In this document: piece by piece, positions 1-64,000 of the stretch
Position numbering within the stretch: position 1 is the first letter of the stretch
Layout of the letters: every line of letters starts with the position of its first letter
NCBI GenBank assembly: GCA_017515595.1
Contig: JAFWFL010000126.1
Location: 1,121 to 65,120, forward strand
Source of the DNA: Coriobacteriales bacterium
GTDB taxonomy: Bacteria > Actinomycetota > Coriobacteriia > Coriobacteriales > UMGS124
Direction: 5' to 3'
Length of the DNA stretch: 64,000 nt
Made by a program: the position numbers and the translations under genes
Notes under the pieces: generated by a model
What the model was told of the DNA's origin: nothing
Databases searched by the model: none
The model's input: the letters and a program-made list of their open reading frames with translations, nothing else

Positions 1-24
1 TGAACTCAATAAATCGACCTGGCC

Positions 25-726
25 TTAGTCAAGATCTTCGATGGTGGTTGCCTGAATTTGGGCACCAAAGGGGTTCACAGCATTATTGAGTGCTGCTACC
101 TGCTGCTGAGCGGCAAATACGGGAGCCGCATGCGAACCTGACGGGGTGCTTGAAGAAACCATGGGTGAGAAGTTGGTAGAAGCAGCATCTGCAAACTTCT
201 GGATAAGAGCCATGTACTCGGCACGGAATTGCTCGCGGGATTTCTTAAGACGCTCGATCTCATCGAGTTCGCTCTGCTTCTCATCAAGAGCCTGACGAAT
301 GGTCTTGCGGGCCTGAGTCTCGGCATCCTGGCGAATGCGCTCTGCGTTGGTCTTGGCCTCATTAACAATGCGGTCAGCAGATTGCTGTGCAACAATAAGG
401 GCAGCGGAGAGCTGTTCCTCGGTTGCGGAGTAAATGGTGGGCTTTGCGGGCTCGGCGGTAATAACGGTTGGCCTCGATGCACGGGCAGCCTCGGCCTCGG
501 CGTTTGCCTTCTCGGCTTCTGCCTGGGCACGCTCAACTTCGCTCATAAGCTCAGCGTTTTTGCTCTCAGCAGCGGTAAGACGAGTCTTGAGGTCGGCAAT
601 TTTGCGGAGCATAGCTTCGACATCTTTGCCCATTTCCTCCAGGAATGCGTCAACCTCATTAGGATTGTAACCGCGCTTTGCCTCAGAGAATACTTTCTTC
701 TGAATGTCTGCAGGGGTAATTGGCAT
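25..726 (-). CDS. divIVA: DivIVA-domain cell division / polar growth protein
   Basis: MPITPADIQKKVFSEAKRGYNPNEVDAFLEEM is the canonical DivIVA N-terminus, followed by an A/E/K-rich coiled coil. The track ORF starts at GTG 735. ATG 726 lies 8 nt after AAGGAAGG and is preferred. It sits in the conserved position after yggT. Confidence 0.9.
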   Translation of the reverse strand: MPITPADIQKKVFSEAKRGYNPNEVDAFLEEMGKDVEAMLRKIADLKTRLTAAESKNAELMSEVERAQAEAEKANAEAEAARASRPTVITAEPAKPTIYSATEEQLSAALIVAQQSADRIVNEAKTNAERIRQDAETQARKTIRQALDEKQSELDEIERLKKSREQFRAEYMALIQKFADAASTNFSPMVSSSTPSGSHAAPVFAAQQQVAALNNAVNPFGAQIQATTIEDLD

Positions 727-801
727 AGTCTGCACCTTCCTTTTTTCTTACGTAAACCCTAGAGGGTGCTACCCCCCACAGGCTCCACCTTTGGAACAAC
801 A

Positions 802-1062
802 TTATAGTATAGCAATTATTACATATCTTAGCACCTGTAAAACAATAATTGCCACGATTGGCGAAAAGTCTATCATTCCAAAGGGTGGAATTATCCTGCG
901 GAAAAGCCCCAAGTACGGCTCACATATACTTGCCAATACCGTGCGGACATCCTCAATAAATCCACTTCCACCTCGTGGAATCCAACTCATCAAACAGTAT
1001 ACAACAATTATCATGCTGTATATATCTATAAGTGTCAACAAAAGCCTTACAATAACACCCAT
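802..1062 (-). CDS. yggT: YggT family membrane protein
   Basis: 86-aa two-TM protein (LLLTLIDIYSMIIVVYCLMSWIP ... IDFSPIVAIIVLQVL) typical of the YggT/Ycf19 family. ATG start. Conserved sepF-yggT-divIVA order. Confidence 0.85.
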   Translation of the reverse strand: MGVIVRLLLTLIDIYSMIIVVYCLMSWIPRGGSGFIEDVRTVLASICEPYLGLFRRIIPPFGMIDFSPIVAIIVLQVLRYVIIAIL

Positions 1063-1066
1063 ATGG

Positions 1067-2236
1067 CTAACCCTTCACAATTGCTTTACGTTTTAGTTGC
1101 AACATATCTGCTTCAGAAAGAGCTGTGTTTGTGGGCAACAATACAAACACGCGGCTGTTCAACTCATGCAGACTGGCGCCGGTTCCACAGCATATACCAA
1201 ATGAGAAGTCTATCATACGCCGCGCAAGATCTGAAGGTGAACCTGTTAATACCATAACAACAGGTCTGTGCTGTCCTACGGCTATTTGTGCAACTACCGC
1301 TACATCATCATATTTGCGCGGATACACAACTTCACATGGAGTCGGAATACCCATGCCATAAGCTGCCACACCGGTAGACCCACTCGTGCGAGACGACGTC
1401 TGTGGCTGCACAAACGCCGGACTCTTGTGCTGTCGGGCAGAATATGGGTTCCGTGGCTGCTCCGGTGTTTGCTGTTTTACAGCGCCCGCCTTGTTTATAT
1501 CCTGTGCTTTTGCATTGATATAAGTATCCTCGTTATATGAGGCACGGTCATTATTTTGCCGACGGTTACTCTTGCGTTCTTCGCGCCTTGATTCCCTGCG
1601 GTCATAGCGCTGCTCTTCTCGTTCATAGTCCGCTTCAGACCGCTGACGTTCACGGCTCCTCGCAGGCGCCTCAACCCTGCGTGTCTCCCAGATGTCGCGC
1701 TCGTCTTCATAGTATTCCTGTTGCCGAGAAGAACGACGCTGCTGGCCGCGGCGGTTATCCTCTTCATAGTAGGCTTGCTGTTGAACTTCGCTCTCCATGC
1801 GTTCCTGCGCTTGGGCTGCTTCTACACGCTCTCTAAAACGCTCGGCAAAAGACTTGGTTTGCTGCTGTTTGCCGCGCGGTCTGACGTTGCCGGTTCTCTC
1901 GACAACGCGCACATCTTCTTCTAACTCTTCACGCGGATCCCGCTCAACCTGAGCTTCCTCAAAACGGGTGGTCTGCATGCGGTCATCCTCATAGTCATCC
2001 TGGACATAAGTACGCTGTTCCGCACGCTGTGCCCTATACCTGTTTCCGGGCAGACTCTCGTCTGCAAGCGGGTCAATATCAGGCTTACTGGGCAACAGCG
2101 CACCCGTATTCTGGAGAGGCTCAAAATCATCTACGCCCTCCGGCCAGCTGCCCTCTCTGAAGGCACGCTCTATTTCCTGTTCAAACTCAGGGTCCTCGCC
2201 TTTTAGGCGTGACTTAACGGTACTCAATAAACCCAA
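1067..2236 (-). CDS. sepF: Cell division protein SepF with a long disordered insertion
   Basis: The C-terminal ~90 aa (VVYPRKYDDVAVVAQIAVGQHRPVVMVLTG...MIDFSFGICCGTGASLHELNSRVFVLLP) match the SepF/DUF552 core. The N-terminal MGLLSTVKSRL looks like the amphipathic membrane helix. TTG start, with GGGAG 10 nt upstream. Confidence 0.85.
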   Translation of the reverse strand: MGLLSTVKSRLKGEDPEFEQEIERAFREGSWPEGVDDFEPLQNTGALLPSKPDIDPLADESLPGNRYRAQRAEQRTYVQDDYEDDRMQTTRFEEAQVERDPREELEEDVRVVERTGNVRPRGKQQQTKSFAERFRERVEAAQAQERMESEVQQQAYYEEDNRRGQQRRSSRQQEYYEDERDIWETRRVEAPARSRERQRSEADYEREEQRYDRRESRREERKSNRRQNNDRASYNEDTYINAKAQDINKAGAVKQQTPEQPRNPYSARQHKSPAFVQPQTSSRTSGSTGVAAYGMGIPTPCEVVYPRKYDDVAVVAQIAVGQHRPVVMVLTGSPSDLARRMIDFSFGICCGTGASLHELNSRVFVLLPTNTALSEADMLQLKRKAIVKG

Positions 2237-2260
2237 TTCGCCACGGCTCCCATCACATAG

Positions 2261-3052
2261 CTACCGTATAAACTCAAAACAATCGTCAAAAACAATCCTG
2301 CCAAGGCGGATTATGGTCGCACCCTCAGCTATGGCTTCTCTGTAGTCTTCGCTCATTCCCATAGACAAATGAACAAGCTCGTTTGTATGGTACTCCTGAG
2401 CAAGCTTATCTCTCAAAATACGAAGACCCTCAAAAGTCTTTTGAGCAAGCAAGGCATCCCCCGCCGGAGCCATTGTCATAAGCCCGCAAACCTTGAGAGA
2501 ACTTCCAAGCTCCAAAAACGCATCAAACAACTCATTGATTTCCCGGGGAGTCATACCGCTCTTAGAGACTTCTCCCGAGACATTAACCTCAAGCAGCACG
2601 TTCTGCACTATTCCCTGCACAGATGCTCGCTGCGCAACTGCACGGGCCAATTCAAAAGAAGCAATCGAATGAATAAGATGCGGGCGGCAGGCAAGCACAT
2701 GATTGATTTTATTGGTCTGAAGATTGCCAATCATATGCCAAATATGCCGCGGTGCATCCTCATATTCCTGATACCCGGCCAAAAGGCCAAGTTTACGTTC
2801 GAGTTCCTGCGGACGGTTTTCTCCAAAATCAGTATAACCAACCCTAAGCGCCGCAATCACCGCATCAACATCCACCGTTTTACTCACGGCACAGAGCGTA
2901 ATTTCCTGCGGATCACGCCCGCTTTGTTGAGCCGCCTCTTTCACAGAAGCAAAAATCTTCTCGCTTCGTTCTTGCATAAAACTCAGGTATGCCTCAGAAG
3001 GCATACAGAACTCAGTGCTTGTTTGCTGGCTCTTATCATTTAAGACAACCAT
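2261..3052 (-). CDS. yggS: YggS/PLPBP family pyridoxal-phosphate homeostasis protein
   Basis: Family motifs AVSKTVDV, GYTDFGENRPQEL, HMIGNLQTNK and LSMGMSEDY are present. The ATG overlaps the upstream stop (TAATG). Confidence 0.9.
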   Translation of the reverse strand: MVVLNDKSQQTSTEFCMPSEAYLSFMQERSEKIFASVKEAAQQSGRDPQEITLCAVSKTVDVDAVIAALRVGYTDFGENRPQELERKLGLLAGYQEYEDAPRHIWHMIGNLQTNKINHVLACRPHLIHSIASFELARAVAQRASVQGIVQNVLLEVNVSGEVSKSGMTPREINELFDAFLELGSSLKVCGLMTMAPAGDALLAQKTFEGLRILRDKLAQEYHTNELVHLSMGMSEDYREAIAEGATIIRLGRIVFDDCFEFIR

Positions 3053-3819
3053 TATCTGTATACCTCCTTATCCATAAAAGCGAGCGCGGCTTGACGTCCG
3101 GTATGCTGCTGCTCGGCGCGATACGAGAAAAAACGGTCAACATTCTTAACCGTACAATACGGGCTTGTATACACATGCCCTTTTTGGATACCTGCCTGCG
3201 CAAGCGACGTATGAATGCAGGCCGCCATGCTCAGATGTCTCGGCGTCTCAAAAACCCCCGCTCCAAACACCTCGGTAAACATTTCTGTCATATCCTGCGA
3301 TACTTCATAAGCTTCCGCATGGATATGCGGACCAATATAAGCGAGAATATCCTGAGTATTGCAGCCCGTCACTTGCGACAACACACCGGCTGCTTTTGCC
3401 GAGATACCCGCAAGGGTCCCCCGCCATCCTGAGTGAATAACGGCAAATCCTCTGTCACATACCAAAACTATCGGTACACAATCAGCAAATAAAAGCATTA
3501 CTGCTTGGTTTGGAACCGTGCACACAATTGCATCGCACTCAAGCTCTCTGTCAAACAAACTTGCCCGCGATTGCTTGTCTGCTACAACAACCGTATCACC
3601 ATGTACCTGCTTGGGCACAAGCACATTGGGTGCCAATTCAGGCCGGTCAAGCGCTTCAAACACACGTTTGCGGTTCTCGGCCACGTTTGCCGGTGAGTCG
3701 CCCTGGCGCAAACCAAGATTAAGACTTTGATATGGTCTTGGCGAAATACCGCCCAAACGTTCAGTAAAACAAAGCGTGACTCCAGACTCGCCAACACTTT
3801 GGACAAGATCTAAAGCCAC
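3052..3819 (-). CDS. pgeF: Peptidoglycan editing factor PgeF / YfiH (DUF152 laccase-domain) protein
   Basis: Family motifs FTERLGGIS, QVHGDTVV, DAIVC...LLFADCVPIVL and IHSGWRGT are present. The longest ORF begins at TTG 3918, inside ftsZ. GTG 3819 follows AAGGTGG by 8 nt and is preferred. The start remains uncertain (3819, 3831 or 3918). Confidence 0.8.
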   Translation of the reverse strand: MALDLVQSVGESGVTLCFTERLGGISPRPYQSLNLGLRQGDSPANVAENRKRVFEALDRPELAPNVLVPKQVHGDTVVVADKQSRASLFDRELECDAIVCTVPNQAVMLLFADCVPIVLVCDRGFAVIHSGWRGTLAGISAKAAGVLSQVTGCNTQDILAYIGPHIHAEAYEVSQDMTEMFTEVFGAGVFETPRHLSMAACIHTSLAQAGIQKGHVYTSPYCTVKNVDRFFSYRAEQQHTGRQAALAFMDKEVYR

Positions 3820-3880
3820 GCCATTGACCACCTTACGCCCGGGCTCCCTTATGTTCAGGCAGCTCACAGGCAAGCTCCTT

Positions 3881-5002
3881 TTAGAAGCGGGAACGCTTGA
3901 GGAAGTCAGGGATTTCAAACTGTGAATTCGGAGGCATTGGCGGCTGGGGCATTGGACGTGTTGACGCAGTCTGTGCGGGACGTGTGTTCATTGAACCAAA
4001 TTGCTGAACCGTGGTATTCCCAAGATCAAGCTTTGACTGGCCGCCGTCACCAAAACCGGTCGCGATAACCGTAATGCGAACCGTATCACCCAGGTTCTCG
4101 TCAATAACCGTACCAAAAATAAGGTTAACATCAGGACTTACCGCAGCGGCAACAATGCTTGCGGCGTCATTAACCTCGTGAAGACCGAGCTCAGGACCGC
4201 CGGCAATAGACAAAAGCACGCGGTCTGCGCCTTCGATTGTGCTCTCAAGCAGCGGGCTTGAAATTGCGGCGTTTGCAGCATCAACAGCACGGTTGTCACC
4301 GGAACCAATGCCAATACCCATCATTGCCGTGCCTGCGTCATTCATAATAGTGCGGACATCAGCAAAGTCGAGGTTAATGAGACCCGGGACCGTAATAAGA
4401 TCTGTAATACCCTGGATACCTTGACGGAGGACTTCGTCGGCCATCTTAAATGCCTCGGTGAACGAAATCTTTTTGTCTGCGACATCCAAAAGACGGTCAT
4501 TGGGGATTGTAATCAAGGTATCAACGCTCTGCGAAAGAATCTCGGTACCGGCTACTGCGTTACGACGGCGTACGGCGCCTTCAAAAATGAACGGCTTTGT
4601 TACAACGCCAACCGTAAGAGCACCTACATCATTCTTTGCAATGTCGGCTACAACAGGTGCCGCACCGGTACCGGTGCCGCCGCCTTCGCCGGCAGTAATA
4701 AAGACCATGTCTGCCCCGTCAAGCGCAGCTTTAATCTGATCACGAGACTCCTCGGCAGCACTGCGGCCAACCTCAGGGTTGGCGCCGGCACCAAGACCCT
4801 TGGTAAGGTCTGTGCCAATATGTACCTTGGCGTCTGCATCAGAAACAGCCAGAGCCTGTGCGTCGGTGTTTACAACCACAAATTCGACTCCTTGGACACC
4901 GGCCTCAATCATGCGGTTAACCGCATTTGAGCCACCGCCGCCCACGCCAACGACCTTGATAACGGCCATATAGTTTGACCCGGCGTCACCAGTTCCGTAC
5001 AT
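3881..5002 (-). CDS. ftsZ: Cell division GTPase FtsZ
   Basis: [17 protein letters not shown] and the tubulin signature [13 protein letters not shown] are present. The track start is TTG 5032. ATG 5002 (MYGTGD...) lies 5 nt after GGAGG. Confidence 0.97.
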
Positions 5003-5145
5003 CGCTACCTCCAAGTTTGTGAGTCGCCTCAACTGCCAATAAATATAAACTAGGACACAACTGCTAAACCGCTACTTTAGGGTTTTGAAGCTCTCTTTGA
5101 ACCCTAACGGTCCAGTTGAGCGTTACACCACAATCGCATCGGTTA

Positions 5146-5174
5146 ATAGTTACACATGAGCATCTAGCTGTCAA
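5146..5174 (-). promoter_or_regulatory. Candidate ftsZ promoter in the 263-nt ftsQ-ftsZ spacer
   Basis: The minus strand reads TTGACA (5174-5169), a 17-nt spacer, then AACTAT (5151-5146). The -35 is perfect and the -10 is weak. Confidence 0.3.
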
Positions 5175-5295
5175 TGAATGTTTAGGAATCTCATAAGAAA
5201 TAAAACGGATTCTGCACGTGTTCACAACAATACAACCCTCATCCAATCCTTCAGAGAATTGTTCGGGGGTCTTTTATGAAACTGAGGTCTATTAA

Positions 5296-6615
5296 TTACC
5301 CAAGCGGAATCCAATTTCCGTTTGCATCGTTGTAACCGTAAATATAGTTGCCGAATTCGTCAAAATATGACCAGATCCAGGTACCATATTCACTGTAATA
5401 TCCATAGTTTGTATCGCCCTCCTGCGGCTCAAATGCAGGAGTGGTATCTTGAGGTTGGACTGCCTGAGGTTCTTCGACTGATGCCTCGGTTACTTGCACC
5501 AGTGCATTTGCCGGATCTGCTGCCGCAGCGGCTGCAGCAGCCTCGGCCGCTGCACGCTGTTCCTGCTCAGCCTGAGCGGCCAGAGCGGCAGCGGCAAGCG
5601 CATCATCTTCTGAGGTCCTTCCACGCCATGTGGGAGCAGAAGCTACCCGTACGTTAATATAGGTAATTTCTCCCTCATGCGCTGCAAGCAAACCAATAAT
5701 CACGCGCTCTTTTACAATGATGTCATTTGGCGCACCCAAAAGCACCTCAATGCCGTTTGTCAAAACAATACTGAGAGCTTCACGGCTTTTTGCCTTTGCC
5801 GAGACAATCTGCGAACGCAGTTCGGGCGAGAACTCGGCCAAGTACGTTATAAGCGCTCCAATGCCGTCATCCGTACAGAGCGCACCGGCTGTAGGTTTTA
5901 TGGAACCGTCAACCTCTGTTACAAAGATGTCATTGCTTGACTTGGCAATGGCACGAGCCTGTTCAATGGGAGTTGCCACCACAGTGTCTGAACTTCCCGG
6001 TTCCTGCAGGGCAACGGGTTCGAGCCAGTGGGCATCGCTTGCAATACGCCACGCCTCGGTTCCGTTACTCAGCATAACCAATGCAAGCTCCTGGCGCTCT
6101 ACTATCTCGATATTAATTTGATCAGGGAATGTCGTGGTAATGGTTGCCCGGGCAATCCAGGGGTTAACCGAGAGTTTCTCGACAACCTTAGACTCGTCAA
6201 GATTAAACAGTGTCGCACCGTCAGGAATAACCGCAAGCGAGCTGATGGTTGTGCTCGAAACATGCTCCGTTTGGTTCGCGGCAATCTTGCGAATCTCAAA
6301 AAGCGGAGAATAACGCAGAACGAGAACCACAACAATGATGGCAGCAATCAATACAACCGCTGTTACCAAGATGCGGCGCCGCTTCACAAAAGACCTGTTA
6401 CGGGCGGTGATTATGGTTGTACTCCTGCCACGGGAACCACGACGCGACTGCATGCGCATGGCATCGGATCCGTATCCTACGCCTCCGATATCAAAACTAT
6501 ACGGTGTTTTATCTTGCGTTTCTAATATGTCTGATGTCCATGTACTATGAACGTGCGGAGCGTCATGAGGAAGCGAACCCGAGGAATTTGACTTCTGGTC
6601 TGAGTTCTGTGCCAT
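5296..6615 (-). CDS. ftsQ: Cell division protein FtsQ/DivIB (POTRA) with C-terminal extension
   Basis: Single TM (ILVTAVVLIAAIIVVVLVL), then a POTRA/FtsQ region (FEIRKIAANQTEHVS...VNPWIARATITTTFPDQINIEIVERQ). ATG 6615 follows AAGGAGG by 5 nt. Confidence 0.85.
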   Translation of the reverse strand: MAQNSDQKSNSSGSLPHDAPHVHSTWTSDILETQDKTPYSFDIGGVGYGSDAMRMQSRRGSRGRSTTIITARNRSFVKRRRILVTAVVLIAAIIVVVLVLRYSPLFEIRKIAANQTEHVSSTTISSLAVIPDGATLFNLDESKVVEKLSVNPWIARATITTTFPDQINIEIVERQELALVMLSNGTEAWRIASDAHWLEPVALQEPGSSDTVVATPIEQARAIAKSSNDIFVTEVDGSIKPTAGALCTDDGIGALITYLAEFSPELRSQIVSAKAKSREALSIVLTNGIEVLLGAPNDIIVKERVIIGLLAAHEGEITYINVRVASAPTWRGRTSEDDALAAAALAAQAEQEQRAAAEAAAAAAAADPANALVQVTEASVEEPQAVQPQDTTPAFEPQEGDTNYGYYSEYGTWIWSYFDEFGNYIYGYNDANGNWIPLG

Positions 6616-7480
6616 AACGCCTCCTTACTTCATCCATAACATGTACAATAACATTTGCAACATCATTCGCGGTTGCATCCCCCAAGTTTACAATAAAATT
6701 CGCGTGCTTGGGCGAAACTTGAGCCTGTCCACAAGTATACCCCTTTAAGCCGCAAGATTCTATAAGTTCTGCAGCTTTACAATTTTCCGGATTTCTGAAT
6801 ACACTTCCGCAGGAAAGAGCCTCTAAAGGTTGCTTTGACTTGCGGTATGCGAGAGCGCTTTCCATGGCATCTTTTACCCGGGCTTCATTGGCAACGCCGA
6901 GTTTGAGACTTGTTTCGAGAATAATCTCGCTCATGGGAATATCGCAGCATCGGTAATACCAGCAAATATCTTCGCCGGCATAGCGCTTAATACCCTCGCC
7001 CGGTCTATAGGTAATCACTTCATCAACAATAGAGCCAATCCAATGGGTGGCGGTTCCCGCGTTCATAGAAATCGCACCGCCTACCGTACCCGGTATGCCT
7101 ACCGCAAACTCCAGGCCTGAGAGCCCGCGGTTAAACGCTTCAGATATGGCTCTCTGCAAGAGCAAAGCAGCGCCAACATGAAGATTGGCGTTTTCGTCAA
7201 CAGCAAAACGTTTGAACTCGTTACCTAAGGTAAGTACCGCGCCGCCATAGCCTTCGTCCGAGACAAGCACGTTGGTTCCGCGTCCCATAATAACCCAGGG
7301 AACTCCTTCGCATGCAAGAACCTCGGTAGCCACACGTATATCTGCAAGTGTATCGCAGGTAATATAGAGGGCGGCAGGACCGCCTATGCGGTAGCTTGTA
7401 TGGCGCTGCATGCGCTCGTTTGCCAACACCGTACCTTTTAGTACGGATACCAGTTGTGCATATGCCTCTGCAACTGCCAT
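6563..7480 (-). CDS. murB: UDP-N-acetylenolpyruvoylglucosamine reductase
   Basis: MurB family motifs YRIGGPAALY, GRGTNVLVSDEGYGG and SCGSVFRNP are present. ATG follows AAGGGAG. Confidence 0.92.
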   Translation of the reverse strand: MAVAEAYAQLVSVLKGTVLANERMQRHTSYRIGGPAALYITCDTLADIRVATEVLACEGVPWVIMGRGTNVLVSDEGYGGAVLTLGNEFKRFAVDENANLHVGAALLLQRAISEAFNRGLSGLEFAVGIPGTVGGAISMNAGTATHWIGSIVDEVITYRPGEGIKRYAGEDICWYYRCCDIPMSEIILETSLKLGVANEARVKDAMESALAYRKSKQPLEALSCGSVFRNPENCKAAELIESCGLKGYTCGQAQVSPKHANFIVNLGDATANDVANVIVHVMDEVRRRYGTELRPEVKFLGFASS

Positions 7481-7503
7481 AGCTTCTCCCTTACTATATG
7501 CGC

Positions 7504-8895
7504 CTAGCGGGCGTCATATGCTTCTATAAACGCCGGACCAATGAGAGTGACGTCTCCCGCACCCATGGTTAATAACAGCTCGCCCGGCTGCACATGTTCC
7601 AACAAATATGCAATAAGCTCATGCCTGTTGGGAATATACGTGATGTCCGCTTCTTTATTGTGCTGTTTGACAGCTTTGACCACGGTCTTGCCCGAAACTC
7701 CGGGGATAGGAGTCTCGCCGGCTCCAAAGACATCCATGACCACAACGCTCGTTGCGTCATCAAAAGCATCGCTAAACTCTGCAGCCAGGCTCTGTGTACG
7801 AGAATAGCGGTGGGGTTGGAACACCACGCGGATGTTCTCATAGCCCATACGACGGGCAGCCGCAAGGGTCGCAGCAATCTCGGTGGGATGGTGTCCGTAG
7901 TCGTCAATAATCCGCACGCCTCCACGCTCACCCACAAACTCAAAACGTCTGTGTACGCCTTTGAATGTACTCATGGCCTGAGCGGCGCGTTCAATATCGA
8001 GTCCGAGTACATAGGCAAGCGCTAAAACAGCCGTACCGTTAAGGCAGTTGTGCAAACCGGGGTTATGATCAAGATTTGCCTGCACTACTTTACCTGTGGG
8101 GAACGTCACATTAAATGCATTTGTGCCCTCAACCTCAAGCGGCGTGCATACAATATCATTCTCTTTGCCAAAACCGTAGGTTACGGTTCGCTTGCCGCAT
8201 GAACGGGCAAGCTCGGGCACGTGCGGGTTTTCTCCGCAGACAATGAGGCAACCGTCTTGCGGGATTGATGCCATAAGCTTGCAGAATGTTTCTTCAATCT
8301 CTTCGAGCGAGCTGTAATGATCAAGATGGTCAGCTTCAATATTGGTAACAATCACAAAATTGGGATCAAGAAATAAGAATGATTTGTCGCTCTCGTCTGC
8401 CTCGGCAACAAAGTACTGTCCGCTGCCGTTGGAACCGTTTGTCTCGTAACCGTCAATAACTCCGCCAATGAGGAACGTAGGATCAAGTCCCAAAACCTTG
8501 AGCATTGTTGCCGCTAAAGAGGATGTTGTGGTTTTACCATGAGTACCGGCACATGCGATGGTTATGGCGCCCTGCGAAAGGTATGAGAGCATTTTGGCAC
8601 GGTGCCAGACTTCAATACCCTTTTTGCGCGCATCAACGAGCTCGGGGTTTGTCTCGGGTATGGCGGTTGAAATGACAACAATATCCGGCTCGGTTTCGTC
8701 TATTGTCTGAGCCTGATGACCAATGTACACACGAATTCCGGCACGCTCAAGAGCTCTTGTATACCGTGACGCTTTAAGATCCGAGCCGGTTACCATACAA
8801 CCGCGTTCATGAAGAACAAGCGCGATTCCGCTCATGCCGGCTCCGCCAATGCCAATAAAATGGACGCGCTTGAACGCAGTAGTTGTATTAACCAT
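7504..8895 (-). CDS. murC: UDP-N-acetylmuramate--L-alanine ligase
   Basis: HFIGIGGAGMSGIA N-terminus and Mur ligase P-loop GTHGKTTTSS. Confidence 0.95.
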   Translation of the reverse strand: MVNTTTAFKRVHFIGIGGAGMSGIALVLHERGCMVTGSDLKASRYTRALERAGIRVYIGHQAQTIDETEPDIVVISTAIPETNPELVDARKKGIEVWHRAKMLSYLSQGAITIACAGTHGKTTTSSLAATMLKVLGLDPTFLIGGVIDGYETNGSNGSGQYFVAEADESDKSFLFLDPNFVIVTNIEADHLDHYSSLEEIEETFCKLMASIPQDGCLIVCGENPHVPELARSCGKRTVTYGFGKENDIVCTPLEVEGTNAFNVTFPTGKVVQANLDHNPGLHNCLNGTAVLALAYVLGLDIERAAQAMSTFKGVHRRFEFVGERGGVRIIDDYGHHPTEIAATLAAARRMGYENIRVVFQPHRYSRTQSLAAEFSDAFDDATSVVVMDVFGAGETPIPGVSGKTVVKAVKQHNKEADITYIPNRHELIAYLLEHVQPGELLLTMGAGDVTLIGPAFIEAYDAR

Positions 8896-8993
8896 CTATA
8901 GTGCCTCCTCAGTTTGCATTTGGGTTTTAACTACCCCTCTTGCTGAATAGTTCTTATAGTTTACCAAAAGTGCATGCAGGTTCACAGACGTGC

Positions 8994-10106
8994 TTATAAC
9001 AGCGTACTTTCTACAGCATCTGCAAGCCGGGCTGCGGCCTCGCTTGCTCCGAGCGTCTTTAATCCCTCATACATTTGAGCTCTGAGCTCACTGTTATCAA
9101 CCAGCTCAAAAACCTCTTGGTCAAACTCCTCGCCGTCCAGACGGTCATCAGAAATAACTCTTGCTCCACCCGCATCTACCAGATAGCGGGCATTGGTTGT
9201 CTGGTGATCTGCCGTAGCATATGGATACGGCACCAAAAGCGACGGTACACAGCGTGCGGCAAGCTCGGCAATAGAACTGGCCCCGGCACGTGATACCACG
9301 CAGTCGGCAGCCGCAAGACAAGTCCCCATATTATCAATATAAGGCAATACGCGCCAACGGACTTCTTCCTGTGGTGTCAGCTGTAAACTCTCGAGAGCCC
9401 GCTCATAATCGCGTCTTCCCGTTGCATGAAGCACCACAAGATTCGGCCGTTCCAAAAGATTCTGCTTAAGCCTTGCAACAGCTTCGTTAATGTGCTGAGC
9501 GCCAAGGCTTCCGCCAAATATCATGAGCATGCATTCTTTCTCGTCAATCCCCAGTTCTTTACGGCTCTCTTCTCGCCTAGGAGCAAGTACTGATGCCCGT
9601 ACGGGGTTTCCGCAAACAACAATGCGGGCATTGCGCTGCGCGTGCTTAGCAAAGAACGTCTCGGTTGACGGGTAGGTAAGCGCTATTATTGCAGCATTAT
9701 GAGCCATAAGCTTATTGGCCATACCGGGAACCGAGTTTTGTTCATGCAGCACTAACGGCTTATGACAATGGGCAACGGCCCAGGCAAGAGGCATCTCAAC
9801 ATAGGCGCCAAATCCAACGGCAGCATCAGGAACACCCTGATCCCCAAACTCTTTAAGAAGCTGATCACGTGCATGAGTAATCTTGAGAATTGATTGCACG
9901 GCAGTATGAGGACGAGCTCTGTCAAACCCCGACACGTCAAGGCCGCAAAAATCTATACCCGCATCACGCACCAGCTGGCCTTCCATGCCGTGTGTTGTTC
10001 CGTAAAACCGCACGGTATGCCCGCGCTTTACAAGCTCCTCGGCTAAGGCCAATGCAGGATTCACGTGTCCCGCAGTCCCTCCGGCCGCAAGTGCAATATA
10101 ACCCAT
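8994..10106 (-). CDS. murG: UDP-GlcNAc:lipid I N-acetylglucosaminyltransferase
   Basis: AAGGTAGHVNPALALAEEL N-terminus and the GT28 C-terminal domain (GGSLGA...). Confidence 0.95.
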   Translation of the reverse strand: MGYIALAAGGTAGHVNPALALAEELVKRGHTVRFYGTTHGMEGQLVRDAGIDFCGLDVSGFDRARPHTAVQSILKITHARDQLLKEFGDQGVPDAAVGFGAYVEMPLAWAVAHCHKPLVLHEQNSVPGMANKLMAHNAAIIALTYPSTETFFAKHAQRNARIVVCGNPVRASVLAPRREESRKELGIDEKECMLMIFGGSLGAQHINEAVARLKQNLLERPNLVVLHATGRRDYERALESLQLTPQEEVRWRVLPYIDNMGTCLAAADCVVSRAGASSIAELAARCVPSLLVPYPYATADHQTTNARYLVDAGGARVISDDRLDGEEFDQEVFELVDNSELRAQMYEGLKTLGASEAAARLADAVESTLL

Positions 10107-10125
10107 ATGCCACCCCTCAAACTAC

Positions 10126-11448
10126 CTACTCACTGCTAAACTCCGGACTGCGTCCGGTCTTTTGCGACGCACCGCCCTCTACAACGCGCAATGACGGTCT
10201 GCGCCATTTATTGCTTGATATATGGCCCTCAATCACGCTTTGCTCGGCATCACGCATTATCGCGACTATAACACCCATCATAATCATACAGGCCATAATA
10301 GAAGACCCTCCTGCCGAGATAAAAGGCAAAGGACGGCCTGTCAAAGGCATAAGACGAGTCACGCTTGCGATATTAACAAATGTCTGCCAGAGAATGCATA
10401 ACACCAGACCGCTCACGGCAAAAGATGATACCAAATCATATTCACGGAGCGATCTTGCCATACGATAACCGCACCAGCCAAGCCCCAAAAAGAGAAGAAT
10501 GACAAACGTCGCGCCTACAAAGCCAAACTCCTCGGCAATAATCGCAAAAATAAAATCATTATGAGGCTCGGGAAGATAAGCATACTTTTGTGTGGAATTG
10601 CCCAGGCCTACACCCCAAAAGCCTCCCGAGGCTATAGCAAATTCGCTGTGCACAATTTGCTGTCCCAGACCATAGGTCTCGAGATTTGGGGCCAGCCACA
10701 TCTCAATGCGCGAAGACCGGTAGCTTTGCGACAGGATTAACCCTATGACCAAAGCCGCAGCTACCACAGCTAATACAATAAGAATTGAAACACGAACCTC
10801 GGCCAGAATCAAAATGCAGTAAAGTGAGAGTGCAATGATCAGAAGGGTGCCCAAATCTCTTTGTGCCGCAATGATCGCAAAAGGTATGAGCACAAATATC
10901 ACTGTCATTACAAGGAGTCTTTTTGTGGACAAAAGACCGTTGTTCCAGTCGCCCATGAGGCGCGCACAAATAAGGATAAGCAGCACCTTTGCAAACTCCG
11001 ACGGCTGTAACGACATACCAAAAAGTCTGATCCATCGCTGTGCGCCGTTTATGCTCTTGAACGCAAAACACGCCACGAGCATGGCAACCAAAATGATCCA
11101 AAGCACCAGAAGCGCCGTATTACTTGTCCAAAATGTCCCATGGGTATGTATAAGAAACGCTGCAATAATTGTTGCAATTACAATAAAAACAAGCTGGCTT
11201 TTAAACTCGGTCCATGCATCAAGGTTGTCGTTACGGGCCATCTCATTTGCAATTGATGATGCCGAGAAAACCATGATAAAGCCTATGAGCACAAGTATAG
11301 CCACAATCGCGGTAAAGATTGTAGCGGGCGAGGTAAGATACTCACGCGTCCAAAATGAATAGTGCGGTTCATCCCGGTGGCGCCAAAAACGCGCCGCCCT
11401 GGGGTCAGATGCAATTAAGTTTTTGAGGCGATTCTCTTGCCTCATCAT
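10126..11448 (-). CDS. ftsW: SEDS-family peptidoglycan polymerase FtsW
   Basis: Polytopic protein with SEDS motifs QPSEFAK, PEPHNDFIFAIIAEEFGF and LPFISAGGSS. Located in the dcw position between murD and murG. Confidence 0.92.
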   Translation of the reverse strand: MMRQENRLKNLIASDPRAARFWRHRDEPHYSFWTREYLTSPATIFTAIVAILVLIGFIMVFSASSIANEMARNDNLDAWTEFKSQLVFIVIATIIAAFLIHTHGTFWTSNTALLVLWIILVAMLVACFAFKSINGAQRWIRLFGMSLQPSEFAKVLLILICARLMGDWNNGLLSTKRLLVMTVIFVLIPFAIIAAQRDLGTLLIIALSLYCILILAEVRVSILIVLAVVAAALVIGLILSQSYRSSRIEMWLAPNLETYGLGQQIVHSEFAIASGGFWGVGLGNSTQKYAYLPEPHNDFIFAIIAEEFGFVGATFVILLFLGLGWCGYRMARSLREYDLVSSFAVSGLVLCILWQTFVNIASVTRLMPLTGRPLPFISAGGSSIMACMIMMGVIVAIMRDAEQSVIEGHISSNKWRRPSLRVVEGGASQKTGRSPEFSSE

Positions 11449-12854
11449 TACTCAACACCTTGCGCATATTCCCGCGCCCATGCTTTAAAGGTATCACCGC
11501 GCTCTTCATAACCCGAAAACTCGTCAAACGAGGAGCATGCCGGCGACAAAAGAATTGCCGCGGGAGATTTGGCATGCGCAACGGCAAGCTCACAAGCTTC
11601 GCGCATATGAGGAGCCTGTAAAAGCAAGGGATTCTCGCTATGAAGCGACCATTCACGCTCAAGAGCCTCGGTAAAGCGCCGGCTTGCTTCGCCAAAGGTA
11701 ATCACGCTTTGGCACTTTTTTTGAGCGGCACAAACAAGCTCCGAAAGGTCTGTACCCTTATCATGCCCGCCAAGGAGCAAAACAATAGAACCGGGTTCAA
11801 ACGCGTCAAGCGCTTTGAGAACCGCATCAACATTGGTGGCTTTGGAGTCATCATAAAACTTGAGCCCATCTTTTTGTGCACAAAGCTCAATACGATGTTC
11901 AAGCGGAGCAAAAGCGGCAAGCTCAGCAGCTACCTTCTGCGGCTCCGCACCCATGTGCAACGCACATGCCGCACTTGCAAGCGCGTTGAGCATGTTGTGG
12001 GGACCACGCAAAACCATCTCGTCAACGGCACAAAGCGGCGTCTCCTGGCTGTGTAAGCGTACGGTCAAAATCTTTTGATCATTTACCCAGGCAGCATCAA
12101 GCTCACGCGGAGAGGGAACACGGCCAAGGTCAATAACACGGAGACCTCTCGAACGAGCCTCACTTGCTATGGCTTGCGAAGGAGCGTCATCGCCCACAAT
12201 GCAAATGTCAGAAGAAGACATACGGGCAAACACTTGTGCCTTGTCCTGAGCATACGCTTCAAGAGAGCCGTGCCATGCTATATGATCTGGAGTAATATTC
12301 AACAATACCGCAGCTTTTGGCACAAACCGCGAAACGCTGTGAAGCTGGAAACTCGACAGCTCCGCAACAAATACCTCGTGAGGTTTACGTTCCTGCACAC
12401 ATGCTATAGGCGGAAGCCCAATGTTACCTACCGTACGGGCTTCAATCCCTGAGGCACGCAGGAGTTCACAGGTAAGTGTTGTGGTTGTGGTTTTGCCGTT
12501 TGTCCCGGTAATAGCAACCCAGTCCTGAGGGCTTTCGCGCCAGGCAAGCTCCGGCTCACTTATAAGCTCGGTACATGCTGCCTGAGCGCTTGCAAAAAAG
12601 TCGCTCACTGCCGGCAATCCCGGGCTTACAATACCCAGATCGTACGGCTTATCAAGACGCTGCTCATCCCAAATAACTTTCACACCGGCTTCCTCGAGCT
12701 TTTGAGCCCGGGCTTTGTTTTTATTGTCACAAGCGCCGGCATAAAGCTCAACTGAAGTCGCAATGCCCGGATTTGAGCATAAATAGAGCCCGGCGGCCTC
12801 AGTGCTCGCTCCCAAACCTATGAGTGCAACAGAACCGTATGATGTATCCTGCAT
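11448..12854 (-). CDS. murD: UDP-N-acetylmuramoylalanine--D-glutamate ligase
   Basis: ALIGLGAS Rossmann start and P-loop ITGTNGKTTTTTL. The track start is GTG 12866. ATG 12854 lies 8 nt after GAGGTGG. Confidence 0.92.
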   Translation of the reverse strand: MQDTSYGSVALIGLGASTEAAGLYLCSNPGIATSVELYAGACDNKNKARAQKLEEAGVKVIWDEQRLDKPYDLGIVSPGLPAVSDFFASAQAACTELISEPELAWRESPQDWVAITGTNGKTTTTTLTCELLRASGIEARTVGNIGLPPIACVQERKPHEVFVAELSSFQLHSVSRFVPKAAVLLNITPDHIAWHGSLEAYAQDKAQVFARMSSSDICIVGDDAPSQAIASEARSRGLRVIDLGRVPSPRELDAAWVNDQKILTVRLHSQETPLCAVDEMVLRGPHNMLNALASAACALHMGAEPQKVAAELAAFAPLEHRIELCAQKDGLKFYDDSKATNVDAVLKALDAFEPGSIVLLLGGHDKGTDLSELVCAAQKKCQSVITFGEASRRFTEALEREWSLHSENPLLLQAPHMREACELAVAHAKSPAAILLSPACSSFDEFSGYEERGDTFKAWAREYAQGVE

Positions 12855-12916
12855 AAATAAAACCACCTCAAAAACCTACCGTCAGACAGCGTGTCTCCTA
12901 TAACACAAAGACGGTA

Positions 12917-13966
12917 TCACCCAAACTGGAACCACAAGGCAAAACCCAGAGCCGCAAATGCAGCCGTGATAATCCAAAAACGTGTAACTACCTTGGTCTC
13001 AGCCCAACCTTTATTTTCAAAATGATGGTGCAACGGTGCCATTAAAAACACGCGTTTGCCGGTTGTCTTAAAGCTCACAACCTGTATGATGACCGAGAGC
13101 ACCTCGACAATAAATATACCGCCAATGATAAGCGAAAATACTTCTGTTTTGGTAAGCACCGCAAGCGCAGAAAACGCCGTTCCCAAAGCAAGCGAGCCGG
13201 TATCACCCATAAAGATAGATGCCGGATAGCAGTTGAACCACAAAAAACCAATACATGCACCAACACATGCAAATGCCAAAACCGCCAAAGAGCGGTCTGA
13301 CGTAGAGAATGCAACCATGCCCATAACAGCCATGCATACGGCAGAGCAACCTCCGCATAGACCGTCAAGGCCGTCGTTTAAATTAACAGCATTGGAGAAC
13401 CCGCCCATAAGCAAAAAGACAAAAATGATATAGAGCCAGGGAATGTTGATAAATCTTTCCCCAAAGGGGATATTAAACGACAAAACACCGAGATCTATAG
13501 CAAAACCGCCCGGCATAGTAACAACGGGCGACAAACCAGTCCAGTTGACCGCTCCTATTGTAAACACCAGAACAATAATACCCTGACCAATAAGTTTGGC
13601 GTGCGCCGTAAGACCCAAAGACCGGCGGTGCGCAACAGATTCAAAGTCATCAAGAAAGCCGAGAAACCCCGTAAAGATTGTCGCCGAAAGAGCAAGCACG
13701 AGCTCGGGTGTTACCGGCGCAAAAAACAGACAGCTCACAATCACCGCAAAGAGGATAACAACCCCTCCCATGGTTGGTGTGCCCTGTTTGGTCAGATGCC
13801 GCTGCGGGCCGTCAGCACGTATTTGCTGGCCAATCTTTCTATACCTCAAAAGCCTGATCCAAATAGGCATGAGCACCAGCACAACCAAGGCGCCCAAAAA
13901 CATTGCAAGAAATATCGCATATGATGGATATTGCGCTACAACGCCGCCCGTTAAGCCAATAATCAC
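12917..13966 (-). CDS. mraY: Phospho-N-acetylmuramoyl-pentapeptide transferase
   Basis: GTPTMGGV, NLNDGLDGL and FMGDTGSLALG are present. The GTG start overlaps the murF stop (GTGA). Confidence 0.95.
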   Translation of the reverse strand: MIIGLTGGVVAQYPSYAIFLAMFLGALVVLVLMPIWIRLLRYRKIGQQIRADGPQRHLTKQGTPTMGGVVILFAVIVSCLFFAPVTPELVLALSATIFTGFLGFLDDFESVAHRRSLGLTAHAKLIGQGIIVLVFTIGAVNWTGLSPVVTMPGGFAIDLGVLSFNIPFGERFINIPWLYIIFVFLLMGGFSNAVNLNDGLDGLCGGCSAVCMAVMGMVAFSTSDRSLAVLAFACVGACIGFLWFNCYPASIFMGDTGSLALGTAFSALAVLTKTEVFSLIIGGIFIVEVLSVIIQVVSFKTTGKRVFLMAPLHHHFENKGWAETKVVTRFWIITAAFAALGFALWFQFG

Positions 13967-15396
13967 AGCCCTTTCACCGCCTCAACACACTCATCGAGAC
14001 CGGTCGATCTTGATGCCTTGATAAGCACAACGTCATTTTCGCTTAAAAGCTGCCGCAAAATCGTGGTAGCATCATGTGCATTGGCAACTTCAATCACGCT
14101 GTTCTCGGGCATACCCATAAGCAAAGCAGCTTTTGCCATCTCGCGCGAAAGAGTGCCAACGCAAACAAGAATATCAATGGGTTTTGCCGCAACATAGGCG
14201 CCTACCACCGCATGGTATAAAGGCGCTCTCTCGCCGAGCTCGCCCATATCGCCCAAACAGGCAATACGACGCTTGCCCTCAAGCGAGCACAAAACATCTA
14301 TGGCAAACCTCATGGAGTCTGTATTGGCATTATACGAGTCATCAATAATGGTAAAACCACCGGCAGACTCGAGGATTTTCTGGTGGGTATTATGGGATTC
14401 GAGCGAACCGAGCGCTTCGCTTATGTGCTCGGGAGAAATCCCCAATAGATCACCCACCGCGGCTGCTGCCAGGGCATCCTTTAAATTATGAACACCCGGC
14501 ATCTTGAGATTCAACTCAAAAGACTTTCCGTCGTTTAAATACACCTGACCGTACGCACAGCCCTTCTCGTCCGAGTCAAAAGTTGGACATGATACGTCAT
14601 CTTTTACCTCGGTTCCGTAGGTAATAACGCGCACACCTGCAGGCATTGCCACTTCAGAAGAAATCCAGCCGGTAAAGTCATCTTCGCCGCACAGCACGGC
14701 ACAACTTGGATATTCCGAATCAGGTGTACTCGGCGGAAGCGCTCTGATGAGCTCAGACTTGGCAAGAGCAATGTTTTGCCTGCTCCCTAACAGGCCAATG
14801 TGCGCAATGCCGATATTGGTAATAACTCCAATGTGCGGCTTTGCCACGCGGGCTATAGCCTCTATCTCATGCATGCCGTTCATGCCCATTTCAACCACAA
14901 GAGCCTGCGCATCCAAAGGGCACGCGAGCACGGTAAGAGGGGCGCCAATGTTGCTGTTCAGGTTGCCCTTTGTTGCACTCGTCTTGAGTTCTGTCGCCAA
15001 AACACGGGCTACCATCTCTTTAGTAGTAGACTTGCCCGAGGAACCCGTAATACCAACTACCACACAGTTAAGCTGTTCACGCCACCAAAGCGCGAGTTTC
15101 TCGAGAAATTCTTGCGCATCTTCTGTCCGCACGAGTGTGGCTCCTAAAGCTGCGGCTTGTTCAAGCTCATCGCAGCTTGGCTCCCGAGACATGGCTACGG
15201 CAGCTGCACCGTTCTTAATCGCCTGAATACAGTAGGCATTTCCGTCTACCGTTTCGCCCTTAAACGCTAAAAAGAGCGACCCTTTTTGTACCTGACGAGA
15301 GTCTATACAGACTCCCTCTATTTCACAATCCTGCGATCCCACTTCTAAGGTGCAGTTCGTTATATCCATTAAGTCGTGCACGGTCGTGCGAACCAT
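13963..15396 (-). CDS. murF: UDP-MurNAc-tripeptide--D-alanyl-D-alanine ligase
   Basis: GITGSSGKSTTKEM P-loop and the MurF-type NLNSNIGAPLT motif. Confidence 0.9.
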   Translation of the reverse strand: MVRTTVHDLMDITNCTLEVGSQDCEIEGVCIDSRQVQKGSLFLAFKGETVDGNAYCIQAIKNGAAAVAMSREPSCDELEQAAALGATLVRTEDAQEFLEKLALWWREQLNCVVVGITGSSGKSTTKEMVARVLATELKTSATKGNLNSNIGAPLTVLACPLDAQALVVEMGMNGMHEIEAIARVAKPHIGVITNIGIAHIGLLGSRQNIALAKSELIRALPPSTPDSEYPSCAVLCGEDDFTGWISSEVAMPAGVRVITYGTEVKDDVSCPTFDSDEKGCAYGQVYLNDGKSFELNLKMPGVHNLKDALAAAAVGDLLGISPEHISEALGSLESHNTHQKILESAGGFTIIDDSYNANTDSMRFAIDVLCSLEGKRRIACLGDMGELGERAPLYHAVVGAYVAAKPIDILVCVGTLSREMAKAALLMGMPENSVIEVANAHDATTILRQLLSENDVVLIKASRSTGLDECVEAVKGL

Positions 15397-15462
15397 ACTG
15401 CGTCGACCTTTCTCGTTGCCAATACTACCAACACACTATCAAACACAAACTACATCGTCACA

Positions 15463-17823
15463 TCAGGTAACGGTAGGAGCAATTTGCAGCTTCTGTAACG
15501 CTGTGAGCATAATAGCAGACCAAGGCTGACCCACAACCTGAGAACCGCCCGCGGGAACATCATCTACCAAAACATATACCAATACCTGTGGGTCCTGGGT
15601 AGGTCCAAAACCAATAAAAGAAGCAGTATAACTGTCGCTCGAATAGGTTCCGGTATTGGGGTCAAGGCGCTCTGAAGTACCTGTTTTGCCTGATAATCTA
15701 TAGCCTTCTACCCTGCCTGATATACCGTAGCCGTTTTCTATAACGCTGTACATCATGTTGCCAACTTTATGTGCCGTTGCCGTTGAGATTACACGCTCGC
15801 CCGTTGAAGGTGTCACAACGTCAGAGCCTTTGGCGATTAAGAAGTGCGGCTCAACAATAATACCCTCGTTTGCGATTGCACCAATTGCCCGGGCCATCTG
15901 TACGGGTGGCACGGCGAGTCCCTGGCCAAACGACATAGAGGTCCAAGCGCCGGTATAGTCTTTTAACTTGGGAACGATTCCGTATGACTCGTCATCAAAG
16001 TCAATCCCGGTTGGCATACCAATCTTAAAACGCTCGGAATACCTCGAAAACTGCTGCGCTCCTACGCTCTCTGCCACCATAACAGCTCCGACATTACTCG
16101 AGCGCTCAAGAATATTGGTAAGCGTCATCTGAACTTCTTCTGTGCGCAGGTCAACGTCACCTACCAAGTCGGTACCTACTTCGATTTGTGCGGGAACATC
16201 ATAGACAGTTGTAGGCTCGGCTAAACCAAGCTCTACGGCCATTGCTGCCGTGATGGGTTTAAAGGTTGAACCGGGTTCATAAGCATAGCTTACGCACTTG
16301 AGCGTAGGCGAAAGAACATCGGAGTTCCTCAGGTCTGCCGGGTTCAGGTACGGGGTTGACGCACAGGCCAGAAGTTCTCCGGTTTTGCACTGCATAACGA
16401 CAACACAACCCTCACGGGCACCCCAGTCATATACTGCCTGCGCAAGCTGCTCCTGAGCTTCACGCTGAATATCAATATCGATTGAGAGAACAATGTCTGT
16501 ACCATCCTGGGCTTCATCACGGCTAATCTGCCCGCCAACAACAGCCTCGCCTGTAATGCCACGGCGTTCAATAAGAAGACCGTCAACGCCGGTCAGAATG
16601 TCATTATGACGTTTTTCTATACCGGTAAGACCGTTGCCGTCTTCATCAACCACTCCTACAACGGTTCCTGCAATGTCCTCATACGGATACTCACGCCGTG
16701 TTGTGCGAATAAACTCAATGCCGTCTATGAGAACATCGCTTCCGCTGTCATTGCGCCTGATGTTCTCTTCAATAATAAGCTGCCGCAGTTCCTCGGCAGC
16801 GCTGTAGTCAACTTTACGAGCTACTATTTGATATGTTGAGCCGGTTAGTTTTTCGTAATACTCATCAACAGTCAGATCGCTGCCAAGCTTCTTTGCCATG
16901 TTGTTGGCAATCCAGCGCGGGTCTTTGACTTTACTGGGAATGACAGCTACAGTCATGGCATCTACAGAAACAGCAAGCGCATTCCCGTTGCGATCATAAA
17001 TGGTTCCGCGATGGTGTGGCAAAACTTCCTGAGCAGTCTGATTATACGCAGCCTTTGTGGACAAAATACCCGTCATTATGCACTGATAGTAAAATAGTCT
17101 TCCTATAAGAGCTGCAAACGCAACGCCTACCATGCCGCATACAAAGTTTCTGCGGGTAACCAAATTGGTTTCTCCCCGTGCAAATGCCGCCCCCAAAAAG
17201 CTTTTAAAAACTATATATGATTTCCTGAGAGCGCTCTTTTTTGACGAGAAACTCCTGAAGTCCACACGTGGTTTACGTCTTTGTACTTGTGGGCGGGAAC
17301 CTGTTCTTTGGTCTGAACGTGTGCTTGTACGGTCATGCGAACGTGCATCTGTATGCGTACTTGTGCGGGTATTTGTTTGTGTATTCGTACGTGAGTCTGT
17401 TCGCGTACCTGTGCGAGGCCTTGCTTGATCACGCTCGGTTCGCTCACGCGTATGGGAGCGTGCTTGTGTTTGCTGACGCTGTTTTTGACGCGAAACCTGC
17501 CCCTCGGCCGTTTGGGTCCTTGTATGCGACCCTGAAGTATTACTTGATGTATTTGTCCTCGGTGTTCTTTGAGTAGACCGGGTCTTCTCTAACGGTATAT
17601 CTTTGGCAGAGGTTGACCGTGAGCTTGACCGTGAGACATTTGGTGATTTTTTGCGTGTATCACCTGTTGAACGCCTATTTTCTTTTTCAGTTTGTTCGCG
17701 TTGTCCACTCCGGGTTTCTCGGCGTGAGCGTGATGAGTCTGAAGCTTTTGTTTCGCGATTTTTACGAGTGCCGGTGCTTCGCGAAGAACGGCTGTCCGGT
17801 GTTTTTGTATCACGCGAAACCAT
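15463..17823 (-). CDS. ftsI: Class B penicillin-binding protein (FtsI-like transpeptidase) with long cytoplasmic tail
   Basis: Transpeptidase motifs STFK (EPGSTFKPITAA), SSN (ERSSNVG) and KTGT (SGKTGTSE). One TM (FVCGMVGVAFAALIGRLFYY) follows about 225 S/T/R-rich residues. Confidence 0.9.
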   Translation of the reverse strand: MVSRDTKTPDSRSSRSTGTRKNRETKASDSSRSRRETRSGQREQTEKENRRSTGDTRKKSPNVSRSSSRSTSAKDIPLEKTRSTQRTPRTNTSSNTSGSHTRTQTAEGQVSRQKQRQQTQARSHTRERTERDQARPRTGTRTDSRTNTQTNTRTSTHTDARSHDRTSTRSDQRTGSRPQVQRRKPRVDFRSFSSKKSALRKSYIVFKSFLGAAFARGETNLVTRRNFVCGMVGVAFAALIGRLFYYQCIMTGILSTKAAYNQTAQEVLPHHRGTIYDRNGNALAVSVDAMTVAVIPSKVKDPRWIANNMAKKLGSDLTVDEYYEKLTGSTYQIVARKVDYSAAEELRQLIIEENIRRNDSGSDVLIDGIEFIRTTRREYPYEDIAGTVVGVVDEDGNGLTGIEKRHNDILTGVDGLLIERRGITGEAVVGGQISRDEAQDGTDIVLSIDIDIQREAQEQLAQAVYDWGAREGCVVVMQCKTGELLACASTPYLNPADLRNSDVLSPTLKCVSYAYEPGSTFKPITAAMAVELGLAEPTTVYDVPAQIEVGTDLVGDVDLRTEEVQMTLTNILERSSNVGAVMVAESVGAQQFSRYSERFKIGMPTGIDFDDESYGIVPKLKDYTGAWTSMSFGQGLAVPPVQMARAIGAIANEGIIVEPHFLIAKGSDVVTPSTGERVISTATAHKVGNMMYSVIENGYGISGRVEGYRLSGKTGTSERLDPNTGTYSSDSYTASFIGFGPTQDPQVLVYVLVDDVPAGGSQVVGQPWSAIMLTALQKLQIAPTVT

Positions 17824-17825
17824 AG

Positions 17826-18293
17826 TTACTCAACAGCGATGTCTGCACTAACGCTCTCGAGCACTCCTGCTACTCCCCCTGCGCTTACAGAAACATTGCT
17901 GTCATTGAGAATCAGATACTCAGGTTCGTCAGAGGGAATCATGCCGTTTGCTATAGCGCAACGTGTAATACGGTCTGCGCTGCCATAGCGTGAATGAGTA
18001 ATTTCAAGCTCGTTTCCGGTAAGGCGGGCAGCCGAAAGGTCAAGACGCAACGAGGCGTTTGCATTGTTAACGGTAAAAGTTGTCGCAATAAAAGCAACGC
18101 GCACAAGACAGGCCAATGCGACCACGAGTATCATAAACGCCACGCATTTAATGATAGTCACAGTAAACGATGATACCTGGGTCTCTTGAAATACGGGACG
18201 TTTTGAATTTATGACTGAGAAACGGGCGTGATCATGATATTTTGGATACGATTCATACGCGGGGGCAGTAGAGCCGTATTCATACTGATTCAT
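17826..18293 (-). CDS. ftsL: FtsL-like septum formation protein
   Basis: 155-aa bitopic protein (TM IIKCVAFMILVVALACLV). The extracellular helix plus ...SADRITRCAIANGMIP resembles FtsL family ends. Conserved slot between rsmH and pbp. Confidence 0.7.
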   Translation of the reverse strand: MNQYEYGSTAPAYESYPKYHDHARFSVINSKRPVFQETQVSSFTVTIIKCVAFMILVVALACLVRVAFIATTFTVNNANASLRLDLSAARLTGNELEITHSRYGSADRITRCAIANGMIPSDEPEYLILNDSNVSVSAGGVAGVLESVSADIAVE

Positions 18294-18323
18294 TTTCCCA
18301 CCCCTCTATGCGTTCATCATATC

Positions 18324-19295
18324 TCAAAGCTTAATTGCGCTTCTTATCTTTGCACTGCGAGCGCGCGGATTGCGCTCAACCTCATCCTCTCCCGGGATAC
18401 GAGGTTTGTGTTCCTGAAGCTTTAATACCGGCACGCAACCGCATACGCACACAGGCAATCCGGGAGGGCATGTACATGTTTGTGAATACTTTTTAAAGCA
18501 TTCTTTGGTAATGCGATCCTCGAGCGAGTGATAACTAATGACACAGATTCGTCCACCGGGGTTAAGCCAGCGAACCGCCGCTTCCAGGCCTTCTCTGAGG
18601 GCATCCATTTCATGGTTTACCTCAATTCTTATTGCCTGGAATGTCTTTTTGGCGGGATGGTGTCCTGTGCGTCTGGCAGACGCGGGAATCGCCTTTTTAA
18701 TAATGTCAACCAGTTCAAATGTTGTCTCTATGGGTTTGTTTTCTCTTTCGACAACAATAAAATGTGCTATGCGGCTTGCCCATTTTTCTTCACCATAGGT
18801 GCGAATTATCCGGGTGAGGTCGGCTTCGGTATAGTGGTTTATGACCTCTCGTGCGTTTAATGTTTGTTTCCCCGGATCCATCCGCATGTTGAGCGGGGCG
18901 TTCTCATGGTACGAAAAACCCCTCGAAGGAATATCTAACTGTGGAGAACTGACACCCAGGTCGAACAGAAAACAGTCGACGCCGGGTACCTCTGCTTTTT
19001 GAAGCAAGCTGTCAAGTTCGGAGAAGTTACCCTTGAGCTGGAGAGACGCGACTTCCGGAGCAGCCGTCTTGATGCGTGATGCAGCAACTTCCAAGGCAAG
19101 ATCATCTTGGTCGATGCCAATGAGCAATCCGGACGGGCTGATGCGTTTCGCCAGCTCAAGGGAGTGTCCGGCGCCACCGAGTGTACAATCACACACAATG
19201 TCGCCCTCACTTGGAGCCAATGTCTCCAAAACCTCCTGAACCATAACGGGTTCGTGCCGGTATTCTGCTATCAAAGAACTGTCTGTCTCTGCCAC
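18324..19295 (-). CDS. rsmH: 16S rRNA (cytosine1402-N4)-methyltransferase
   Basis: HEPVMVQEVLE, CTLGGAGHS and DLGVSSPQLD are present. GTG start 5 nt after AAGGAG. Confidence 0.95.
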   Translation of the reverse strand: MAETDSSLIAEYRHEPVMVQEVLETLAPSEGDIVCDCTLGGAGHSLELAKRISPSGLLIGIDQDDLALEVAASRIKTAAPEVASLQLKGNFSELDSLLQKAEVPGVDCFLFDLGVSSPQLDIPSRGFSYHENAPLNMRMDPGKQTLNAREVINHYTEADLTRIIRTYGEEKWASRIAHFIVVERENKPIETTFELVDIIKKAIPASARRTGHHPAKKTFQAIRIEVNHEMDALREGLEAAVRWLNPGGRICVISYHSLEDRITKECFKKYSQTCTCPPGLPVCVCGCVPVLKLQEHKPRIPGEDEVERNPRARSAKIRSAIKL

Positions 19296-19304
19296 AACGA
19301 CTCC

Positions 19305-19766
19305 TTATGCAAGCATGAAATCCATGCTCAAGAGGTCGTCATCAAGGGCATTCGCCTTAGCGCGTTCCATAATCTCAAGATGGTCGTTACTACCAATAAT
19401 CGTAACGTCCTTCTCAAGACCGCAGAGCTGACGCAGCCGTGCATCGATGCTGATTCTGCCGGCTGCATCAATATCTGCATCCATGGCATACTTGGACAAA
19501 CGACGCGAGAGGTTTACCTGCTCGGCAGAACGCGAATTCACAATGCCGTTCTCAAAAAAACTCGCATACCACTGAACATAAGCCTCCGGGCTGAATACCC
19601 ACACAGATTGCCCGTCGAGCGAAAGCACGGTTTTAACGGTAGAAGGAAGCGACCTGCGAATCTTCGCCGGCAGGGAAACACGGCCCTTGGGATCAAGCGT
19701 ATGTTCATAGCTTCCCGTGAAAAAAGGCTTTTGCTCTGCCTCGCGGATCTCCGTTGTTTCGCCCAT
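19305..19766 (-). CDS. mraZ: Transcriptional regulator MraZ
   Basis: FTGSYEHTLDPKGRVSLPAKIR and a second SpoVT/AbrB-like half (DAAGRISIDARLR). First gene of the dcw cluster. Confidence 0.95.
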   Translation of the reverse strand: MGETTEIREAEQKPFFTGSYEHTLDPKGRVSLPAKIRRSLPSTVKTVLSLDGQSVWVFSPEAYVQWYASFFENGIVNSRSAEQVNLSRRLSKYAMDADIDAAGRISIDARLRQLCGLEKDVTIIGSNDHLEIMERAKANALDDDLLSMDFMLA

Positions 19767-20026
19767 CCTCCTCCCCTCTCGTACTCGCGGGCTAACTGTG
19801 CGATGATATATTACACCAATTCATGCAATTCTATGCCTAAATTATATTATTTCATTATGTTTTTATGACACTCTATCCCACCTACGCCTAACTGAACAGT
19901 ATCTTTGGCATTCAGAGCCAATACATATACAAGATATTGTGGTTAGTAGGGACATGAGACACAATTTAGCGGATTGTGCCAAGCCAAAAAGCTATTGCAA
20001 AGGTTTTGTGAAGAAAATAAGTACCA

Positions 20027-20992
20027 TCAGATTTTGGCACGGGGGTGGGCCATATAGTATTCTTCGCGAATATGTTCCCTGTCTACATGTGTATAAATTT
20101 GGGTGGTTGCAATGTCAGAATGGCCAAGAATCTCCTGGAGCACACGCAAATCTGCGCCTCCCGAGAGCATATGGGTTGCAAAGGCATGACGCAGAGTATG
20201 CGGATGCAAACCGGCAATACCAACGGCTACGCCTGCCTGCTCTACAATTCTGAACACCGTTTGGCGGGTAATGCGAGCTCCCCTGCTCCCTAAAAAGACA
20301 GCATCCCGGGCTTTTGCGGGGCTGCTCGGCCTTAAAAGCATGGCTCTGCCGAGTGTGAGATATGTTTTGAGAGAGCGCAACGCGCTGCCCACAATAGGTA
20401 CCAAACGTTCTTTGCCACCCTTACCGAGGATGCGCAAAAAGCCCTCGTCAAAAAAACACTGGGATAAATCGAGCTCACAGAGTTCACTCACCCGCAGACC
20501 GCAACCATAGAGTACTTCGAGTACAGCGTGGTCGCGATATCCTTGAGGTGTTGTATCAAAAGGCTGGTCAAGCAAGGCACAAACCTGTTCAATGCTAATA
20601 GCATGAGGGAGTCTGCTTGGTTTTTTGGGAAGTTTAACATCTGCAGTAGGAAGCGCGGGACACATACCCTCAGTGTACAGGAATTTATGAAAGCCTTTCA
20701 AAGCGCTGACCGAGCGTTCAACACTTGAGGCGGCCTTGCCCATACCCGCCAAATAAACCATGTAAGTCTCAACATCCTGGCGCGTTACGTCTGATGCCCG
20801 GGTTATTTGGCATTCTTTCTCAAGCCAAACAATCCAGGCATCTAAATCTCTTCCGTAACTCGCTATAGTGTTTGGCGGAGAGCCTTTCTCGACACGCAAG
20901 AAATCGAGATAGTCTTTAAGCAGATCTTTGAGGTCAGATGATTCTTTTGTCTGTTGCGCTCCCAGACGCGTTTGCCCTCGCTTACCTGCCAA
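20027..20992 (-). CDS. xerD: Tyrosine recombinase, XerC/XerD family
   Basis: YLDFLRVEKGSPPNTIASYGRDL N-terminal SAM-like domain. Catalytic region GLRVSEL ... HPHTLRHAFATHML ... LGHSDIATTQIYTHV. TTG start, 11 nt after AAGGAG. Confidence 0.85.
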   Translation of the reverse strand: MAGKRGQTRLGAQQTKESSDLKDLLKDYLDFLRVEKGSPPNTIASYGRDLDAWIVWLEKECQITRASDVTRQDVETYMVYLAGMGKAASSVERSVSALKGFHKFLYTEGMCPALPTADVKLPKKPSRLPHAISIEQVCALLDQPFDTTPQGYRDHAVLEVLYGCGLRVSELCELDLSQCFFDEGFLRILGKGGKERLVPIVGSALRSLKTYLTLGRAMLLRPSSPAKARDAVFLGSRGARITRQTVFRIVEQAGVAVGIAGLHPHTLRHAFATHMLSGGADLRVLQEILGHSDIATTQIYTHVDREHIREEYYMAHPRAKI

Positions 20993-21013
20993 CTGGTACC
21001 AGGCTCCTTACCC

Positions 21014-22624
21014 TCACTGGGCAGCTTTCTCACATGCTGCAGCCACAAAATCCCTGAACAAAGGATGCGGACGGGTGGGGCGGCTCTTAAACTCGGGATG
21101 GAACTGGCAGGCCACAAACCACGGATGCACATCCTGTGGTAACTCTATCATTTCTACGAGCTGTTTATTGGGAGAAAGCCCGCTCATCACTAAACCAGCT
21201 TGCTCAAGATCCTCCCTGAACACATTGTTAACTTCAAAGCGATGCCTGTGACGTTCCTGAATTTGCTCCTGCTGATATGCTTTGGCTGCCAGGGTGTGAG
21301 GTACCAAATCACAAGGATAGGCGCCAAGGCGCATGGTGCCGCCCATATCAACCACTCCGGTTTGGTCAGGCATAAGATCGATAACGGCATGCGCGCAGGT
21401 CTCGTCAAACTCGGCGGAATTTGCATCATGCCAGCCCACCACATTGCGGGCAAACTCACAAACCGCAACCTGCAAGCCCAAACATATGCCAAAATACGGA
21501 ATCTTATGTACGCGCGCATAATTTGCCGCAGCTATTTTGCCTTCAAAGCCCCGTACGCCAAAACCACCGGGCACAAGAATGCCGTCGGCTTCTTGGAGGG
21601 CCTCAGCTACATTGGTCTCATCAAGTTTACTGCCGTCGATAAGCTCGATATCAACATTGGTGCCGCGTGCAACACCGGCATGATGCAGGGCCTCAATGAT
21701 TGAGAGGTAGGCATCAGGCAGCTGGATGTATTTGCCCACGATTTTTATTTTCACATTGCCTGCCAGCTTTGACTTTGCTTCGAGGAAACTGTTCCAGCTG
21801 CTCATGTCGCTTGTACGGGGGTCGAGACCCAGAATTTCGCACACCTTGAGGTCCAAACCCTGCTGCGACAGCAAAATGGGTACATCATAAATTGACGGGC
21901 AATCGGTATTAACAAATACAGCATCCTCATCTACATCGCAAAAGAGCGCAATCTTTCTGAGAAGGCCTTGGTCAACTTCATGGTCAGCGCGACACACAAT
22001 AATATCAGGCGATACACCCAGACTTCTGAGCTCTTTTACCGAGTGCTGAGTGGGCTTGGTCTTAACTTCATGAGAAGCGGCGATATAGGGCAAAAGTGAC
22101 ACATGAATATAACAAACGTTCGCGCTGCCTACATCCTTTTTGAACTGGCGAATGGCCTCAATAAACGGCTGAGACTCAATATCGCCAATGGTGCCGCCAA
22201 TCTCGGTAATAATAATATCTGCCTGAGATTTTTGGGCCAGCCTGTGCATTCGGGTTTTAATCTCATCTGTTACATGAGGAATCACCTGTACCGTTCCGCC
22301 CAAAAAGTCACCGTGGCGTTCGCGGTTAATAAGCGTCTGGTACACAGAGCCCTGCGTTACATTTGAATCGCGCGAGAGGTTCTCATTAATAAAGCGCTCA
22401 TAGTGGCCCAAGTCAAGGTCGCTCTCATAACCGTCCTCAGTAACAAATACCTCGCCATGCTGGAATGGACTCATAGTCCCGGGGTCAACATTAAGGTACG
22501 GATCCATTTTTTGCATGGTCACCTTATAACCGCGGGACTTAAGAAGTCTGCCCAATGAGGCCGCGGTAATGCCCTTACCTAATGAACTAACTACACCGCC
22601 GGTCACAAATATATGTTTTGTCAT
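21014..22624 (-). CDS. pyrG: CTP synthase
   Basis: MTKHIFVTGGVVSSLGKGI N-terminus and the glutamine amidotransferase nucleophile GICLGLQ. Confidence 0.97.
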   Translation of the reverse strand: MTKHIFVTGGVVSSLGKGITAASLGRLLKSRGYKVTMQKMDPYLNVDPGTMSPFQHGEVFVTEDGYESDLDLGHYERFINENLSRDSNVTQGSVYQTLINRERHGDFLGGTVQVIPHVTDEIKTRMHRLAQKSQADIIITEIGGTIGDIESQPFIEAIRQFKKDVGSANVCYIHVSLLPYIAASHEVKTKPTQHSVKELRSLGVSPDIIVCRADHEVDQGLLRKIALFCDVDEDAVFVNTDCPSIYDVPILLSQQGLDLKVCEILGLDPRTSDMSSWNSFLEAKSKLAGNVKIKIVGKYIQLPDAYLSIIEALHHAGVARGTNVDIELIDGSKLDETNVAEALQEADGILVPGGFGVRGFEGKIAAANYARVHKIPYFGICLGLQVAVCEFARNVVGWHDANSAEFDETCAHAVIDLMPDQTGVVDMGGTMRLGAYPCDLVPHTLAAKAYQQEQIQERHRHRFEVNNVFREDLEQAGLVMSGLSPNKQLVEMIELPQDVHPWFVACQFHPEFKSRPTRPHPLFRDFVAAACEKAAQ

Positions 22625-22720
22625 AATGAATCCCGTCCTTCCTGGCAGCTCCTTTTGCGCAAACCATTAAAATACGGGAGCTTATTGTATAACGCTCTGA
22701 CATCTGTATACGGCACAAAC

Positions 22721-22755
22721 GTGAATGTGTAACGAAAGCTTTCGAAATGGTTCAC
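22721..22755. promoter_or_regulatory. Composite palindrome in the pyrG-queF divergent intergenic region
   Basis: A perfect 12-bp palindrome CGAAAGCTTTCG (22733-22744) is flanked by GTGAA (22721-22725) and TTCAC (22751-22755). Confidence 0.3.
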
Positions 22756-22864
22756 ACGGATTTAATGTATGGCGTATGAAACAGCAATCAAGAACCAACC
22801 AAAAGCCAAAGCATAGTATGATAATCACGCAAGTAATTTATAGAAACACCAAAGGGGTTGTTGT

Positions 22865-23371
22865 ATGGTTAACGATGATACGCGTAATGCCGGACAAGAA
22901 GGCCTTACGCTTTTGGGCAACAGAGGAACACGCTATACGCGAGATTACGATCCCTCACTTCTCGAAACATTTGAAAACAAGCATCAGGACCGTGACTATA
23001 TGGTTACCTTCAGGTGCCCTGAATTCACCACGTTATGTCCCATTACAGGACAGCCTGATTTCGCAACAATCTATATTAACTATATCCCCAACATTCGCAT
23101 GGTCGAGAGTAAATCGCTCAAGCTCTATCTCTTTAGCTTCCGTGAGCACGGAGACTTTCATGAGGACGTGTGCAACATCATCCTTAATGACCTCGTAAAA
23201 CTCATGGAACCGCGCTACATAGAGGTACGCGGCATGTTTTACCCACGCGGAGGCATCTCTATCTATCCATTCGTTAACTGGGCAAACCCTGACTTTGGTT
23301 ACAAGCAGCTCGCTCAAGACCGTATGTTCTCCCAGCTCTCCGACCTCGACCGAGGCGATGGAGCGCGATAA
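22865..23371 (+). CDS. queF: NADPH-dependent 7-cyano-7-deazaguanine (preQ0) reductase
   Basis: Type I QueF motifs: [22 protein letters not shown] (catalytic Cys) and [19 protein letters not shown] 8 nt after AAAGGGG. Confidence 0.9.
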
Positions 23372-26300
23372 TTACATAAGGTAGCCCGAGGTTTTGTGGA
23401 AGTGATATGTTACTCCGTCTATTACTTGGGTGCCGGTGGCCATTTTACCGCTTGAGAAACAATAGTATGTCTTGCCCTTATAGGTGAGCCAGCCGGTATG
23501 CATTTTGCCATCTGTGTTAAAGTAGTACCAGATATCGTCAATTTTTTGCCAGCCGGTCATTCTTGCTCCGCCGCTGGGGTTGAGGTAATACCAGTAACCA
23601 TCGATCTTTTGCCATTTGGTGAGCATTTTACCGCTTGACGCACAGTAATAATACTTACCACTCAGCTTGATCCAACCGGTTTGCATTTTGCCGTTGGTAC
23701 CAAGGTAATACCGGGCACCATCAATTGTTTGCCAACCGGTCATCATGCGTCCACCGCTCGGATTCAGATAATACCAGCTGTTACTGATCTTTTGCCAACC
23801 GGTAAGCATCTTACCGGTTGACGCGCAGTAATACCACTTATCATTCCATTTAATCCAGCCGGTTTGCATTTTGCCGTCAGTACCCAGGTAATAATATGTA
23901 CCGCTTATCTTTTTCCAATCGGTCTGCATGATGCCTGCCGTGCTAAAGTAATACCACGATCCGCTGAGTTTTTTCCACCCGACGGTCACCTTGCCGGTGC
24001 TGTCGTAGTAATAACGCTCTCCGCTTGCTCCGGTTTGCCAGCCGGTAAGAATAAGCTTTGTTGATCCGGTATACGCAACACGGGTATCGGCCGAGGTTAC
24101 TTTGCAGCGGAAGTAGAGATCCGAAGATGCGTTCTTAAAGGTAAGGGTTTCTGTTTTGGCACCGGTGAGCTTTGACGCCGTCCAGGTCTTTTTATCTGTT
24201 GATTGCTGCCATTGATATGAGAGGGCTGCTCCGTCGGCACCTGTGGCAGTAACTGTCGCATAGGCGGTAGCACCGGCAGCTGCTTTTGCGGTACTTGTTA
24301 TACTTGCCTTGAGTACTGTACTCTTGGGAACAATGGTAAAGTTAAGTGTTTTGACACCCGTATAGTTTTGCCCCTGAGCGGTAACGACAACAGAAGCTGT
24401 ACCTACCTTAACATTATTGGAGAAACCGGTGTTTTCTACCGAATAATCTGTGCCCTCCAAAAGCTGTATCCCATTGCAGCTCAGCACAAACGCGCTTTTA
24501 TCAAGTGTAATTGCTTGGCCTGTCCATGTTTGATCCGGGATTGTAGCAGCGGTTGCCTCGGCAATATTGACCTGCAAAATACCAAACGGCTGACGTACGG
24601 TATCGGTATAGTTGCCTGTTCCGGTAATAACCACAAAAGCCGTGCCTGCATTGATATTATCTTCATAGCTCACAGTATAATCCTGTGTTTCGGTAAGGGT
24701 TTGGCCATTGAGCTCAACCGACAGTACCTGTGGTGTATAAGCAGAACCGCTGTAAATAAAGGTATCCTGGTCGAGAAGAACGGCCGCATTGGTAATTGGC
24801 GCTTCGATTATGGCAAAGGTACCGTTTGCGGTTGAGGTAAAATTATCAATTCCTTCAACGGTAAACTGAGCGTTACCCACCTCAGTATTTTCTAAATAGG
24901 TAACCGAGTAGTCAGTAACCGGTGTCAGCTCGTGCTCATCCAACACAACCATAACAGCCGGCTCAAGGGCTTCTCCGGTATATGTCTGGTCCTCAACCTG
25001 TAAAACCGCATTTTCGAGTGACAATGGCATAATCTCGAATGTTTGTGAGACAGTTCCTTCATATAAACCTATGCCGGTAGCCGTAACGGTAGCTTGTCCC
25101 GCATCAGTGTTATTATCAAAAGACAGTGTATAGTCGAGATCTTCATACAATGCAATGTCATCATATGTAACGTTTACCTGAGGTGTTACCGGTTGCCAGA
25201 AGTCAAAATACTGATCCTCGACCTCAATCACAGCAGTATCGGTAATATCAATACGAGCAGCGGGTGGTGAATAAAGCCCTGTTCCCATTGGGTAAATTGC
25301 ATAGAAAAACTCGGAGTCATAATCAGTGGTATACCCGTCGCTCGTATTCCCGCGCGTATGGCGCGGGAAGTTTTCGTCACCAACAAGGAAGTATTGGTAA
25401 TCCGTTCCGGCCCGGTAGTAAGAAGTGTCCCATGTTGCATCAGCGTTATACCAGAACCCGTCATCCATTTGAATTATGTTCCAGCCATGGGCTACAGACC
25501 CGCCCAAGCCGGCAATCATTCTTACCCCAACACCCGATTTACCGAGCATAAGGTATAAAAGCAGGGCGTAACCTTCGCATACGGCAGAACCGTTAATGAG
25601 GGCGGCGTAAGCTGTATAGTCAATAGACTGAGAAGTATCACCGTAAGACACATGGCCGCAGATATAATCATAAATTGCACGGGCTTTATCATAGTGAGCA
25701 GTCATTCCGGCAACACCAAGCTCTGCGAGCACAATATCAACCTGCTCCATGACCAGGGCTTCTTGCTCAGCTGTTGTATTATAGGTCAGAGTATACGTCA
25801 ATGTATAATTACCCTCGGCATCTCTTCTGATCTGGCAATTATAGGTATTCCATGCCCAGCGAATATAGTCACCGTGAGTGGGATTTCCGTCTTCCTCGAA
25901 TGCTGCAAAGAGCAACTCGGTAACGTAAGCATTGTAGTTACCATCCGGAATCGCTATTTTGATCGTTATAGTACCGTTGCGAGCGGCAAGGTTTTCCCTG
26001 ATTGTCTCGACGGCCTCGTCATATGACATAGTCTGCAAACCGTCTGCCCGCACCCTGACATTTCTAAAGCTGCCGGCATCGGTCACATAAGGCTCTATAG
26101 CAATATCACCGCTAAAACGGTTTGATCCCGTAACGGTAGCAATAATCGTTTCTTCAACAAACCCTTCAACAGATTCTTGAACAACTTCTTCGGTGATTTC
26201 CAGAACAGTTTCTTCAGAAATTTCTTTGACATCTGTTATGTCTGTTTTTGGGGGTTCTTTGGGATCAACAGCCTGGAAAGATTCTTCGTCGGCAGGCAAA

Positions 26301-27178
26301 GGCTCCAAAGAAGCCTCGGGGTCGGTTTCTTTCTCACTCTCTGTGACTGTTGCGGTATTTATCTCTTCGACAGCAATTTCTTGTGAAAGCTCGTTCAGCT
26401 CGCTTGGCTCCTCTTGAGAAGTCGGTTCACCCCAAGGATCCTCCAGCTCTTGTGACACGGGTTCCTGTGATTCCGATTCTTGCAGCTCGGATTCATTTGA
26501 TTGAAGCTCTTGTGTCTCAGGCTCACTTAGTTCAAGTTCCTGTGTCTCAAGCTCATTTGGTTCAAGTTCCTGAGACTCAGACTCTGATGGCTCTTCCGGA
26601 GAAGCCTCCTGATTCTCATGTGCTATCTGGACTTCCTCATCAGACTGGATAACTTCCGGTTCATTGCCAAGAGGGGTTTCTTCTTCAATAGCAGAATCAG
26701 ACTCTATGCTATCAGCATCTTCAATATTGGACTGGTTGTCATCCTGAACAGTCATCTTCTCTTCAAGTTCATCACCTGAGAAAAAACGATCACTTTCAGG
26801 ATCTTGCGGATCGAGATCATTTGGTTCGGATTCATCTAAAGCAACGTCTTCATCCTCATTCGTAGCCAACGGAGGTATCTCGTTATTCTCCGGTTCTTCT
26901 GTTACAACCGGAGTTACTGCATCATCTTCGGGCTCTTCTGTCGCTGTTGGAGCTGTTGCTTCTTCTTGGGCTACAAGCTCTTCCGCATACACATCTGTAT
27001 CGGTTATATCAGATATTAAATTATCTTGCACTTCCCACAATTCCGGCTGCTCATCTATATAACCAGGTACTGAGCCTTCGAACTCCTGATCGAGCGCATC
27101 AGCAAACCCATATGCAGGTACCATAGAACTCACCAATGCTGCCGAGAAAATCACAGCCATCAATTGTTTAAAACGCAT
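23372..27178 (-). CDS. Large surface protein: signal peptide, acidic low-complexity region, transglutaminase-like core, repeated Ig-like/MBG-type domains, 11 choline-binding repeats
   Basis: Signal peptide MRFKQLMAVIFSAALVSSMVPAYGFA (ATG 27178, 9 nt after AAGGGAGAG; the track ORF runs to 27265). Cys-His-Asp core AVCEGYA / HGWN / DATWD. Five repeats of the YTG..L.P....DYTVSY..N...G.A type. C-terminal GW..(I/L)...WYY....G.M.TGW repeats. Confidence 0.9.
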   Translation of the reverse strand: MRFKQLMAVIFSAALVSSMVPAYGFADALDQEFEGSVPGYIDEQPELWEVQDNLISDITDTDVYAEELVAQEEATAPTATEEPEDDAVTPVVTEEPENNEIPPLATNEDEDVALDESEPNDLDPQDPESDRFFSGDELEEKMTVQDDNQSNIEDADSIESDSAIEEETPLGNEPEVIQSDEEVQIAHENQEASPEEPSESESQELEPNELETQELELSEPETQELQSNESELQESESQEPVSQELEDPWGEPTSQEEPSELNELSQEIAVEEINTATVTESEKETDPEASLEPLPADEESFQAVDPKEPPKTDITDVKEISEETVLEITEEVVQESVEGFVEETIIATVTGSNRFSGDIAIEPYVTDAGSFRNVRVRADGLQTMSYDEAVETIRENLAARNGTITIKIAIPDGNYNAYVTELLFAAFEEDGNPTHGDYIRWAWNTYNCQIRRDAEGNYTLTYTLTYNTTAEQEALVMEQVDIVLAELGVAGMTAHYDKARAIYDYICGHVSYGDTSQSIDYTAYAALINGSAVCEGYALLLYLMLGKSGVGVRMIAGLGGSVAHGWNIIQMDDGFWYNADATWDTSYYRAGTDYQYFLVGDENFPRHTRGNTSDGYTTDYDSEFFYAIYPMGTGLYSPPAARIDITDTAVIEVEDQYFDFWQPVTPQVNVTYDDIALYEDLDYTLSFDNNTDAGQATVTATGIGLYEGTVSQTFEIMPLSLENAVLQVEDQTYTGEALEPAVMVVLDEHELTPVTDYSVTYLENTEVGNAQFTVEGIDNFTSTANGTFAIIEAPITNAAVLLDQDTFIYSGSAYTPQVLSVELNGQTLTETQDYTVSYEDNINAGTAFVVITGTGNYTDTVRQPFGILQVNIAEATAATIPDQTWTGQAITLDKSAFVLSCNGIQLLEGTDYSVENTGFSNNVKVGTASVVVTAQGQNYTGVKTLNFTIVPKSTVLKASITSTAKAAAGATAYATVTATGADGAALSYQWQQSTDKKTWTASKLTGAKTETLTFKNASSDLYFRCKVTSADTRVAYTGSTKLILTGWQTGASGERYYYDSTGKVTVGWKKLSGSWYYFSTAGIMQTDWKKISGTYYYLGTDGKMQTGWIKWNDKWYYCASTGKMLTGWQKISNSWYYLNPSGGRMMTGWQTIDGARYYLGTNGKMQTGWIKLSGKYYYCASSGKMLTKWQKIDGYWYYLNPSGGARMTGWQKIDDIWYYFNTDGKMHTGWLTYKGKTYYCFSSGKMATGTQVIDGVTYHFHKTSGYLM
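23375..24046 (-). repeat. Tandem ~60-bp coding repeats (11 choline-binding / CW_binding_1 units)
   Basis: 20-21 aa periodicity read from the translation: GWKKLSGSWYYFSTAGIMQT, DWKKISGTYYYLGTDGKMQT, and so on. Confidence 0.9.
26491..26580 (-). repeat. Three in-frame 30-bp tandem repeats inside the acidic region
   Basis: gctcacttagttcaagttcctgtgtctcaa (26521-26550) and gctcatttggttcaagttcctgagactcag (26551-26580) are near-identical. 26491-26520 is a more diverged third copy. They encode the E/Q/L/S-rich 10-aa period (..ETQELELSEPETQELQSNE..). Confidence 0.8.
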
Positions 27179-27277
27179 GAATAAAAACTCTCCCTTTACT
27201 GCATTCTTCTCAATCAATACATAGCAGGAATGATCCTTCTGTCTCGAAGGATCATTCCTGCTCAATGCTTAATAATC

Positions 27278-29857
27278 CTACGACATTAAATATCCCGAAG
27301 TAGGATGGAAGTAGTAATAGACTCCGTCGATATAATGACCGCCGGTATACATCTTGCCTGACGAGGGATCCAAGAAGTAAGTCTTACCGCTTAAGGTTAG
27401 CCAGCCGGTATGCATCTTGCCTTCATAGTTTAAATAGTACCAGTATCCGCTCAATTTTACCCAGCCAATTTTCATAGCACCGCTTGACGTAAAGTAATAC
27501 CTAAAACCGTCAATCTGTTGCCAACCGGTGAGCATTCTGCCACTGGAATTACAGTAATATACCTTGCCGTTCAATCCCAACCAACCGGTGAGCATAATGC
27601 CGTTCGAATCCATGTAGTACCAGTATCCGTTTACTTTTTGCCAGCCGGTAGTCATGGCACCGCTTGAGTTGAAGTAATACCAATAACCGCCAAGCTTCTT
27701 CCAGCCCTTCACCATTTTACCGTTTGAGGTGCAATAATACAGTTTACCGTTCCAAGAAATCCAGCCTGTTTGCATAATGCCGTCATCGGCCATATAGTAC
27801 CAGTACCCGCTTACCTTTTTCCAACCGGTACACATGGTTCCGTTCTCATAGTAGTACCATGAACCACTTATTTTAACCCAGCCGTTAAGCGAAGGATCGC
27901 TGTAAATAACCGTTGTACGATCTGTCGTAATGTAGTTGCTGTTATTAACAAGCGTGGTATATTGTGTGAGATTTTTAGCGTATATCTTGCTGTCATAACT
28001 GAGACTGGCAAAACAGTCTTTACCAAAAGTACTCACGTTAGCAGGTAACCTTAGCTCAGTTAAGCTCACACAACAGCTGAATGCGCCTGCACCAATTACC
28101 TCTAATGAATCTGGGAGTGAAATCGCATAGAGACTATAGCAATTCAAAAATGCGTTTGAACCAATACTTGTTACTCCGCTTGGTATAGCAATCGAAGCTA
28201 AAGACTGGCAGTCACGGAATAATCCGTTTGGAATCATGGTTATACCGCTGCTAATGGTTACATTTACCAAATTAATGCACTCTGCGAGAGCCTCGCTCTT
28301 GCCCGATGTAGTCCCAAAAACGCAGTCTGCCGGAATATTGATTTGCTGCAAACCCTGGCAATTCATAAATGCCTGAGCACCAATATATGAGACATTTGCA
28401 GGAATAGAAAAATAGGTAATGCTATCGCAACCATAAAATGCACGATCACTTATTGTTGCCAGTGTTGAGGGGAAGGTCACAAGCTTGAGGGTATCGTTAT
28501 TATAAAAAGCTTCCGGACCAATGGCCACAACAGGATAACTGTTGACATATGACGGTATGGTCAGATATATACTTTTGCCGCTGTATGATTTAACGGTAAG
28601 TTTGCCGCCCTCAAGGGCATAGGTAAAATCTCCGACTTTGAGCTCAGTGGGAGATTCGGGATTGTCGGCATCTTCGCTTCCCGTGTTCGGATCTTCGGCA
28701 GTTTTCTCAGAACTCTTATCTGCATCTTCTTTTGTTGTTTTATCTTTGTCGGTACTCTCGGTTTTGTCAGAAGCTGTTTTTTCTTCCGAGTTCTTATCTT
28801 TATCGCTTGCTTCTTCGCCAGACTCGGTAGTCTTAGCCTGTACGGTTTCGGTAACTGCTATTTCTTCTTCCTGAGTTGTCTGTTCGTCTTTTTGAGTATC
28901 TTGAGCTTTGGCTTCATTGTCTTCTGCAGAATCAGATTCATTCTCTGATTTCTTCACATCAGCGTTTTGCTGCTCCTCTGCATCTTTGGAAATCTCAGTT
29001 GCTTCGGTTTGTGTTGTTTCACTCTCTGCGGCAGACTCTTCTTCCTGATTGACGGACAAATCCTCTACATCCTGCTGTACAGACTCTGCGTCCTCCTGAG
29101 CAACCTCTTCCTGAGCATCGGCTTCGTCTGCCTGAACGTCAGCTTCTTCTTCCTCTGTGGCGGCTTCGCCTTCTTGCGTTACGTCATCAAGCACAGCATC
29201 TTCTTCTGTCTGAGCATCTTCAGGTTCAGAGTTTCCCTGAGTATCCTCGCCGGTATTCTCGGCTTCATCATCTGTTGTTTGCTGTGTATCGGAATCTGAG
29301 CTGTCTTCCTCGGTTTCTGTTGAGTCCTGTGTAACTTCGGACTCTGAAACATCCTCATCATCAGTGGTATTCTGCTCAGTTCCGTCTGTGATAACAGGAT
29401 CGTCCGTCTCAGCAGAACCCTGCTCTTGGTCTGTGTTTTCCAGAGGGTCAGACTCGGACACGTCATTGTTCTCCTGATCCTCGGATTCTGACAGAACGGG
29501 ATCGTCGTTTTCTCCTGCGATCACATCAGAGCCCTCGTTTTCCTCCGTAAGAACTGAGGTATCGTCGGAATCAGACGCGTCTGTAAGATCAGTATCCTCG
29601 CCTTCTGACTCGTCGGATACAAGAGGGGGAGTCTCATCTGAAGGCTCTTCGGTCTCCGGGACAGTTGCGTCGTCGAGAAGTTCATCTTGAACTGCCGGTT
29701 GTGATACTGTAGTTTGAGAATCAGACTCATTATCTGAAGAGGAGCCCTCTGATGCGCCTGCAAGTCCTGCCGTTAACCCGAGCGAAAGCACAAGTACAGC
29801 AGCCAGTACGCCACCTTTTGCTCGTATCGACAGATTGGAATTACGTTTACATGCCAT
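27278..29857 (-). CDS. Surface protein: signal peptide, ~400-aa acidic region, BspA-type leucine-rich repeats, 10 choline-binding repeats
   Basis: Signal peptide GGVLAAVLVLSLGLTAGLAGA. D/E/T/S/Q-rich tract. LRR_5-like units (ISDRAFYGCDSITYFSIPANVSYIGAQAFMNCQGLQQINIP...). C-terminal GW..WYY repeats ending TSGYLMS. Confidence 0.9.
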   Translation of the reverse strand: MACKRNSNLSIRAKGGVLAAVLVLSLGLTAGLAGASEGSSSDNESDSQTTVSQPAVQDELLDDATVPETEEPSDETPPLVSDESEGEDTDLTDASDSDDTSVLTEENEGSDVIAGENDDPVLSESEDQENNDVSESDPLENTDQEQGSAETDDPVITDGTEQNTTDDEDVSESEVTQDSTETEEDSSDSDTQQTTDDEAENTGEDTQGNSEPEDAQTEEDAVLDDVTQEGEAATEEEEADVQADEADAQEEVAQEDAESVQQDVEDLSVNQEEESAAESETTQTEATEISKDAEEQQNADVKKSENESDSAEDNEAKAQDTQKDEQTTQEEEIAVTETVQAKTTESGEEASDKDKNSEEKTASDKTESTDKDKTTKEDADKSSEKTAEDPNTGSEDADNPESPTELKVGDFTYALEGGKLTVKSYSGKSIYLTIPSYVNSYPVVAIGPEAFYNNDTLKLVTFPSTLATISDRAFYGCDSITYFSIPANVSYIGAQAFMNCQGLQQINIPADCVFGTTSGKSEALAECINLVNVTISSGITMIPNGLFRDCQSLASIAIPSGVTSIGSNAFLNCYSLYAISLPDSLEVIGAGAFSCCVSLTELRLPANVSTFGKDCFASLSYDSKIYAKNLTQYTTLVNNSNYITTDRTTVIYSDPSLNGWVKISGSWYYYENGTMCTGWKKVSGYWYYMADDGIMQTGWISWNGKLYYCTSNGKMVKGWKKLGGYWYYFNSSGAMTTGWQKVNGYWYYMDSNGIMLTGWLGLNGKVYYCNSSGRMLTGWQQIDGFRYYFTSSGAMKIGWVKLSGYWYYLNYEGKMHTGWLTLSGKTYFLDPSSGKMYTGGHYIDGVYYYFHPTSGYLMS
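27281..27886 (-). repeat. Tandem ~60-bp coding repeats (10 choline-binding units)
   Basis: GWKKVSGYWYYMADDGIMQT, GWISWNGKLYYCTSNGKMVK, and so on. Confidence 0.9.
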
Positions 29858-30196
29858 ATGCGCCCAACCTCCTCATCTACACAGACAGATTCCTGCCCAT
29901 GAAACATATCCTGAGCCCATATACAGTATACGCAAATAAATGTCTTACATATATCCCTCGATTAATTCAACATATCGCAACTGCTCTTGTGTTGTTGTTC
30001 TCATGAGTTCTTCGCAAAACCATCATTTGGTGACACGGGAACGACTCTCGTACCACCTCCGTGTTAGCCGCTGTACTCTTTTGGGCTGTTTATGATTCTG
30101 TTTAAAACATTTAACAAATGAGGGTTTCATTTCATTCCATAAGAGAGTAGTATTATGCACGTCAGGTGTTTTACGGACAAAAGGTGGATGACGTTT

Positions 30197-31657
30197 ATGA
30201 GTGAACCAAACAAACCACTCGGCAGCCACTTTGCGGGGAGTGCCCCGCAAGGCTCGCGCGAGCATTTTGCAAGTCGATTAGGATTCATCCTGATCTCGGC
30301 CGGTTGTGCCATCGGTTTAGGTAATATTTGGCGTTTCCCCTATATTACCGGCCAGTATGGCGGAGCAGCATTTATCTTGATTTATTTGCTCTTCCTGGTC
30401 ATTTTGGGCCTGCCGGTTATGATCATGGAGTTCTCGGTTGGCCGTGCAAGCCAGCGTACGGCAGCAGGAGCTTTTAAAGCACTGGCTCCTACCAAGCATT
30501 GGAACTGGTTTGGCTGGTTCTCGTTCCTGGGTTGCTTCATTCTTATGATGTTCTATACCGTTGTATGCGGCTGGATGCTTTCTTACACTGCAAAGATGGG
30601 ACTGGGCACCTTTAACGGATTAGATGCAGCCGCAACAGGCGAGGTCTTTAACAGTCTTTTGGCAAATCCCGGCGAGATGGTTGCCTGGATGTTTGTTGCG
30701 ATTGTTATTGGCCTTTTGGTTTGCAGCCTTGGTCTGCAGAAGGGCGTTGAGCGCGTAACCAAGGTTATGATGGTAGCGCTTCTTGTGCTTATGGCTGCCC
30801 TTGCCGTGCGTAGCGTTACGCTTCCCGGTGCTCAGGCAGGTATCGAATTCTATCTGATTCCTGATTTTGGCAGGCTTTTGAACGATGCCGAAGGCGCGTT
30901 TAGTATTACTCAGCTTGGAGATGCCGTGTATGCGGCTATGGGTCAGGCGTTCTTCACGCTTTCGCTCGGTATTTCTTCGATGGAAGTCTTTGGTAGCCGC
31001 ATTGGTAAAGAGCGTTCCCTCACGGGCGAAGCAGTACGTATTTGCGGACTTGATACTTTTGTAGCACTCGTAGCAGGCCTTATTATTTTCCCGGCTTGCT
31101 TCGCATTTAATGTAGACGCCGGTGCAGGCCCCGGTCTCGTATTTGTTACTCTTCCCAACGTGTTTAGCCAAATGCCTCTCGGACAGCTGTGGGGCTGCCT
31201 GTTCTTCCTGTTCATGAGCTTTGCTGCACTTTCTACCGTTATTGCGGTTTTCGAAATGATCATTAGCTTTGCCGAGGAGAAGTGGGGTTGGGATCGCAAG
31301 AAGTCAGTTGTTATTAATGGCATTCTTCTTATTGTTCTCAGCATTCCGTGCGCACTTGGCTTTAATATGTGGGACAGCTTTGCGGTTCCGGGCATTGGCG
31401 GCGTTCAGGATCTCGAGGACTTCATCGTATCGAACAACCTGCTCCCGCTTGGCGCTTTGCTCTATGTTATCTTCTGCGTCAGCAAGAAACTCGGCTGGGG
31501 CTGGGACAACTTTGTTGACGAGGCCGACGCGGGTAAGGGTCTTCGCTTCCCCTTATGGGCGAAGGGCTGGATTCGCTTTGGTCTGCCCATCCTTATCATA
31601 GTTATCTTTGTGATGGGATATATTCCTAAGATTATGACCTGGGCAGGTATCGCGTAA
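30197..31657 (+). CDS. Sodium-dependent transporter, neurotransmitter:sodium symporter (SNF) family
   Basis: The signature RLGFILISAGCAIGLGNIWRFPY...GLPVMIMEFSVGR is present and the protein is polytopic. ATG 30197 lies 9 nt after AAGGTGG (the track ORF starts at 30155). Confidence 0.9.
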   Translation: MSEPNKPLGSHFAGSAPQGSREHFASRLGFILISAGCAIGLGNIWRFPYITGQYGGAAFILIYLLFLVILGLPVMIMEFSVGRASQRTAAGAFKALAPTKHWNWFGWFSFLGCFILMMFYTVVCGWMLSYTAKMGLGTFNGLDAAATGEVFNSLLANPGEMVAWMFVAIVIGLLVCSLGLQKGVERVTKVMMVALLVLMAALAVRSVTLPGAQAGIEFYLIPDFGRLLNDAEGAFSITQLGDAVYAAMGQAFFTLSLGISSMEVFGSRIGKERSLTGEAVRICGLDTFVALVAGLIIFPACFAFNVDAGAGPGLVFVTLPNVFSQMPLGQLWGCLFFLFMSFAALSTVIAVFEMIISFAEEKWGWDRKKSVVINGILLIVLSIPCALGFNMWDSFAVPGIGGVQDLEDFIVSNNLLPLGALLYVIFCVSKKLGWGWDNFVDEADAGKGLRFPLWAKGWIRFGLPILIIVIFVMGYIPKIMTWAGIA

Positions 31658-31680
31658 GCGGTATAACCTCAACGCATCAA

Positions 31681-31727
31681 AAGGGCTTCCCGGCAAATAT
31701 CAAGATGCCGAGAAGCCCTTTTTTGTT
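31681..31727 (+). terminator. Rho-independent terminator after the SNF transporter
   Basis: aagggcttcccggca / tgccgagaagccctt forms a 15-bp stem with one mismatch and a 10-nt loop, followed by TTTTTTG. Confidence 0.85.
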
Positions 31728-31884
31728 ACTGCTTACTTCAAATTAAATGCCTTATAACATCCTGAGGATGACTTATCTTCTTCTTATTGGCCTGTCACAG
31801 GTTGCATGTACGTTTTGCGAAGAATCAACTCCAAAATCTTCCTGACCTGGCTTTTGTGAATCGAAGCTATTATTATATCACGCA

Positions 31885-33678
31885 ATGTTCACGATATTAG
31901 AAAGTAGTATGTTCATGAACGTTCAAGAGTACGATATTTTGAATGTGCTCTTTCTGGAGCCCTACATAAACCAGCGTACGCTTGCCCAAAAAACAGGGCA
32001 TTCATTGGGGATCGTTAACAGATCACTCAAAGTGCTCATAAACGAAGGGTATGTAACAGAAACCCTTGAACTTACACAAAAGGCAAAACAGGAATCCGAG
32101 GCAAAGCGTCCCAAAAACGCCATCATCCTGGCTGCAGGTTTTGGTATGCGCATGGTACCTATCAATTATGTGGTTCCCAAAGCTCTTCTTGAAGTGCAGG
32201 GAGAATTGCTGATTGAGCGCCAGATAAAACAGCTCCATGAAGTTGGGATTACAGATATCACTGTTGTTGTTGGCTTCATGAAAGAAAAGTTTGATTATCT
32301 TATTGATGAATTTGGTATTGACCTTATTGTGAACTCCGAATATGCCAAAAAGAATAACCTGGTTTCTCTCGGCCTTGTAAAAGACCGTATCTCTAATACC
32401 TATATAGTTCCTTCTGATGTTTGGTGCGATAACAATCCCTTTAACACACGTGAGTTTTATTCCTGGTACATGGTAAGCGATCTTGTTGATAATGAGAGCA
32501 CGGTTCGGGTAAATCGCAAGAACGAGCTTGTTCCCGTTGACGAAGGAACCGGCGGCAATGCAATGGTTGGTATCGCGTATATTACCGAGGAAGATGCTAA
32601 AGTTTTACGTGAACGCATTGGCTCGTTTATCGAGAGCAAAGGCCATGATGATGAGTTTTGGGAGACTGTACTTTTACAGGGTTCAAAATGGCTCTTGCCG
32701 GCGCGGGTTGTACATGCTTCTCATGTTGTGGAGATTAATACCTTTGAACAGCTTAGAGATATTGACAGTGCATCAAACCACCTCAAGTCAAGCGCCATTG
32801 ATGTTATTGCGCGCACACTTAGCACAACTCCTGCCGAGGTTACAGATATCAGCGTCTTAAAGAAAGGCATGACAAACCGCTCGTTTTTGTTTACGGTCAG
32901 CGGGGAAAAATATATTATGCGAATCCCCGGTGAAGGCACAGAGCTGCTCATAAACAGGGCACAGGAAGCAGAGGTTTACCATACAATCTCCGGGAAAGGC
33001 CTCTGTGATGACCCGCTTTACATTGATGCTGAAACCGGCTATAAAATTACCAAGTATCTGGACGGTGTAAGGACCGCAGACATCAGCAGTAAAGATGACC
33101 TTTCCAGATGTATGCAACGACTACGAGCCTTCCATGAAATGGACCTTAAAGTCACGCATAGTTTTGATTTGTTTGGGCAAATTGAGTTTTATGAGTCGCT
33201 TTGGAACGGACAGCCAAGCATTTACCGTGATTATGCACAAACAAAAGCAAACGTATTATCACTTAAAACGTTTGTGGATGCACAGTCAAAGGCTTGGTCT
33301 TTGACTCACATCGATGCCATTCCCGACAATTTTTTGTTTTACCGCCATGCCGGAGAAGAAAAACTTCAGCTCACAGACTGGGAATATGCCGGAATGCAGG
33401 ACCCGCATGTAGACATAGCAATGTTTTGTATTTACAGCTTTTTTGACCGGCAGCACATTGATGAACTGATTGATTTATATTTTGATAATACATGCGATAA
33501 TGCGACAAGAGCAAAAATATACTGTTATGTATCTATATGCGGTCTCCTATGGTCCAATTGGTGTGAGTATAAGAGGAACCTCGGCGTGGAGTTTAGTGAA
33601 TACTCGCTCAAACAATACCGTTACGCCAAAGATTATTATGTAATTGCCCGGAACGAGATTTCAGCAAAGGGGCTATAA
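31885..33678 (+). CDS. Tri-domain protein: winged-HTH + LicC-like cytidylyltransferase + LicA-like choline kinase
   Basis: wHTH QRTLAQKTGHSLGIVNRSLKVLINEGYV. Nucleotidyltransferase AIILAAGFGMRMVPINYVVPKALLEV. Choline/aminoglycoside kinase Brenner-type motif LTHIDAIPDNFLF ... LTDWEYAGMQDPHVDIAMF. The start could be any of M1, M9 or M11. Confidence 0.85.
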   Translation: MFTILESSMFMNVQEYDILNVLFLEPYINQRTLAQKTGHSLGIVNRSLKVLINEGYVTETLELTQKAKQESEAKRPKNAIILAAGFGMRMVPINYVVPKALLEVQGELLIERQIKQLHEVGITDITVVVGFMKEKFDYLIDEFGIDLIVNSEYAKKNNLVSLGLVKDRISNTYIVPSDVWCDNNPFNTREFYSWYMVSDLVDNESTVRVNRKNELVPVDEGTGGNAMVGIAYITEEDAKVLRERIGSFIESKGHDDEFWETVLLQGSKWLLPARVVHASHVVEINTFEQLRDIDSASNHLKSSAIDVIARTLSTTPAEVTDISVLKKGMTNRSFLFTVSGEKYIMRIPGEGTELLINRAQEAEVYHTISGKGLCDDPLYIDAETGYKITKYLDGVRTADISSKDDLSRCMQRLRAFHEMDLKVTHSFDLFGQIEFYESLWNGQPSIYRDYAQTKANVLSLKTFVDAQSKAWSLTHIDAIPDNFLFYRHAGEEKLQLTDWEYAGMQDPHVDIAMFCIYSFFDRQHIDELIDLYFDNTCDNATRAKIYCYVSICGLLWSNWCEYKRNLGVEFSEYSLKQYRYAKDYYVIARNEISAKGL

Positions 33679-34410
33679 ATGAGCCAAAAAACCCACAAAG
33701 CCACCCGCGCAATTATTATGGCCGCCGGCATAGGAAAAAGACTGCAGCCGCTTACGTTCAAAACTCCAAAACCCCTTATAAAAGTGCATGGCGTGAGCAT
33801 GATTAACACAGCTATAGAAGCGCTTCACAAAAATGGTATTGCAGAAATCCATATTGTGGTTGGACATCTTAAAGAGCAGTTCAATGCGCTTATGACAGAA
33901 TATGAAGGAATTGATCTCATAGAAAACCCCTATTATGATACCTGCAATAACATCAGCTCGCTTTATGTTGCCCGTGAATACCTGGGAGACTGTATTATTC
34001 TTGACGGCGACCAGGTTATAACAAACAGCGAGATTCTTGATCCCTGTTTTGAACGTTCAGGATATAACGCCGTTTGGACAGATGTACCTACCAAAGAATG
34101 GCTGCTGACTGTTGAGGACGGCATTGTTAGATCATGTTCTACAAACGGCGGGTCAGGTGGCTGGCAACTGTATTCTATTAGCCGCTGGTCTAAAGAAGAC
34201 GGCATTAAACTGCAAAAACACATTGAGATTGAGTTCGAGGTCAAAAAGAACCGCCAAATCTATTGGGACAATGTCGCTCTTTTATGCTATCCACAAGAGT
34301 ACACGCTGGGAATTAAAGAAATGAAGCGTGAAGATGTAACAGAAATTGACGGGCTAGATGAGCTCATTGCATACGATGAGTCATATAAAGACATGTTGGA
34401 AGGGGCTTAA
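33679..34410 (+). CDS. licC: LicC-like CTP:phosphocholine cytidylyltransferase (stand-alone paralogue)
   Basis: AIIMAAGIGKRLQPLTFKTPKPLIKVHG nucleotidyltransferase motif. ATG directly follows the upstream TAA, 6 nt after AAAGGGG. Confidence 0.8.
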   Translation: MSQKTHKATRAIIMAAGIGKRLQPLTFKTPKPLIKVHGVSMINTAIEALHKNGIAEIHIVVGHLKEQFNALMTEYEGIDLIENPYYDTCNNISSLYVAREYLGDCIILDGDQVITNSEILDPCFERSGYNAVWTDVPTKEWLLTVEDGIVRSCSTNGGSGGWQLYSISRWSKEDGIKLQKHIEIEFEVKKNRQIYWDNVALLCYPQEYTLGIKEMKREDVTEIDGLDELIAYDESYKDMLEGA

Positions 34411-34413
34411 ACC

Positions 34414-35949
34414 ATGGTAACACGTGTTGGCAAAGTAGACTGGATAACCACGCTTGTCCCCTTTTTCTTAATTGTGGGGCTGGCTTTATTCCTGTTTATA
34501 TTTCCCGAAGAATCAAATGATACCATTGGGCAAATCAGATTCTTTTTTGGTGATACCCTGGGTCTGTATTATCTAGTTATAGGTTTAGGTTTCTTGCTTG
34601 TGGCGCTCTATATGGCGTTCTCAAAGTTTGGAAACATTGTTTTGGGAGAACCCGGAGAAAAACCCAGGTATTCATTCTTTACCTGGGGTTGCATGATGTT
34701 TACCTGCGGTTTGGCAGCAGATATTCTCTTTTATTCCTTCTCTGAATGGGTTATGTATGCAACAAATCCCCATATAGAACAAATGGGCTCTGTTGCCGAG
34801 TGGGCAGGCGTCTTCCCGCTGTTCCATTGGAGTTTTATTCCATGGGCATTTTACCTGGTATTAGCAGTAGCCTTTGGGTTCATGCTTCATGTGCGTCAAA
34901 GAGACCGCAAGAGATACTCTGAAGCCTGCAGGCCCGTCATAGGCAAACATGCCGACGGCCTTTTGGGACGCATAATTGACCTTTTTGCGCTTTTTGCTCT
35001 TTTGGCAGGCACTGCGACAACATTTAGCGTTGCCACTCCTCTCATGGCAGGTATTCTCGTAAAGCTTTTTAACATCGAACTCAGCAGAACAGCTGTTACC
35101 ATTATCATCTTGATTATCACGTGCGCGGTTTATACGTATGCTGTACTGCATGGATTCAAAGGCATAAGCCTACTCGCAAAAATCTGCATCTTTCTCTTTT
35201 TTGGGCTACTCATTTTTGTATTGCTCGTGGGAGGCCAGGGCCGGTTTATTATTGAGAACGGTTTTGAATCGCTCGGGAAAATGATTCAAAACTTTATTGG
35301 CCTTGCAACCTATACCGATGCAGGGAGAACAACAAACTTCCCGCAAGACTGGACCATTTATTACTGGGCCTATTGGATGGTGTGGTGCATAGCGGCTCCG
35401 TTCTTTATTGGTAACATTTCCCGGGGCAGAACAATTAAGCAGGTTATTCTCGGCGGCTTTGTATTTGGTGTAGGCTCGACCATTGTGGGCTTTATTGTTT
35501 TGGGAAACTATTCTTTGGGCTTGCAGGTATCTGGCGCAGCAGACTTTATTTCTCAATATGCGGCAAGCGGAGATTTGTATGACCTCATTCTGAGCATTGT
35601 AGACACAATGCCTTTTGCAACCTTTATACTGATTTTAACCCTTATTACCATGATTACGTTTTATGCGACATCTTTTGACTCAATTGCTTATACGGCAGCC
35701 TGCTATAGCTACAAAAGCATGGAGACTGATGCGCAACCGCACAAGCTTATAGAGCTTCTCTGGTGTGTTCTGCTTATTGTTTTGCCAATAGCCCTTGTTT
35801 TCTCCGAAAGCTCTATGAGTAATATCCAATCAGTAAGCATTATTTCTGCATTTCCTCTTGGCATTATTATGATTACCATGATCTGGAGCTTTTTTAAAGA
35901 TGCTCGGAAATACCAAGAAGAGATGTCTCATGATTGTGCGTTAAAGTGA
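34414..35949 (+). CDS. BCCT family (betaine/carnitine/choline) transporter
   Basis: BCCT signature WTIYYWAYWMVWCIAAPFFIGNISRGRTI. 12-TM-like hydrophobicity. Confidence 0.9.
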   Translation: MVTRVGKVDWITTLVPFFLIVGLALFLFIFPEESNDTIGQIRFFFGDTLGLYYLVIGLGFLLVALYMAFSKFGNIVLGEPGEKPRYSFFTWGCMMFTCGLAADILFYSFSEWVMYATNPHIEQMGSVAEWAGVFPLFHWSFIPWAFYLVLAVAFGFMLHVRQRDRKRYSEACRPVIGKHADGLLGRIIDLFALFALLAGTATTFSVATPLMAGILVKLFNIELSRTAVTIIILIITCAVYTYAVLHGFKGISLLAKICIFLFFGLLIFVLLVGGQGRFIIENGFESLGKMIQNFIGLATYTDAGRTTNFPQDWTIYYWAYWMVWCIAAPFFIGNISRGRTIKQVILGGFVFGVGSTIVGFIVLGNYSLGLQVSGAADFISQYAASGDLYDLILSIVDTMPFATFILILTLITMITFYATSFDSIAYTAACYSYKSMETDAQPHKLIELLWCVLLIVLPIALVFSESSMSNIQSVSIISAFPLGIIMITMIWSFFKDARKYQEEMSHDCALK

Positions 35950-35960
35950 CGGAGACGAGT

Positions 35961-36818
35961 ATGGGCACGTTTGCATTGTTCAAGAAGAAAGGTCTTCCTG
36001 ACCCAGCATTTGATCTTTCGCTCGAGCAGATTCAGGACCTGCTTTATGACATGATGTGTAAATTTTCGACGTTTTGTGAAGTACATGGATTGAGATACTG
36101 CCTTTGCGGAGGAACCCTTTTGGGAGCCGTGCGCCATCAGGGTTTTATTCCCTGGGATGACGATATTGACATTATGATGCCAAGGCCTGACTATATGAAG
36201 ATGCATGAGCTTTTGCTCGAGTCTCCCTTGAGTGATACTCGACAACTCATAAGTATCGAAGCTCAAAACGCAACAATACCATATGCTAAAATCATTGATA
36301 CTCGTTACGGCGTATATGATCCTTTAGATGTACGAGATAACTACTTGTGGATAGACATATTCCCCATTGACGGAGTTCCGGCGGACAAAGAGGAATGTGC
36401 TCAGTATCTTGCCGAGGCACACAAGCTTAAGAAGAGATTGCTTTTGGCGAGCGCGCCAATGGGAACAGGTTTTACCTTAGCACGTGCAATCCTTAAGTTG
36501 CCTGCGGTTTTGTATGAGCATATCAAGCTTGCGTTTGCAGGCAGCGATTATTACGGACAAGCCATCTCGAGCCGGGCCCAGAGCATTGATTTTGACACTT
36601 CAGAGTATGTGGCTTCAGTGGCTTGGACATGCGGTCCACAAGAACGCATGAAAAAGAGCGATTTGTTAATGAGCACAACTATGCGATTTAGAGACAGGCA
36701 CTTTGCGGCAGGGGGTAATTGGCAGGCTTACCTTGAGGCAATGTATGGCGATTATATGACTGTTCCGCGCGCTGAAGACCGCGTAAACCACGCGTTTCGC
36801 TGTTTCTCTTTAGTTTAA
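35961..36818 (+). CDS. licD: LicD family phosphocholine transferase
   Basis: LRYCLCGGTLLGAVRHQGFIPWDDDIDIMMPRPDY is the LicD nucleotidyltransferase-fold motif. ATG 35961 lies 6 nt after GGAG (the track ORF starts at 35934). Confidence 0.88.
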   Translation: MGTFALFKKKGLPDPAFDLSLEQIQDLLYDMMCKFSTFCEVHGLRYCLCGGTLLGAVRHQGFIPWDDDIDIMMPRPDYMKMHELLLESPLSDTRQLISIEAQNATIPYAKIIDTRYGVYDPLDVRDNYLWIDIFPIDGVPADKEECAQYLAEAHKLKKRLLLASAPMGTGFTLARAILKLPAVLYEHIKLAFAGSDYYGQAISSRAQSIDFDTSEYVASVAWTCGPQERMKKSDLLMSTTMRFRDRHFAAGGNWQAYLEAMYGDYMTVPRAEDRVNHAFRCFSLV

Positions 36819-36870
36819 CATGACGCAAACTCAGCCAACGAACGTTGTAGCCTGCACTTGTGCAGCTCGT

Positions 36871-37869
36871 TTACTTGATGAATCTGTCGTATACATCAAA
36901 AGCAAAACGGTAAAGTGACGGATTCATAACAAACAACTGCATACGCAGCTTGTTGGCTTTGCTTATGCGAGGATTGCTTTTAAGCTGGTCAAGCCGGTTT
37001 TTAATATATTCTCGGCAGCTTTGTGCAAGATCGAGGGCGCGCTCTTTTTGATCAAGGGTATTGTATGCAAGACGCGCCATGCGGGAGTATTCCAAGCAAA
37101 CAAAATAGTCGATATCCCGAGGATCCAGACCGTCAATCTGTGACATTGACTGCCGGAACTGCTCGAGCGCAAACTGGCAGTCTTCCAGCTGGGCATAGAG
37201 CACTTGTTTTGAGTGGGTAATAGAGCCCTCGTGCAACACATATGCATAGATAGGTTCCTTTATAACCATAAAGCTTTGTGCTGTTCGCAAATAACTGCCA
37301 ATAGTGGCAAGTTCCTCGTATTTTCTTCCAACGGGGAAAGGTATCTCGAGATACGCTTCGCGCGGAGCCAAGTGCGCCCAAGCACCGGGCATGATTTCTT
37401 CATAGCACATAGCGCTTGCAAGGCCTGATTGCGTCCAAGCTTCTGCCTGCTCAGGAGGTTGCTTCCAGGCAAAACTCTCGTTCTCCTTTACCAAGACCGG
37501 GTTGGATACAACAAGCCTGTTTGGTATATTGTCCATGGCACGTAAAAGAGCGCTTACATAATACGGAGACACAAAGTCATCCCCGTCAACAAAGGTAACA
37601 TATTTACCTTGGGCCTGTTGTACGCCATAATTTCGCGCATCAGACAGCCCGCCGTTTGGTTTATGGAATATGCGCACCGCTTGATGCGATGCATATTCAT
37701 CGAGAAGAACACCTGTCGCATCTGTTGAACCGTCGTCTATGCCAATGATCTCATAGTCAGTAGTGTCTTGTTTGAGCAATGAATCCATACATCGGCGTAC
37801 ATACTTCTCAATATTGTAAAACGCCCCTATCACACTTACGAGCGGTCTGTCTTGGGTATCCAAACTCAA
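36871..37869 (-). CDS. Family 2 glycosyltransferase
   Basis: VSVIGAFYN, IGIDDGSTD and FVDGDD (DxD) are present. TTG starts at 37869 or 37863 (the latter 8 nt after AAAGGGG). Confidence 0.85.
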   Translation of the reverse strand: MSLDTQDRPLVSVIGAFYNIEKYVRRCMDSLLKQDTTDYEIIGIDDGSTDATGVLLDEYASHQAVRIFHKPNGGLSDARNYGVQQAQGKYVTFVDGDDFVSPYYVSALLRAMDNIPNRLVVSNPVLVKENESFAWKQPPEQAEAWTQSGLASAMCYEEIMPGAWAHLAPREAYLEIPFPVGRKYEELATIGSYLRTAQSFMVIKEPIYAYVLHEGSITHSKQVLYAQLEDCQFALEQFRQSMSQIDGLDPRDIDYFVCLEYSRMARLAYNTLDQKERALDLAQSCREYIKNRLDQLKSNPRISKANKLRMQLFVMNPSLYRFAFDVYDRFIK

Positions 37870-37927
37870 CGCCCCTTTCTGTGGTATTACACTCCATAAC
37901 TATGATATCTCAAGAACCGTCTCTGTG

Positions 37928-39919
37928 TCACCCCAGGTATTTCTTGATACAGGACACAAAGCGGGTTCCGTATTTCGCGGCTTTTGCAACACCCACACCC
38001 ATAACATCAAGGAATGCGTCTTCATCAAGCGGCTTTTTTGTTGCCATATCCGCAAGAGATGCATTCGAGAAGACAATGTATGCAGGGACCTGCTCTTCTG
38101 CGGCGATTTGGGTACGCAGCTTGCGAAGCTCCTCATAAAGCTGGGCATCATAAAAGAGCTCGGTAAAGGTGCCGGCTTCTTCCACAGACTTTGGCGTTTG
38201 TTTTGCAGCAGACTTTGCGGAACCCGCAGACTTGTGCCCTGAATGAGGAGCTGCGTTTGCCAAAAGGCCTTTTTTGTCTTGTTTAAAGATTTTCTCGGTT
38301 CGCTTTGCGATCTTAATAATAAACGGTTCTTTGGTTTTGGTAAGCCAGGTAAGACCCTCTGTTGTCATAAACACGGTGGGATACTGACCGCTTGTCACAG
38401 CAAGGTATCCTTTGTCAATAAGAGAATCGAACACATAGCGAATATGCATTGCGGATTCGTCTTTCATGATGCCATATGTAGAAAGCTCGTTAAAATGCCA
38501 GTCACAAATCTTTTGTGCGGTTGACCCGCGCAGGACATCAATAATGCTGCTTTTACCTACCTGCCTTCCCATGCGCTGGATTCTGGCCACGCAGCTTACA
38601 ATTTTCTGAGCGTCTATGGTAACATCGCGCTCTTCAATATCGGTCGAGCAGTTCGAACAATGCTCACATCTGAACGGAGCATCTTTCTCGCCAAAATAGC
38701 GCAGAATTGTTGAGCGCAGACAATCAGTTGTGGTGCAGTAAAACGTCATGCGTTTAAGACGCTCGCAGTCGCGCTCGTACAGACGTTCGACCTCATCAAA
38801 AGGCTTTTGTGCATTGAGGTTATTATCACGGCTGAGATCAATGAGAAACTGGCACGTCTGAACGTCCTTTTTGTTATATATGAGTATGCAATCCGCAGGG
38901 CTTCCATCCCGGCCGGCACGTCCCGCTTCCTGGTAGTAGCCCTCCAAATCTGAAGGCATATTGTAATGGATCACAAAACCCACGTTCGATTTGTCAATCC
39001 CCATGCCAAACGCGTTGGTTGCAACCATAATAGTAGCGCGGTCATAGAGAAAATCCTCTTGATTTTGATGACGCTCTGCCGCGCTTAATCCTGCGTGATA
39101 CCGAGTTGCGGCATAGCCCTTGCGCCGGAGCAAATCGCAAATATCCTCAACCGTGTTGCGGGTCGAACAATAGACAATACCGGTTTGCCCTGACGCTGCT
39201 CCGCCGGGAGCGTCTTTGCGGGCGGCTCGTTGTTTAATGAGCTTGAGCAGGCAGGTCTCTTTTTCCTTTGGTTCAGGACGCTCAACGGCAAACATAAGAT
39301 TGGGGCGGTCAAAACCAGACACAAGTACATGGGGATTTTTGAGCTTTAAAGCCTGAATAATATCATCACGCACAAATGCTGTAGCAGTTGCTGTCAGTGC
39401 AATCATAACGGGACGAGCAGGCAGACTCTCTACAAACGGCGATATGCCCAAATAGCTTGGTCTAAAATCCTGGCCCCACTGAGAAACACAGTGTGCTTCA
39501 TCAACAGCTACCATGTCTACGGTAATTTGGCTTATTAAAGACTGAAAACGTGGTGTCTCGAGACGTTCCGGAGCAACATAGAGCAGCTTGCATAAACCTG
39601 TGAGCGCCAAACCGCAGGCATCATCTATTTCATGCATAGACATATTACTGTTAATGCATGCCGCTTCGATTCCAGCCTCACGCAGAGCTATGACCTGGTC
39701 TTTCATAAGCGAAATCAAGGGAGATACAACAACGGTCAGCCCCTCGCCCATAAGGGCGGGTATCTGGTAAATTATAGATTTACCGGCACCGGTGGGCATA
39801 ACACCCATCACGTCCTGTTTGGAAAGGACGGCTTCTATAAGCTCGAGCTGGCCGGGCCTAAACTCGCTATGACCAAAATGGCGCTTTAACAGAGCTTTTG
39901 CCTCGGCGATATTACTCAT
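37928..39919 (-). CDS. recQ: ATP-dependent DNA helicase RecQ
   Basis: MPTGAGKS, DEAHCVSQWGQDFRP, a zinc-binding Cys cluster (C..C...CEHCSNC) and a C-terminal HRDC (VPAYIVFSNASLADMA). ATG 39919 overlaps the yggU stop as ATGA (the track ORF starts at 39943). Confidence 0.93.
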   Translation of the reverse strand: MSNIAEAKALLKRHFGHSEFRPGQLELIEAVLSKQDVMGVMPTGAGKSIIYQIPALMGEGLTVVVSPLISLMKDQVIALREAGIEAACINSNMSMHEIDDACGLALTGLCKLLYVAPERLETPRFQSLISQITVDMVAVDEAHCVSQWGQDFRPSYLGISPFVESLPARPVMIALTATATAFVRDDIIQALKLKNPHVLVSGFDRPNLMFAVERPEPKEKETCLLKLIKQRAARKDAPGGAASGQTGIVYCSTRNTVEDICDLLRRKGYAATRYHAGLSAAERHQNQEDFLYDRATIMVATNAFGMGIDKSNVGFVIHYNMPSDLEGYYQEAGRAGRDGSPADCILIYNKKDVQTCQFLIDLSRDNNLNAQKPFDEVERLYERDCERLKRMTFYCTTTDCLRSTILRYFGEKDAPFRCEHCSNCSTDIEERDVTIDAQKIVSCVARIQRMGRQVGKSSIIDVLRGSTAQKICDWHFNELSTYGIMKDESAMHIRYVFDSLIDKGYLAVTSGQYPTVFMTTEGLTWLTKTKEPFIIKIAKRTEKIFKQDKKGLLANAAPHSGHKSAGSAKSAAKQTPKSVEEAGTFTELFYDAQLYEELRKLRTQIAAEEQVPAYIVFSNASLADMATKKPLDEDAFLDVMGVGVAKAAKYGTRFVSCIKKYLG

Positions 39920-40218
39920 ACCCGTGGCAACCCTTCGATCCATGACTCAACGGTTTTCTCGTCCAGATCAACTTCTACCATTTTATGCCTGGATGTCTCG
40001 CCGCGCACTACACAGACCTTACCTTTGGCAATACCCAAAGATTTGGCTACTGCTTCGCACACCGCTTTATTAGCCTTGCCTCCCTCAGGAGCAGCAGTTA
40101 CCCGCACGCACACTTCACTACGATCGGCATCATCAACTGCAACACCCAGAACTGCATTGCTCTGTGCTTTTGGCGTAACCCGTATAGGAATGGTAGTTGC
40201 TTGCTCTTTTGCGCTCAT
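39916..40218 (-). CDS. yggU: DUF167 (YggU) family protein
   Basis: 100-aa protein with IRVTPKAQSNAVLG ... VRVTAAPEGGKANKAV ... VRGETSRHK, typical of DUF167. Confidence 0.8.
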   Translation of the reverse strand: MSAKEQATTIPIRVTPKAQSNAVLGVAVDDADRSEVCVRVTAAPEGGKANKAVCEAVAKSLGIAKGKVCVVRGETSRHKMVEVDLDEKTVESWIEGLPRV

Positions 40219-40351
40219 ATGACTTCAACAAACCTAACCTATCTCATCTGCGGAAACCGCAGTATCAGCCAAGCTTCTATAAAAGTATCACTACCATACA
40301 CCAAACCGCAAAGACCCTGTCTGTCAAAAAGATATTCCTTAATAATTCCGG

Positions 40352-40377
40352 CTCATAAAACTCCTGTTTACAGGAGT
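40352..40377 (-). terminator. Rho-independent terminator after the 40410-42365 gene
   Basis: On the minus strand, ACTCCTG-TAAA-CAGGAGT is followed by TTTTAT. Confidence 0.6.
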
Positions 40378-40409
40378 ATTGCATGAAACTTGCAGCCCTG
40401 CATTACGCA

Positions 40410-42365
40410 TTACGGTATGAGATACAGACTGCCGGTATTGTTGAGATCAAGAGGAACGACTTCACCCACCTCTCCGGAACTCATAGCGGGACACGAACTA
40501 AAGTAATAATCGCTGCCCTCATATGTCACCCTGCACAGGTAATGGGTAGTTGCCCACTCTTCTTTAGTCCTGTCGTAATCATCATAGCAATCATGAACGT
40601 CTTCAAAACCGCCGATTCTTTGCGCGATCAGTGACAAAACATAGGGAGATACCGACGAATCCCAGCGTTTTGTTATAAAAAAGGGCTGGTTGGGCATACC
40701 GGCAAGATATACTGTTTTGTCATCATGACACGTATGGTAAGAAAAGCCTGATTTATTGTCCAAGTAATCGCATATCTCCTGCATCTTTTCAAGCGAAGTC
40801 ATTGAGGGTGTAGTATAGTCCTCTATAAGCGTATCAATCCAAGTGGTTAAAGCCGCATCGTAATCCTGCACCTCAAGCGTAAACTCCTGCACTACTACAT
40901 ATCCCTCAAAAGTCAGTTCACGCAATTGCATGGTATATATACCGGGATCACTCAAATTAAGCGCTATAAGATAGCCGCCCTCGACACTTCTGAAGCCGTT
41001 TGCAACAATATTATTTTTATAAGTTATATCGCTGAAGGTATAACCACCAAAACTCACTATGTTCTCGCCGTCTTTGTTAGTAAGCCGTATGGAATCCGGC
41101 TGGGTATTCTCGGTCCTCATATAAACAGGGCGAGAAACACCACTCCACAAGCCCTCATAGGTATTGTCCAAAAAATAAAGCTCGTATGAATAGCATGCAT
41201 CGCCTTGTCGTAGAGTAGTACCGTTCAAAGGGACTGAACTCGCTCTGCCTGATTCTTCGAAATAGCACGTCACACCTGCAATCACATGCGAACCTGTGTA
41301 CATTTTGCCTGACGCTGTATCCAGATAGTACAAATAGCTCCCCCGCCGGAGCCAGCCGGTGTGCATCTGGCCGTCGCCGTTCAAAAAGTACCAGCTGTCA
41401 TTGACTTGTTGCCAGCCGGTTCTCATTTTGCCGTTCGAACCAAAGTAATACCAAAAACCGTCGATCTTTTTCCAGCCGGTTTGCATGCGTCCGCTTGGGT
41501 TAAGATAGTACCGCGCGCTGTTTATTTGGAGCCAGCCCACCTGCATTTTGCCATTTTGGGCGAGATAATACCAGGAGTCATGGTAGAGAAGCCAGCCCTT
41601 TCTCATAGACCCGCTAGGATTGTTGAAGTAATACCACACATCATCGATCTTATGCCAACCCGTAACCATGCGACCACTCTGCGTACAGTAGTACCACTTA
41701 TCATTCCAGCTTATCCAGCCTGTTCTCATTTTGCCGCCGGCTCCGAGGTAATACCAGGTATCATTATACTTGAGCCAGCCTGTACGCATTTTGCCGCTTG
41801 CTTCAAAATAATACCAGGCATCATTAATCAAACGCCACCCGGTTTGCATAGCGCCGCTGGCTGTATCCAAATAATACCAGGCGTCCTTGTACTTTTGCCA
41901 ACCATGCAGAAGGTTACTGTTTTGGTCGTAATAGTACCAAACCCCGTTCTCTTTGTGCCAACCGGTCCATTGAACTTGAGAGTCTGTTTGAGGACTCCGT
42001 GCTTCTTCCTCCCCATAACCATATTCCCGTGTATCATTGACAGCTGATTCATAGAGAGAAAATGAGGAATAATCATGGGAGTCTTCAACATAGTACCAGG
42101 ATTCCTCTGCGTCTGACTCATAAGACCAGTCAAATGTCTCCTGCGGCAAAGCGTCCTCTTCTAAATACAATAACGGCGCAACCTCTTTCTCTTCTGTAAT
42201 CGTCAGATCATGAGGAAAAACTCCCAATGCGCTGTCTTCAGAAATATCTATCACCACAAACCCTGTAGATAAATTCTCTTGTTCCTGAGCAAGCCCCGCA
42301 ACCGGTAGCGCCACAAAAACCAGTATAATCATGAGTAAATACATCACAAAAGACTTAGTAAACAT
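40410..42365 (-). CDS. Secreted protein: signal peptide, 12 central choline-binding repeats, ~270-aa C-terminal domain of unknown function
   Basis: Signal peptide YLLMIILVFVALPVAGLAQ. Repeats GWQKYKDAWYYLDTASGAMQT and similar. ATG follows GGGGAGG. Confidence 0.88.
   Translation of the reverse strand: MFTKSFVMYLLMIILVFVALPVAGLAQEQENLSTGFVVIDISEDSALGVFPHDLTITEEKEVAPLLYLEEDALPQETFDWSYESDAEESWYYVEDSHDYSSFSLYESAVNDTREYGYGEEEARSPQTDSQVQWTGWHKENGVWYYYDQNSNLLHGWQKYKDAWYYLDTASGAMQTGWRLINDAWYYFEASGKMRTGWLKYNDTWYYLGAGGKMRTGWISWNDKWYYCTQSGRMVTGWHKIDDVWYYFNNPSGSMRKGWLLYHDSWYYLAQNGKMQVGWLQINSARYYLNPSGRMQTGWKKIDGFWYYFGSNGKMRTGWQQVNDSWYFLNGDGQMHTGWLRRGSYLYYLDTASGKMYTGSHVIAGVTCYFEESGRASSVPLNGTTLRQGDACYSYELYFLDNTYEGLWSGVSRPVYMRTENTQPDSIRLTNKDGENIVSFGGYTFSDITYKNNIVANGFRSVEGGYLIALNLSDPGIYTMQLRELTFEGYVVVQEFTLEVQDYDAALTTWIDTLIEDYTTPSMTSLEKMQEICDYLDNKSGFSYHTCHDDKTVYLAGMPNQPFFITKRWDSSVSPYVLSLIAQRIGGFEDVHDCYDDYDRTKEEWATTHYLCRVTYEGSDYYFSSCPAMSSGEVGEVVPLDLNNTGSLYLIP
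41244..41969 (-). repeat. Tandem ~60-bp coding repeats (12 choline-binding units)
   Basis: 20-21 aa period read from the translation. Confidence 0.9.
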
Positions 42366-42641
42366 ATAAGCCTCCCCAATTACAAAATCTTAAAATTAGC
42401 TGTTAATGCCTTCATCCTAACACAGCAATAAGATTCATTTGAGGAATAACCCGGTATCACAAGCCTTTTGCAGTCCCAGAAAAGCCACCCATCGAGCGTG
42501 CATTTTCTTACAGAAACGTGACAAAATAATGCATGCAAAAGTGTAGCAATAAGTAATATTTATTAAACTTATCGATTTACACAGATTTACCGTGCGGCTT
42601 TATTCTTGGGATAACCTCCGTAGAGAAAAAATCATAATGTA

Positions 42642-43115
42642 CTAAGATTCGGGAAGTTTTGATACATCAATCCAGGTACAGGGAGTGCATAGTTGTTCGA
42701 GTTCTGCCGGGGTAAGCCGCACTGCACTGGTGGCATTTCCGGCAGCAGGATACACAATATCAAACCGTTTGAGAGACTCGTCGAGAAAAACTTCGCAACC
42801 GTCGTTAATGCCAAACGGACAAACACCACCCACGTCATGGCCAATGAGACGCTGAGCATCTTCTGCTGCAAGCATACGAGGTTTGGTATGGAAATAATCC
42901 TTGAACTTGCGGTTATCAACGCGTGCATCACCGGCAAACAAAATGAGCACTATTCGTCCGTCAACATTAAACGAAAGAGTTTTAGCAATGCGCGCCGGTT
43001 CACAACCAACTGCCAAAGCTGCCAGCTCAACCGTAGCGCTCGACTGCTCAAACTCCATCACGCGATCGAGCATTCCTTTTTGTGTCAAATAAGCTTTTGC
43101 GCGCTCAATAGACAT
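42642..43115 (-). CDS. ybaK: YbaK/EbsC-type aminoacyl-tRNA deacylase domain protein
   Basis: The YbaK fold pattern GHDVGGVCPFGI ... VYPAAGNATSAVRLTPAELE is present. ATG 43115 (MSIERAKAYL) is preferred over TTG 43136. Confidence 0.8.
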   Translation of the reverse strand: MSIERAKAYLTQKGMLDRVMEFEQSSATVELAALAVGCEPARIAKTLSFNVDGRIVLILFAGDARVDNRKFKDYFHTKPRMLAAEDAQRLIGHDVGGVCPFGINDGCEVFLDESLKRFDIVYPAAGNATSAVRLTPAELEQLCTPCTWIDVSKLPES

Positions 43116-43183
43116 AATTGTCTCTTCACCTGCCAACTTTCTGTATTCAACATTTTACCGGATCAGTAGAGTTTCTTCTCGGT

Positions 43184-44560
43184 TTATTTTGCTTCTGTTT
43201 GATTTACAAAAGCGGCGATATCTTCAATAACCTGAGCATCTACCTTCTCGGCGTGAGCATATGCTGCGGCGCCTTCTGATTTTTGACCGGTTGTAAAGAT
43301 ATGGATGAGCCCTGGGTAGAGAACCAGTTGCCAGTTTTCTTTTTCTCCAAAAGCGTCTTTCCAAATCTCAAAATCCTCAACCGTTACCTGGTAATCTTCT
43401 TCTCCCTGAAGAAGCAAACACGGCTTGGTAATCTCCTGAGCAGTCTTGAGCACATCATACTCTGCGAGCCACTTCCAGTATGGTGCATATGCTCCCGCGA
43501 TCATATCATTTTCAGTCAGTGAATCAAGATTTTCCAGTTTATCAAGTTCGGCAAAAAGTGCATCTTTTTCTGCCTGCTGCTCGGAAGTAATTTCGGGCAT
43601 CAGAGAATACAGATAGTCGTATTGTTCGCGCATCAGCTGGTCAAGCGGCCTTGTCGAAGCTGCCATCAAAATGTACCCGCACGCAGAAACGGGTTGGTCT
43701 TGAAGCGCCTGGTCAATGGCCGGAATAGCATTGCCGCCCAGGCTGTGTCCCAGCACAAAAATTCGGGAAGGATCAATCTTATCCTGCGTAGCCAGGAGTT
43801 GTACGGCAGCTACCGCGTCTGCAATACTTTCGTCCACAAGCGTTGCCTGATGATCATCCATTAACTCGACACCATAGACATACGTGCGTTTATCAAAGCG
43901 ATATACCGCGATGCCTTTCTCGGCAAGGCCTTCTGCGATATCTCTGAATGGCTTCGCATTCATCATGGTCTCATCGCGGTCGCTCGGTCCGGAACCTTGT
44001 ATGAGCACAACAGCCGGGAACGGGCCTTCCCCCTTGGGAACAGTCAATGTACCGGGAAGTTCTCCTTGAAGTGACGGTACGGGAAGAGACAGCTCAATAC
44101 TGTCAAACAAGTCTGACTCTGCTGCTTCATCTTTGTCTCCGGTATAAGGGCCGGTCTGTAATCCCGCTACAGCCCCGTTATCCGTAACAACAATCAAGTC
44201 TATTGACATAGCCGAGAAAACACATGGAACATAAAAGACTTTGTACCCCTTAAGCTCGCCTTCATAAGCAGAACCAATCTTCTCGATTGTCCCTAAAGAA
44301 GACAAAGACTCCGCAGTCTTGGCCATTCCGCCCGACAAAGCAATGGCAAGTTTCATTTGGCTTGTCATAAGCCATGCATCTTCCAAAACCTGAGGATTGT
44401 CTCCAAGTAATGTCTCAACCCACTTGGTTGCATCTGCCGGTGTTTCCACTGCCTTACCTGGAGGATTCGCCTCTTCAGAAGCGCATGCACAGGTACAGAA
44501 TCCCATCAGACCTACAGTCATGGCAACCAGTATATTAATGACACGCTTCATGATCTTCAT
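43184..44560 (-). CDS. Secreted alpha/beta hydrolase
   Basis: N-terminal signal (ILVAMTVGLMGFCTCACA), nucleophile elbow GHSLGG and a C-terminal His region (GLIHIF). ATG 9 nt after AAGGGAGG. Confidence 0.8.
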   Translation of the reverse strand: MKIMKRVINILVAMTVGLMGFCTCACASEEANPPGKAVETPADATKWVETLLGDNPQVLEDAWLMTSQMKLAIALSGGMAKTAESLSSLGTIEKIGSAYEGELKGYKVFYVPCVFSAMSIDLIVVTDNGAVAGLQTGPYTGDKDEAAESDLFDSIELSLPVPSLQGELPGTLTVPKGEGPFPAVVLIQGSGPSDRDETMMNAKPFRDIAEGLAEKGIAVYRFDKRTYVYGVELMDDHQATLVDESIADAVAAVQLLATQDKIDPSRIFVLGHSLGGNAIPAIDQALQDQPVSACGYILMAASTRPLDQLMREQYDYLYSLMPEITSEQQAEKDALFAELDKLENLDSLTENDMIAGAYAPYWKWLAEYDVLKTAQEITKPCLLLQGEEDYQVTVEDFEIWKDAFGEKENWQLVLYPGLIHIFTTGQKSEGAAAYAHAEKVDAQVIEDIAAFVNQTEAK

Positions 44561-44575
44561 GCTACGTTACCTCCC

Positions 44576-45406
44576 TTAGTTACCGTCAATCTTGTTCTCT
44601 TTAAAGACTCTCATCATTTCGTTCGTAAGACTTAAGTTATTGGGCTGCAATACAATGTCTTCCCGCTTAACCCACTCGGCATATTTGAGCTCGGTTTTGT
44701 CCATATGAATAGTGCCGCCATCCGCTGCTTCGCAGTAAAACCCAACAAGGATATCCTGTGCCATGCCCCAAGGCTGGGATTTATAGTACCTGATATTTTT
44801 AACATGTACCCCGGTTTCTTCCATAACCTCACGTTCAACAGTCTCTTCGAGCGTTTCGCCAATCTCGGTAAAACCTGCGACAAGGGCATTATGTGCATAA
44901 CCTCTGTTGTACCGGGTAATGAGCAGGCAGTCGTCTTTGATAACTCCCACAATAACAGCAGGGTTAATACGAGGATAAACAGTATTGTTGCAGTTTGGGC
45001 ACTTAAGAACCCGCTCTTCCTTGGCAAAACCAAGCTTATGGCCACACTTGCCGCAGAATCTGTTGTCGGTGTACCACTTCCATAAATGATACGCAGTGAA
45101 AGCCGCAAACAATTCTTTGCCACAAGACACGTCCCGGAGCTCTCTTACCGAGCGGTAAGTATAGCCCTCCTTGTGGTAATCACAGGCATCTGCCAGGAAA
45201 AAGTATTTCCTATCATCAAGGGAGAAAAGATATATTGCCTGATCACTTTGAGCTTCTGCGCCGGTAAGGAACCGTAATTCCCCTTCTTCTGCACTTATAT
45301 ACAGTTTCCCATCATGATCGAACACGAGGAGATTATCTTCATCATTTATCTCGCATGACATAAACCTATTGTCAAGCTTACTTGGGTAAATATCCTGTAT
45401 CATCAT
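44576..45406 (-). CDS. nudC: NAD+ diphosphatase (NADH pyrophosphatase) NudC
   Basis: Zinc ribbon CGKCGHKL...CPNCNNTVYPRINP, Nudix box GFTEIGETLEETVEREVMEETGV and the NudC-type SQPWGM motif. Start at ATG 45406 or 45403 after GGAGG (the track start is GTG 45418). Confidence 0.88.
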   Translation of the reverse strand: MMIQDIYPSKLDNRFMSCEINDEDNLLVFDHDGKLYISAEEGELRFLTGAEAQSDQAIYLFSLDDRKYFFLADACDYHKEGYTYRSVRELRDVSCGKELFAAFTAYHLWKWYTDNRFCGKCGHKLGFAKEERVLKCPNCNNTVYPRINPAVIVGVIKDDCLLITRYNRGYAHNALVAGFTEIGETLEETVEREVMEETGVHVKNIRYYKSQPWGMAQDILVGFYCEAADGGTIHMDKTELKYAEWVKREDIVLQPNNLSLTNEMMRVFKENKIDGN

Positions 45407-45635
45407 CCCTCCTCTCACTTTATCTGCCGGTTAAGTATAGCAGAGTATCCAGCCGAGAAGGAACGCGGAAACCCAAGGTCCTCTCAAACTCTTATGGTTA
45501 CGCTTTTGTGCAGAGAAGTGAAAGATATGGCTAAAGCCCTGCGAACCCAACAAGTCTCTCGGTAAAGACATTTGTTTCATAAAGTATAGCGTACATATCA
45601 GTTACCTGCTATAATACAGATTTGTTATCGATGCT

Positions 45636-46571
45636 ATGCGAAAGGGGTCTGGTAACGTGCTGGAGTATTCCCGCGAGTTTTTGGTACTGGCTTCATGCAT
45701 GAATTTTACTGCCGCAGCCAAACGGTTGAATATGACACAACCGGGGTTAAGCAGACATATTGCTCAGCTTGAGAAAGAACTGGGATTTACACTCGTCACA
45801 AGGTCAACACCGCTTTCTTTAACACCGGCAGGCAAGCGCTATCTCGAACTGATCTCACCGCTTATTGAAGAGTTTGATGATGCAGTAGCGCAATGTAGAG
45901 ATGTAGCCAAAGCAAAAGGAAAACCCATACGTATTCATACCACCCCACTCGACGGTTATGTCACACGTTTTATTATGAGCGGTGTGGCTGCTGTTAAACG
46001 AGAGTATCCAGGTATGGATATCCGTCTTGTGAGGACCGAGCATACCTCTCCACTCAAAGCAGTACTTGATGGTTTGGTTGATGTGTCACCTATTTATTAT
46101 GTGCCTCAAAACCTACCTCAAGATTTTGTATGTGAGCTGTTGTATGAAGAGCCATTCCATATTTGGCTTCATCGAGATAACCCGCTCGCTTATAAAGAAC
46201 CTTTTTACTTTGCAGATCTTGCCGAGACAACCCTTATGAACGCCATTGATCCGCAATATGAAGACTGGAATATTGGCGTAAGAAAAGTATGCGAGCGCTA
46301 TGGGTTTAAGCCAAAATATATCCTCAAAGATATTGATGGATTGACTGACTTTATCTTTAGCCTACAGCCTGATGAACTCATCATGACATCTTCTGCATTC
46401 GCTGCACAGAGCGCCATGAATCAAATTCTTATTGACCGAGTGCCTAATGACGCCGAACCGCATGTATACCCGTCGTATTTGGTATACAGAAAACCCAGAT
46501 CCCAAAGTGTACTCGAGACCTTTTTACAGGGTTGCAGAGTCGCGGTTATTCAGGAATTTGGCCATAAATAG
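45636..46571 (+). CDS. LysR family transcriptional regulator
   Basis: HTH FTAAAKRLNMTQPGLSRHIAQLEKELG plus a substrate-binding domain. GTG 45657 (9 nt after AAAGGGG) is an equally plausible start. Confidence 0.88.
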   Translation: MRKGSGNVLEYSREFLVLASCMNFTAAAKRLNMTQPGLSRHIAQLEKELGFTLVTRSTPLSLTPAGKRYLELISPLIEEFDDAVAQCRDVAKAKGKPIRIHTTPLDGYVTRFIMSGVAAVKREYPGMDIRLVRTEHTSPLKAVLDGLVDVSPIYYVPQNLPQDFVCELLYEEPFHIWLHRDNPLAYKEPFYFADLAETTLMNAIDPQYEDWNIGVRKVCERYGFKPKYILKDIDGLTDFIFSLQPDELIMTSSAFAAQSAMNQILIDRVPNDAEPHVYPSYLVYRKPRSQSVLETFLQGCRVAVIQEFGHK

Positions 46572-46689
46572 TATGGATTACAAGCAGCTATAACAATTCT
46601 GTATAACTCTGCAAACGGAACGACATCAATATATGACGTATTTTTATTTGCGTCACCGCCCATACGGTCTTATGGTTTGTTTTGTCAGA

Positions 46690-46720
46690 ACTTGCACGCA
46701 CATTGCGCTGTGTTGCAAGT
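46690..46720. promoter_or_regulatory. Candidate LysR-type operator upstream of the flavoprotein gene
   Basis: Inverted repeat ACTTGCA (46690-46696) N17 TGCAAGT (46714-46720), 34-64 nt upstream of ATG 46754. Confidence 0.3.
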
Positions 46721-46753
46721 GTTTACATTACCCCCCCTGAGAGGAAAACTGCC

Positions 46754-48379
46754 ATGGAGATGACCCGTCGTAATTTTGTTGCCGCTGCTGCAGGTACCGC
46801 CGCTGTTGCCGGTTTGAGCGTTCCTTTTGCGAATGCTGCAAATGTTGCATATGAGACAGACGGTCCTGGCGAGACCGAGCCCATTCCGCCGGTAGATGAG
46901 CCCGCTGCTTATGATTATGAGGCTGACTTTGTTGTTATTGGTTCCGGTGGAGGCATGAGCGGTGCACTGCGCGCTCTTGACCTTGGTGCAAGCGCTATAG
47001 TTATTGAGAAAATGCCTGTTGTTGGCGGAGAAACCCAAGAGGCTTGCGTATTTGCATTTGTGAGCGGAACCCGTTGCCAGACTGAAGCCGGTCTTCCTGA
47101 CGTTACCGAGACTCTCCGCGAGAAGTTTTACGCAAGCGCTCCTTTTGGCGCCAAGCAGCGTCCTTTTATTGACAATGTTATGGCCGGCTCTAAGCAGCTT
47201 GTTGAGTGGCTTGAGGGTTTGGGCCTGCCGTTTGAGCCTGGTTACTGCGTTGGCGGTGAAGCTGTTTATGCCGTTTGCCCTGAGGGTTCGGCTGTTAACA
47301 AGATGAACCTTGAGAGCATGACATATCTCACCAAGTTCCTTGCGTCAAAGATTGAGGAGAAGGGTGGCCAGTTCCTCCTTTCAACCGAGGCTGAGGCTCT
47401 TATTATGGCTGACGGCGCCGTTAAGGGCGTTATGTGCACTGCTGAAGATGATTCTACTATTTATGTTAAGGCAAACAAGGGAGTCCTTATTGCCACCAAC
47501 GGCATTCAGGCCAACCGTGCCATGCTTGCCAAATATGCTCCTGACGCACTCCGTTGCAAGGTCAACGTCGCCGGCGGCTTTACCGACGGCAAGGGCATCC
47601 GCATGGGCTTTGGCGCCGGCGCCGAGTTTGGCGGATATGACCAGTTTGGTGTATTCGACGGTGGTCTTGACAGCATGCCGTGGGAAAGCCTTCTCTATGC
47701 TCCTGTTATCCAGGTTTGCCGCCAGCCGTGGCTGGGCATCGACGTTCATGGCGACCGTTACTCGTATGGTACCACCGGACTCTCGGGCTTTACCGCACAG
47801 GGTAAACTGCTCAAGGGCTTACCCGGCAATCATGGCTATGTAATCTTTGATGATGACTGGTATGAGCGCTCGCTTGGTTTTGACCAGCAAATGTGCCGCA
47901 TGCCGCTTGACCCGGCTGTCTTTGGTGACGAGCTCTATCGCGTTCCCGAGATTTATTGGGACTACAAGGGCGGAGTAGAAACCGCAATGGAGGAAGGTCT
48001 CATTGAGAGCGCCGACACCATTGAAGAGCTTGCCGAGAAGCTCGGTCTTGACCCGGAGGTCCTGGTTAAGGCCGTTGATAATTACAATGCTATTGTAGAA
48101 GCCGGAGAAGATCCTGATGGTCCCTACGCTGAGCATCCCGAGTATCTGTTCCCCATTGTTAAAGCTCCGTTCCATGGTGCAAAGCAGGGCGGTATGCTTT
48201 ATGCAACGTCAGCAGGTCTTGCCATTAATGAGAACATCCAGGTTCTCGACAAAATGGGCAAGCCCATCCCCGGCCTCTACTGCGGTGGCGCCGCTGCAGC
48301 CCGTGACATCCAGGTATGCGGTTCCTGCTGCTTCTCCAACACAAGCGCTTTCCTCGCAGCCACTCATGCTCTTTCATAA
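46754..48379 (+). CDS. TAT-exported FAD-dependent oxidoreductase (fumarate reductase / FAD_binding_2 family)
   Basis: Twin-arginine signal MEMTRRNFVAAAAGTAAVAGLSVPFANA. Dinucleotide fold DFVVIGSGGGMSGALRA. ATG 46754 after GAGAGGAAAA (the track ORF starts at 46682). Confidence 0.88.
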   Translation: MEMTRRNFVAAAAGTAAVAGLSVPFANAANVAYETDGPGETEPIPPVDEPAAYDYEADFVVIGSGGGMSGALRALDLGASAIVIEKMPVVGGETQEACVFAFVSGTRCQTEAGLPDVTETLREKFYASAPFGAKQRPFIDNVMAGSKQLVEWLEGLGLPFEPGYCVGGEAVYAVCPEGSAVNKMNLESMTYLTKFLASKIEEKGGQFLLSTEAEALIMADGAVKGVMCTAEDDSTIYVKANKGVLIATNGIQANRAMLAKYAPDALRCKVNVAGGFTDGKGIRMGFGAGAEFGGYDQFGVFDGGLDSMPWESLLYAPVIQVCRQPWLGIDVHGDRYSYGTTGLSGFTAQGKLLKGLPGNHGYVIFDDDWYERSLGFDQQMCRMPLDPAVFGDELYRVPEIYWDYKGGVETAMEEGLIESADTIEELAEKLGLDPEVLVKAVDNYNAIVEAGEDPDGPYAEHPEYLFPIVKAPFHGAKQGGMLYATSAGLAINENIQVLDKMGKPIPGLYCGGAAAARDIQVCGSCCFSNTSAFLAATHALS

Positions 48380-48426
48380 GACTACTTCATAGTAAGTCAT
48401 TACTACACCATTTTTTTAAGTACATT

Positions 48427-48468
48427 GCTTAGCCGAGAAACCCACCTGGGATTCTCGGCTAAGCTTTT
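48427..48468 (+). terminator. Rho-independent terminator
   Basis: Perfect 13-bp stem gcttagccgagaa / ttctcggctaagc with a 12-nt loop, followed by TTTT. Confidence 0.85.
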
Positions 48469-48594
48469 GGAATTATAAATGATGTTATGTCTGTTCAATC
48501 ATCAAAAATGAACGACATTATCAGTATATATGTGATACAGTATGCGACAGTGTATAAACAATATAGTATTTTATCTATTTACAGGAGATCTGAC

Positions 48595-48867
48595 ATGGCA
48601 CAGACAACGCTGAGCGTACGTATGGATGTAGAAATGAAAAAGAGCTTTGAATCATTTTGCGAAGATGTTGGCATGAATGTTTCGACAGCTATTAATATGT
48701 TTGTTAAAGCAGTTTTAAGAGAGCATAAACTTCCGTTCGAAGTTGTTTCTTACAATACTGATCCCTTTTATTCTCAGGCAAACTATCAGAGACTTCTTGC
48801 CGCTGCAGAACGTATGGACTTAGGCAAAGGCCGGGAACATGCCATGAACGAGGTAGCCGATGCGTAA
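48595..48867 (+). CDS. RelB/DinJ-family antitoxin
   Basis: Ribbon-helix-helix start MAQTTLSVRMDVEMKKSFESFCEDVGMNVSTAINMFVKAV. ATG 48595 lies 7 nt after AGGAG. Overlaps the toxin gene by 8 nt. Confidence 0.85.
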   Translation: MAQTTLSVRMDVEMKKSFESFCEDVGMNVSTAINMFVKAVLREHKLPFEVVSYNTDPFYSQANYQRLLAAAERMDLGKGREHAMNEVADA

Positions 48868-49123
48868 ATTATGGGATGATGATGCCTGGGAGGATTACCT
48901 TTACTGGCAAGTGCAAGACAAAAAGACCTTACGTCGCATTAATGCACTACTTAAGGATATTGAACGAAACGGCTATGATGGTATAGGCAAACCTGAACCA
49001 TTAAAAGGAGCACTATCTGGCTGGTGGAGCAGGCGAATAGATGATGCAAATCGTATTGTATACAGAATACGAGAGGGCAATATCGAAATCATCCAGTGCG
49101 GTTCACATTACAGAGATAAGTAA
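48860..49123 (+). CDS. yoeB: YoeB/Txe-family toxin (ribosome-dependent mRNA interferase)
   Basis: KLWDDDAWEDYLYWQVQDKKTLRRINALLKDIERN ... IGKPEPLKGALSGWWSRRID...RIVYRI ... C-terminal HY, which is the YoeB pattern. Confidence 0.9.
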   Translation: MRKLWDDDAWEDYLYWQVQDKKTLRRINALLKDIERNGYDGIGKPEPLKGALSGWWSRRIDDANRIVYRIREGNIEIIQCGSHYRDK

Positions 49124-49134
49124 ATTTAATTAAC

Positions 49135-49187
49135 ATAGCCATGTTGTACAGTGTATAAGCACGCTGTACAACATGGCTATTTTGTTT
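49135..49187. terminator. Bidirectional terminator between yoeB and mop
   Basis: Perfect 17-bp stem atagccatgttgtacag (49135-49151) / ctgtacaacatggctat (49164-49180), followed by TTTGTTT on the plus strand and a T/A-rich run on the minus strand. Confidence 0.85.
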
Positions 49188-49241
49188 ATGATTGTTGGAA
49201 TTAAGCTCCGTCTCTCTCCCACCGGAAGCTCAAGAGAGGAT

Positions 49242-49670
49242 TTACTCCTCGATACCAACCATAACATCGGTTGACTTAACAAATGCAAGAGCGTCTGCAC
49301 CCTCAACAAGACCAAGGTCATCAATAGCCTCGTTGGTGATAGAACCGCTTACACGAAGACCGCAAGCGGTCTCAAGGGTAACGCGACCGTTAACGGCACC
49401 CTTCTCTACCTTTACAATCTTGCCGGGGAACTGATTACGAGCGCTGATAGCAAGCTTCTCTGCAGAAGCAGCAAACATAACATTGCTTGCCTTTACGATA
49501 GCAACGGCAGCCACACCTTCTGCAAGACCAAGCTCACGGATGGCTTCCATGGTGATGTCAGCCTTAATGGTTTTGCCGCAAGAGGTCTCAATGGATACAA
49601 CACCATTTACGGCGCCTTCCTTAACAGAGGTCACAACACCGGCGAACTGGTTACGGGCACTAATCTTCAT
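49242..49670 (-). CDS. mop: Molybdate-binding Mop protein (two tandem TOBE domains)
   Basis: Two copies of ISARNQF.G.V..V..GAVNG.V..ET.CG....... ITNEAI..LGL.EG..A...VK.. , the molbindin/TOBE pattern. Confidence 0.88.
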   Translation of the reverse strand: MKISARNQFAGVVTSVKEGAVNGVVSIETSCGKTIKADITMEAIRELGLAEGVAAVAIVKASNVMFAASAEKLAISARNQFPGKIVKVEKGAVNGRVTLETACGLRVSGSITNEAIDDLGLVEGADALAFVKSTDVMVGIEE

Positions 49671-50010
49671 AAGAGGTACTTCCTTTCGGTTTCGTTAGAG
49701 GGATATAGAGTTTCTCCCAAGGTTTTTGTAGCAAGGTCTTTTTGTTTTTGCCTTGCCTGCTTGACAAAACGTATATTAGACTATCCAAAAGCCTGCGCAA
49801 GCCAAATTCAAGAGGTGCCCCAAGCTCAGCCCAGACCGTAACAATTCGTACCAAGGAGTTATTCACGCGAAGATGCCCATGCTTTTTACCTGCAGGGTCT
49901 TCTTGGCAGTGAACTGGAGTATGTGTATTAATGCATCGAAAACACTCTATGTTAAATAGTGTAGAATGATGCATAGTTAATAAACCATTACTTGGGAGGG
50001 GTTTATTGTT

Positions 50011-51096
50011 ATGGCAGCAAACAATAATGAAGCAGAGATTGATGAGGGGCTTGCGGTTCAGGAAGAGCTCAGTGATGCGGAGCATGTTTTGACATGTTGC
50101 ATCAAAGATATGCCAGATAAGATTTACGCATGTCAAAAAGCAGAGATCATTCTGAGCGTAGCCTGCTCAAAACACTGTGATCTGAGTGGTGCAACCGTGA
50201 CACTATGCGGTGCTGAAGGTAGTGTGATCGCTTCTGAACAGCTTATAAAGCAGGTCTCAAAAGAGTGGTGTACACGGAGTATCGAAGTAACTTTTCCTGA
50301 AGAAGCAGGTACTTACGAGTGGACCGTCTTTTTTGAGCCTTCTCCTGATGAGGGACTAAATGGTTGGCAATCAGAAGAAGACAGTGAGTATCCTTCAGAT
50401 GATGAAGACAGCTCCTGGGTACCGGGAGACGAGTATGGCTTGGATGCATGTCCATTACACGAGGTTCAGGAGTTCCCGGCTGTTCTTAAGGTACGCAGCC
50501 ATAAGGTGAGTACACTTGCCTGGGGATTATTGGGAAATCATTTTGTTGCTGATGAGCCGTTCACCTTTACGGTAGGCGCTCAATGCGATGCTTCCTGTGA
50601 TCTCAAGGGTCAAGATATTTCGATTATAGATATAGATGCCGAGAAGCCCGTTCATACTGCAAAGCTCGAGTATTTTGGCGGTCCCATGAAAACGTTTTGG
50701 TGTGCTGATGTTACAGTAAAAGCACCTAAAGATCCTGGTAAGCATACGTGGGATATTGTGCTTCCGGCAGATAAAGTCCATGAAGAAACCCATAGACCGC
50801 TCATGTTTTGGGTAATAAGACAAGCGCCAAATGCTCTTGTGCGCGTCCATGTTCAAACAACAAAAGGAGAACCCCTGACAGGAGCCTCGGTTTCTGTTCA
50901 GGCAAAAGGGGACTCACCGTACAGAGCAAGAACTGATGATGGCGGAGATGCCATGATAAAAGTACCTGAGGGAATCTATACCGTTGGCGTTTCTAAGTCA
51001 GCATATATGTCTACCCAAGATCAGAATATAACTATCAAAGAAAACTCAGCCGCTAACCTTACCTTTGTTCTTGAAGAAGATTACATGGATTATTAA
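50011..51096 (+). CDS. Hypothetical protein: two related Cys-containing beta-sandwich-like modules, acidic linker, carboxypeptidase-regulatory-like C-terminal domain
   Basis: ATG 9 nt after GGGAGGGG. The internal duplication is visible by eye (see finding). C-terminus: VRVHVQTTKGEPLTGASVSVQAK...DDGGDAMIKVPEGIYTVGVSKSAY. No signal peptide. Confidence 0.7.
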   Translation: MAANNNEAEIDEGLAVQEELSDAEHVLTCCIKDMPDKIYACQKAEIILSVACSKHCDLSGATVTLCGAEGSVIASEQLIKQVSKEWCTRSIEVTFPEEAGTYEWTVFFEPSPDEGLNGWQSEEDSEYPSDDEDSSWVPGDEYGLDACPLHEVQEFPAVLKVRSHKVSTLAWGLLGNHFVADEPFTFTVGAQCDASCDLKGQDISIIDIDAEKPVHTAKLEYFGGPMKTFWCADVTVKAPKDPGKHTWDIVLPADKVHEETHRPLMFWVIRQAPNALVRVHVQTTKGEPLTGASVSVQAKGDSPYRARTDDGGDAMIKVPEGIYTVGVSKSAYMSTQDQNITIKENSAANLTFVLEEDYMDY

Positions 51097-51118
51097 TAAA
51101 CAGGCCGGATTCAATATC

Positions 51119-51236
51119 GCAAGTTATGACGGGTGCTAGCATGATCAAACTATAATGCATCTAAAATACCTGGCCTTTTGCTGAAAAAACTTAGGATTTG
51201 GCCAACCATCATGTTAACACCCGTCATAACTTGTAC
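51119..51236 (+). mobile_element. MITE-like palindromic repeat element, copy A
   Basis: Terminal inverted repeats: GCAAGTTATGACGGGTGCTAGCATGAT... and the reverse complement of ...CATCATGTTAACACCCGTCATAACTTG. The first 32 nt are identical to the reverse complement of copy B's right end, and the internal sequence is homologous (TAAAATACCTGGCCTTTTGC vs TAAAATACCTCGCCTTTTGC). Confidence 0.8.
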
Positions 51237-51264
51237 TTAAAACATCTAAATGCCTGCTAAGGTT

Positions 51265-52008
51265 TTATCCTCTGAAGGTGAACTGCTCTAATGCCTGGGC
51301 TATTGATCTGCTCATTTCGCACGAGAAACCCGAGTTCCATTTGCGGTCGCAGAAGGCTTTGATAGACTCGGGACCGCGGCTTGCGTCAACAGAACCAATC
51401 TTTTTGGCACATGCTGCGCGTACATCTTCTACCGGAAGATCCCGGTACTCATCTTCAAAGACCACTACATCCAAATCAAAGCGCGGCGGCTTTTTGCGAT
51501 CCTTTTGCTGCTGCGTGGGATACCCCAGAACAAGAATTGTAGCGGGAACAACATATTTGGGCAAGTTAAGGATGGATCTCTGCTCGTCATAATGCTCCAT
51601 GAAGTCGCCAATGTAACATGAGCCAATGCCCAGTGACTCGGCTGCTGTTACGGCGTTTTGCGCGGCGATGAGAGCATCCTGCATAGCAAGTACCATGTCT
51701 CCGGGACCGGGATCGCGCGGTTCACAGCCTGCCGCTTCAAACACACGCCACCACCTGCGCACATCTGCGCAGAATGCCAAAACCAGCTGTGCTTCGCCAA
51801 TAAACGGCTGGTTGTCGCAGCTTTTGATCAAAGCTTCAATCTTTGCACGGTCACGAACCACAATGATTGAATACATCTGCTGATTACCGGCAGTTGGAGC
51901 CTGGCATGCTGCTTCTAAGATGACTTGCTCTTCTTCAGGTGTAATCTCTTCATCTGTATAAGCCCTCACAGACTTACGGGAAAACAATGCTTCAATGGTA
52001 GCATTCAT
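51265..52008 (-). CDS. Nitroreductase family protein
   Basis: LFSRKSVRAY..., PTAGNQQ and the rest of the nitroreductase fold are present. ATG 52008 lies 9 nt after AAGGAG. A perfect minus-strand TATAAT at 52038-52043 would place the track start (52035) outside the transcript. Confidence 0.85.
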   Translation of the reverse strand: MNATIEALFSRKSVRAYTDEEITPEEEQVILEAACQAPTAGNQQMYSIIVVRDRAKIEALIKSCDNQPFIGEAQLVLAFCADVRRWWRVFEAAGCEPRDPGPGDMVLAMQDALIAAQNAVTAAESLGIGSCYIGDFMEHYDEQRSILNLPKYVVPATILVLGYPTQQQKDRKKPPRFDLDVVVFEDEYRDLPVEDVRAACAKKIGSVDASRGPESIKAFCDRKWNSGFSCEMSRSIAQALEQFTFRG

Positions 52009-52116
52009 AGCACACGGCTCCTTTCTCGGCTTCATATATTATATGCCATGATATAGAATCAAAAGATTAAAAATCGCCAACAGACAGATGAAATTGCATG
52101 AGATATCGATGATCAC

Positions 52117-52149
52117 CAAAAAGCCCCCTGTGGGTATCCACAGGGGGCT
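52117..52149 (-). terminator. Rho-independent terminator after the reductase gene
   Basis: Perfect 12-bp stem agccccctgtgg / ccacagggggct with loop gtat. On the minus strand it is followed by TTTTTGG. Confidence 0.88.
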
Positions 52150-52194
52150 CCAAAATGTGTCAGAGAACCGTCCCTTGACACAGACACTCTGATC

Positions 52195-54666
52195 TTAGAA
52201 ACCGGCGGGTATCTCGGAGAGAGCGGGGCTTATCTCTGCATAGCCGTAGGTATCGCCTACATAAGCTGCTGCATATGCACCTGCAAGACGGCCGCCTGTT
52301 TGATACCAGCCCTGGGCTACGCCGCCAAAGCCCACATAGTGACGATGCGGGTTCTGGATAACGCCCATAGAGTCAAGACCAATGGCGTAGAGACCGTCAA
52401 TTGGCGTCTCATGGTCTTCCTTAAGTACCCTGAGCTGGGCGTCAACATCGAGACCAGCGGCAGAACCAAAGGCAGCGTTGAAGATCTGGATTGCGTAGAA
52501 CGGCGGGGTTGCGATCTTAACGAGCATATCAGGATTCTTGCCAAATTCCTCGTCAACGCCCTTCTCGACCATAGCGTTATAGGCATCAATTGTTGCTTCT
52601 ACCTGAGCGGGATCAAGACCAATTTGCTCGGCGAGATCAGCGATTGTATCTGCCTTCCAGGCCATGCCCTCAGCTACCGTGAGATCAAGACCCTCATAGA
52701 CCTCGGGAACAGGCATGTCCTTGGGAATATTGCCCTGGGTATTGTAACCGTCCCAAGTGGTCCAGTTAAAGCCTGTCTCAACAATGGGGGCAAGAACTTC
52801 TTCAGAGACAATGACAAAGTAGCTCATACCACCATTCCAGTGTGCGAACGAGTCGATATCGATATCCTGCGAGAATGACTCATACTGAGACTCGTCCATA
52901 AAGCGTTTGCAGTCATGGGCAATTGCGACAGCCATGCCGTCATATGCGCATCCGAGCGGAATGTTGTTAAGGGTCCAGACGTTTTTGCGTCCTGTACGGT
53001 TTTGCAGCACGTTATCGTACTCATTAATAGGATAGTATGAAAGCCAGTGATCCAAACCGCAGTGCATAAAGATGGGGCTCATGTCAGCGTTAAAGGTGCC
53101 GGCTCCAATATTGAGAGCCGCCTCAATCATAAGACCGGTGTCGCAACCGGTGCCAACGGTCTTATACAAACCGCGGAAGCGCTCGTTGGGCAACGTCTGC
53201 ATAAGGGCATAGTTCTTGGAGAAGCCGCCGGTACCCATAATGATTGCCTTGGTCTTGATATCATATTCCTTGCCGGTTACCACATTGCGGGCTTTGACAC
53301 CCACCACCTTGTCGCCATCGAGAATAAAGTCAAAGGCCTCGGTCTCAAGCATAACGTCAGCGCCCTGCGAAACAGCCTCATCAATGAGCTGGTTAAGGTA
53401 CCTGTTTACATACTTACGACGGTCTTCATAGGTACCGGGATCAGCGCGGGAGGTACAGAGCGTGTTGAACGAACCACGGCCACCGGTCAAAACGGAGCCT
53501 GCGCCGTTGGCTACCGTACCGTAGCGCCAACCATGGCTGTAGAGCCAGTCCACGGTGAGACCGGTTTCATCAACCATAATATCGACACAGTCCTGACGTG
53601 CCAGACATTGGTCATCCTCAGTAACAAACCTCATCCAACGACGACGAAGCTCTTCTTTGTCGAGATAATCTTCACCGTTGTTGTATTCCTTCATATACTC
53701 GGGCGGGTTAACGGCAAATGCTTCATGGGTAAGGGCAGACTTACCGCCAATCTTGCCGGCGCGGTCAATAGCAAGCACGCTTACGAGCTTCTTGCCGTTG
53801 CGCTTCTGAATCTCTTCGCAAGCATTGAGCAGGGCAATGACACCGCCGTTGCCCAAACCGATTACGAGAATATCCTTCTCAAGTTCCTCAACCTCGCCTG
53901 CCTGGGTCTTAAGATCAACACGTGCATCAAACTTACCGGCGGCAGCGGCGTCAACGCCGTTCGCCTCAAATGCCTGCATAACACAATGACGTACAGCGTC
54001 ACGTACGCCTGCGCAGGTTTGGGTTGCACCCGTTACGGCGTCAATATTGATCGATTGATTTTCAATAACACGCGGGAAGAATCTCTCTTTGGCGCTCTCG
54101 AGAATAACCTCAGTATCGCCGTGAGCAAAACGGTCATCAGGAACTTCAATCTTCAAAATGGCATCTTCGTTCACGGTAACAGTAACGGGAAGGTCAATAA
54201 TCCTCCAGTAACCGCTCTTAGCAGATGCGGAGTAAACACCCGGCTTCATCTTAAGACGAGGCAGCTCTTCACCGTACATAGCAATACCATATGCGGAGCT
54301 AGCAGCCGCCAGGAAAGCAGAAGAAGTAATGGTAGCACCGGCAACTGCGTCAACATCAACACTTCCGGTCTCAAGAACAGCCGCTGCGAGTTTCTCAAGA
54401 GCCTTGCCGCCCTTCTCAGGTGTCTCGGCAAAACCGTCATAGGCAATATCGGTAACCTTACCGTCAGCTACGGTAAGAGAAACCGTGACATCACCCGCAT
54501 ATCCCTTAGCTGACGCCTCGCCTATGCCAGGGCCAGCGGCTGGCTCGTCGGCCAGTGCAGTTGCTATCTGGACAGAGTAAAGCGCACTGGCTCCGATAAG
54601 CCCAAGCGATGCCCCTTCCACAAATCCGCGCCTTGTTACAATTGCAGAGTTACGGGTGTTCTCCAT
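52195..54666 (-). CDS. TAT-exported flavoprotein reductase: two FMN_bind modules + FAD_binding_2 (fumarate/urocanate reductase-like) domain
   Basis: Twin-arginine signal VTRRGFVEGASLGLIGASAL...ALA. Two FMN_bind-type modules end in VDAVAGATITSS (54331-54351) and IDAVTGATQTCA (54028-54045). Then DILVIGLGNGGV and a long FAD_binding_2-like domain. ATG follows AAAGGAG. Confidence 0.9.
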   Translation of the reverse strand: MENTRNSAIVTRRGFVEGASLGLIGASALYSVQIATALADEPAAGPGIGEASAKGYAGDVTVSLTVADGKVTDIAYDGFAETPEKGGKALEKLAAAVLETGSVDVDAVAGATITSSAFLAAASSAYGIAMYGEELPRLKMKPGVYSASAKSGYWRIIDLPVTVTVNEDAILKIEVPDDRFAHGDTEVILESAKERFFPRVIENQSINIDAVTGATQTCAGVRDAVRHCVMQAFEANGVDAAAAGKFDARVDLKTQAGEVEELEKDILVIGLGNGGVIALLNACEEIQKRNGKKLVSVLAIDRAGKIGGKSALTHEAFAVNPPEYMKEYNNGEDYLDKEELRRRWMRFVTEDDQCLARQDCVDIMVDETGLTVDWLYSHGWRYGTVANGAGSVLTGGRGSFNTLCTSRADPGTYEDRRKYVNRYLNQLIDEAVSQGADVMLETEAFDFILDGDKVVGVKARNVVTGKEYDIKTKAIIMGTGGFSKNYALMQTLPNERFRGLYKTVGTGCDTGLMIEAALNIGAGTFNADMSPIFMHCGLDHWLSYYPINEYDNVLQNRTGRKNVWTLNNIPLGCAYDGMAVAIAHDCKRFMDESQYESFSQDIDIDSFAHWNGGMSYFVIVSEEVLAPIVETGFNWTTWDGYNTQGNIPKDMPVPEVYEGLDLTVAEGMAWKADTIADLAEQIGLDPAQVEATIDAYNAMVEKGVDEEFGKNPDMLVKIATPPFYAIQIFNAAFGSAAGLDVDAQLRVLKEDHETPIDGLYAIGLDSMGVIQNPHRHYVGFGGVAQGWYQTGGRLAGAYAAAYVGDTYGYAEISPALSEIPAGF

Positions 54667-54783
54667 GCTGTCTCCTTTGCTATGTGACCTTTATACGTAG
54701 ATAAGGCCGGTGGATAATAGACTGTGCAGACTTGTGCAGTACATGCGCGTCGGCACTAAGCATCGTGTGCTCTGGAGATAATT

Positions 54784-54812
54784 ATTATACAAACAAGCCG
54801 GCCATGCTTCAA
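54784..54812 (-). promoter_or_regulatory. Predicted sigma-70-type promoter of the reductase gene
   Basis: The minus strand reads TTGAAG (54812-54807), a 17-nt spacer, then TATAAT (54789-54784). The implied 5' UTR is about 110 nt. Confidence 0.6.
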
Positions 54813-54853
54813 CCATACAGGTTGAAGTTGGTATATCAACCTGTATGGTTGAT
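54808..54853. promoter_or_regulatory. Two 17-bp palindromic operators (TCAACC-N5-GGTTGA), the proximal one overlapping the -35
   Basis: TCAACCATACAGGTTGA at 54809-54825 and its exact reverse complement TCAACCTGTATGGTTGA at 54836-54852. Centres are 27 bp apart, at about -40 and -67 relative to the predicted start site. Confidence 0.6.
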
Positions 54854-54920
54854 ACAGTCGAGAGGTGATTTTGCGAAAATGATAATAAAATAGACGATCT
54901 GAAGCATCACTTCCAAATCA

Positions 54921-56375
54921 TCAACACCCAGCTTGCGCCTGGGTTTGCTCGACAAGCTTTATAAGCTCTTGCTGATCGTGGACGCCAAGCTTTCGGTACA
55001 CATGGATAATGTGTGTATGGGCAGTGCTTTGGGAAACCGTTAGCTCCTCGGCGATGGCAGACTTGTTCTTTCCGCGTGCCAGCAGAAGTAGTACAGCAGT
55101 TTCGCGTTCGGTAAGACTATACGTCTGAGCAAGCTGGGAAGAGACTGCTGTTATCGTGAGAGGCTCTGCTTTGGGTTGAGGCTTAACTGACATCGTGTCT
55201 CTGAGAGGTTCGAAGAACGTTTTGCCGGAGAATACCCAGAGCAGCGTCACGATGAGCAACATGACAAGGGTAGCAATGAGCATCGTGATATCATGGCCGT
55301 TGGAGTCTATCCACGCCAACGCTGTTGATGAAAGAATTGTCCCTATGAGTGCGCCGCCATTCTTTGCCGCCACCAGCGCTCCGAATCCCAGCGATGGGCT
55401 CAAGAGCAAGGAAGATGCGAGCTCAACGACAAGTATGAGCATCATGATCTCGAACAGCTTGTTACCGAAGCACAACGTGAAAAAGGCTATCCTGCCGAGT
55501 TGATCGATGCTGATAAGCTGCATGAAGAGACCGGCAGCTGTTATAGGGAGGATGGTTTTGCAAAGCCCGATGGTGCTTACCGAACCCCTGGTCAGGAATA
55601 TCAGGAGCAGAGCAATGACAGCAACAAGATTCGCTGCATGTCTGATGTCATATCCGGCAAACTCAGGGGAGGTGACATAACCAATTGTTGTTGCACTGAT
55701 GTGCACGATGTCATACAGAACGCATGTCAAGACAATCCTACCGAGAATACCAGGGATAGGATGGACGCCAGCAGTTGACTGCCGTTGCGGCTGACCAACT
55801 TCGGCAGGTAGGGATAACCGCTCGATGTCAAAGCATCCAATGCGTTTTTGGGCAGTGAAAAATAAGGCAGCATTACCAAGGAACAACAGGGTCGTCTCAA
55901 AAAAGAAAGCTTCTGCCGGGATGAACATATTCATCACCAAGCCGCAGATCGAGGTAATCAGGATGGATAGCAGGATGTTACAGTAGACGCCATTCTTATC
56001 GAGCCCCGAGAAATACGAACACCATCTAACCTCTATGTAACCGCCGCCCAAGCCCACAAAGATCATACCAAGAACCGAGTACACCCTCTGGTCCAGGAGC
56101 ATGCCGAGTACAGCACAGAATGATCCGAGCAAACATGCGAAGAGCGTAATGCCACGCGCGAACTCTGCCTGCTCAATCGTCCTAATATGTTTCCAGATGA
56201 CGATCGATAAAAATCCCGCGAGGGCAAGTGCCCCATAGAGGATCAGCAACGTGATTCCTGCTGGCTCAGCAACATAGCGCGCGTACATTAAGTGTTGAAG
56301 TATCCATACGCGGTATAGCCCATAGCCCATGAGCTCCCATCGAAATGAGTGTTTCAATGAGCTGAGATTTGTCAT
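54921..56375 (-). CDS. Polytopic membrane LuxR-family (GerE HTH) transcriptional regulator
   Basis: About 400 aa of hydrophobic helices, then LTERETAVLLLLARGKNKSAIAEELTVSQSTAHTHIIHVYRKLGV (GerE/LuxR HTH). Confidence 0.88.
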   Translation of the reverse strand: MTNLSSLKHSFRWELMGYGLYRVWILQHLMYARYVAEPAGITLLILYGALALAGFLSIVIWKHIRTIEQAEFARGITLFACLLGSFCAVLGMLLDQRVYSVLGMIFVGLGGGYIEVRWCSYFSGLDKNGVYCNILLSILITSICGLVMNMFIPAEAFFFETTLLFLGNAALFFTAQKRIGCFDIERLSLPAEVGQPQRQSTAGVHPIPGILGRIVLTCVLYDIVHISATTIGYVTSPEFAGYDIRHAANLVAVIALLLIFLTRGSVSTIGLCKTILPITAAGLFMQLISIDQLGRIAFFTLCFGNKLFEIMMLILVVELASSLLLSPSLGFGALVAAKNGGALIGTILSSTALAWIDSNGHDITMLIATLVMLLIVTLLWVFSGKTFFEPLRDTMSVKPQPKAEPLTITAVSSQLAQTYSLTERETAVLLLLARGKNKSAIAEELTVSQSTAHTHIIHVYRKLGVHDQQELIKLVEQTQAQAGC

Positions 56376-56708
56376 AGGCAGCCTTTCAAGGGAATGCCGG
56401 ATGCGAATGCCTGTCTATGTATTTGCGATGCCAGAGCCGCAAGCGCTTTCGACGCCCGCTCCTGTCATCGTCCAAACATGAGCCATACTAACCTCCGTCT
56501 ATCACAAACCTCCCTAGTTTACATATCATACCTGAGGGGACAGGACGCTATGCAATCCCATCTTTATCCATGTCCATTCTAGACATTAAAACGCCATAAT
56601 GCAACATTCTTATCAAACATAGGATGCAGATGACGGTTACCAGGTGTTGCGCTGAAGTTGAGTCCAACCTGTAATTGGGATAGCCGTTTGTGGGAGTGCG
56701 TTCTGCCT

Positions 56709-56779
56709 CGAACTTGACCGTTTGCACACCCCGTTGGAACATTCTTGGCCATTTGCACACCCTGCTGGCACGAACTTGA
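56709..56779. repeat. Direct repeats in the long non-coding stretch upstream of luxR
   Basis: TTTGCACACCCCGTTGG (56721-56737) and TTTGCACACCCTGCTGG (56752-56768) lie 31 bp apart and are bracketed by CGAACTTGA at 56709-56717 and 56771-56779. Confidence 0.5.
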
Positions 56780-56992
56780 GGAAATGCACATTCTAGAGGA
56801 GTAAACAACGAGGATTTCTCCGACCAGAAATCTTATTACCTGGTGTTTTAGTAAGCGATGGAGAAGCCCTGGTGAATGGTTACGCGCCTCCCACCGCTGC
56901 GGGCTGCAAGGTTTGGACTATCTTTGACTCGGACTTCTCGGCACAAATGGATGTTTCTTCGCCATTGTCTCAGTTTATATCATGTACGTATA

Positions 56993-57112
56993 TGCAAGTT
57001 ATGACGGGCGCTAGCATGACGACAGGCAAAATTCGAAGAATTTCTCGGCAAAAGGCGAGGTATTTTAAACCTTTTGATGTTTGATCATGCTAGCACCCGT
57101 CATAACTTGCAC
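56993..57112 (-). mobile_element. MITE-like palindromic repeat element, copy B (inverted relative to copy A)
   Basis: TGCAAGTTATGACGGGCGCTAGCATGA ... TCATGCTAGCACCCGTCATAACTTGCA gives 27-bp terminal inverted repeats with one mismatch. Its reverse complement aligns along the full length of copy A. Confidence 0.8.
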
Positions 57113-57164
57113 TCATGTGTAAGGCTATGCGACATCGGCCTGACATGTGGCCGAGAAACCCTTG

Positions 57165-58607
57165 TCAGAGCTCTTTGGTTATGCCGGGCATGCCACCTTG
57201 TTCTTGTTCGTAGGCTTGCATGGCTTCAAGAGTACCCTCTATGAGCTCGTCGAGAGTCCAGCCGAGGTTCTCGGCGCCGGAAGCTATGGTTTCGCGCGAG
57301 CAGCCCTCGGCAAAACGCTTGTCTTTGAACTTTTTCTTGACGCTCTTGGCATCCATGTCGAGGGTGGACTTACTGGGACGCATGCGTATTGCGGCATAAA
57401 TGAGGCCGGTAAGCTCGTCGGCCGCAAAGAGGATCTTCTCCATCTGGAGCTCGGGTTCCCAGGCAGAACCGGTCATGCCCCAGCCATGGCTCAAGGCATT
57501 CCGCATTATATGCGGGTCTATGCCCTCATCTTCAAAAATCTTAACGCCGGCAACACAGTGCTCTTCAGGATAAAGCTCAAAATCAATATCATGAAGAGCG
57601 CCTACCGCATACCAGTAATTTATGGGATCAGCTTCAACACCCTCGGGGACAGAAGCCTCGGTCTTTTGCGCATACCAGGCAAGCACCGCTCCAACAATAC
57701 GGCCATGTACCCGGTGATATTCCTCTTTATTGTACTTATCAAGCAACGCAAGGGCTTCTTCTTTGGTTGGTACTGTTGACATACGAGACTCCTTTTTACG
57801 TTGTTTTGCTTCTGTTTTGCGTTTTTGGTTGGCCTGGCGGTTGAGCATACACTCCACATAGCCTTCCATACCAAAAGGAATATAAGTTAAAGTAGAAAGA
57901 TCAGCGGGCATGTAATCTATAAGGCTCATGGACGCTGTTTGCTCCTGCGACTCCGGAAGCTCGCCGGGAACCGCATGAAGCGCATAAATCTTTGCACCTT
58001 GAGCAACAAGCTTTTGCTCGTACTCGCTTGTGGGGCTTTGGGTATCCTCAGCTCGCATGTCATCAGTAGACCAAACAACCTCAAAACCCGCAAGTGCCAG
58101 CTGCGTGAGAGTAAAATCTCTAAACGGCTGGCTGTCGGTCTTAAGCTCTATGCGGCCTCCCTCGCACAAAAGCGTGCGATACGTCATAAGGTTATCTAGA
58201 TATGTAAGGCGCTGAGCTGCAAACTTTTTGCGGGGAAACGGTGTCGAGAAATTCAGATAAATGCACGAGAGCTCTCCCGGAGCAAAAGCCTTGGGCAGGT
58301 CCTGAGCATGAAGCGTGCCAAACACCACGTTTTTAACCTGCTCCTCAAGGGCAGCCCTGCCCGCGCATGCCGTGCAGATAACCTCGGCATCAAGACCTAT
58401 ATAAAGTGTCTGAGGGTCACGCTTTGCGCTCTCAATAGTAAACCCGCCGCGCCCGCTCCCCATGTCAAGGCGGACTTCTTTTGCCTGAGGCATCCAGGTT
58501 TGAGCCCATAAACCGGCACGTTGAGCAGGTTCAAACTCAATAGCTGCAGCAGCGCGCTCCAGACGAACATCAATATCTTTGAGCATACGGCTCATCCGAG
58601 CATGCAT
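57165..58607 (-). CDS. trmB: Fusion of tRNA (guanine46-N7)-methyltransferase TrmB and an HD-domain hydrolase
   Basis: The N-terminal half has the TrmB SAM fold (DMGSGRGGFTIESAKRDPQTLYIGLD..., IYLNFSTPFPRKK). The C-terminal half has the HD pattern (HRVHGRIV...GALHDIDFE...LSHGWG). Both lie in one uninterrupted frame. Confidence 0.85.
   Translation of the reverse strand: MHARMSRMLKDIDVRLERAAAAIEFEPAQRAGLWAQTWMPQAKEVRLDMGSGRGGFTIESAKRDPQTLYIGLDAEVICTACAGRAALEEQVKNVVFGTLHAQDLPKAFAPGELSCIYLNFSTPFPRKKFAAQRLTYLDNLMTYRTLLCEGGRIELKTDSQPFRDFTLTQLALAGFEVVWSTDDMRAEDTQSPTSEYEQKLVAQGAKIYALHAVPGELPESQEQTASMSLIDYMPADLSTLTYIPFGMEGYVECMLNRQANQKRKTEAKQRKKESRMSTVPTKEEALALLDKYNKEEYHRVHGRIVGAVLAWYAQKTEASVPEGVEADPINYWYAVGALHDIDFELYPEEHCVAGVKIFEDEGIDPHIMRNALSHGWGMTGSAWEPELQMEKILFAADELTGLIYAAIRMRPSKSTLDMDAKSVKKKFKDKRFAEGCSRETIASGAENLGWTLDELIEGTLEAMQAYEQEQGGMPGITKEL
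57780..57794 (-). promoter_or_regulatory. Internal Shine-Dalgarno + ATG at the TrmB/HD domain junction
   Basis: The minus strand reads AAAAAGGAGTCTCGTATG, and the ATG (57782-57780) is the Met of ...ESRMSTVPTKEEALALL. Confidence 0.6.
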
Positions 58608-58610
58608 TAA

Positions 58611-60224
58611 TTACCACCACACCAGAAGAACAACATCATCGGGGTCCAAAACACCGGTCTCAGGGTCAAAATGGAGTTCGAGTCCGTTTAGCACATGTGT
58701 CCCGGATACCCGCGCGCCGTTCTCGTCCAAATAAATAATATCGCCTGATTCGAGACTCGCGAACTGCGAAGTCATGAGTTCGCCATTATAGTTGTAACAA
58801 TACCAAAGGCCGTCAGGTCCCAGGATCATTTTCCCGCGTACAAGGCGGGCAAATTCATCATAATACGAGATATACCCGTCAAATACAACCTGGGTATCCA
58901 CGGCGAGGGCAGCGGTTTCGTAATCTGCGTAGTATGTGTCTTCACCACGGTTAAAGGGGCCAAACATGAGCTCGCCGTACTCGTTATAATACGACGTCTG
59001 CTCCCGGTCATGAATAAACGTATCAGTAACCATAGCGCCGGTTATCTCGTCAAAATGCCGCCAGGCTTCATCAACCACTACATCGCCGTGAATGAGCGCA
59101 CCGTCAAGTATATAAAAGGTATTGCCCTTATATTCATACCAGCCGTCTCCGGCTTCCTGAATCTCGGCTTCGCTTGGCACCTGTACCGTCACAAACGGTG
59201 CATCATAAACGGTAAGATATGCCTGGTCTGCACTGTAATCACCAGGCGCAGCATAAAGCGCTTTCCAATCATAGTGAAGCTTACTTCCCTTGGTAAGGAA
59301 CGAGTAATCACCGCGCAAGAAGTAATCATGGTGCACAAGGCCCTCAAACCCCTGATCTGGGGTAGGGTCATCCCAGGTGACGTCCACATGGTACCAGCGG
59401 CCGTCAATACACACCATATTCCAGCTATGGTTCATAGTCTCGCTTGCAACCATGCAGGCGTCAATACCAACGCGCTTGAGCAAAAGCTGGTAGGCACGGC
59501 TGTACCCGTCGCATACCCCGGTATGCTCAACCAAAACACCGTACACATTAAACGGTGTGCGCGATGCAAAGTCTGACCCTAAAAACGTTGCTTCATTCGC
59601 ATTGATCAAAAGCGATTCATCAGCCTTATCATCCTGAGATAATCCGTCCGAGAAACCCATGATATCTTGATCAGATACTCCGGCAGCAAGTGCGACTTCT
59701 ATGTTATAGTGAGTTGTCCGTACCAAATAATCATGAAGGCACTGCGCCTTTTGAACATCAGTCATGCTATCATCAACCCAGCTGAGCGCCTGTGTAACCG
59801 CAGCCTCAACAGCATCGCGATATGCAGGAATTTCATCCACATCCATGGCGTAGGTAAACACTATGGAGTCAACAATACCGCCGTAAGAAGTTGTTGACAA
59901 CTTGGCCGGGTAGTCAAAATAAAAATACTGCGGATCAAGCGATATGCGTTCACGGGCAGCGCTGATATCTTCAAATGTCAGCCTGAGACCACCCATGTTG
60001 TTTATCTCTACCACAAGCTCGTCAAAAGCTGTACGCAACAGTTCCTCTGCGTTATAACCATAATAGTATGAAGTACCGTTTTCTATTACCACGCCGGCGC
60101 CGCCCTGCGTGCTGTCTGCTCCATGAGCTGTTTGCGTAAATGAACTCAGCGCGCAGATACAGGCAAGAACAATAACCGCTATAACGTACCCGGTAAAACG
60201 GGTTTTGCGTAGAAGACTCCTCAT
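58611..60224 (-). CDS. Secreted transglutaminase-like protein with degenerate C-terminal aromatic repeats
   Basis: Signal peptide VIAVIVLACICALSSFTQTAHG. Core GVCDGYSRAY / NHSWNMV / HVDVTWDD. C-terminal Y/W/G-rich ~20-aa repeats (WYEYKGNTFYILDG..., LWYCYNYNGELMT...). The ATG overlaps the upstream stop (ATGA). Confidence 0.85.
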   Translation of the reverse strand: MRSLLRKTRFTGYVIAVIVLACICALSSFTQTAHGADSTQGGAGVVIENGTSYYYGYNAEELLRTAFDELVVEINNMGGLRLTFEDISAARERISLDPQYFYFDYPAKLSTTSYGGIVDSIVFTYAMDVDEIPAYRDAVEAAVTQALSWVDDSMTDVQKAQCLHDYLVRTTHYNIEVALAAGVSDQDIMGFSDGLSQDDKADESLLINANEATFLGSDFASRTPFNVYGVLVEHTGVCDGYSRAYQLLLKRVGIDACMVASETMNHSWNMVCIDGRWYHVDVTWDDPTPDQGFEGLVHHDYFLRGDYSFLTKGSKLHYDWKALYAAPGDYSADQAYLTVYDAPFVTVQVPSEAEIQEAGDGWYEYKGNTFYILDGALIHGDVVVDEAWRHFDEITGAMVTDTFIHDREQTSYYNEYGELMFGPFNRGEDTYYADYETAALAVDTQVVFDGYISYYDEFARLVRGKMILGPDGLWYCYNYNGELMTSQFASLESGDIIYLDENGARVSGTHVLNGLELHFDPETGVLDPDDVVLLVWW

Positions 60225-63200
60225 GAATCCTCTCCTCGTGCTTTACGCGCCGCCTGCTCCAAAAGCCATGACGGAACCTCACTTATATGATCCTGCTGAG
60301 CATTTCGGCCAGTTTCCTGCGACAGCCGGTTTTCTTCCCGGTTAGAACGCCTGCGCCGGGAAGTGCGCCGTGACTCTTGTTCCTCAGGGGTTTCTCCTTC
60401 ATCGGTTAGTACATAGCTTCTCCGCCTGTCGCGGCCTGAAGACTCGGTACTTCCATACAGATCTTCCTGCTCAACCTGTGTCCGTCTTCTGCGGGACGTC
60501 CGTTCGCTTTGTATATGCGCTTCTTCAGAACCATACAGGTCTCGTGCATTGCGCCTTGAAGGTCTCATCTGAGGTTCATCATTTGTTGTCTGGTCGCTGC
60601 TCAGTTGTTTTGCAGGCGCATCATCATAATCAGGGGTAGTATAAGCACTAACCCGCCTGCGGCGTGCAGGACGCTCTTCCATAGCGTCAGAGTCAGTTTC
60701 TGCATACCCGCTACGACGGCTTACCGAGCGGTCACGGTATGAGGTATCCTGTGCGGCGCGCTCCGGTGATTTGCGAGCAGACGGCCGGCGATTCGCATAC
60801 TGTGAATCTATATCTTCAAGCGGGTCTTTTTCGCGCTGCTCTTCAAGCGTGCGGTCCCACTCTGACCTGACCGTCCTCTTTGGCCTCTCGCGGGATGTAC
60901 GTCTGCGTGCAGATGTTGGGGTTGCGTCTTCTTCAAGCTCCCAAGGGTAGGGCTCTCTTGCTTCTTTTGGTACCTGACGCTTGCGCTCTGTGGTGGTATT
61001 TGTCTGAACAACCGGTATTTGCGCAGTAGCTCCGCGTTTAACAAGAAAATCAGGAGTATTGGCCGGAGCGGGCTCGGGCTCGGCATCAACAAGCCACGGA
61101 TATGGCTTAAGTTTAATCTCCGGCTCGGGCTCAGGCCTTGGAGTCAGGGCAATCTCGGTAGCGCTCATCGCAGTAGCTGCAACCATGCCGGCACGCACAC
61201 TCTTGCGATCTTCTCGGGATTCTTCTTCATAAAGTGCGTGTACAACCCGGTAGCTTTCTTCAAAGGTGTCGAGAAGCTCTGCCATTGCAGAAAAACGGCC
61301 TGTCTGCGCCCAAACGGCACGGCTTCCCAAAACAGCAAAGCGCTGCCAGGCCATAAGAGCCGACACGTCTATTACCTGGGGGGTAGATGCGACCATATCT
61401 ATGGCTTCAACTGCGTTTTCATCGCAGCCAAGCACAAGGAGCACCTCGTCTGCTTTAACTCCGCACAGCTCCTGTGGTGTTGCGATAAGCCTTGTAAGAC
61501 GCGCTTCGAGCTGCTCGGCATCAATTCCTAATTCCTGCTCGTTCCAATGGTTACGCACGGCACGACGCAGAGCCTTCACCACACTCGTAAAGGGCGAAAC
61601 CACACATACTGCCTGGTTTTGATCATTGAGCCCCGGCACCACACGTGTGTTATACACATCAAACGCGCGATCCAAAAGACGCAGAACAGCATCTGTCTGC
61701 TCATTCACTGCATGATTCTTACCGCCATGTTCTACTCCCCCGCAATCTATCCAGCATGAGGTAGGCAGCATGTACTCACGGTCATCTTCGCGATCCGGAG
61801 CTTCGCTTATTAATCTCTGTGCATATCCCAATGTATTGGCAATTCCAAACATGGGTTCAGACGTATCTTTTTGGATAACAAGGGCTATGCCCGTGTGTGT
61901 GCTTCCAATATGGGAACTATAGCGGGAAGCGGTTGCCGCGGCTTCAAGCGCTGTTGTTACGCTGCCTGCACGCACAGTATCAAACTCCTGGGCAAGCGCC
62001 TGATACAAATCATGGAGAGCGGCATCGGCAATGCCGGGAACAAAGTGGTCGCCAATCACAACCGCACTCTTAGCCAGGCTCATGCTCCCCGCAATTTCCT
62101 GGGGCTCAACAAGATGAGCCTGATCTACAACAAGAACGCCCAAACTACGCTGAGGTATACCCTCAAGCAACATAGGCGCCGCATCAACACTTGTAATAAG
62201 CGCAGGTGACAGCACAAAGAGCGACTCCAAAAGAACGGGAAGAACTTCTTGCAAAGCGCCTGAGGGTACACGTCCCTCCCAGCAAGATGCGAGCATACGG
62301 TAATTTCGCTCAAGACCGGTATCATGTATAAAGGTCTTATGCACTTGCAGCGCACGGTAAAACAACTCTTCGCGGGCATTATCAAACGCTGCTGTAATCC
62401 ACGGACATGAGTGCTGCGAAGCTTCATTGTGAATCAAATCATCATAAAAATCATCATCGGCAGCAATAAGTGATGGTTTAACCGCACTTGCTGCCCGCAA
62501 GCGCGCATTGAGATTTTTCATATGCTTTTGGAGCATCTCAAGCTTGGCGGCAACCTGAGCACGCTGGGCACCTATCTGGGTAAGAACCTCTTTGGCGCCT
62601 TCGAGCTTTGCGCGGGCTCCATCCAAGTCATAACGCCTCGACAAAAGCTCATCAGCAATCTGTTCTTTACGCTCTTTCGAGAGACGCTTTTGGGTTTGCT
62701 CCTCGGTTTCCAAATCTGAGATCTCGCGCACAAGCCCGTCAAGGTGCTTTGAAGCTTCAGTGGCGTCTGCCTGCGCCTGCTGCAAACGCTTATCATACTC
62801 ATCAAGCTGCTTTTTATTCTTTTGGTACTCAGCACCCTTTTGGGCTACGGTAGCCTCCATTGATTCTTTGCATTCAAGCGCCTGCGCAACGTTGTCAAGC
62901 GTCTCACGAAGCTGCTCCACTTTGTTGAGCTGCTCCAAAAAGCGCGCTTTGGCTTCTTCCCAACGCAGGTATCCGCCGTTTTTGCGAAGTGTTCCGTTAT
63001 CACCGTCTGCGATGGTTCGCAACAGTTTTGCGGCATTGAGCAGATCTTCTTCGCCGGTAAGTTGCAAAGCCGCAAGTCCCCATGCCCCCTGGGGCATGCG
63101 CAGGGCCTGAGAAGCTTCGCGGGTAAAATAAACGTCCGCAGCATTGGTGCGTACCATATCAAATACACCGGTACGCGAATGTGCGGCATCAGCAAACTGA

Positions 63201-64000
63201 GCTCCTGTAATTTCTGCGACCATCTGCCTTGTAGCCAATGCCCTAGCCGGGGCTTCTATAACTGCCGAGAAACCCTTGAGTTCAGGCGGAAGCTCCAGGT
63301 ACACCTGACGCTCCGCTGGACCGGACAGAGCTTTTGATGCATGCTGCAACATGCACGTTGCGGGGTCAAGGTTCACCATTGCCCGGGCACGTTCAACCAC
63401 GGTTGCTGCAATAATACCTTTTATTAAAGAAACAGGATCAGTACCTTGTGCAGCCTGGATTGCATACAAAGGCACGCTGTCGCGCTTCTTTTGTTCTGTG
63501 GTTTGCGAAGACTGCGCCTCAGAAGTCTCTTTTGAATCGCCTTCCTTTTGCGCTGCTTCATTGTTTGCCTGTAAAAGTCCTGCCACCGAAATATTTGTTG
63601 CAAGATGCTGCATCAGATGCGCAACATTCTTAGACGGCCACACACCCAAAGGCACACTCTTGGGATGCAGCCACAAACGCATTGCCGGAATCGACATATC
63701 AAGCTCGACTTTCTCGGCATCTGCGGTACTTACAATTGCTTCAAGATAACGCCGTACTAAAGGGGGGATTGGCTTTGTAGCTGCTTTTGAAAGCTCCTCC
63801 ACGTGCTGGCTCGCACAGACATGCGGCTCGGTATCCCAAAGTGTCTGCCTGCTCTGCATCTGGCGAACCACACAGTCGCCTTTTATTGCACTTACGAGCG
63901 CGGTTTTCTCGAGCACTCCAAAAGCATGCTCAAGTATATTGGAGCAGATATCATAAGAAAGCTGCTGGGTTAGCGCTCGCAACGCAGCATCATTTTGTGA
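60221..64000 (-). CDS. Large SF1 (Upf1-like AAA_11/AAA_12) helicase-like protein with coiled-coil insertion and R/S/E-rich tail; N-terminus runs off the window
   Basis: The frame stays open from 63982 to the window edge (no stop in 63983-64000). Helicase-like blocks are recognisable but the catalytic residues are replaced (see finding). Coiled coil at about 62483-62980. Disordered tail at about 60224-61140. Confidence 0.8.
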   Translation of the reverse strand, partial: SQNDAALRALTQQLSYDICSNILEHAFGVLEKTALVSAIKGDCVVRQMQSRQTLWDTEPHVCASQHVEELSKAATKPIPPLVRRYLEAIVSTADAEKVELDMSIPAMRLWLHPKSVPLGVWPSKNVAHLMQHLATNISVAGLLQANNEAAQKEGDSKETSEAQSSQTTEQKKRDSVPLYAIQAAQGTDPVSLIKGIIAATVVERARAMVNLDPATCMLQHASKALSGPAERQVYLELPPELKGFSAVIEAPARALATRQMVAEITGAQFADAAHSRTGVFDMVRTNAADVYFTREASQALRMPQGAWGLAALQLTGEEDLLNAAKLLRTIADGDNGTLRKNGGYLRWEEAKARFLEQLNKVEQLRETLDNVAQALECKESMEATVAQKGAEYQKNKKQLDEYDKRLQQAQADATEASKHLDGLVREISDLETEEQTQKRLSKERKEQIADELLSRRYDLDGARAKLEGAKEVLTQIGAQRAQVAAKLEMLQKHMKNLNARLRAASAVKPSLIAADDDFYDDLIHNEASQHSCPWITAAFDNAREELFYRALQVHKTFIHDTGLERNYRMLASCWEGRVPSGALQEVLPVLLESLFVLSPALITSVDAAPMLLEGIPQRSLGVLVVDQAHLVEPQEIAGSMSLAKSAVVIGDHFVPGIADAALHDLYQALAQEFDTVRAGSVTTALEAAATASRYSSHIGSTHTGIALVIQKDTSEPMFGIANTLGYAQRLISEAPDREDDREYMLPTSCWIDCGGVEHGGKNHAVNEQTDAVLRLLDRAFDVYNTRVVPGLNDQNQAVCVVSPFTSVVKALRRAVRNHWNEQELGIDAEQLEARLTRLIATPQELCGVKADEVLLVLGCDENAVEAIDMVASTPQVIDVSALMAWQRFAVLGSRAVWAQTGRFSAMAELLDTFEESYRVVHALYEEESREDRKSVRAGMVAATAMSATEIALTPRPEPEPEIKLKPYPWLVDAEPEPAPANTPDFLVKRGATAQIPVVQTNTTTERKRQVPKEAREPYPWELEEDATPTSARRRTSRERPKRTVRSEWDRTLEEQREKDPLEDIDSQYANRRPSARKSPERAAQDTSYRDRSVSRRSGYAETDSDAMEERPARRRRVSAYTTPDYDDAPAKQLSSDQTTNDEPQMRPSRRNARDLYGSEEAHIQSERTSRRRRTQVEQEDLYGSTESSGRDRRRSYVLTDEGETPEEQESRRTSRRRRSNREENRLSQETGRNAQQDHISEVPSWLLEQAARKARGEDS

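Follow-up and report, generated by a model that had tools for sequence, protein, structure and literature searches.

A transmembrane LuxR-type regulator gene adjoins the gene of an exported, probably doubly flavinylated reductase in an uncultured Coriobacteriia genome

A reductase and a membrane-spanning regulator are encoded side by side

The locus lies within a 64-kb window (the whole stretch of DNA that was analyzed) and comprises two open reading frames on the minus strand, found exactly where the initial annotation had placed them. The first (52195..54666) encodes a secreted flavoprotein reductase of 823 aa, recognized from the ORF list and Pfam and modeled by AF2 with a pLDDT of 92 and a pTM of 0.90, whereas the second (54921..56375) encodes a LuxR-type regulator of 484 aa (ORF list; AF2 pLDDT 89, pTM 0.82). 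The sequence, Pfam and the models support the domains read earlier, namely an RR signal, two FMN_bind domains and an FAD domain in the reductase, and membrane helices with a GerE HTH in the regulator. A protein identical to the reductase is present on five metagenome contigs.

The reductase is organized as a Tat signal followed by two FMN_bind domains (Pfam E 2.8e-23 for the two stretches) and an FAD_binding_2 domain (E 5.4e-28). Reading of the sequence delineates a twin-arginine signal peptide (aa 1-39; 54550..54666, minus strand) with the motif T11-R-R-G-F-V-E, a hydrophobic core and an end at A37-L38-A39, before D40. Disorder in the AF2 model is confined to residues 1-40 (pLDDT <50). The Pfam TAT_signal model gives no score on this protein and does score some of its homologues, among which RR motifs occur and many have a lipobox Cys. 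The sequence of the mature reductase contains neither a lipobox Cys nor another evident membrane anchor, and the cell is monoderm.

The two FMN_bind modules assigned by Pfam share 34% identity and span aa 43-134 (module 1; 54265..54540, minus strand) and aa 138-240 (module 2; 53947..54255, minus strand). The motifs quoted in the initial annotation, VDAVAGAT and IDAVTGAT, are present and place the predicted flavinylation sites at Thr112 within D-A-V-A-G-A-T (codon 54331-54333) and at Thr215 within the canonical D-A-V-T-G-A-T (codon 54022-54024). Family alignments bear out the retention of a modifiable Thr in both: Thr112 and Gly110 are invariant across 91 homologues, with Ala111 at least 90% conserved; Thr215 does not vary among 34 sequences and is retained in at least 90% of the set of 91. 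No gene for ApbE, a cytochrome or a quinol dehydrogenase/membrane electron donor is found among the annotated genes of the window, so that the earlier statement on ApbE, cytochromes and quinol-oxidizing partners held there; apbE lies immediately 3' of tandem-FMN_bind homologues in five other loci (L015-L018 and L088).

The FAD domain shares the fold but not the active site of fumarate and urocanate reductases

The FAD_binding_2 catalytic region (aa 259-810; 52237..53892, minus strand), defined by Pfam, alignments and Foldseek, contains a Rossmann G-L-G-N-G-G motif and a divergent capping domain (aa ~507-680), for which no sequence match is detectable among solved structures. Foldseek matched the reductase model to Fcc3 (E 2e-31), UrdA and KstD, and the top TM-scores belong to 3-ketosteroid dehydrogenases (TMt 0.63-0.66). 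Identity to the PDB relatives is about 20%.

Fcc3 His504 aligns with Phe733 of the reductase, a position at which the family carries F or Y and never H. The position of Fcc3 Arg402 corresponds to Glu596 or to a gap, in a region of weak alignment (4.4 bits), and the Fcc3 Arg545 region shows a 4-5-residue insertion in the reductase that contains the invariant Tyr777. This residue opens the motif Tyr777-x-x-x-Gly781-Gly782 (Tyr codon 52336-52338), in which Gly782 is likewise invariant and Gly781 nearly so (89/91 homologues). Tyr777 and Gly781 align with Tyr536 and Gly540 of the 3-ketosteroid dehydrogenase AcmB, the Tyr536 of which stabilizes the enolate intermediate (PMC9736390). As judged from these alignments, the reductase does not have a fumarate/urocanate-type active site: it possesses neither the His/Arg carboxylate clamp nor the catalytic Arg. 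The FAD domain had been described as fumarate/urocanate-reductase-like; the fold agrees with that description, but the likeness ends there, the alignment to Fcc3 showing that the reductase lacks the residues with which those enzymes carry out catalysis.

The regulator combines a predicted transporter fold with a DNA-binding domain

The C-terminal LuxR/GerE HTH domain (aa ~408-483; 54927..55154, minus strand) is supported by Pfam GerE (PF00196; aa 420-474, E 2.8e-14) and by four helices of the model. It follows a sensor domain (aa ~13-395; 55191..56339, minus strand) with 12 TM helices in the AF2 helix list, arranged as 6+6 about a disordered central loop (aa 180-206) in a confident model. The first ~400 residues have no Pfam match, MFS included. 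A Foldseek search of the PDB with the regulator model returned MFS transporters as all of its top 50 matches, among them MelB (8fq9; E 1e-5, TMq 0.53), and the sensor domain is thus predicted to adopt an MFS-transporter fold. Its best database homologue is 40% identical.

The reductase gene had been proposed to possess its own promoter and terminator, and we predict a promoter-like site and a strong terminator hairpin. The sigma-70-like promoter TTGAAG-17-TATAAT (54784..54812, minus strand) matches the consensus at 10 of 12 positions, a consensus match only, and the RBS AAGGAG lies 5 nt ahead of the ATG. The terminator (52115..52151, minus strand) consists of a 14-bp GC-rich stem and a U tract (dG -30.8 kcal/mol, z -6.0; 0/200 shuffles equally stable), whereas the terminator-like hairpin overlapping the LuxR stop codon (54893..54922, minus strand) is weak (dG -12.1 kcal/mol, z -2.1). 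A candidate operator is formed by two exact copies of a 15-nt palindromic box, CAACCATACAGGTTG, in opposite orientations: half 1 (54837..54851) is centered near -67 of the predicted promoter, and half 2 (54810..54824), positioned from the promoter scan, is centered near -40 and overlaps the -35 hexamer. These are the only exact copies in the window, and two copies occurred in 0/100 shuffles. The box sequence is not conserved in orthologous promoters.

The pairing is conserved among Coriobacteriia

A LuxR gene lies directly upstream of the reductase orthologue, on the same strand, in 7/7 Coriobacteriia loci with an upstream flank (L006-L012); the pairing thus recurs in other genomes. The LuxR homologues at these loci are full-length, with N-domains 25-38% identical to that of the regulator, and the reductase orthologues are 51-62% identical. 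The arrangement is also seen in L086, where a tatA gene is near the reductase orthologue, and in L087. Firmicutes homologues have LysR regulators in place of LuxR. The reductase family spans Coriobacteriia, Clostridia, Erysipelotrichales, Chloroflexi and Spirochaetes, and the tandem FMN_bind-FMN_bind-FAD architecture is found in 105/119 best database matches and in 59/80 best species loci.

A probable substrate-inducible reductase unit

We consider it likely that the two genes form a substrate-inducible reductase unit on the chromosome of an uncultured, gut-type, Eggerthellaceae-like member of the Coriobacteriia, in which a LuxR-type activator controls an exported, doubly flavinylated reductase of the Tyr-x-x-x-Gly type, predicted to hold three flavins in all. 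By analogy with characterized family members, the 12-TM regulator would reside in the membrane and expose its HTH to the cytoplasm, its MFS-fold domain would detect a small molecule, and it would then activate the adjoining reductase promoter, probably via the two CAACCATACAGGTTG boxes. For the reductase, we infer every step of the mechanism from the observed domain architecture. The protein would fold with FAD in the cytoplasm before Tat export; outside the membrane, FMN would be attached to Thr112 and Thr215 by an ApbE-type flavin transferase whose gene would lie elsewhere in the genome. Electrons would pass from a membrane donor through FMN1 and FMN2 to FAD, which would reduce a carbonyl-conjugated C=C bond of the inducing metabolite. 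In place of Arg, the active site has the Tyr-x-x-x-Gly motif, which polarizes the substrate carbonyl in 3-ketosteroid dehydrogenases. Points that speak against the unit as proposed are the absence of ApbE and membrane-donor genes from the window, the lack of an evident anchor that would keep the mature protein in contact with the membrane, and the divergence of the box sequence among orthologous promoters. We agree with the initial annotation that no substrate can be inferred from sequence.

Motif 1 has Ala at position 4, where the published flavinylation consensus, D-x-x-[S/T]-G-A-[S/T] (PMC12052999), has Ser/Thr, and FMN1 may therefore not be attached. The enzyme would then hold two flavins, with FMN on module 2 only, and module 1, free of flavin, would make contact with the membrane partner as a docking or scaffold domain, a reading in line with the closer single-module relatives (L028, L047, L052 and L056), which retain a module matching the module-2 profile. 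We find this unlikely in view of the conservation of Thr112, Gly110 and Ala111; moreover, position 4 is Ser/Thr in many family members and Ala or Cys in others, which suggests a tolerant position rather than a dead site.

The favored reductive direction is challenged by the match of the Tyr777/Gly781 motif to that of KstD, by the top fold-search scores of 3-ketosteroid dehydrogenases and by the reversibility of KstD chemistry (PMC9736390), all of which would suit a secreted enzyme that oxidizes a metabolite in the manner of KstD and passes the electrons to a membrane chain instead of serving as a terminal reductase. Such a role appears highly improbable, given that characterized secreted enzymes with FMN_bind and FAD_binding_2 are all reductases, that Eggerthellaceae/Erysipelotrichaceae cinnamate reductases also have Tyr for Arg at the equivalent alignment position and that reductase arsenals are a known trait of the anaerobic host lineage. 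It is also very unlikely that the protein is an unrecognized orthologue of a characterized enzyme, for instance a urocanate, fumarate, itaconate or cinnamate reductase, despite the UniRef label 'Urocanate reductase' on one 52%-identical homologue and the JGI label 'fumarate reductase flavoprotein subunit' on others. Among the NCBIfam equivalog models, the highest score reached 147 bits where the cutoff is 600, and the urocanate and fumarate models stayed far under their cutoffs. Identity to UrdA and Fcc3 is about 20%, and the reductase has neither the catalytic His nor the catalytic Arg of fumarate and urocanate reductases. The characterized enzymes originate from E. lenta, H. filiformis and S. 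wadsworthensis, and none of these species is represented among the 80 best species loci. In keeping with the initial annotation, NCBIfam, the PDB and the active-site alignment yielded no characterized orthologue, the enzymes of Little et al. being set apart by description and not by direct sequence alignment.

Comparison with known systems

The regulator resembles DadR, HcdR and CadR of Eggerthella lenta, members of the same family that activate adjoining reductase genes upon their substrates (PMC9734109), in its C-terminal GerE HTH, its 12 predicted N-terminal TM helices (10-12 in the family), its position beside a reductase gene in a Coriobacteriia-type genome and its fast-diverging sensor domain. 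Unlike in those systems, the sensor domain is distant from every characterized member and the neighbor is a flavin reductase instead of a molybdopterin catechol dehydroxylase. Dong et al. 2022 (PMC9734109) do not mention an MFS-like fold such as the one predicted for this sensor domain.

The reductase shares a signal peptide, FAD_binding_2 and a local regulator with UrdA, CirA-D, CrdC/D and IrdA (Little et al., bioRxiv 2022.12.26.521950), and it resembles clades 2-4 of that study in having a non-arginine active site in which a Tyr lies near alignment position 6; it has two FMN_bind modules, in a comparison made by description that does not claim orthology. The FAD-binding and capping fold is that of UrdA (PDB 6T85-6T88) and Fcc3 (1QJD, 1D4C; Foldseek E 1e-28 to 2e-31). 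As in UrdA, electrons are predicted to pass through covalently flavinylated FMN_bind domains, of which UrdA has one and the reductase two, whereas Fcc3 has a tetraheme domain instead. AcmB (7P18) and KstD1 (4C3X) have the fold in common at 17-21% identity. Unlike the reductase, however, the matched KstD chains (508-561 residues) lack an FMN_bind module, and no equivalents of the KstD catalytic base Tyr363 and of Tyr118 were established in the reductase. 3-Ketosteroid dehydrogenases are cytoplasmic or membrane-associated and are not known to have a Tat signal.

In the Listeria monocytogenes EET system, PplA carries two FMN_bind domains, FrdA combines one with FAD, and FmnB is the ApbE-type enzyme. 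The reductase would similarly connect an extracytosolic, ApbE-attached FMN chain to an FAD_binding_2 reductase in a Gram-positive cell, but the additional FMN_bind module is carried by the reductase polypeptide itself instead of a separate lipoprotein, and export relies on a Tat signal; the window contains no eet-like genes. It also resembles the extracytosolic multi-flavinylated proteins catalogued in 2021 (Meheust et al. 2021, PMC8238504), which have more than one FMN_bind domain and some clusters of which include fumarate-reductase-like domains, though it has a minimal two modules on the catalytic subunit, unlike their long 3-13-flavin 'wire'.

The initial annotation was right to tie polytopic LuxR regulators to substrate-inducible Eggerthellaceae reductases (Dong et al. 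2022, PMC9734109; Little et al., bioRxiv 2022.12.26.521950). The novelty that it implied is only in part supported, as 64 E. lenta reductase genes had already been reported adjoining such transmembrane regulators, with reductases there being induced by their acceptors, the two-FMN_bind architecture dominates its own family and multi-FMN_bind proteins had been catalogued (PMC8238504). As a substrate-induced 'respiratory reductase' unit of the kind already known in Eggerthellaceae, this one is well formed but ordinary.

Organization of the regulator–reductase locus

The 823-residue reductase and the 484-residue regulator are encoded on the reverse strand by genes at positions 52195-54666 and 54921-56375, respectively, exactly where the initial annotation had placed them, and Pfam assigns domains to both products. 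The window is chromosomal, because a dcw cell-division cluster fills its first 22 kb, and several metagenome assemblies contain the same contig. This cell-division and peptidoglycan cluster is complete (mraZ, rsmH, PBP, murE, mraY, murD, ftsW, murG, murC, murB, ftsQ, ftsZ, sepF and divIVA) and is followed by pyrG (1-22624). The nearest homologues, found in a Slackia sp. MAG, Arabiibacter, Raoultibacter and Adlercreutzia, mark the source as Coriobacteriia/Eggerthellaceae-like.

An AAGGAG ribosome-binding site precedes the reductase gene, and a promoter scan located a promoter-like site (TTGAAG-17-TATAAT) upstream of it at 54812-54784. The gene is followed by a strong terminator (14-bp stem, dG -30.8 kcal/mol, z -6.0), and a weak hairpin (dG -12.1, z -2.1) lies beyond the LuxR stop codon. 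Taken together, these signals make the proposal of a monocistronic reductase gene with its own promoter and terminator plausible, not proven. The reductase promoter contains two exact copies of a 15-nt palindromic box, CAACCATACAGGTTG, in opposite orientations (54810-54824 and 54837-54851), with no further copy within two mismatches in the 64 kb; two copies were recovered in none of 100 shuffles. One of them overlaps the -35 hexamer, where class-II activators usually bind. We propose that the two boxes form a candidate operator; when they were sought in the orthologous promoters, no common sequence emerged.

The intergenic region 5' of the LuxR gene (56376-57164) is unusually long, at about 790 bp. 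It lacks a convincing ORF, no promoter of the LuxR gene was identified, and an Rfam scan gave no match there or anywhere else in the window. A gene for an NfsA-like oxygen-insensitive NAD(P)H nitroreductase (51265-52035, reverse strand) lies directly downstream of the reductase terminator. Among the genes annotated across the 64-kb window, we found no ApbE, cytochrome or quinol-dehydrogenase partner, in agreement with the initial annotation.

The regulator–reductase pairing is conserved in Coriobacteriia

A family-profile scan (alignment A1), in which each species was represented by a single genome, yielded 80 loci, whereas a single-protein query gave no confirmed relative. A polytopic GerE protein is encoded immediately upstream, on the same strand, in all seven Coriobacteriia orthologue loci with an upstream flank (Slackia sp. 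MAG, Adlercreutzia mucosicola, Raoultibacter massiliensis and four MAGs), the reductases of which are 51-62% identical to that of the window. These upstream proteins are full-length homologues of the regulator with membrane domains that are 25-38% identical; unrelated E. lenta TM-LuxRs share less than 20% identity (PMC9734109). The same arrangement recurs in two metagenomic orthologue loci (L086 and L087), so that the pairing is kept in other genomes. No polytopic LuxR was found at homologues from Clostridia and other phyla among the scanned species loci, where a LysR regulator lies directly upstream of many reductase homologues. This split between LuxR and LysR agrees with the report of Little et al. 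that the choice of regulator is lineage-specific (bioRxiv 2022.12.26.521950).

The downstream NfsA-like nitroreductase, a CarboxypepD_reg protein and a TOBE protein were considered as conserved partners and set aside, as they are absent from the orthologous loci. The TOBE protein (49242-49670, reverse strand) consists of 142 residues forming two TOBE domains (molybdate-binding, Mop-like). In Candidatus Rubneribacter avistercoris (L049), a reductase paralogue has a close homologue of this protein (E 5.5e-51) encoded nearby.

At positions 1-18457 of L087, the orthologue (58-60% identical) sits in an island with more pairs of LuxR and FAD_binding_2 genes, which also holds genes for an ISL3 transposase and T4SS coupling proteins and a fragment of an MmeI-type restriction enzyme. 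This setting hints that LuxR–reductase units may travel on conjugative elements.

A second regulator–reductase unit lies 4 kb away in the window (45636-48379, forward strand). There, a LysR-type regulator gene (45636-46571) is directly upstream of that of a 565-residue protein with an RR signal (MEMTRRNFVAAAAG...) and an FAD_binding_2 domain, devoid of FMN_bind and only distantly akin to the main reductase (58 bits). Genes for a RelB-like antitoxin and a YoeB-like toxin (PF04221 and PF06769) follow at 48487-49123 on the forward strand, with overlapping stop and start codons. Large surface proteins with choline-binding repeats are encoded at 23372-29857, 31885-36818, 40410-42365 and 58611-63982, some of them also carrying transglutaminase-like or BspA-type LRR domains. 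Their genes adjoin a lic-type choline-utilisation cluster (choline kinase/nucleotidyltransferase fusion, BCCT transporter and LicD), an arrangement suggesting that this Coriobacteriia-like organism decorates its cell wall with choline.

The reductase carries two FMN_bind modules

Pfam detects two FMN_bind stretches (E 2.8e-23) and an FAD_binding_2 domain (E 5.4e-28) in the reductase. Its N-terminus (MENTRNSAIVTRRGFVEG...) contains T-R-R-G-F-V-E, then a hydrophobic core and A-L-A directly followed by D-E-P, and by inspection reads as the twin-arginine signal that had been proposed. The mature protein has no lipobox, a feature that many orthologues possess. The AlphaFold model is of high confidence (pLDDT 92, pTM 0.90), low confidence or disorder being confined to residues 1-40.

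The two modules are 34% identical to each other. Module 2 bears a canonical flavinylation motif (D-A-V-T-G-A-T), whereas that of module 1 (D-A-V-A-G-A-T) has an alanine at position 4, where the consensus D-x-x-(S/T)-G-A-(S/T) has serine or threonine (PMC12052999). The modifiable threonines are retained: among 91 homologues, Thr112 is invariant and Thr215 is at least 90% conserved.

Using profiles of the two modules, we found both in 105 of the 119 best database matches and in 59 of the 80 species loci, spanning Coriobacteriia, Oscillospiraceae, Lachnospiraceae, Erysipelotrichales, Bellilinea (Chloroflexi) and a spirochaete. The two-module architecture, initially thought unusual, is thus common. 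Since closer relatives with a single module retain the module-2 type, module 1 looks like an add-on, distal module. In the counts of Méheust et al., 3070 fumarate-reductase-like proteins are fusions with FMN_bind, and 2081 extracytosolic proteins contain FMN_bind more than once, some of them in clusters with fumarate-reductase-like domains (PMC8238504). Our own text searches of the literature on two FMN-binding domains or FMN_bind domains retrieved no relevant paper. CirD, one of the gut-bacterial secreted flavin reductases, has R716 at the position of UrdA R560 (Little et al.), a hint that it may also possess an extended N-terminus.

In five loci (L015-L018 and L088), apbE lies immediately downstream of tandem-FMN_bind homologues that are 45-49% identical to the window reductase. 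L088 is a metagenomic contig, probably Chloroflexi-like, on which a pair of paralogous tandem-FMN_bind reductases, of 840 and 832 residues, is encoded head to tail at 5141-11564, preceded by the gene of a 923-residue MalT-like GerE regulator and followed by apbE. This arrangement is a compact reductase-plus-flavin-transferase cassette.

The active site departs from fumarate and urocanate reductases

Searched by sequence and by fold, the catalytic domain falls in the superfamily of flavocytochrome c3 fumarate reductase (Fcc3), the Shewanella urocanate reductase UrdA and the 3-ketosteroid dehydrogenases (KstD), at about 20% identity. The dinucleotide-binding motif is intact, with G-L-G-N-G-G aligned to G-S-G-G-A-G of Fcc3 and a model pLDDT above 90. 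No curated equivalog model is close: the best, for the vinylphenol reductase VprA, gives 147 bits where the cutoff is 600. The KstD NCBIfam models, with cutoffs near 790, give 86-97 bits, so that the reductase is not filed as a KstD. Among the curated models and the PDB relatives of about 20% identity, we found no already characterised orthologue.

The G-x-R-F-x-N-E motif of Fcc3 is kept, its arginine and glutamate corresponding to Arg588 and Glu592, both invariant. Four residues on, the catalytic acid Arg402 of Fcc3 (equivalent to UrdA Arg411) is replaced by Glu596 in a weak local alignment, and this position is a gap or variable (E, I or S) across the family. Fcc3 His504 aligns to Phe733, a position occupied by phenylalanine in 57 and by tyrosine in 34 family members and never by histidine. 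The segment around Fcc3 Arg545 has a 4-5-residue insertion in the reductase, within which Arg775 is present in 49 of 91 homologues, Gly781 in 89 of 91, and Tyr777 and Gly782 are invariant. The initial annotation of a fumarate/urocanate-reductase-like FAD domain therefore stands with respect to superfamily and fails with respect to the catalytic Arg402 and the carboxylate-binding His504 and Arg545.

A phmmer alignment to the 3-ketosteroid dehydrogenase AcmB (7P18) sets Tyr777 on Tyr536 and Gly781 on Gly540. We take Gly540 to belong to a carbonyl-polarising Tyr-x-x-x-Gly motif, presumably represented by Tyr487 and Gly491 in KstD1. Tyr536 is among the AcmB tyrosines that stabilise the 3-ketosteroid enolate intermediate (PMC9736390). 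We also looked for the KstD catalytic base (AcmB Tyr363) and the second tyrosine (Tyr118), in a capping domain that does not align by sequence; searched alone against PDB sequences, this domain (residues 507-680) gave only chance matches (best E 0.36), so that homology assigned no proton donor. Tyr595, which adjoins the Arg402-equivalent position, is conserved only in, and in most of, the clade of at least 50% identity, and could speculatively be considered a candidate proton donor.

Fumarate and urocanate are unlikely substrates. The safest statement compatible with the alignments is that the substrate would be an alkene conjugated to a carbonyl, either an enoate or an enone, held by a hydrogen-bond pair of tyrosine and backbone amide and not by an Arg/His carboxylate clamp. 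Little et al. similarly found the two arginines to be missing from three of four clades of cinnamate reductases, in which a tyrosine is conserved at the corresponding position (bioRxiv 2022.12.26.521950). A bolder reading, to which we give little credence, is that the tandem-FMN_bind clade with the invariant Tyr-x-x-x-Gly would constitute an uncharacterised class of extracytoplasmic respiratory ene-reductases running KstD-like chemistry in reverse on non-carboxylate enones, for example steroid, bile-acid or flavonoid-type alpha,beta-unsaturated ketones. Its switch would be a one-component 'transceptor', a LuxR regulator that has taken over an MFS-transporter fold as its ligand sensor. Among steroid-reducing enzymes, OsrA, OsrB and the delta6-3-ketosteroid reductases were discarded as possible relatives, since they belong to another family, being Fe-S/OYE-type flavoenzymes.

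The regulator sensor domain is predicted to adopt an MFS fold

The GerE HTH (PF00196) occupies residues 420-474 of the regulator (E 2.8e-14), with no Pfam domain N-terminal to it. An AlphaFold2 model built from 34 homologues (pLDDT 89, pTM 0.82) comprises 12 transmembrane helices between residues 13 and 381, arranged as two bundles of six separated by a disordered central loop and followed by a four-helix HTH; a crude hydropathy scan gave 9 peaks. All of the top 50 Foldseek matches in the PDB are MFS transporters, including MelB, SLC15A4, GLUT3 and NorA (TMq 0.41-0.56, E down to 1e-5). We therefore predict that the sensor domain has an MFS-transporter fold, which would put both termini in the cytoplasm and would fit a cytoplasmic HTH. 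No Pfam MFS model matches at E 0.01, so that the assignment derives from the model itself; one distant homologue carries the JGI label 'MFS family permease'.

By its architecture, the regulator is one of the 10-12-TM LuxRs, a family that Dong et al. described and that is concentrated in Coriobacteriia, with 83 transmembrane LuxRs in E. lenta (PMC9734109). Its members DadR, HcdR and CadR have been shown genetically to activate adjacent reductase genes upon exposure to the enzymes' substrates (PMC9734109). That study makes no mention of an MFS fold for the family, nor did we find one for these regulators in the literature searched.

Proposed mechanism and comparison with known systems

Based on characterised family members and conserved synteny, the membrane LuxR would sense a metabolite and turn on the reductase promoter. 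The signal suggests that the reductase would be exported folded via the Tat pathway, and motif conservation together with apbE adjacency in relatives points to flavinylation of Thr215, and probably Thr112, by an ApbE-type enzyme encoded elsewhere. Electrons from a membrane donor may then pass through the two FMNs and the FAD to the substrate.

The initial observation is confirmed and withstands the refuting conditions that were set for it. The novelty first implied for the whole unit is not supported: pairs of a TM-LuxR and a secreted flavin reductase are already known in Eggerthellaceae, and multi-FMN_bind fumarate-reductase-like proteins were catalogued in 2021 (Méheust et al., PMC8238504). 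The locus is one more case of an already described class. What is new is modest: the sensor is predicted to have an MFS fold, and the tandem-FMN_bind clade stands out by its size, its phyletic spread, its occasional apbE linkage and its KstD-like Tyr-Gly signature. That clade is large, spans several phyla and has no characterised member that we identified.

Regulator–reductase pairs number in the tens to hundreds in gut Coriobacteriia, most of them without a known substrate, and several characterised pairs inactivate drugs or transform dietary or host metabolites. The present locus is a clean, probably monocistronic case with a cognate sensor, which could be used as a handle on the substrate via induction. 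The predicted MFS sensor fold, clade spread and active-site signature may have some general use, and the current picture of flavin-based anaerobic respiration is unchanged by our results.

Compared with known systems, the regulator shares with the 10-12-TM LuxR family a C-terminal GerE HTH, 10-12 TM helices and a reductase neighbour. The FAD_binding_2 domain, flavinylation motif and putative export signal of PF00890 plus PF04205 extracytosolic reductases all appear in the reductase. The proton-donor arginine and the His504/Arg545 clamp of the fumarate and urocanate reductases Fcc3, FrdA and UrdA are missing from it, whereas the carbonyl-polarising Tyr-x-x-x-Gly of KstD is present (Tyr777/Gly781), and the aligned active-site signature of the two-FMN_bind clade appears to resemble that of ketosteroid dehydrogenases and not that of fumarate/urocanate reductases.

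Follow-up and report, generated by a model that had tools for sequence, protein, structure and literature searches.

An Upf1-like helicase homologue with decayed motor motifs: a probable maintained pseudo-helicase in an uncultured actinobacterium

Can a helicase gene outlive the loss of its motor motifs, and what would the remaining protein then do? This question is raised by a long open reading frame at the edge of a 64,000-nucleotide stretch of DNA (the window) from an uncultured actinobacterium of gut and digester. In the initial annotation, made by eye from the sequence, a feature at 61141-64000 had been described as an SF1/Upf1-like helicase homologue whose catalytic motifs appear decayed. 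The motif coordinates given there are correct; the 3' limit, however, was set too early, as the frame runs on to 60221 (Table 1). The N-terminus does lie outside the window, as had been stated. The missing 164 N-terminal codons were taken from a 99.9% identical metagenome contig (L002), which gives a full-length protein of 1423 aa, here referred to as the pseudo-helicase.

An alignment of this protein with an intact relative (P0002) by BLASTP extended over ~800 residues with E=3e-41, and an exhaustive phmmer search returned 1590 relatives, 188 of them at E <= 1e-30. The best non-self match shows 31% identity (E=4e-96). Together with the Foldseek matches presented below, these searches bear out the assignment as an SF1/Upf1-like homologue. 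Judged by its sequence, the pseudo-helicase is a real, very diverged member of a large family of stand-alone Upf1-like SF1 helicases, to whose members it is 21-31% identical. Among 15 billion proteins no orthologue above 31% identity was found; conservation across species is therefore not demonstrable and co-evolution is no guide to function. The family members are ~1000-1700 aa long and carry no annotation beyond 'AAA domain-containing protein', 'DEAD/DEAH box helicase' or 'ATP-binding protein' (e.g. WP_227104224.1 of Intestinibacillus massiliensis), and a family profile also finds Upf1, Senataxin, IGHMBP2 and Dna2 by sequence. Active relatives match the Pfam models AAA_11/AAA_12 above threshold. 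The pseudo-helicase matched no Pfam helicase model even at E<=1; the motifs that drive these models are gone. The closest curated profile to the family is PADLOC MkoC of the Mokosh type II system, which is matched by the relatives at 1e-61 to 1e-66 over profile positions ~260-950 of 1136, and by the pseudo-helicase only weakly and partially (E=1.6e-9; residues 352-820 on positions 407-882 of 1136).

The catalytic motifs were compared in MAFFT alignments of 57 and 150 family members (56 and 149 relatives plus the pseudo-helicase). The sequences GPPGTGKT, DEAGQ, GDPxQ, HRRC, TVHxFQGKE and TRAK are kept by nearly all relatives and are all lost in the pseudo-helicase. Walker A has Pro in place of the Lys and has lost the Gly residues. 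Walker B, where DQAHL is aligned to DEAGQ, keeps the Asp (D626) but carries Gln instead of the Glu present in 147 of the 149 relatives, and HL instead of GQ. Motifs III, IV, V and VI read GDHFVPG, IQKDT, TPQELCGVK and ALMAW, so that the Gln, the Arg-Arg pair, QG.E and the Arg finger, respectively, are missing. The motif IV block, within which the previously noted stretch IQKDTSEPMFGIANTLGY falls, has lost the HRRC residues and kept the structural PMF..N...Y residues. At each of the scored catalytic columns the consensus residue is carried by 121-147 of the 149 relatives. The pseudo-helicase departs from the consensus at 10 of the 13 columns scored. One of the 13 had been meant to capture the motif III Gln but was mis-indexed; that this Gln is missing can be seen directly in the alignments. 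Only two of the 149 relatives show a comparable degree of decay.

The BLASTP alignment to P0002 and the MAFFT alignments thus reproduce the placement by eye of motifs I, II, III and IV and of the SPF block. They also agree with the earlier claim that every alignable catalytic motif is decayed, and add losses in motifs Ia, V and VI. No GK[ST] or P-loop-like string, and hence no intact GxxGxGK[ST] in another place, occurs in the entire 1423 aa, the recovered N-terminus included. With the Walker A Lys and Gly residues, the Walker B Glu, the motif VI Arg and motifs Ia, III, IV and V lost, the protein would not be expected to act as an ATP-driven translocase. Since motifs Ia, III, IV and V are those that contact nucleic acid, binding of nucleic acid via the usual channel is doubtful as well.

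Table 1. Features of the pseudo-helicase gene and its neighbours, in window coordinates
Feature	Position	Strand	Sequence or remark	Basis
Pseudo-helicase ORF	60221..64000	(-)	1259 codons in window; 5' end cut by window edge	
Family-specific N-terminal alpha/beta domain, C-terminal part	63665..64000	(-)	remainder outside window	
Retained family signature, just ahead of motif I	63608..63652	(-)	PLGVWPS..LMQ; family consensus PLGKWPS..LMQQ.AIN	
Decayed Walker A (motif I)	63428..63454	(-)	AAQGTDPVS; relatives GPPGTGKTT	alignments
Decayed motif Ia region	63203..63259	(-)	IEAPARALATRQMVAEITG; relatives VASNNN.AVENIS.ELP	alignments
Antiparallel coiled-coil hairpin	62489..62962	(-)	helices 347-429 and 435-504	predicted model
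Decayed Walker B (motif II)	62111..62137	(-)	VLVVDQAHL; relatives LIIDEAGQ	alignments
Decayed motif III	62033..62062	(-)	VVIGDHFVPG; relatives IVGDPLQVEP; Gln lost	alignments
Motif IV block	61823..61882	(-)	LVIQKDTSEPMFGIANTLGY; relatives LVVHRRC..PMF.ISN.IAY	alignments
Retained structural block	61577..61609	(-)	VCVVSPFTSVV; family consensus LYIISPF..V	alignment
Decayed motif V	61421..61486	(-)	IATPQELCGVKADEVLLVLGCD; relatives GTVHTFQGKEA.EVI.VLGCD	alignments
Decayed motif VI	61322..61372	(-)	IDVSALMAWQRFAVLGS; relatives LNVAVTRAKYR..IGD; Arg to Met	alignments
Lineage-specific tail, 324 aa	60224..61195	(-)	low-complexity, disordered-looking	sequence composition
ATGA overlap, pseudo-helicase stop / next start codon	60221..60224	(-)		
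Secreted transglutaminase-like protein	58611..60224	(-)	choline-binding-type wall repeats	
TrmB (tRNA m7G methyltransferase)-HD fusion, third tightly packed gene	57165..58607	(-)	starts 3 nt past preceding stop	

Despite the loss of the motor residues, the order of the blocks is preserved and the helicase fold is predicted to be intact, as had been suspected initially. The AlphaFold2 model of the pseudo-helicase (pLDDT 84.4, pTM 0.86) contains two RecA-like domains in a predicted Upf1-type arrangement, and the structural residues (Gly, Pro and the hydrophobic core) are kept. Foldseek matched the model at probability 1.00 to 8ftm, 2xzo, 5ean and 4b3g (E 1e-8 to 3e-10), with Senataxin (3e-10), Upf1 (1e-9), Dna2 and IGHMBP2 among the hits; Aquarius and ZNFX1 were found as well. 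The N-terminal alpha/beta domain (model pLDDT 77.8) has no similar fold among the solved PDB structures, with a best Foldseek E of 0.9. The K/E/Q/L-rich segment that had been taken for a coiled-coil insertion indeed forms two long helices in the model. This hairpin of ~160 aa sits in RecA1 between motifs Ia and II and matches coiled-coil regions of SMC and Rad50. It is, however, not peculiar to this protein: between the flanking conserved anchors the pseudo-helicase has 179 aa versus a family median of 187 aa. The coiled coil thus belongs to the domains inherited within the family and is present in active members as well.

What does set the pseudo-helicase apart is its C-terminus. After the last conserved column it continues for 362 aa, compared to a median of 26 aa in the ~1000-aa class. 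The tail is rich in Arg, Glu and Ser (Arg 16%, Glu 12%; 62 basic and 62 acidic residues) and contains three RRRR patches as well as two duplicated motifs, PYPW (61091-61108 and 60938-60955) and DLYGS (60521-60544 and 60443-60466). The PLD nuclease motif HxK(x)4D is absent from the full-length protein; in the family alignment it occurs in 14 of 150 sequences, scattered over non-conserved positions.

A ribosome-binding site for the next gene, GGAGAGGA, is located within the end of the pseudo-helicase ORF. Together with the ATGA overlap, this suggests translational coupling. No terminator-like sites were found at either junction of the three genes, and the pseudo-helicase gene is chromosomal, in an apparent operon with unrelated genes. 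Contigs of four independent digester metatranscriptomes cover it together with the two downstream genes and, although such contigs may include carried-over DNA, they provide evidence that the gene is transcribed.

Is this gene then merely the remnant of a mobile accessory or defence helicase that landed in the chromosome, ceased to function and is on its way to becoming a pseudogene, its open frame being residual and without a role? Several observations fit this view. The lineage is a singleton without orthologues, and the other two fully decayed family members, P0057 (a single cluster) and P0061, are isolated too. The terminal branch is very long (3.2-3.4 substitutions per site versus a median of 0.93, i.e. 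~3.5x). The gene order around the pseudo-helicase is not conserved in the relatives, and most of the active family resides on plasmids (616 plasmid records, of which 530 are conjugative). Furthermore, the gene on contig L002, the sole further copy, differs from that of the window at two places only, both damaging: an 18-nt in-frame deletion directly after the decayed P-loop and a nonsense codon (TTG to TAG). These lesions hint that some strains can do without the gene, with the restriction that at ~6x coverage an assembly error is possible. On the other hand, the 1423-codon frame has stayed open after ~3 substitutions per site, and enough of the structural residues is preserved to yield a confident AlphaFold2 model. 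In a pool of strain variants drawn from 12 DNA and 4 metatranscriptome runs, the core showed 10 synonymous and 4 nonsynonymous changes, all four conservative (P=1.9e-4 if 0.77 is taken as the neutral nonsynonymous fraction; the counts are small and derive from assembler contigs, not reads). The core is thus under purifying selection among strains. The tail changes faster than the core (9 synonymous, 11 nonsynonymous variants). Taken with the transcription and the suggested coupling to the next gene, these data make a mere relic unlikely.

We therefore consider it probable that the gene encodes a maintained pseudo-helicase from the stand-alone Upf1-like SF1B family, and favour for it a role as a non-catalytic scaffold or binding protein. 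Its ancestor would have been a stand-alone, often plasmid-borne Upf1-like SF1B helicase with a core resembling that of Mokosh type II MkoC. The whole family architecture, i.e. the N-terminal alpha/beta domain, RecA1 with its hairpin, and RecA2, appears to have been kept, and the residues for binding and hydrolysing ATP as well as those coupling hydrolysis to the movement of nucleic acid (motifs Ia, III, IV and V) to have been lost. The gene nevertheless seems alive, its 4.3-kb frame having remained open over a very long branch, with a selected core and transcription. Protein or nucleic acid may bind to the folded core, which would then act as a static platform, and partners or nucleic acid may be recruited by the Arg/Glu-rich tail, a new acquisition in which the PYPW and DLYGS motifs are duplicated. 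The protein is presumably expressed along with the products of the two downstream genes.

Alternatively, the pseudo-helicase could be the non-catalytic subunit of a heteromer, in which the dead core recognizes or guides the substrate and an active paralogue or another motor, encoded at a different place in the genome, supplies the ATPase. RecC with RecB and AddB with AddA are such pairs with non-catalytic helicase-fold subunits and represent the best-known bacterial use of dead SF1 folds. The preserved architecture, including hairpin and N-terminal domain, would be in keeping with association with a sister protein. However, Mokosh type II has been reported to be monomeric (10.1101/2025.07.10.664194). 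Moreover, the genes of active family members stand alone in variable contexts, without a paired copy, and no paralogue is present within the 64-kb window. A heteromer of this kind seems quite unlikely.

Some atypical kinases and ATPases function without canonical motifs, and the Walker B Asp is kept; the protein might hence still be an NTPase or helicase with a non-canonical or relocated nucleotide site. This is very improbable in view of the missing P-loop, the substitutions of the Walker A Lys, the catalytic Glu and the motif VI Arg, and the loss of motifs III and V, and since mutation of the ATP-binding site alone abolishes the defence function of Mokosh (Millman et al. 2022, 10.1101/2022.05.11.491447). 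A chimeric or error-ridden ORF, which might be suspected because the window apparently stems from a metagenome-assembled genome, can practically be dismissed, as the same sequence occurs at 99-100% identity in contigs from many independent gut and digester runs and the divergence from the relatives is even over ~900 aligned residues rather than localised.

Besides P0057 and P0061, three partly decayed members were found elsewhere in the family. The decayed members probably arose independently, and catalytic decay seems to have occurred several times within the family. A more far-reaching reading, which we offer tentatively and regard as unlikely in its entirety, is that mobile, largely plasmid-borne Upf1/Mokosh-like helicases are repeatedly converted into chromosomal non-catalytic proteins, here with gain of the charged tail and of a new cellular function. 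One possibility for the latter is an RNA- or protein-binding hub, another a decoy or sensor that binds, without ATP hydrolysis, those phage or plasmid factors to which the active relatives bind. If dead copies have gained roles, they would illustrate how scaffolds are made from accessory or defence motors; otherwise they are a gauge of how long a large ORF outlives its chemistry. Helicase-derived pseudoenzymes are few, most known cases being eukaryotic or part of repair complexes. The present protein would add a clear-cut bacterial case from the Upf1/Mokosh-type clade, in which every motor motif is gone and the multi-domain fold with hairpin and N-terminal domain is preserved and selected. Its analysis also brings to light a large uncharacterised helicase family that has 1590 detectable relatives and occurs on hundreds of conjugative plasmids. 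As the protein is restricted to a single uncultured species, the practical value is limited.

Overall, the initial observation of an ATPase-dead Upf1-like helicase homologue is confirmed, and its interpretation is supported with corrections regarding the coiled coil and the rarity of such proteins. The stand-alone Upf1-like family is collinear with the pseudo-helicase (N-terminal domain, PLGxWPS/LMQ, RecA1, ~180-aa hairpin, RecA2, SPF and GCD blocks) and is predicted to share its fold, but has intact motifs in almost all members and lacks the additional charged tail. MkoC of Mokosh type II has the COG1112/Upf1-like helicase core in common with the pseudo-helicase and carries in addition a C-terminal PLD nuclease, for which the pseudo-helicase has no counterpart and the relatives no conserved HxK(x)4D. 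The ATP-binding site required for Mokosh defence is likewise absent; the gene does not represent a Mokosh system. The eukaryotic SF1B helicases Upf1, Senataxin (Sen1), IGHMBP2 and Dna2, the best structural matches to the model, are active ATPases with CH, 1B barrel or nuclease accessory domains, whereas the pseudo-helicase combines a dead motor with a long coiled-coil hairpin and an N-terminal domain that has no structural match.

RecC of RecBCD is a dead helicase from bacteria. Further pseudo-helicases are PriA of Deinococcus radiodurans (PMC4504706) and yeast Utp25 (PMC9539457), and SLFN14 has an inactive helicase domain (PMC12135189). Given RecC, Deinococcus PriA and at least two more fully decayed members of the same family, a dead helicase is not as unusual in bacteria as the initial annotation had assumed. 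In RecC, PriA, Utp25 and SLFN14 the fold is kept, the catalytic motifs are lost and the role is a non-motor one, and the pseudo-helicase resembles them in fold and motif loss. These proteins belong, however, to other helicase families or to defined partners and pathways, whereas the pseudo-helicase derives from a Mokosh-like accessory helicase and is found in one species only. It is thus a clear case of a phenomenon already known, restricted to a single species.

The reading frame of the pseudo-helicase is open from the window edge to its stop codon. With the exception of two places, the metagenome contig L002 (2382 nt) is identical to the window over the 1832 shared bases. It supplies the missing 5' end of the gene, i.e. 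164 additional codons beginning with MHTLNDVLEYWYALEYL and preceded by a GAGGAG ribosome-binding site, and extends just 76 nt upstream of the start codon. Together with the 1259 codons in the window, the full-length protein thus comprises 1423 amino acids.

Coordinates of the features discussed in the text
Feature	Sequence	Position	Strand	Remarks
Pseudo-helicase ORF	window	64000-60221	-	1259 codons; stop codon 60221-60223
L002 difference 1	window	63401-63418		in-frame 18-nt deletion
L002 difference 2	window	62364		TTG>TAG nonsense
Transglutaminase-like gene	window			next gene downstream of the pseudo-helicase; secreted protein with wall-binding repeats
TrmB-HD fusion	window	57165-58607	-	starts 3 nt past the stop of the transglutaminase-like gene
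FtsZ	window	3881-5032	-	
Metagenome contig	L002	1-2382		covers window 62169-64000 and 568 nt past the window end
Neighbourhood of P0002 (intact relative)	L001	6183-16040		
P0057 (decayed relative)	L009	8001-10973		Eubacteriaceae MAG
P0061 (decayed relative)	L008	883-3888		
Gene directly upstream of P0061	L008	1-876		7-nt gap to P0061

The relationship of this protein to helicases was assessed by profile and sequence searches. In the Pfam scan no helicase model was matched, NCBIfam returned coiled-coil matches to SMC and Rad50 only, and PADLOC a weak, partial match to the Mokosh type II profile MkoC (1.6e-9). When 5.8 billion proteins were searched by word index, the only hits were a near-identical fragment (P0001) and P0002, a 1717 aa protein with the Pfam domains AAA_11/AAA_12, to which the window protein aligns by BLASTP over about 800 collinear residues (E=3e-41). 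Exhaustive phmmer analysis of 1.84 billion cluster representatives yielded 1590 relatives of 900-1700 aa, 188 of them with E<=1e-30; the best non-self match was P0003 (31% identity, E=4e-96). No related locus was detected in the GTDB species genomes with the N-terminal 703 aa as query. The active relatives pass the Pfam threshold for AAA_11/AAA_12 and match MkoC with 1e-61 to 1e-66 across the helicase part of the profile; in the source databases the relatives are annotated merely as 'AAA domain-containing protein' or 'DEAD/DEAH box helicase'. The window protein is a true homologue of the Upf1-like helicase family, as the initial annotation had proposed by eye.

For the window ORF, AlphaFold2 with a 57-sequence alignment yielded a confident model spanning residues 1-940 (pLDDT 84.4, pTM 0.86). 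Foldseek comparison of this model with the PDB identified Senataxin/Sen1, Upf1, Dna2, IGHMBP2, Aquarius and ZNFX1 (probability 1.00, E down to 3e-10), and the same proteins were recovered by the family sequence profile. According to the model, the Upf1-like SF1B fold is retained, in agreement with the earlier suggestion that the fold is kept. In the model, the K/E/Q/L-rich region, previously noted as a coiled coil interrupting the two helicase halves, folds into a pair of long helices (347-429 and 435-504) that make up an antiparallel hairpin; its insertion point lies within RecA1, after motif Ia and before motif II. The hairpin is not peculiar to the window protein: the segment from one flanking conserved anchor to the other comprises 179 residues versus a family median of 187, and the hairpin is found in active members as well. 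The N-terminal domain, modelled from L002 (pLDDT 77.8), gave nothing significant in a fold search of the PDB (best E 0.9). Overall, P0002-P0151 belong to a large, uncharacterised Upf1-like family that has a coiled-coil hairpin of about 185 aa and a conserved N-terminal domain without a matching fold in the PDB.

In alignments of 57 and then 150 family members the helicase motifs are extremely conserved, and the window protein deviates at each of them.

Helicase motifs of the family and of the window protein
Motif	Family	Window protein
I (Walker A)	VNGPPGTGKTTLLKEIIA	IQAAQGTDPVSLIKGIIA
Ia	VASNNN.AVENIS.ELP	IEAPARALATRQMVAEITG
II (Walker B)	LIIDEAGQ	LVVDQAHL
III	VGDPLQVEP	IGDHFVPG
IV	HRRC..PMF.ISN.IAY	QKDTSEPMFGIANTLGY
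V	GTVHTFQGKEA.EV	ATPQELCGVKADEV
VI	NVAVTRAKYR	DVSALMAWQR

Of 13 catalytic positions that were scored, 10 are off-consensus in the window protein, the consensus residue being kept there by 121-147 of the 149 relatives; the column intended for the motif III Gln, included in the 13, was mis-indexed, and the loss of this Gln is visible directly in the alignments. All motif strings and coordinates of the initial annotation were correct on re-inspection, and its central claim that every catalytic motif is decayed is borne out by the family alignments. The patterns GK[ST], GxxGxGK[ST] and HxK(x)4D are absent from all 1423 residues, which excludes an intact P-loop hidden in the N-terminus beyond the window. 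The structural blocks PLG.WPS..LMQ, PMF..N...Y, SPF, LGCD and CPW as well as scattered Gly and Pro residues are kept. The protein has lost its ATP-binding and coupling residues and has kept the fold and all accessory domains.

Such a protein could be the product of slow decay of a gene without function, one of the two main rival explanations. One observation, on L002, points in this direction, as an in-frame deletion removing GIIAAT right after the decayed P-loop and a nonsense codon would both damage the protein and speak against a live gene. Run X2, the likely source of L002, has a coverage of only about 6x and its contigs are broken exactly at both sites, so that the differences could be errors of a low-coverage assembly or reflect a null allele carried by part of the population. 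On the other side, the frame is open across 1423 codons despite a terminal branch of 3.2-3.4 substitutions per site (about 3.5x the family median), and the gene is present at 95-100% identity in contigs of many independent gut and anaerobic-digester runs. When the distinct changes from 12 DNA and 4 metatranscriptome runs were pooled, the helicase-like core showed 10 synonymous and 4 nonsynonymous variants (I>V, M>V, S>A and N>S), where 77% nonsynonymous changes are expected under neutrality (binomial P=1.9e-4). The pseudo-helicase is hence held under purifying selection. It is probably also expressed, with contigs of four digester metatranscriptomes mapping onto the gene and both genes downstream.

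For the C-terminal tail 9 synonymous and 11 nonsynonymous variants were counted (P=0.03), indicating less constraint than in the core. In the window protein 362 residues follow the last conserved helicase column, compared with a median of 26 in the class of about 1000 aa. Arg accounts for 16% and Glu for 12% of the final 324 residues, which include 62 basic and 62 acidic ones and abound in Ser, Thr and Pro; they carry two copies each of PYPW and DLYGS and three RRRR patches, none of which occurs elsewhere in the window.

Among the 149 best representatives, essentially all motifs were also lost in P0057 and P0061, and P0055, P0019 and P0005 are partly decayed. All five lie on long branches, and trees do not group them stably. 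For P0057, a single cluster, no orthologues were found. In a quick tree the window protein grouped with P0061 at an SH-aLRT of 100; in leave-one-out trees they went to different active neighbours, the former to P0003/P0005 and the latter to P0004/P0022/P0025. These divergent placements led us to reject a shared clade of dead proteins and to read the join as long-branch attraction. The motif losses in both proteins are thus probably independent, which suggests that decay has occurred in this family repeatedly and independently. The gene upstream of P0061 has a sub-threshold choline-binding-repeat match (E=0.0046); BLASTP revealed no real similarity to the wall-binding-repeat gene of the window, and the likeness of the two neighbours is therefore probably coincidental.

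At the window locus, the pseudo-helicase stop codon and the start of the next gene share an ATGA overlap, with GGAGAGGA within the end of the ORF. No terminator-like site was found at either junction of the three-gene run, and the pseudo-helicase, transglutaminase-like and TrmB-HD genes look co-transcribed. A conserved operon was rejected, since trmB has other neighbours in Atopobiaceae relatives. The HD half of TrmB-HD is about 50% identical to the terminal domain of many proteins of about 700 aa with the tRNA-synthetase domains PF01336 and PF00152; this HD module thus occurs in fusion with different tRNA-related enzymes, depending on the lineage. Among GTDB species representatives, the FtsZ of the window comes closest to that of Coriobacteriales MAGs, at no more than 82% identity, and shares about 70% identity with those of Lancefieldella, Atopobium and Olsenella, which makes the host an uncultured member of the Coriobacteriales; by this measure the species seems to be missing from the GTDB representatives.

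The active relatives are encoded by stand-alone genes whose neighbours vary and include flagellins, two-component systems, a Fic gene and T4SS coupling-protein genes. P0002 adjoins genes for a Clp protease and a TraG/TrwB-like T4SS coupling protein and two large unannotated ORFs, and probably resides on a conjugative element. By tblastn, the family was found on 616 plasmid records (530 conjugative, 506 from Klebsiella) and three phage records. Such a distribution is in keeping with an accessory gene, which may serve in defence or plasmid competition.

The pseudo-helicase would act non-catalytically as a binding platform, with the tail and its duplicated short motifs supplying contacts to partners or nucleic acids. 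As the canonical nucleic-acid-contacting motifs are decayed too, we lean towards a structural or protein-binding role and away from a static RNA clamp. The second main rival is that the protein serves, like RecC, as the dead partner in a heteromer, RecC being itself a dead helicase fold; within the 64-kb window no paralogue of the pseudo-helicase was found.

Among known systems, the family resembles MkoC but lacks its nuclease. Mokosh type II combines a C-terminal PLD nuclease with an ATP-binding site that is needed for function (10.1101/2022.05.11.491447), whereas a conserved HKD motif is missing from the relatives and the window protein; with the PLD motif search negative in both, strict identity with Mokosh type II was rejected. 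Dead helicase folds in general are an established phenomenon, as exemplified by Deinococcus PriA (PMC4504706), Utp25 (PMC9539457) and SLFN14 (PMC12135189). What sets the pseudo-helicase apart is its complete loss of motifs, its origin from a Mokosh-like accessory helicase and the hint of recurrent loss within its family.
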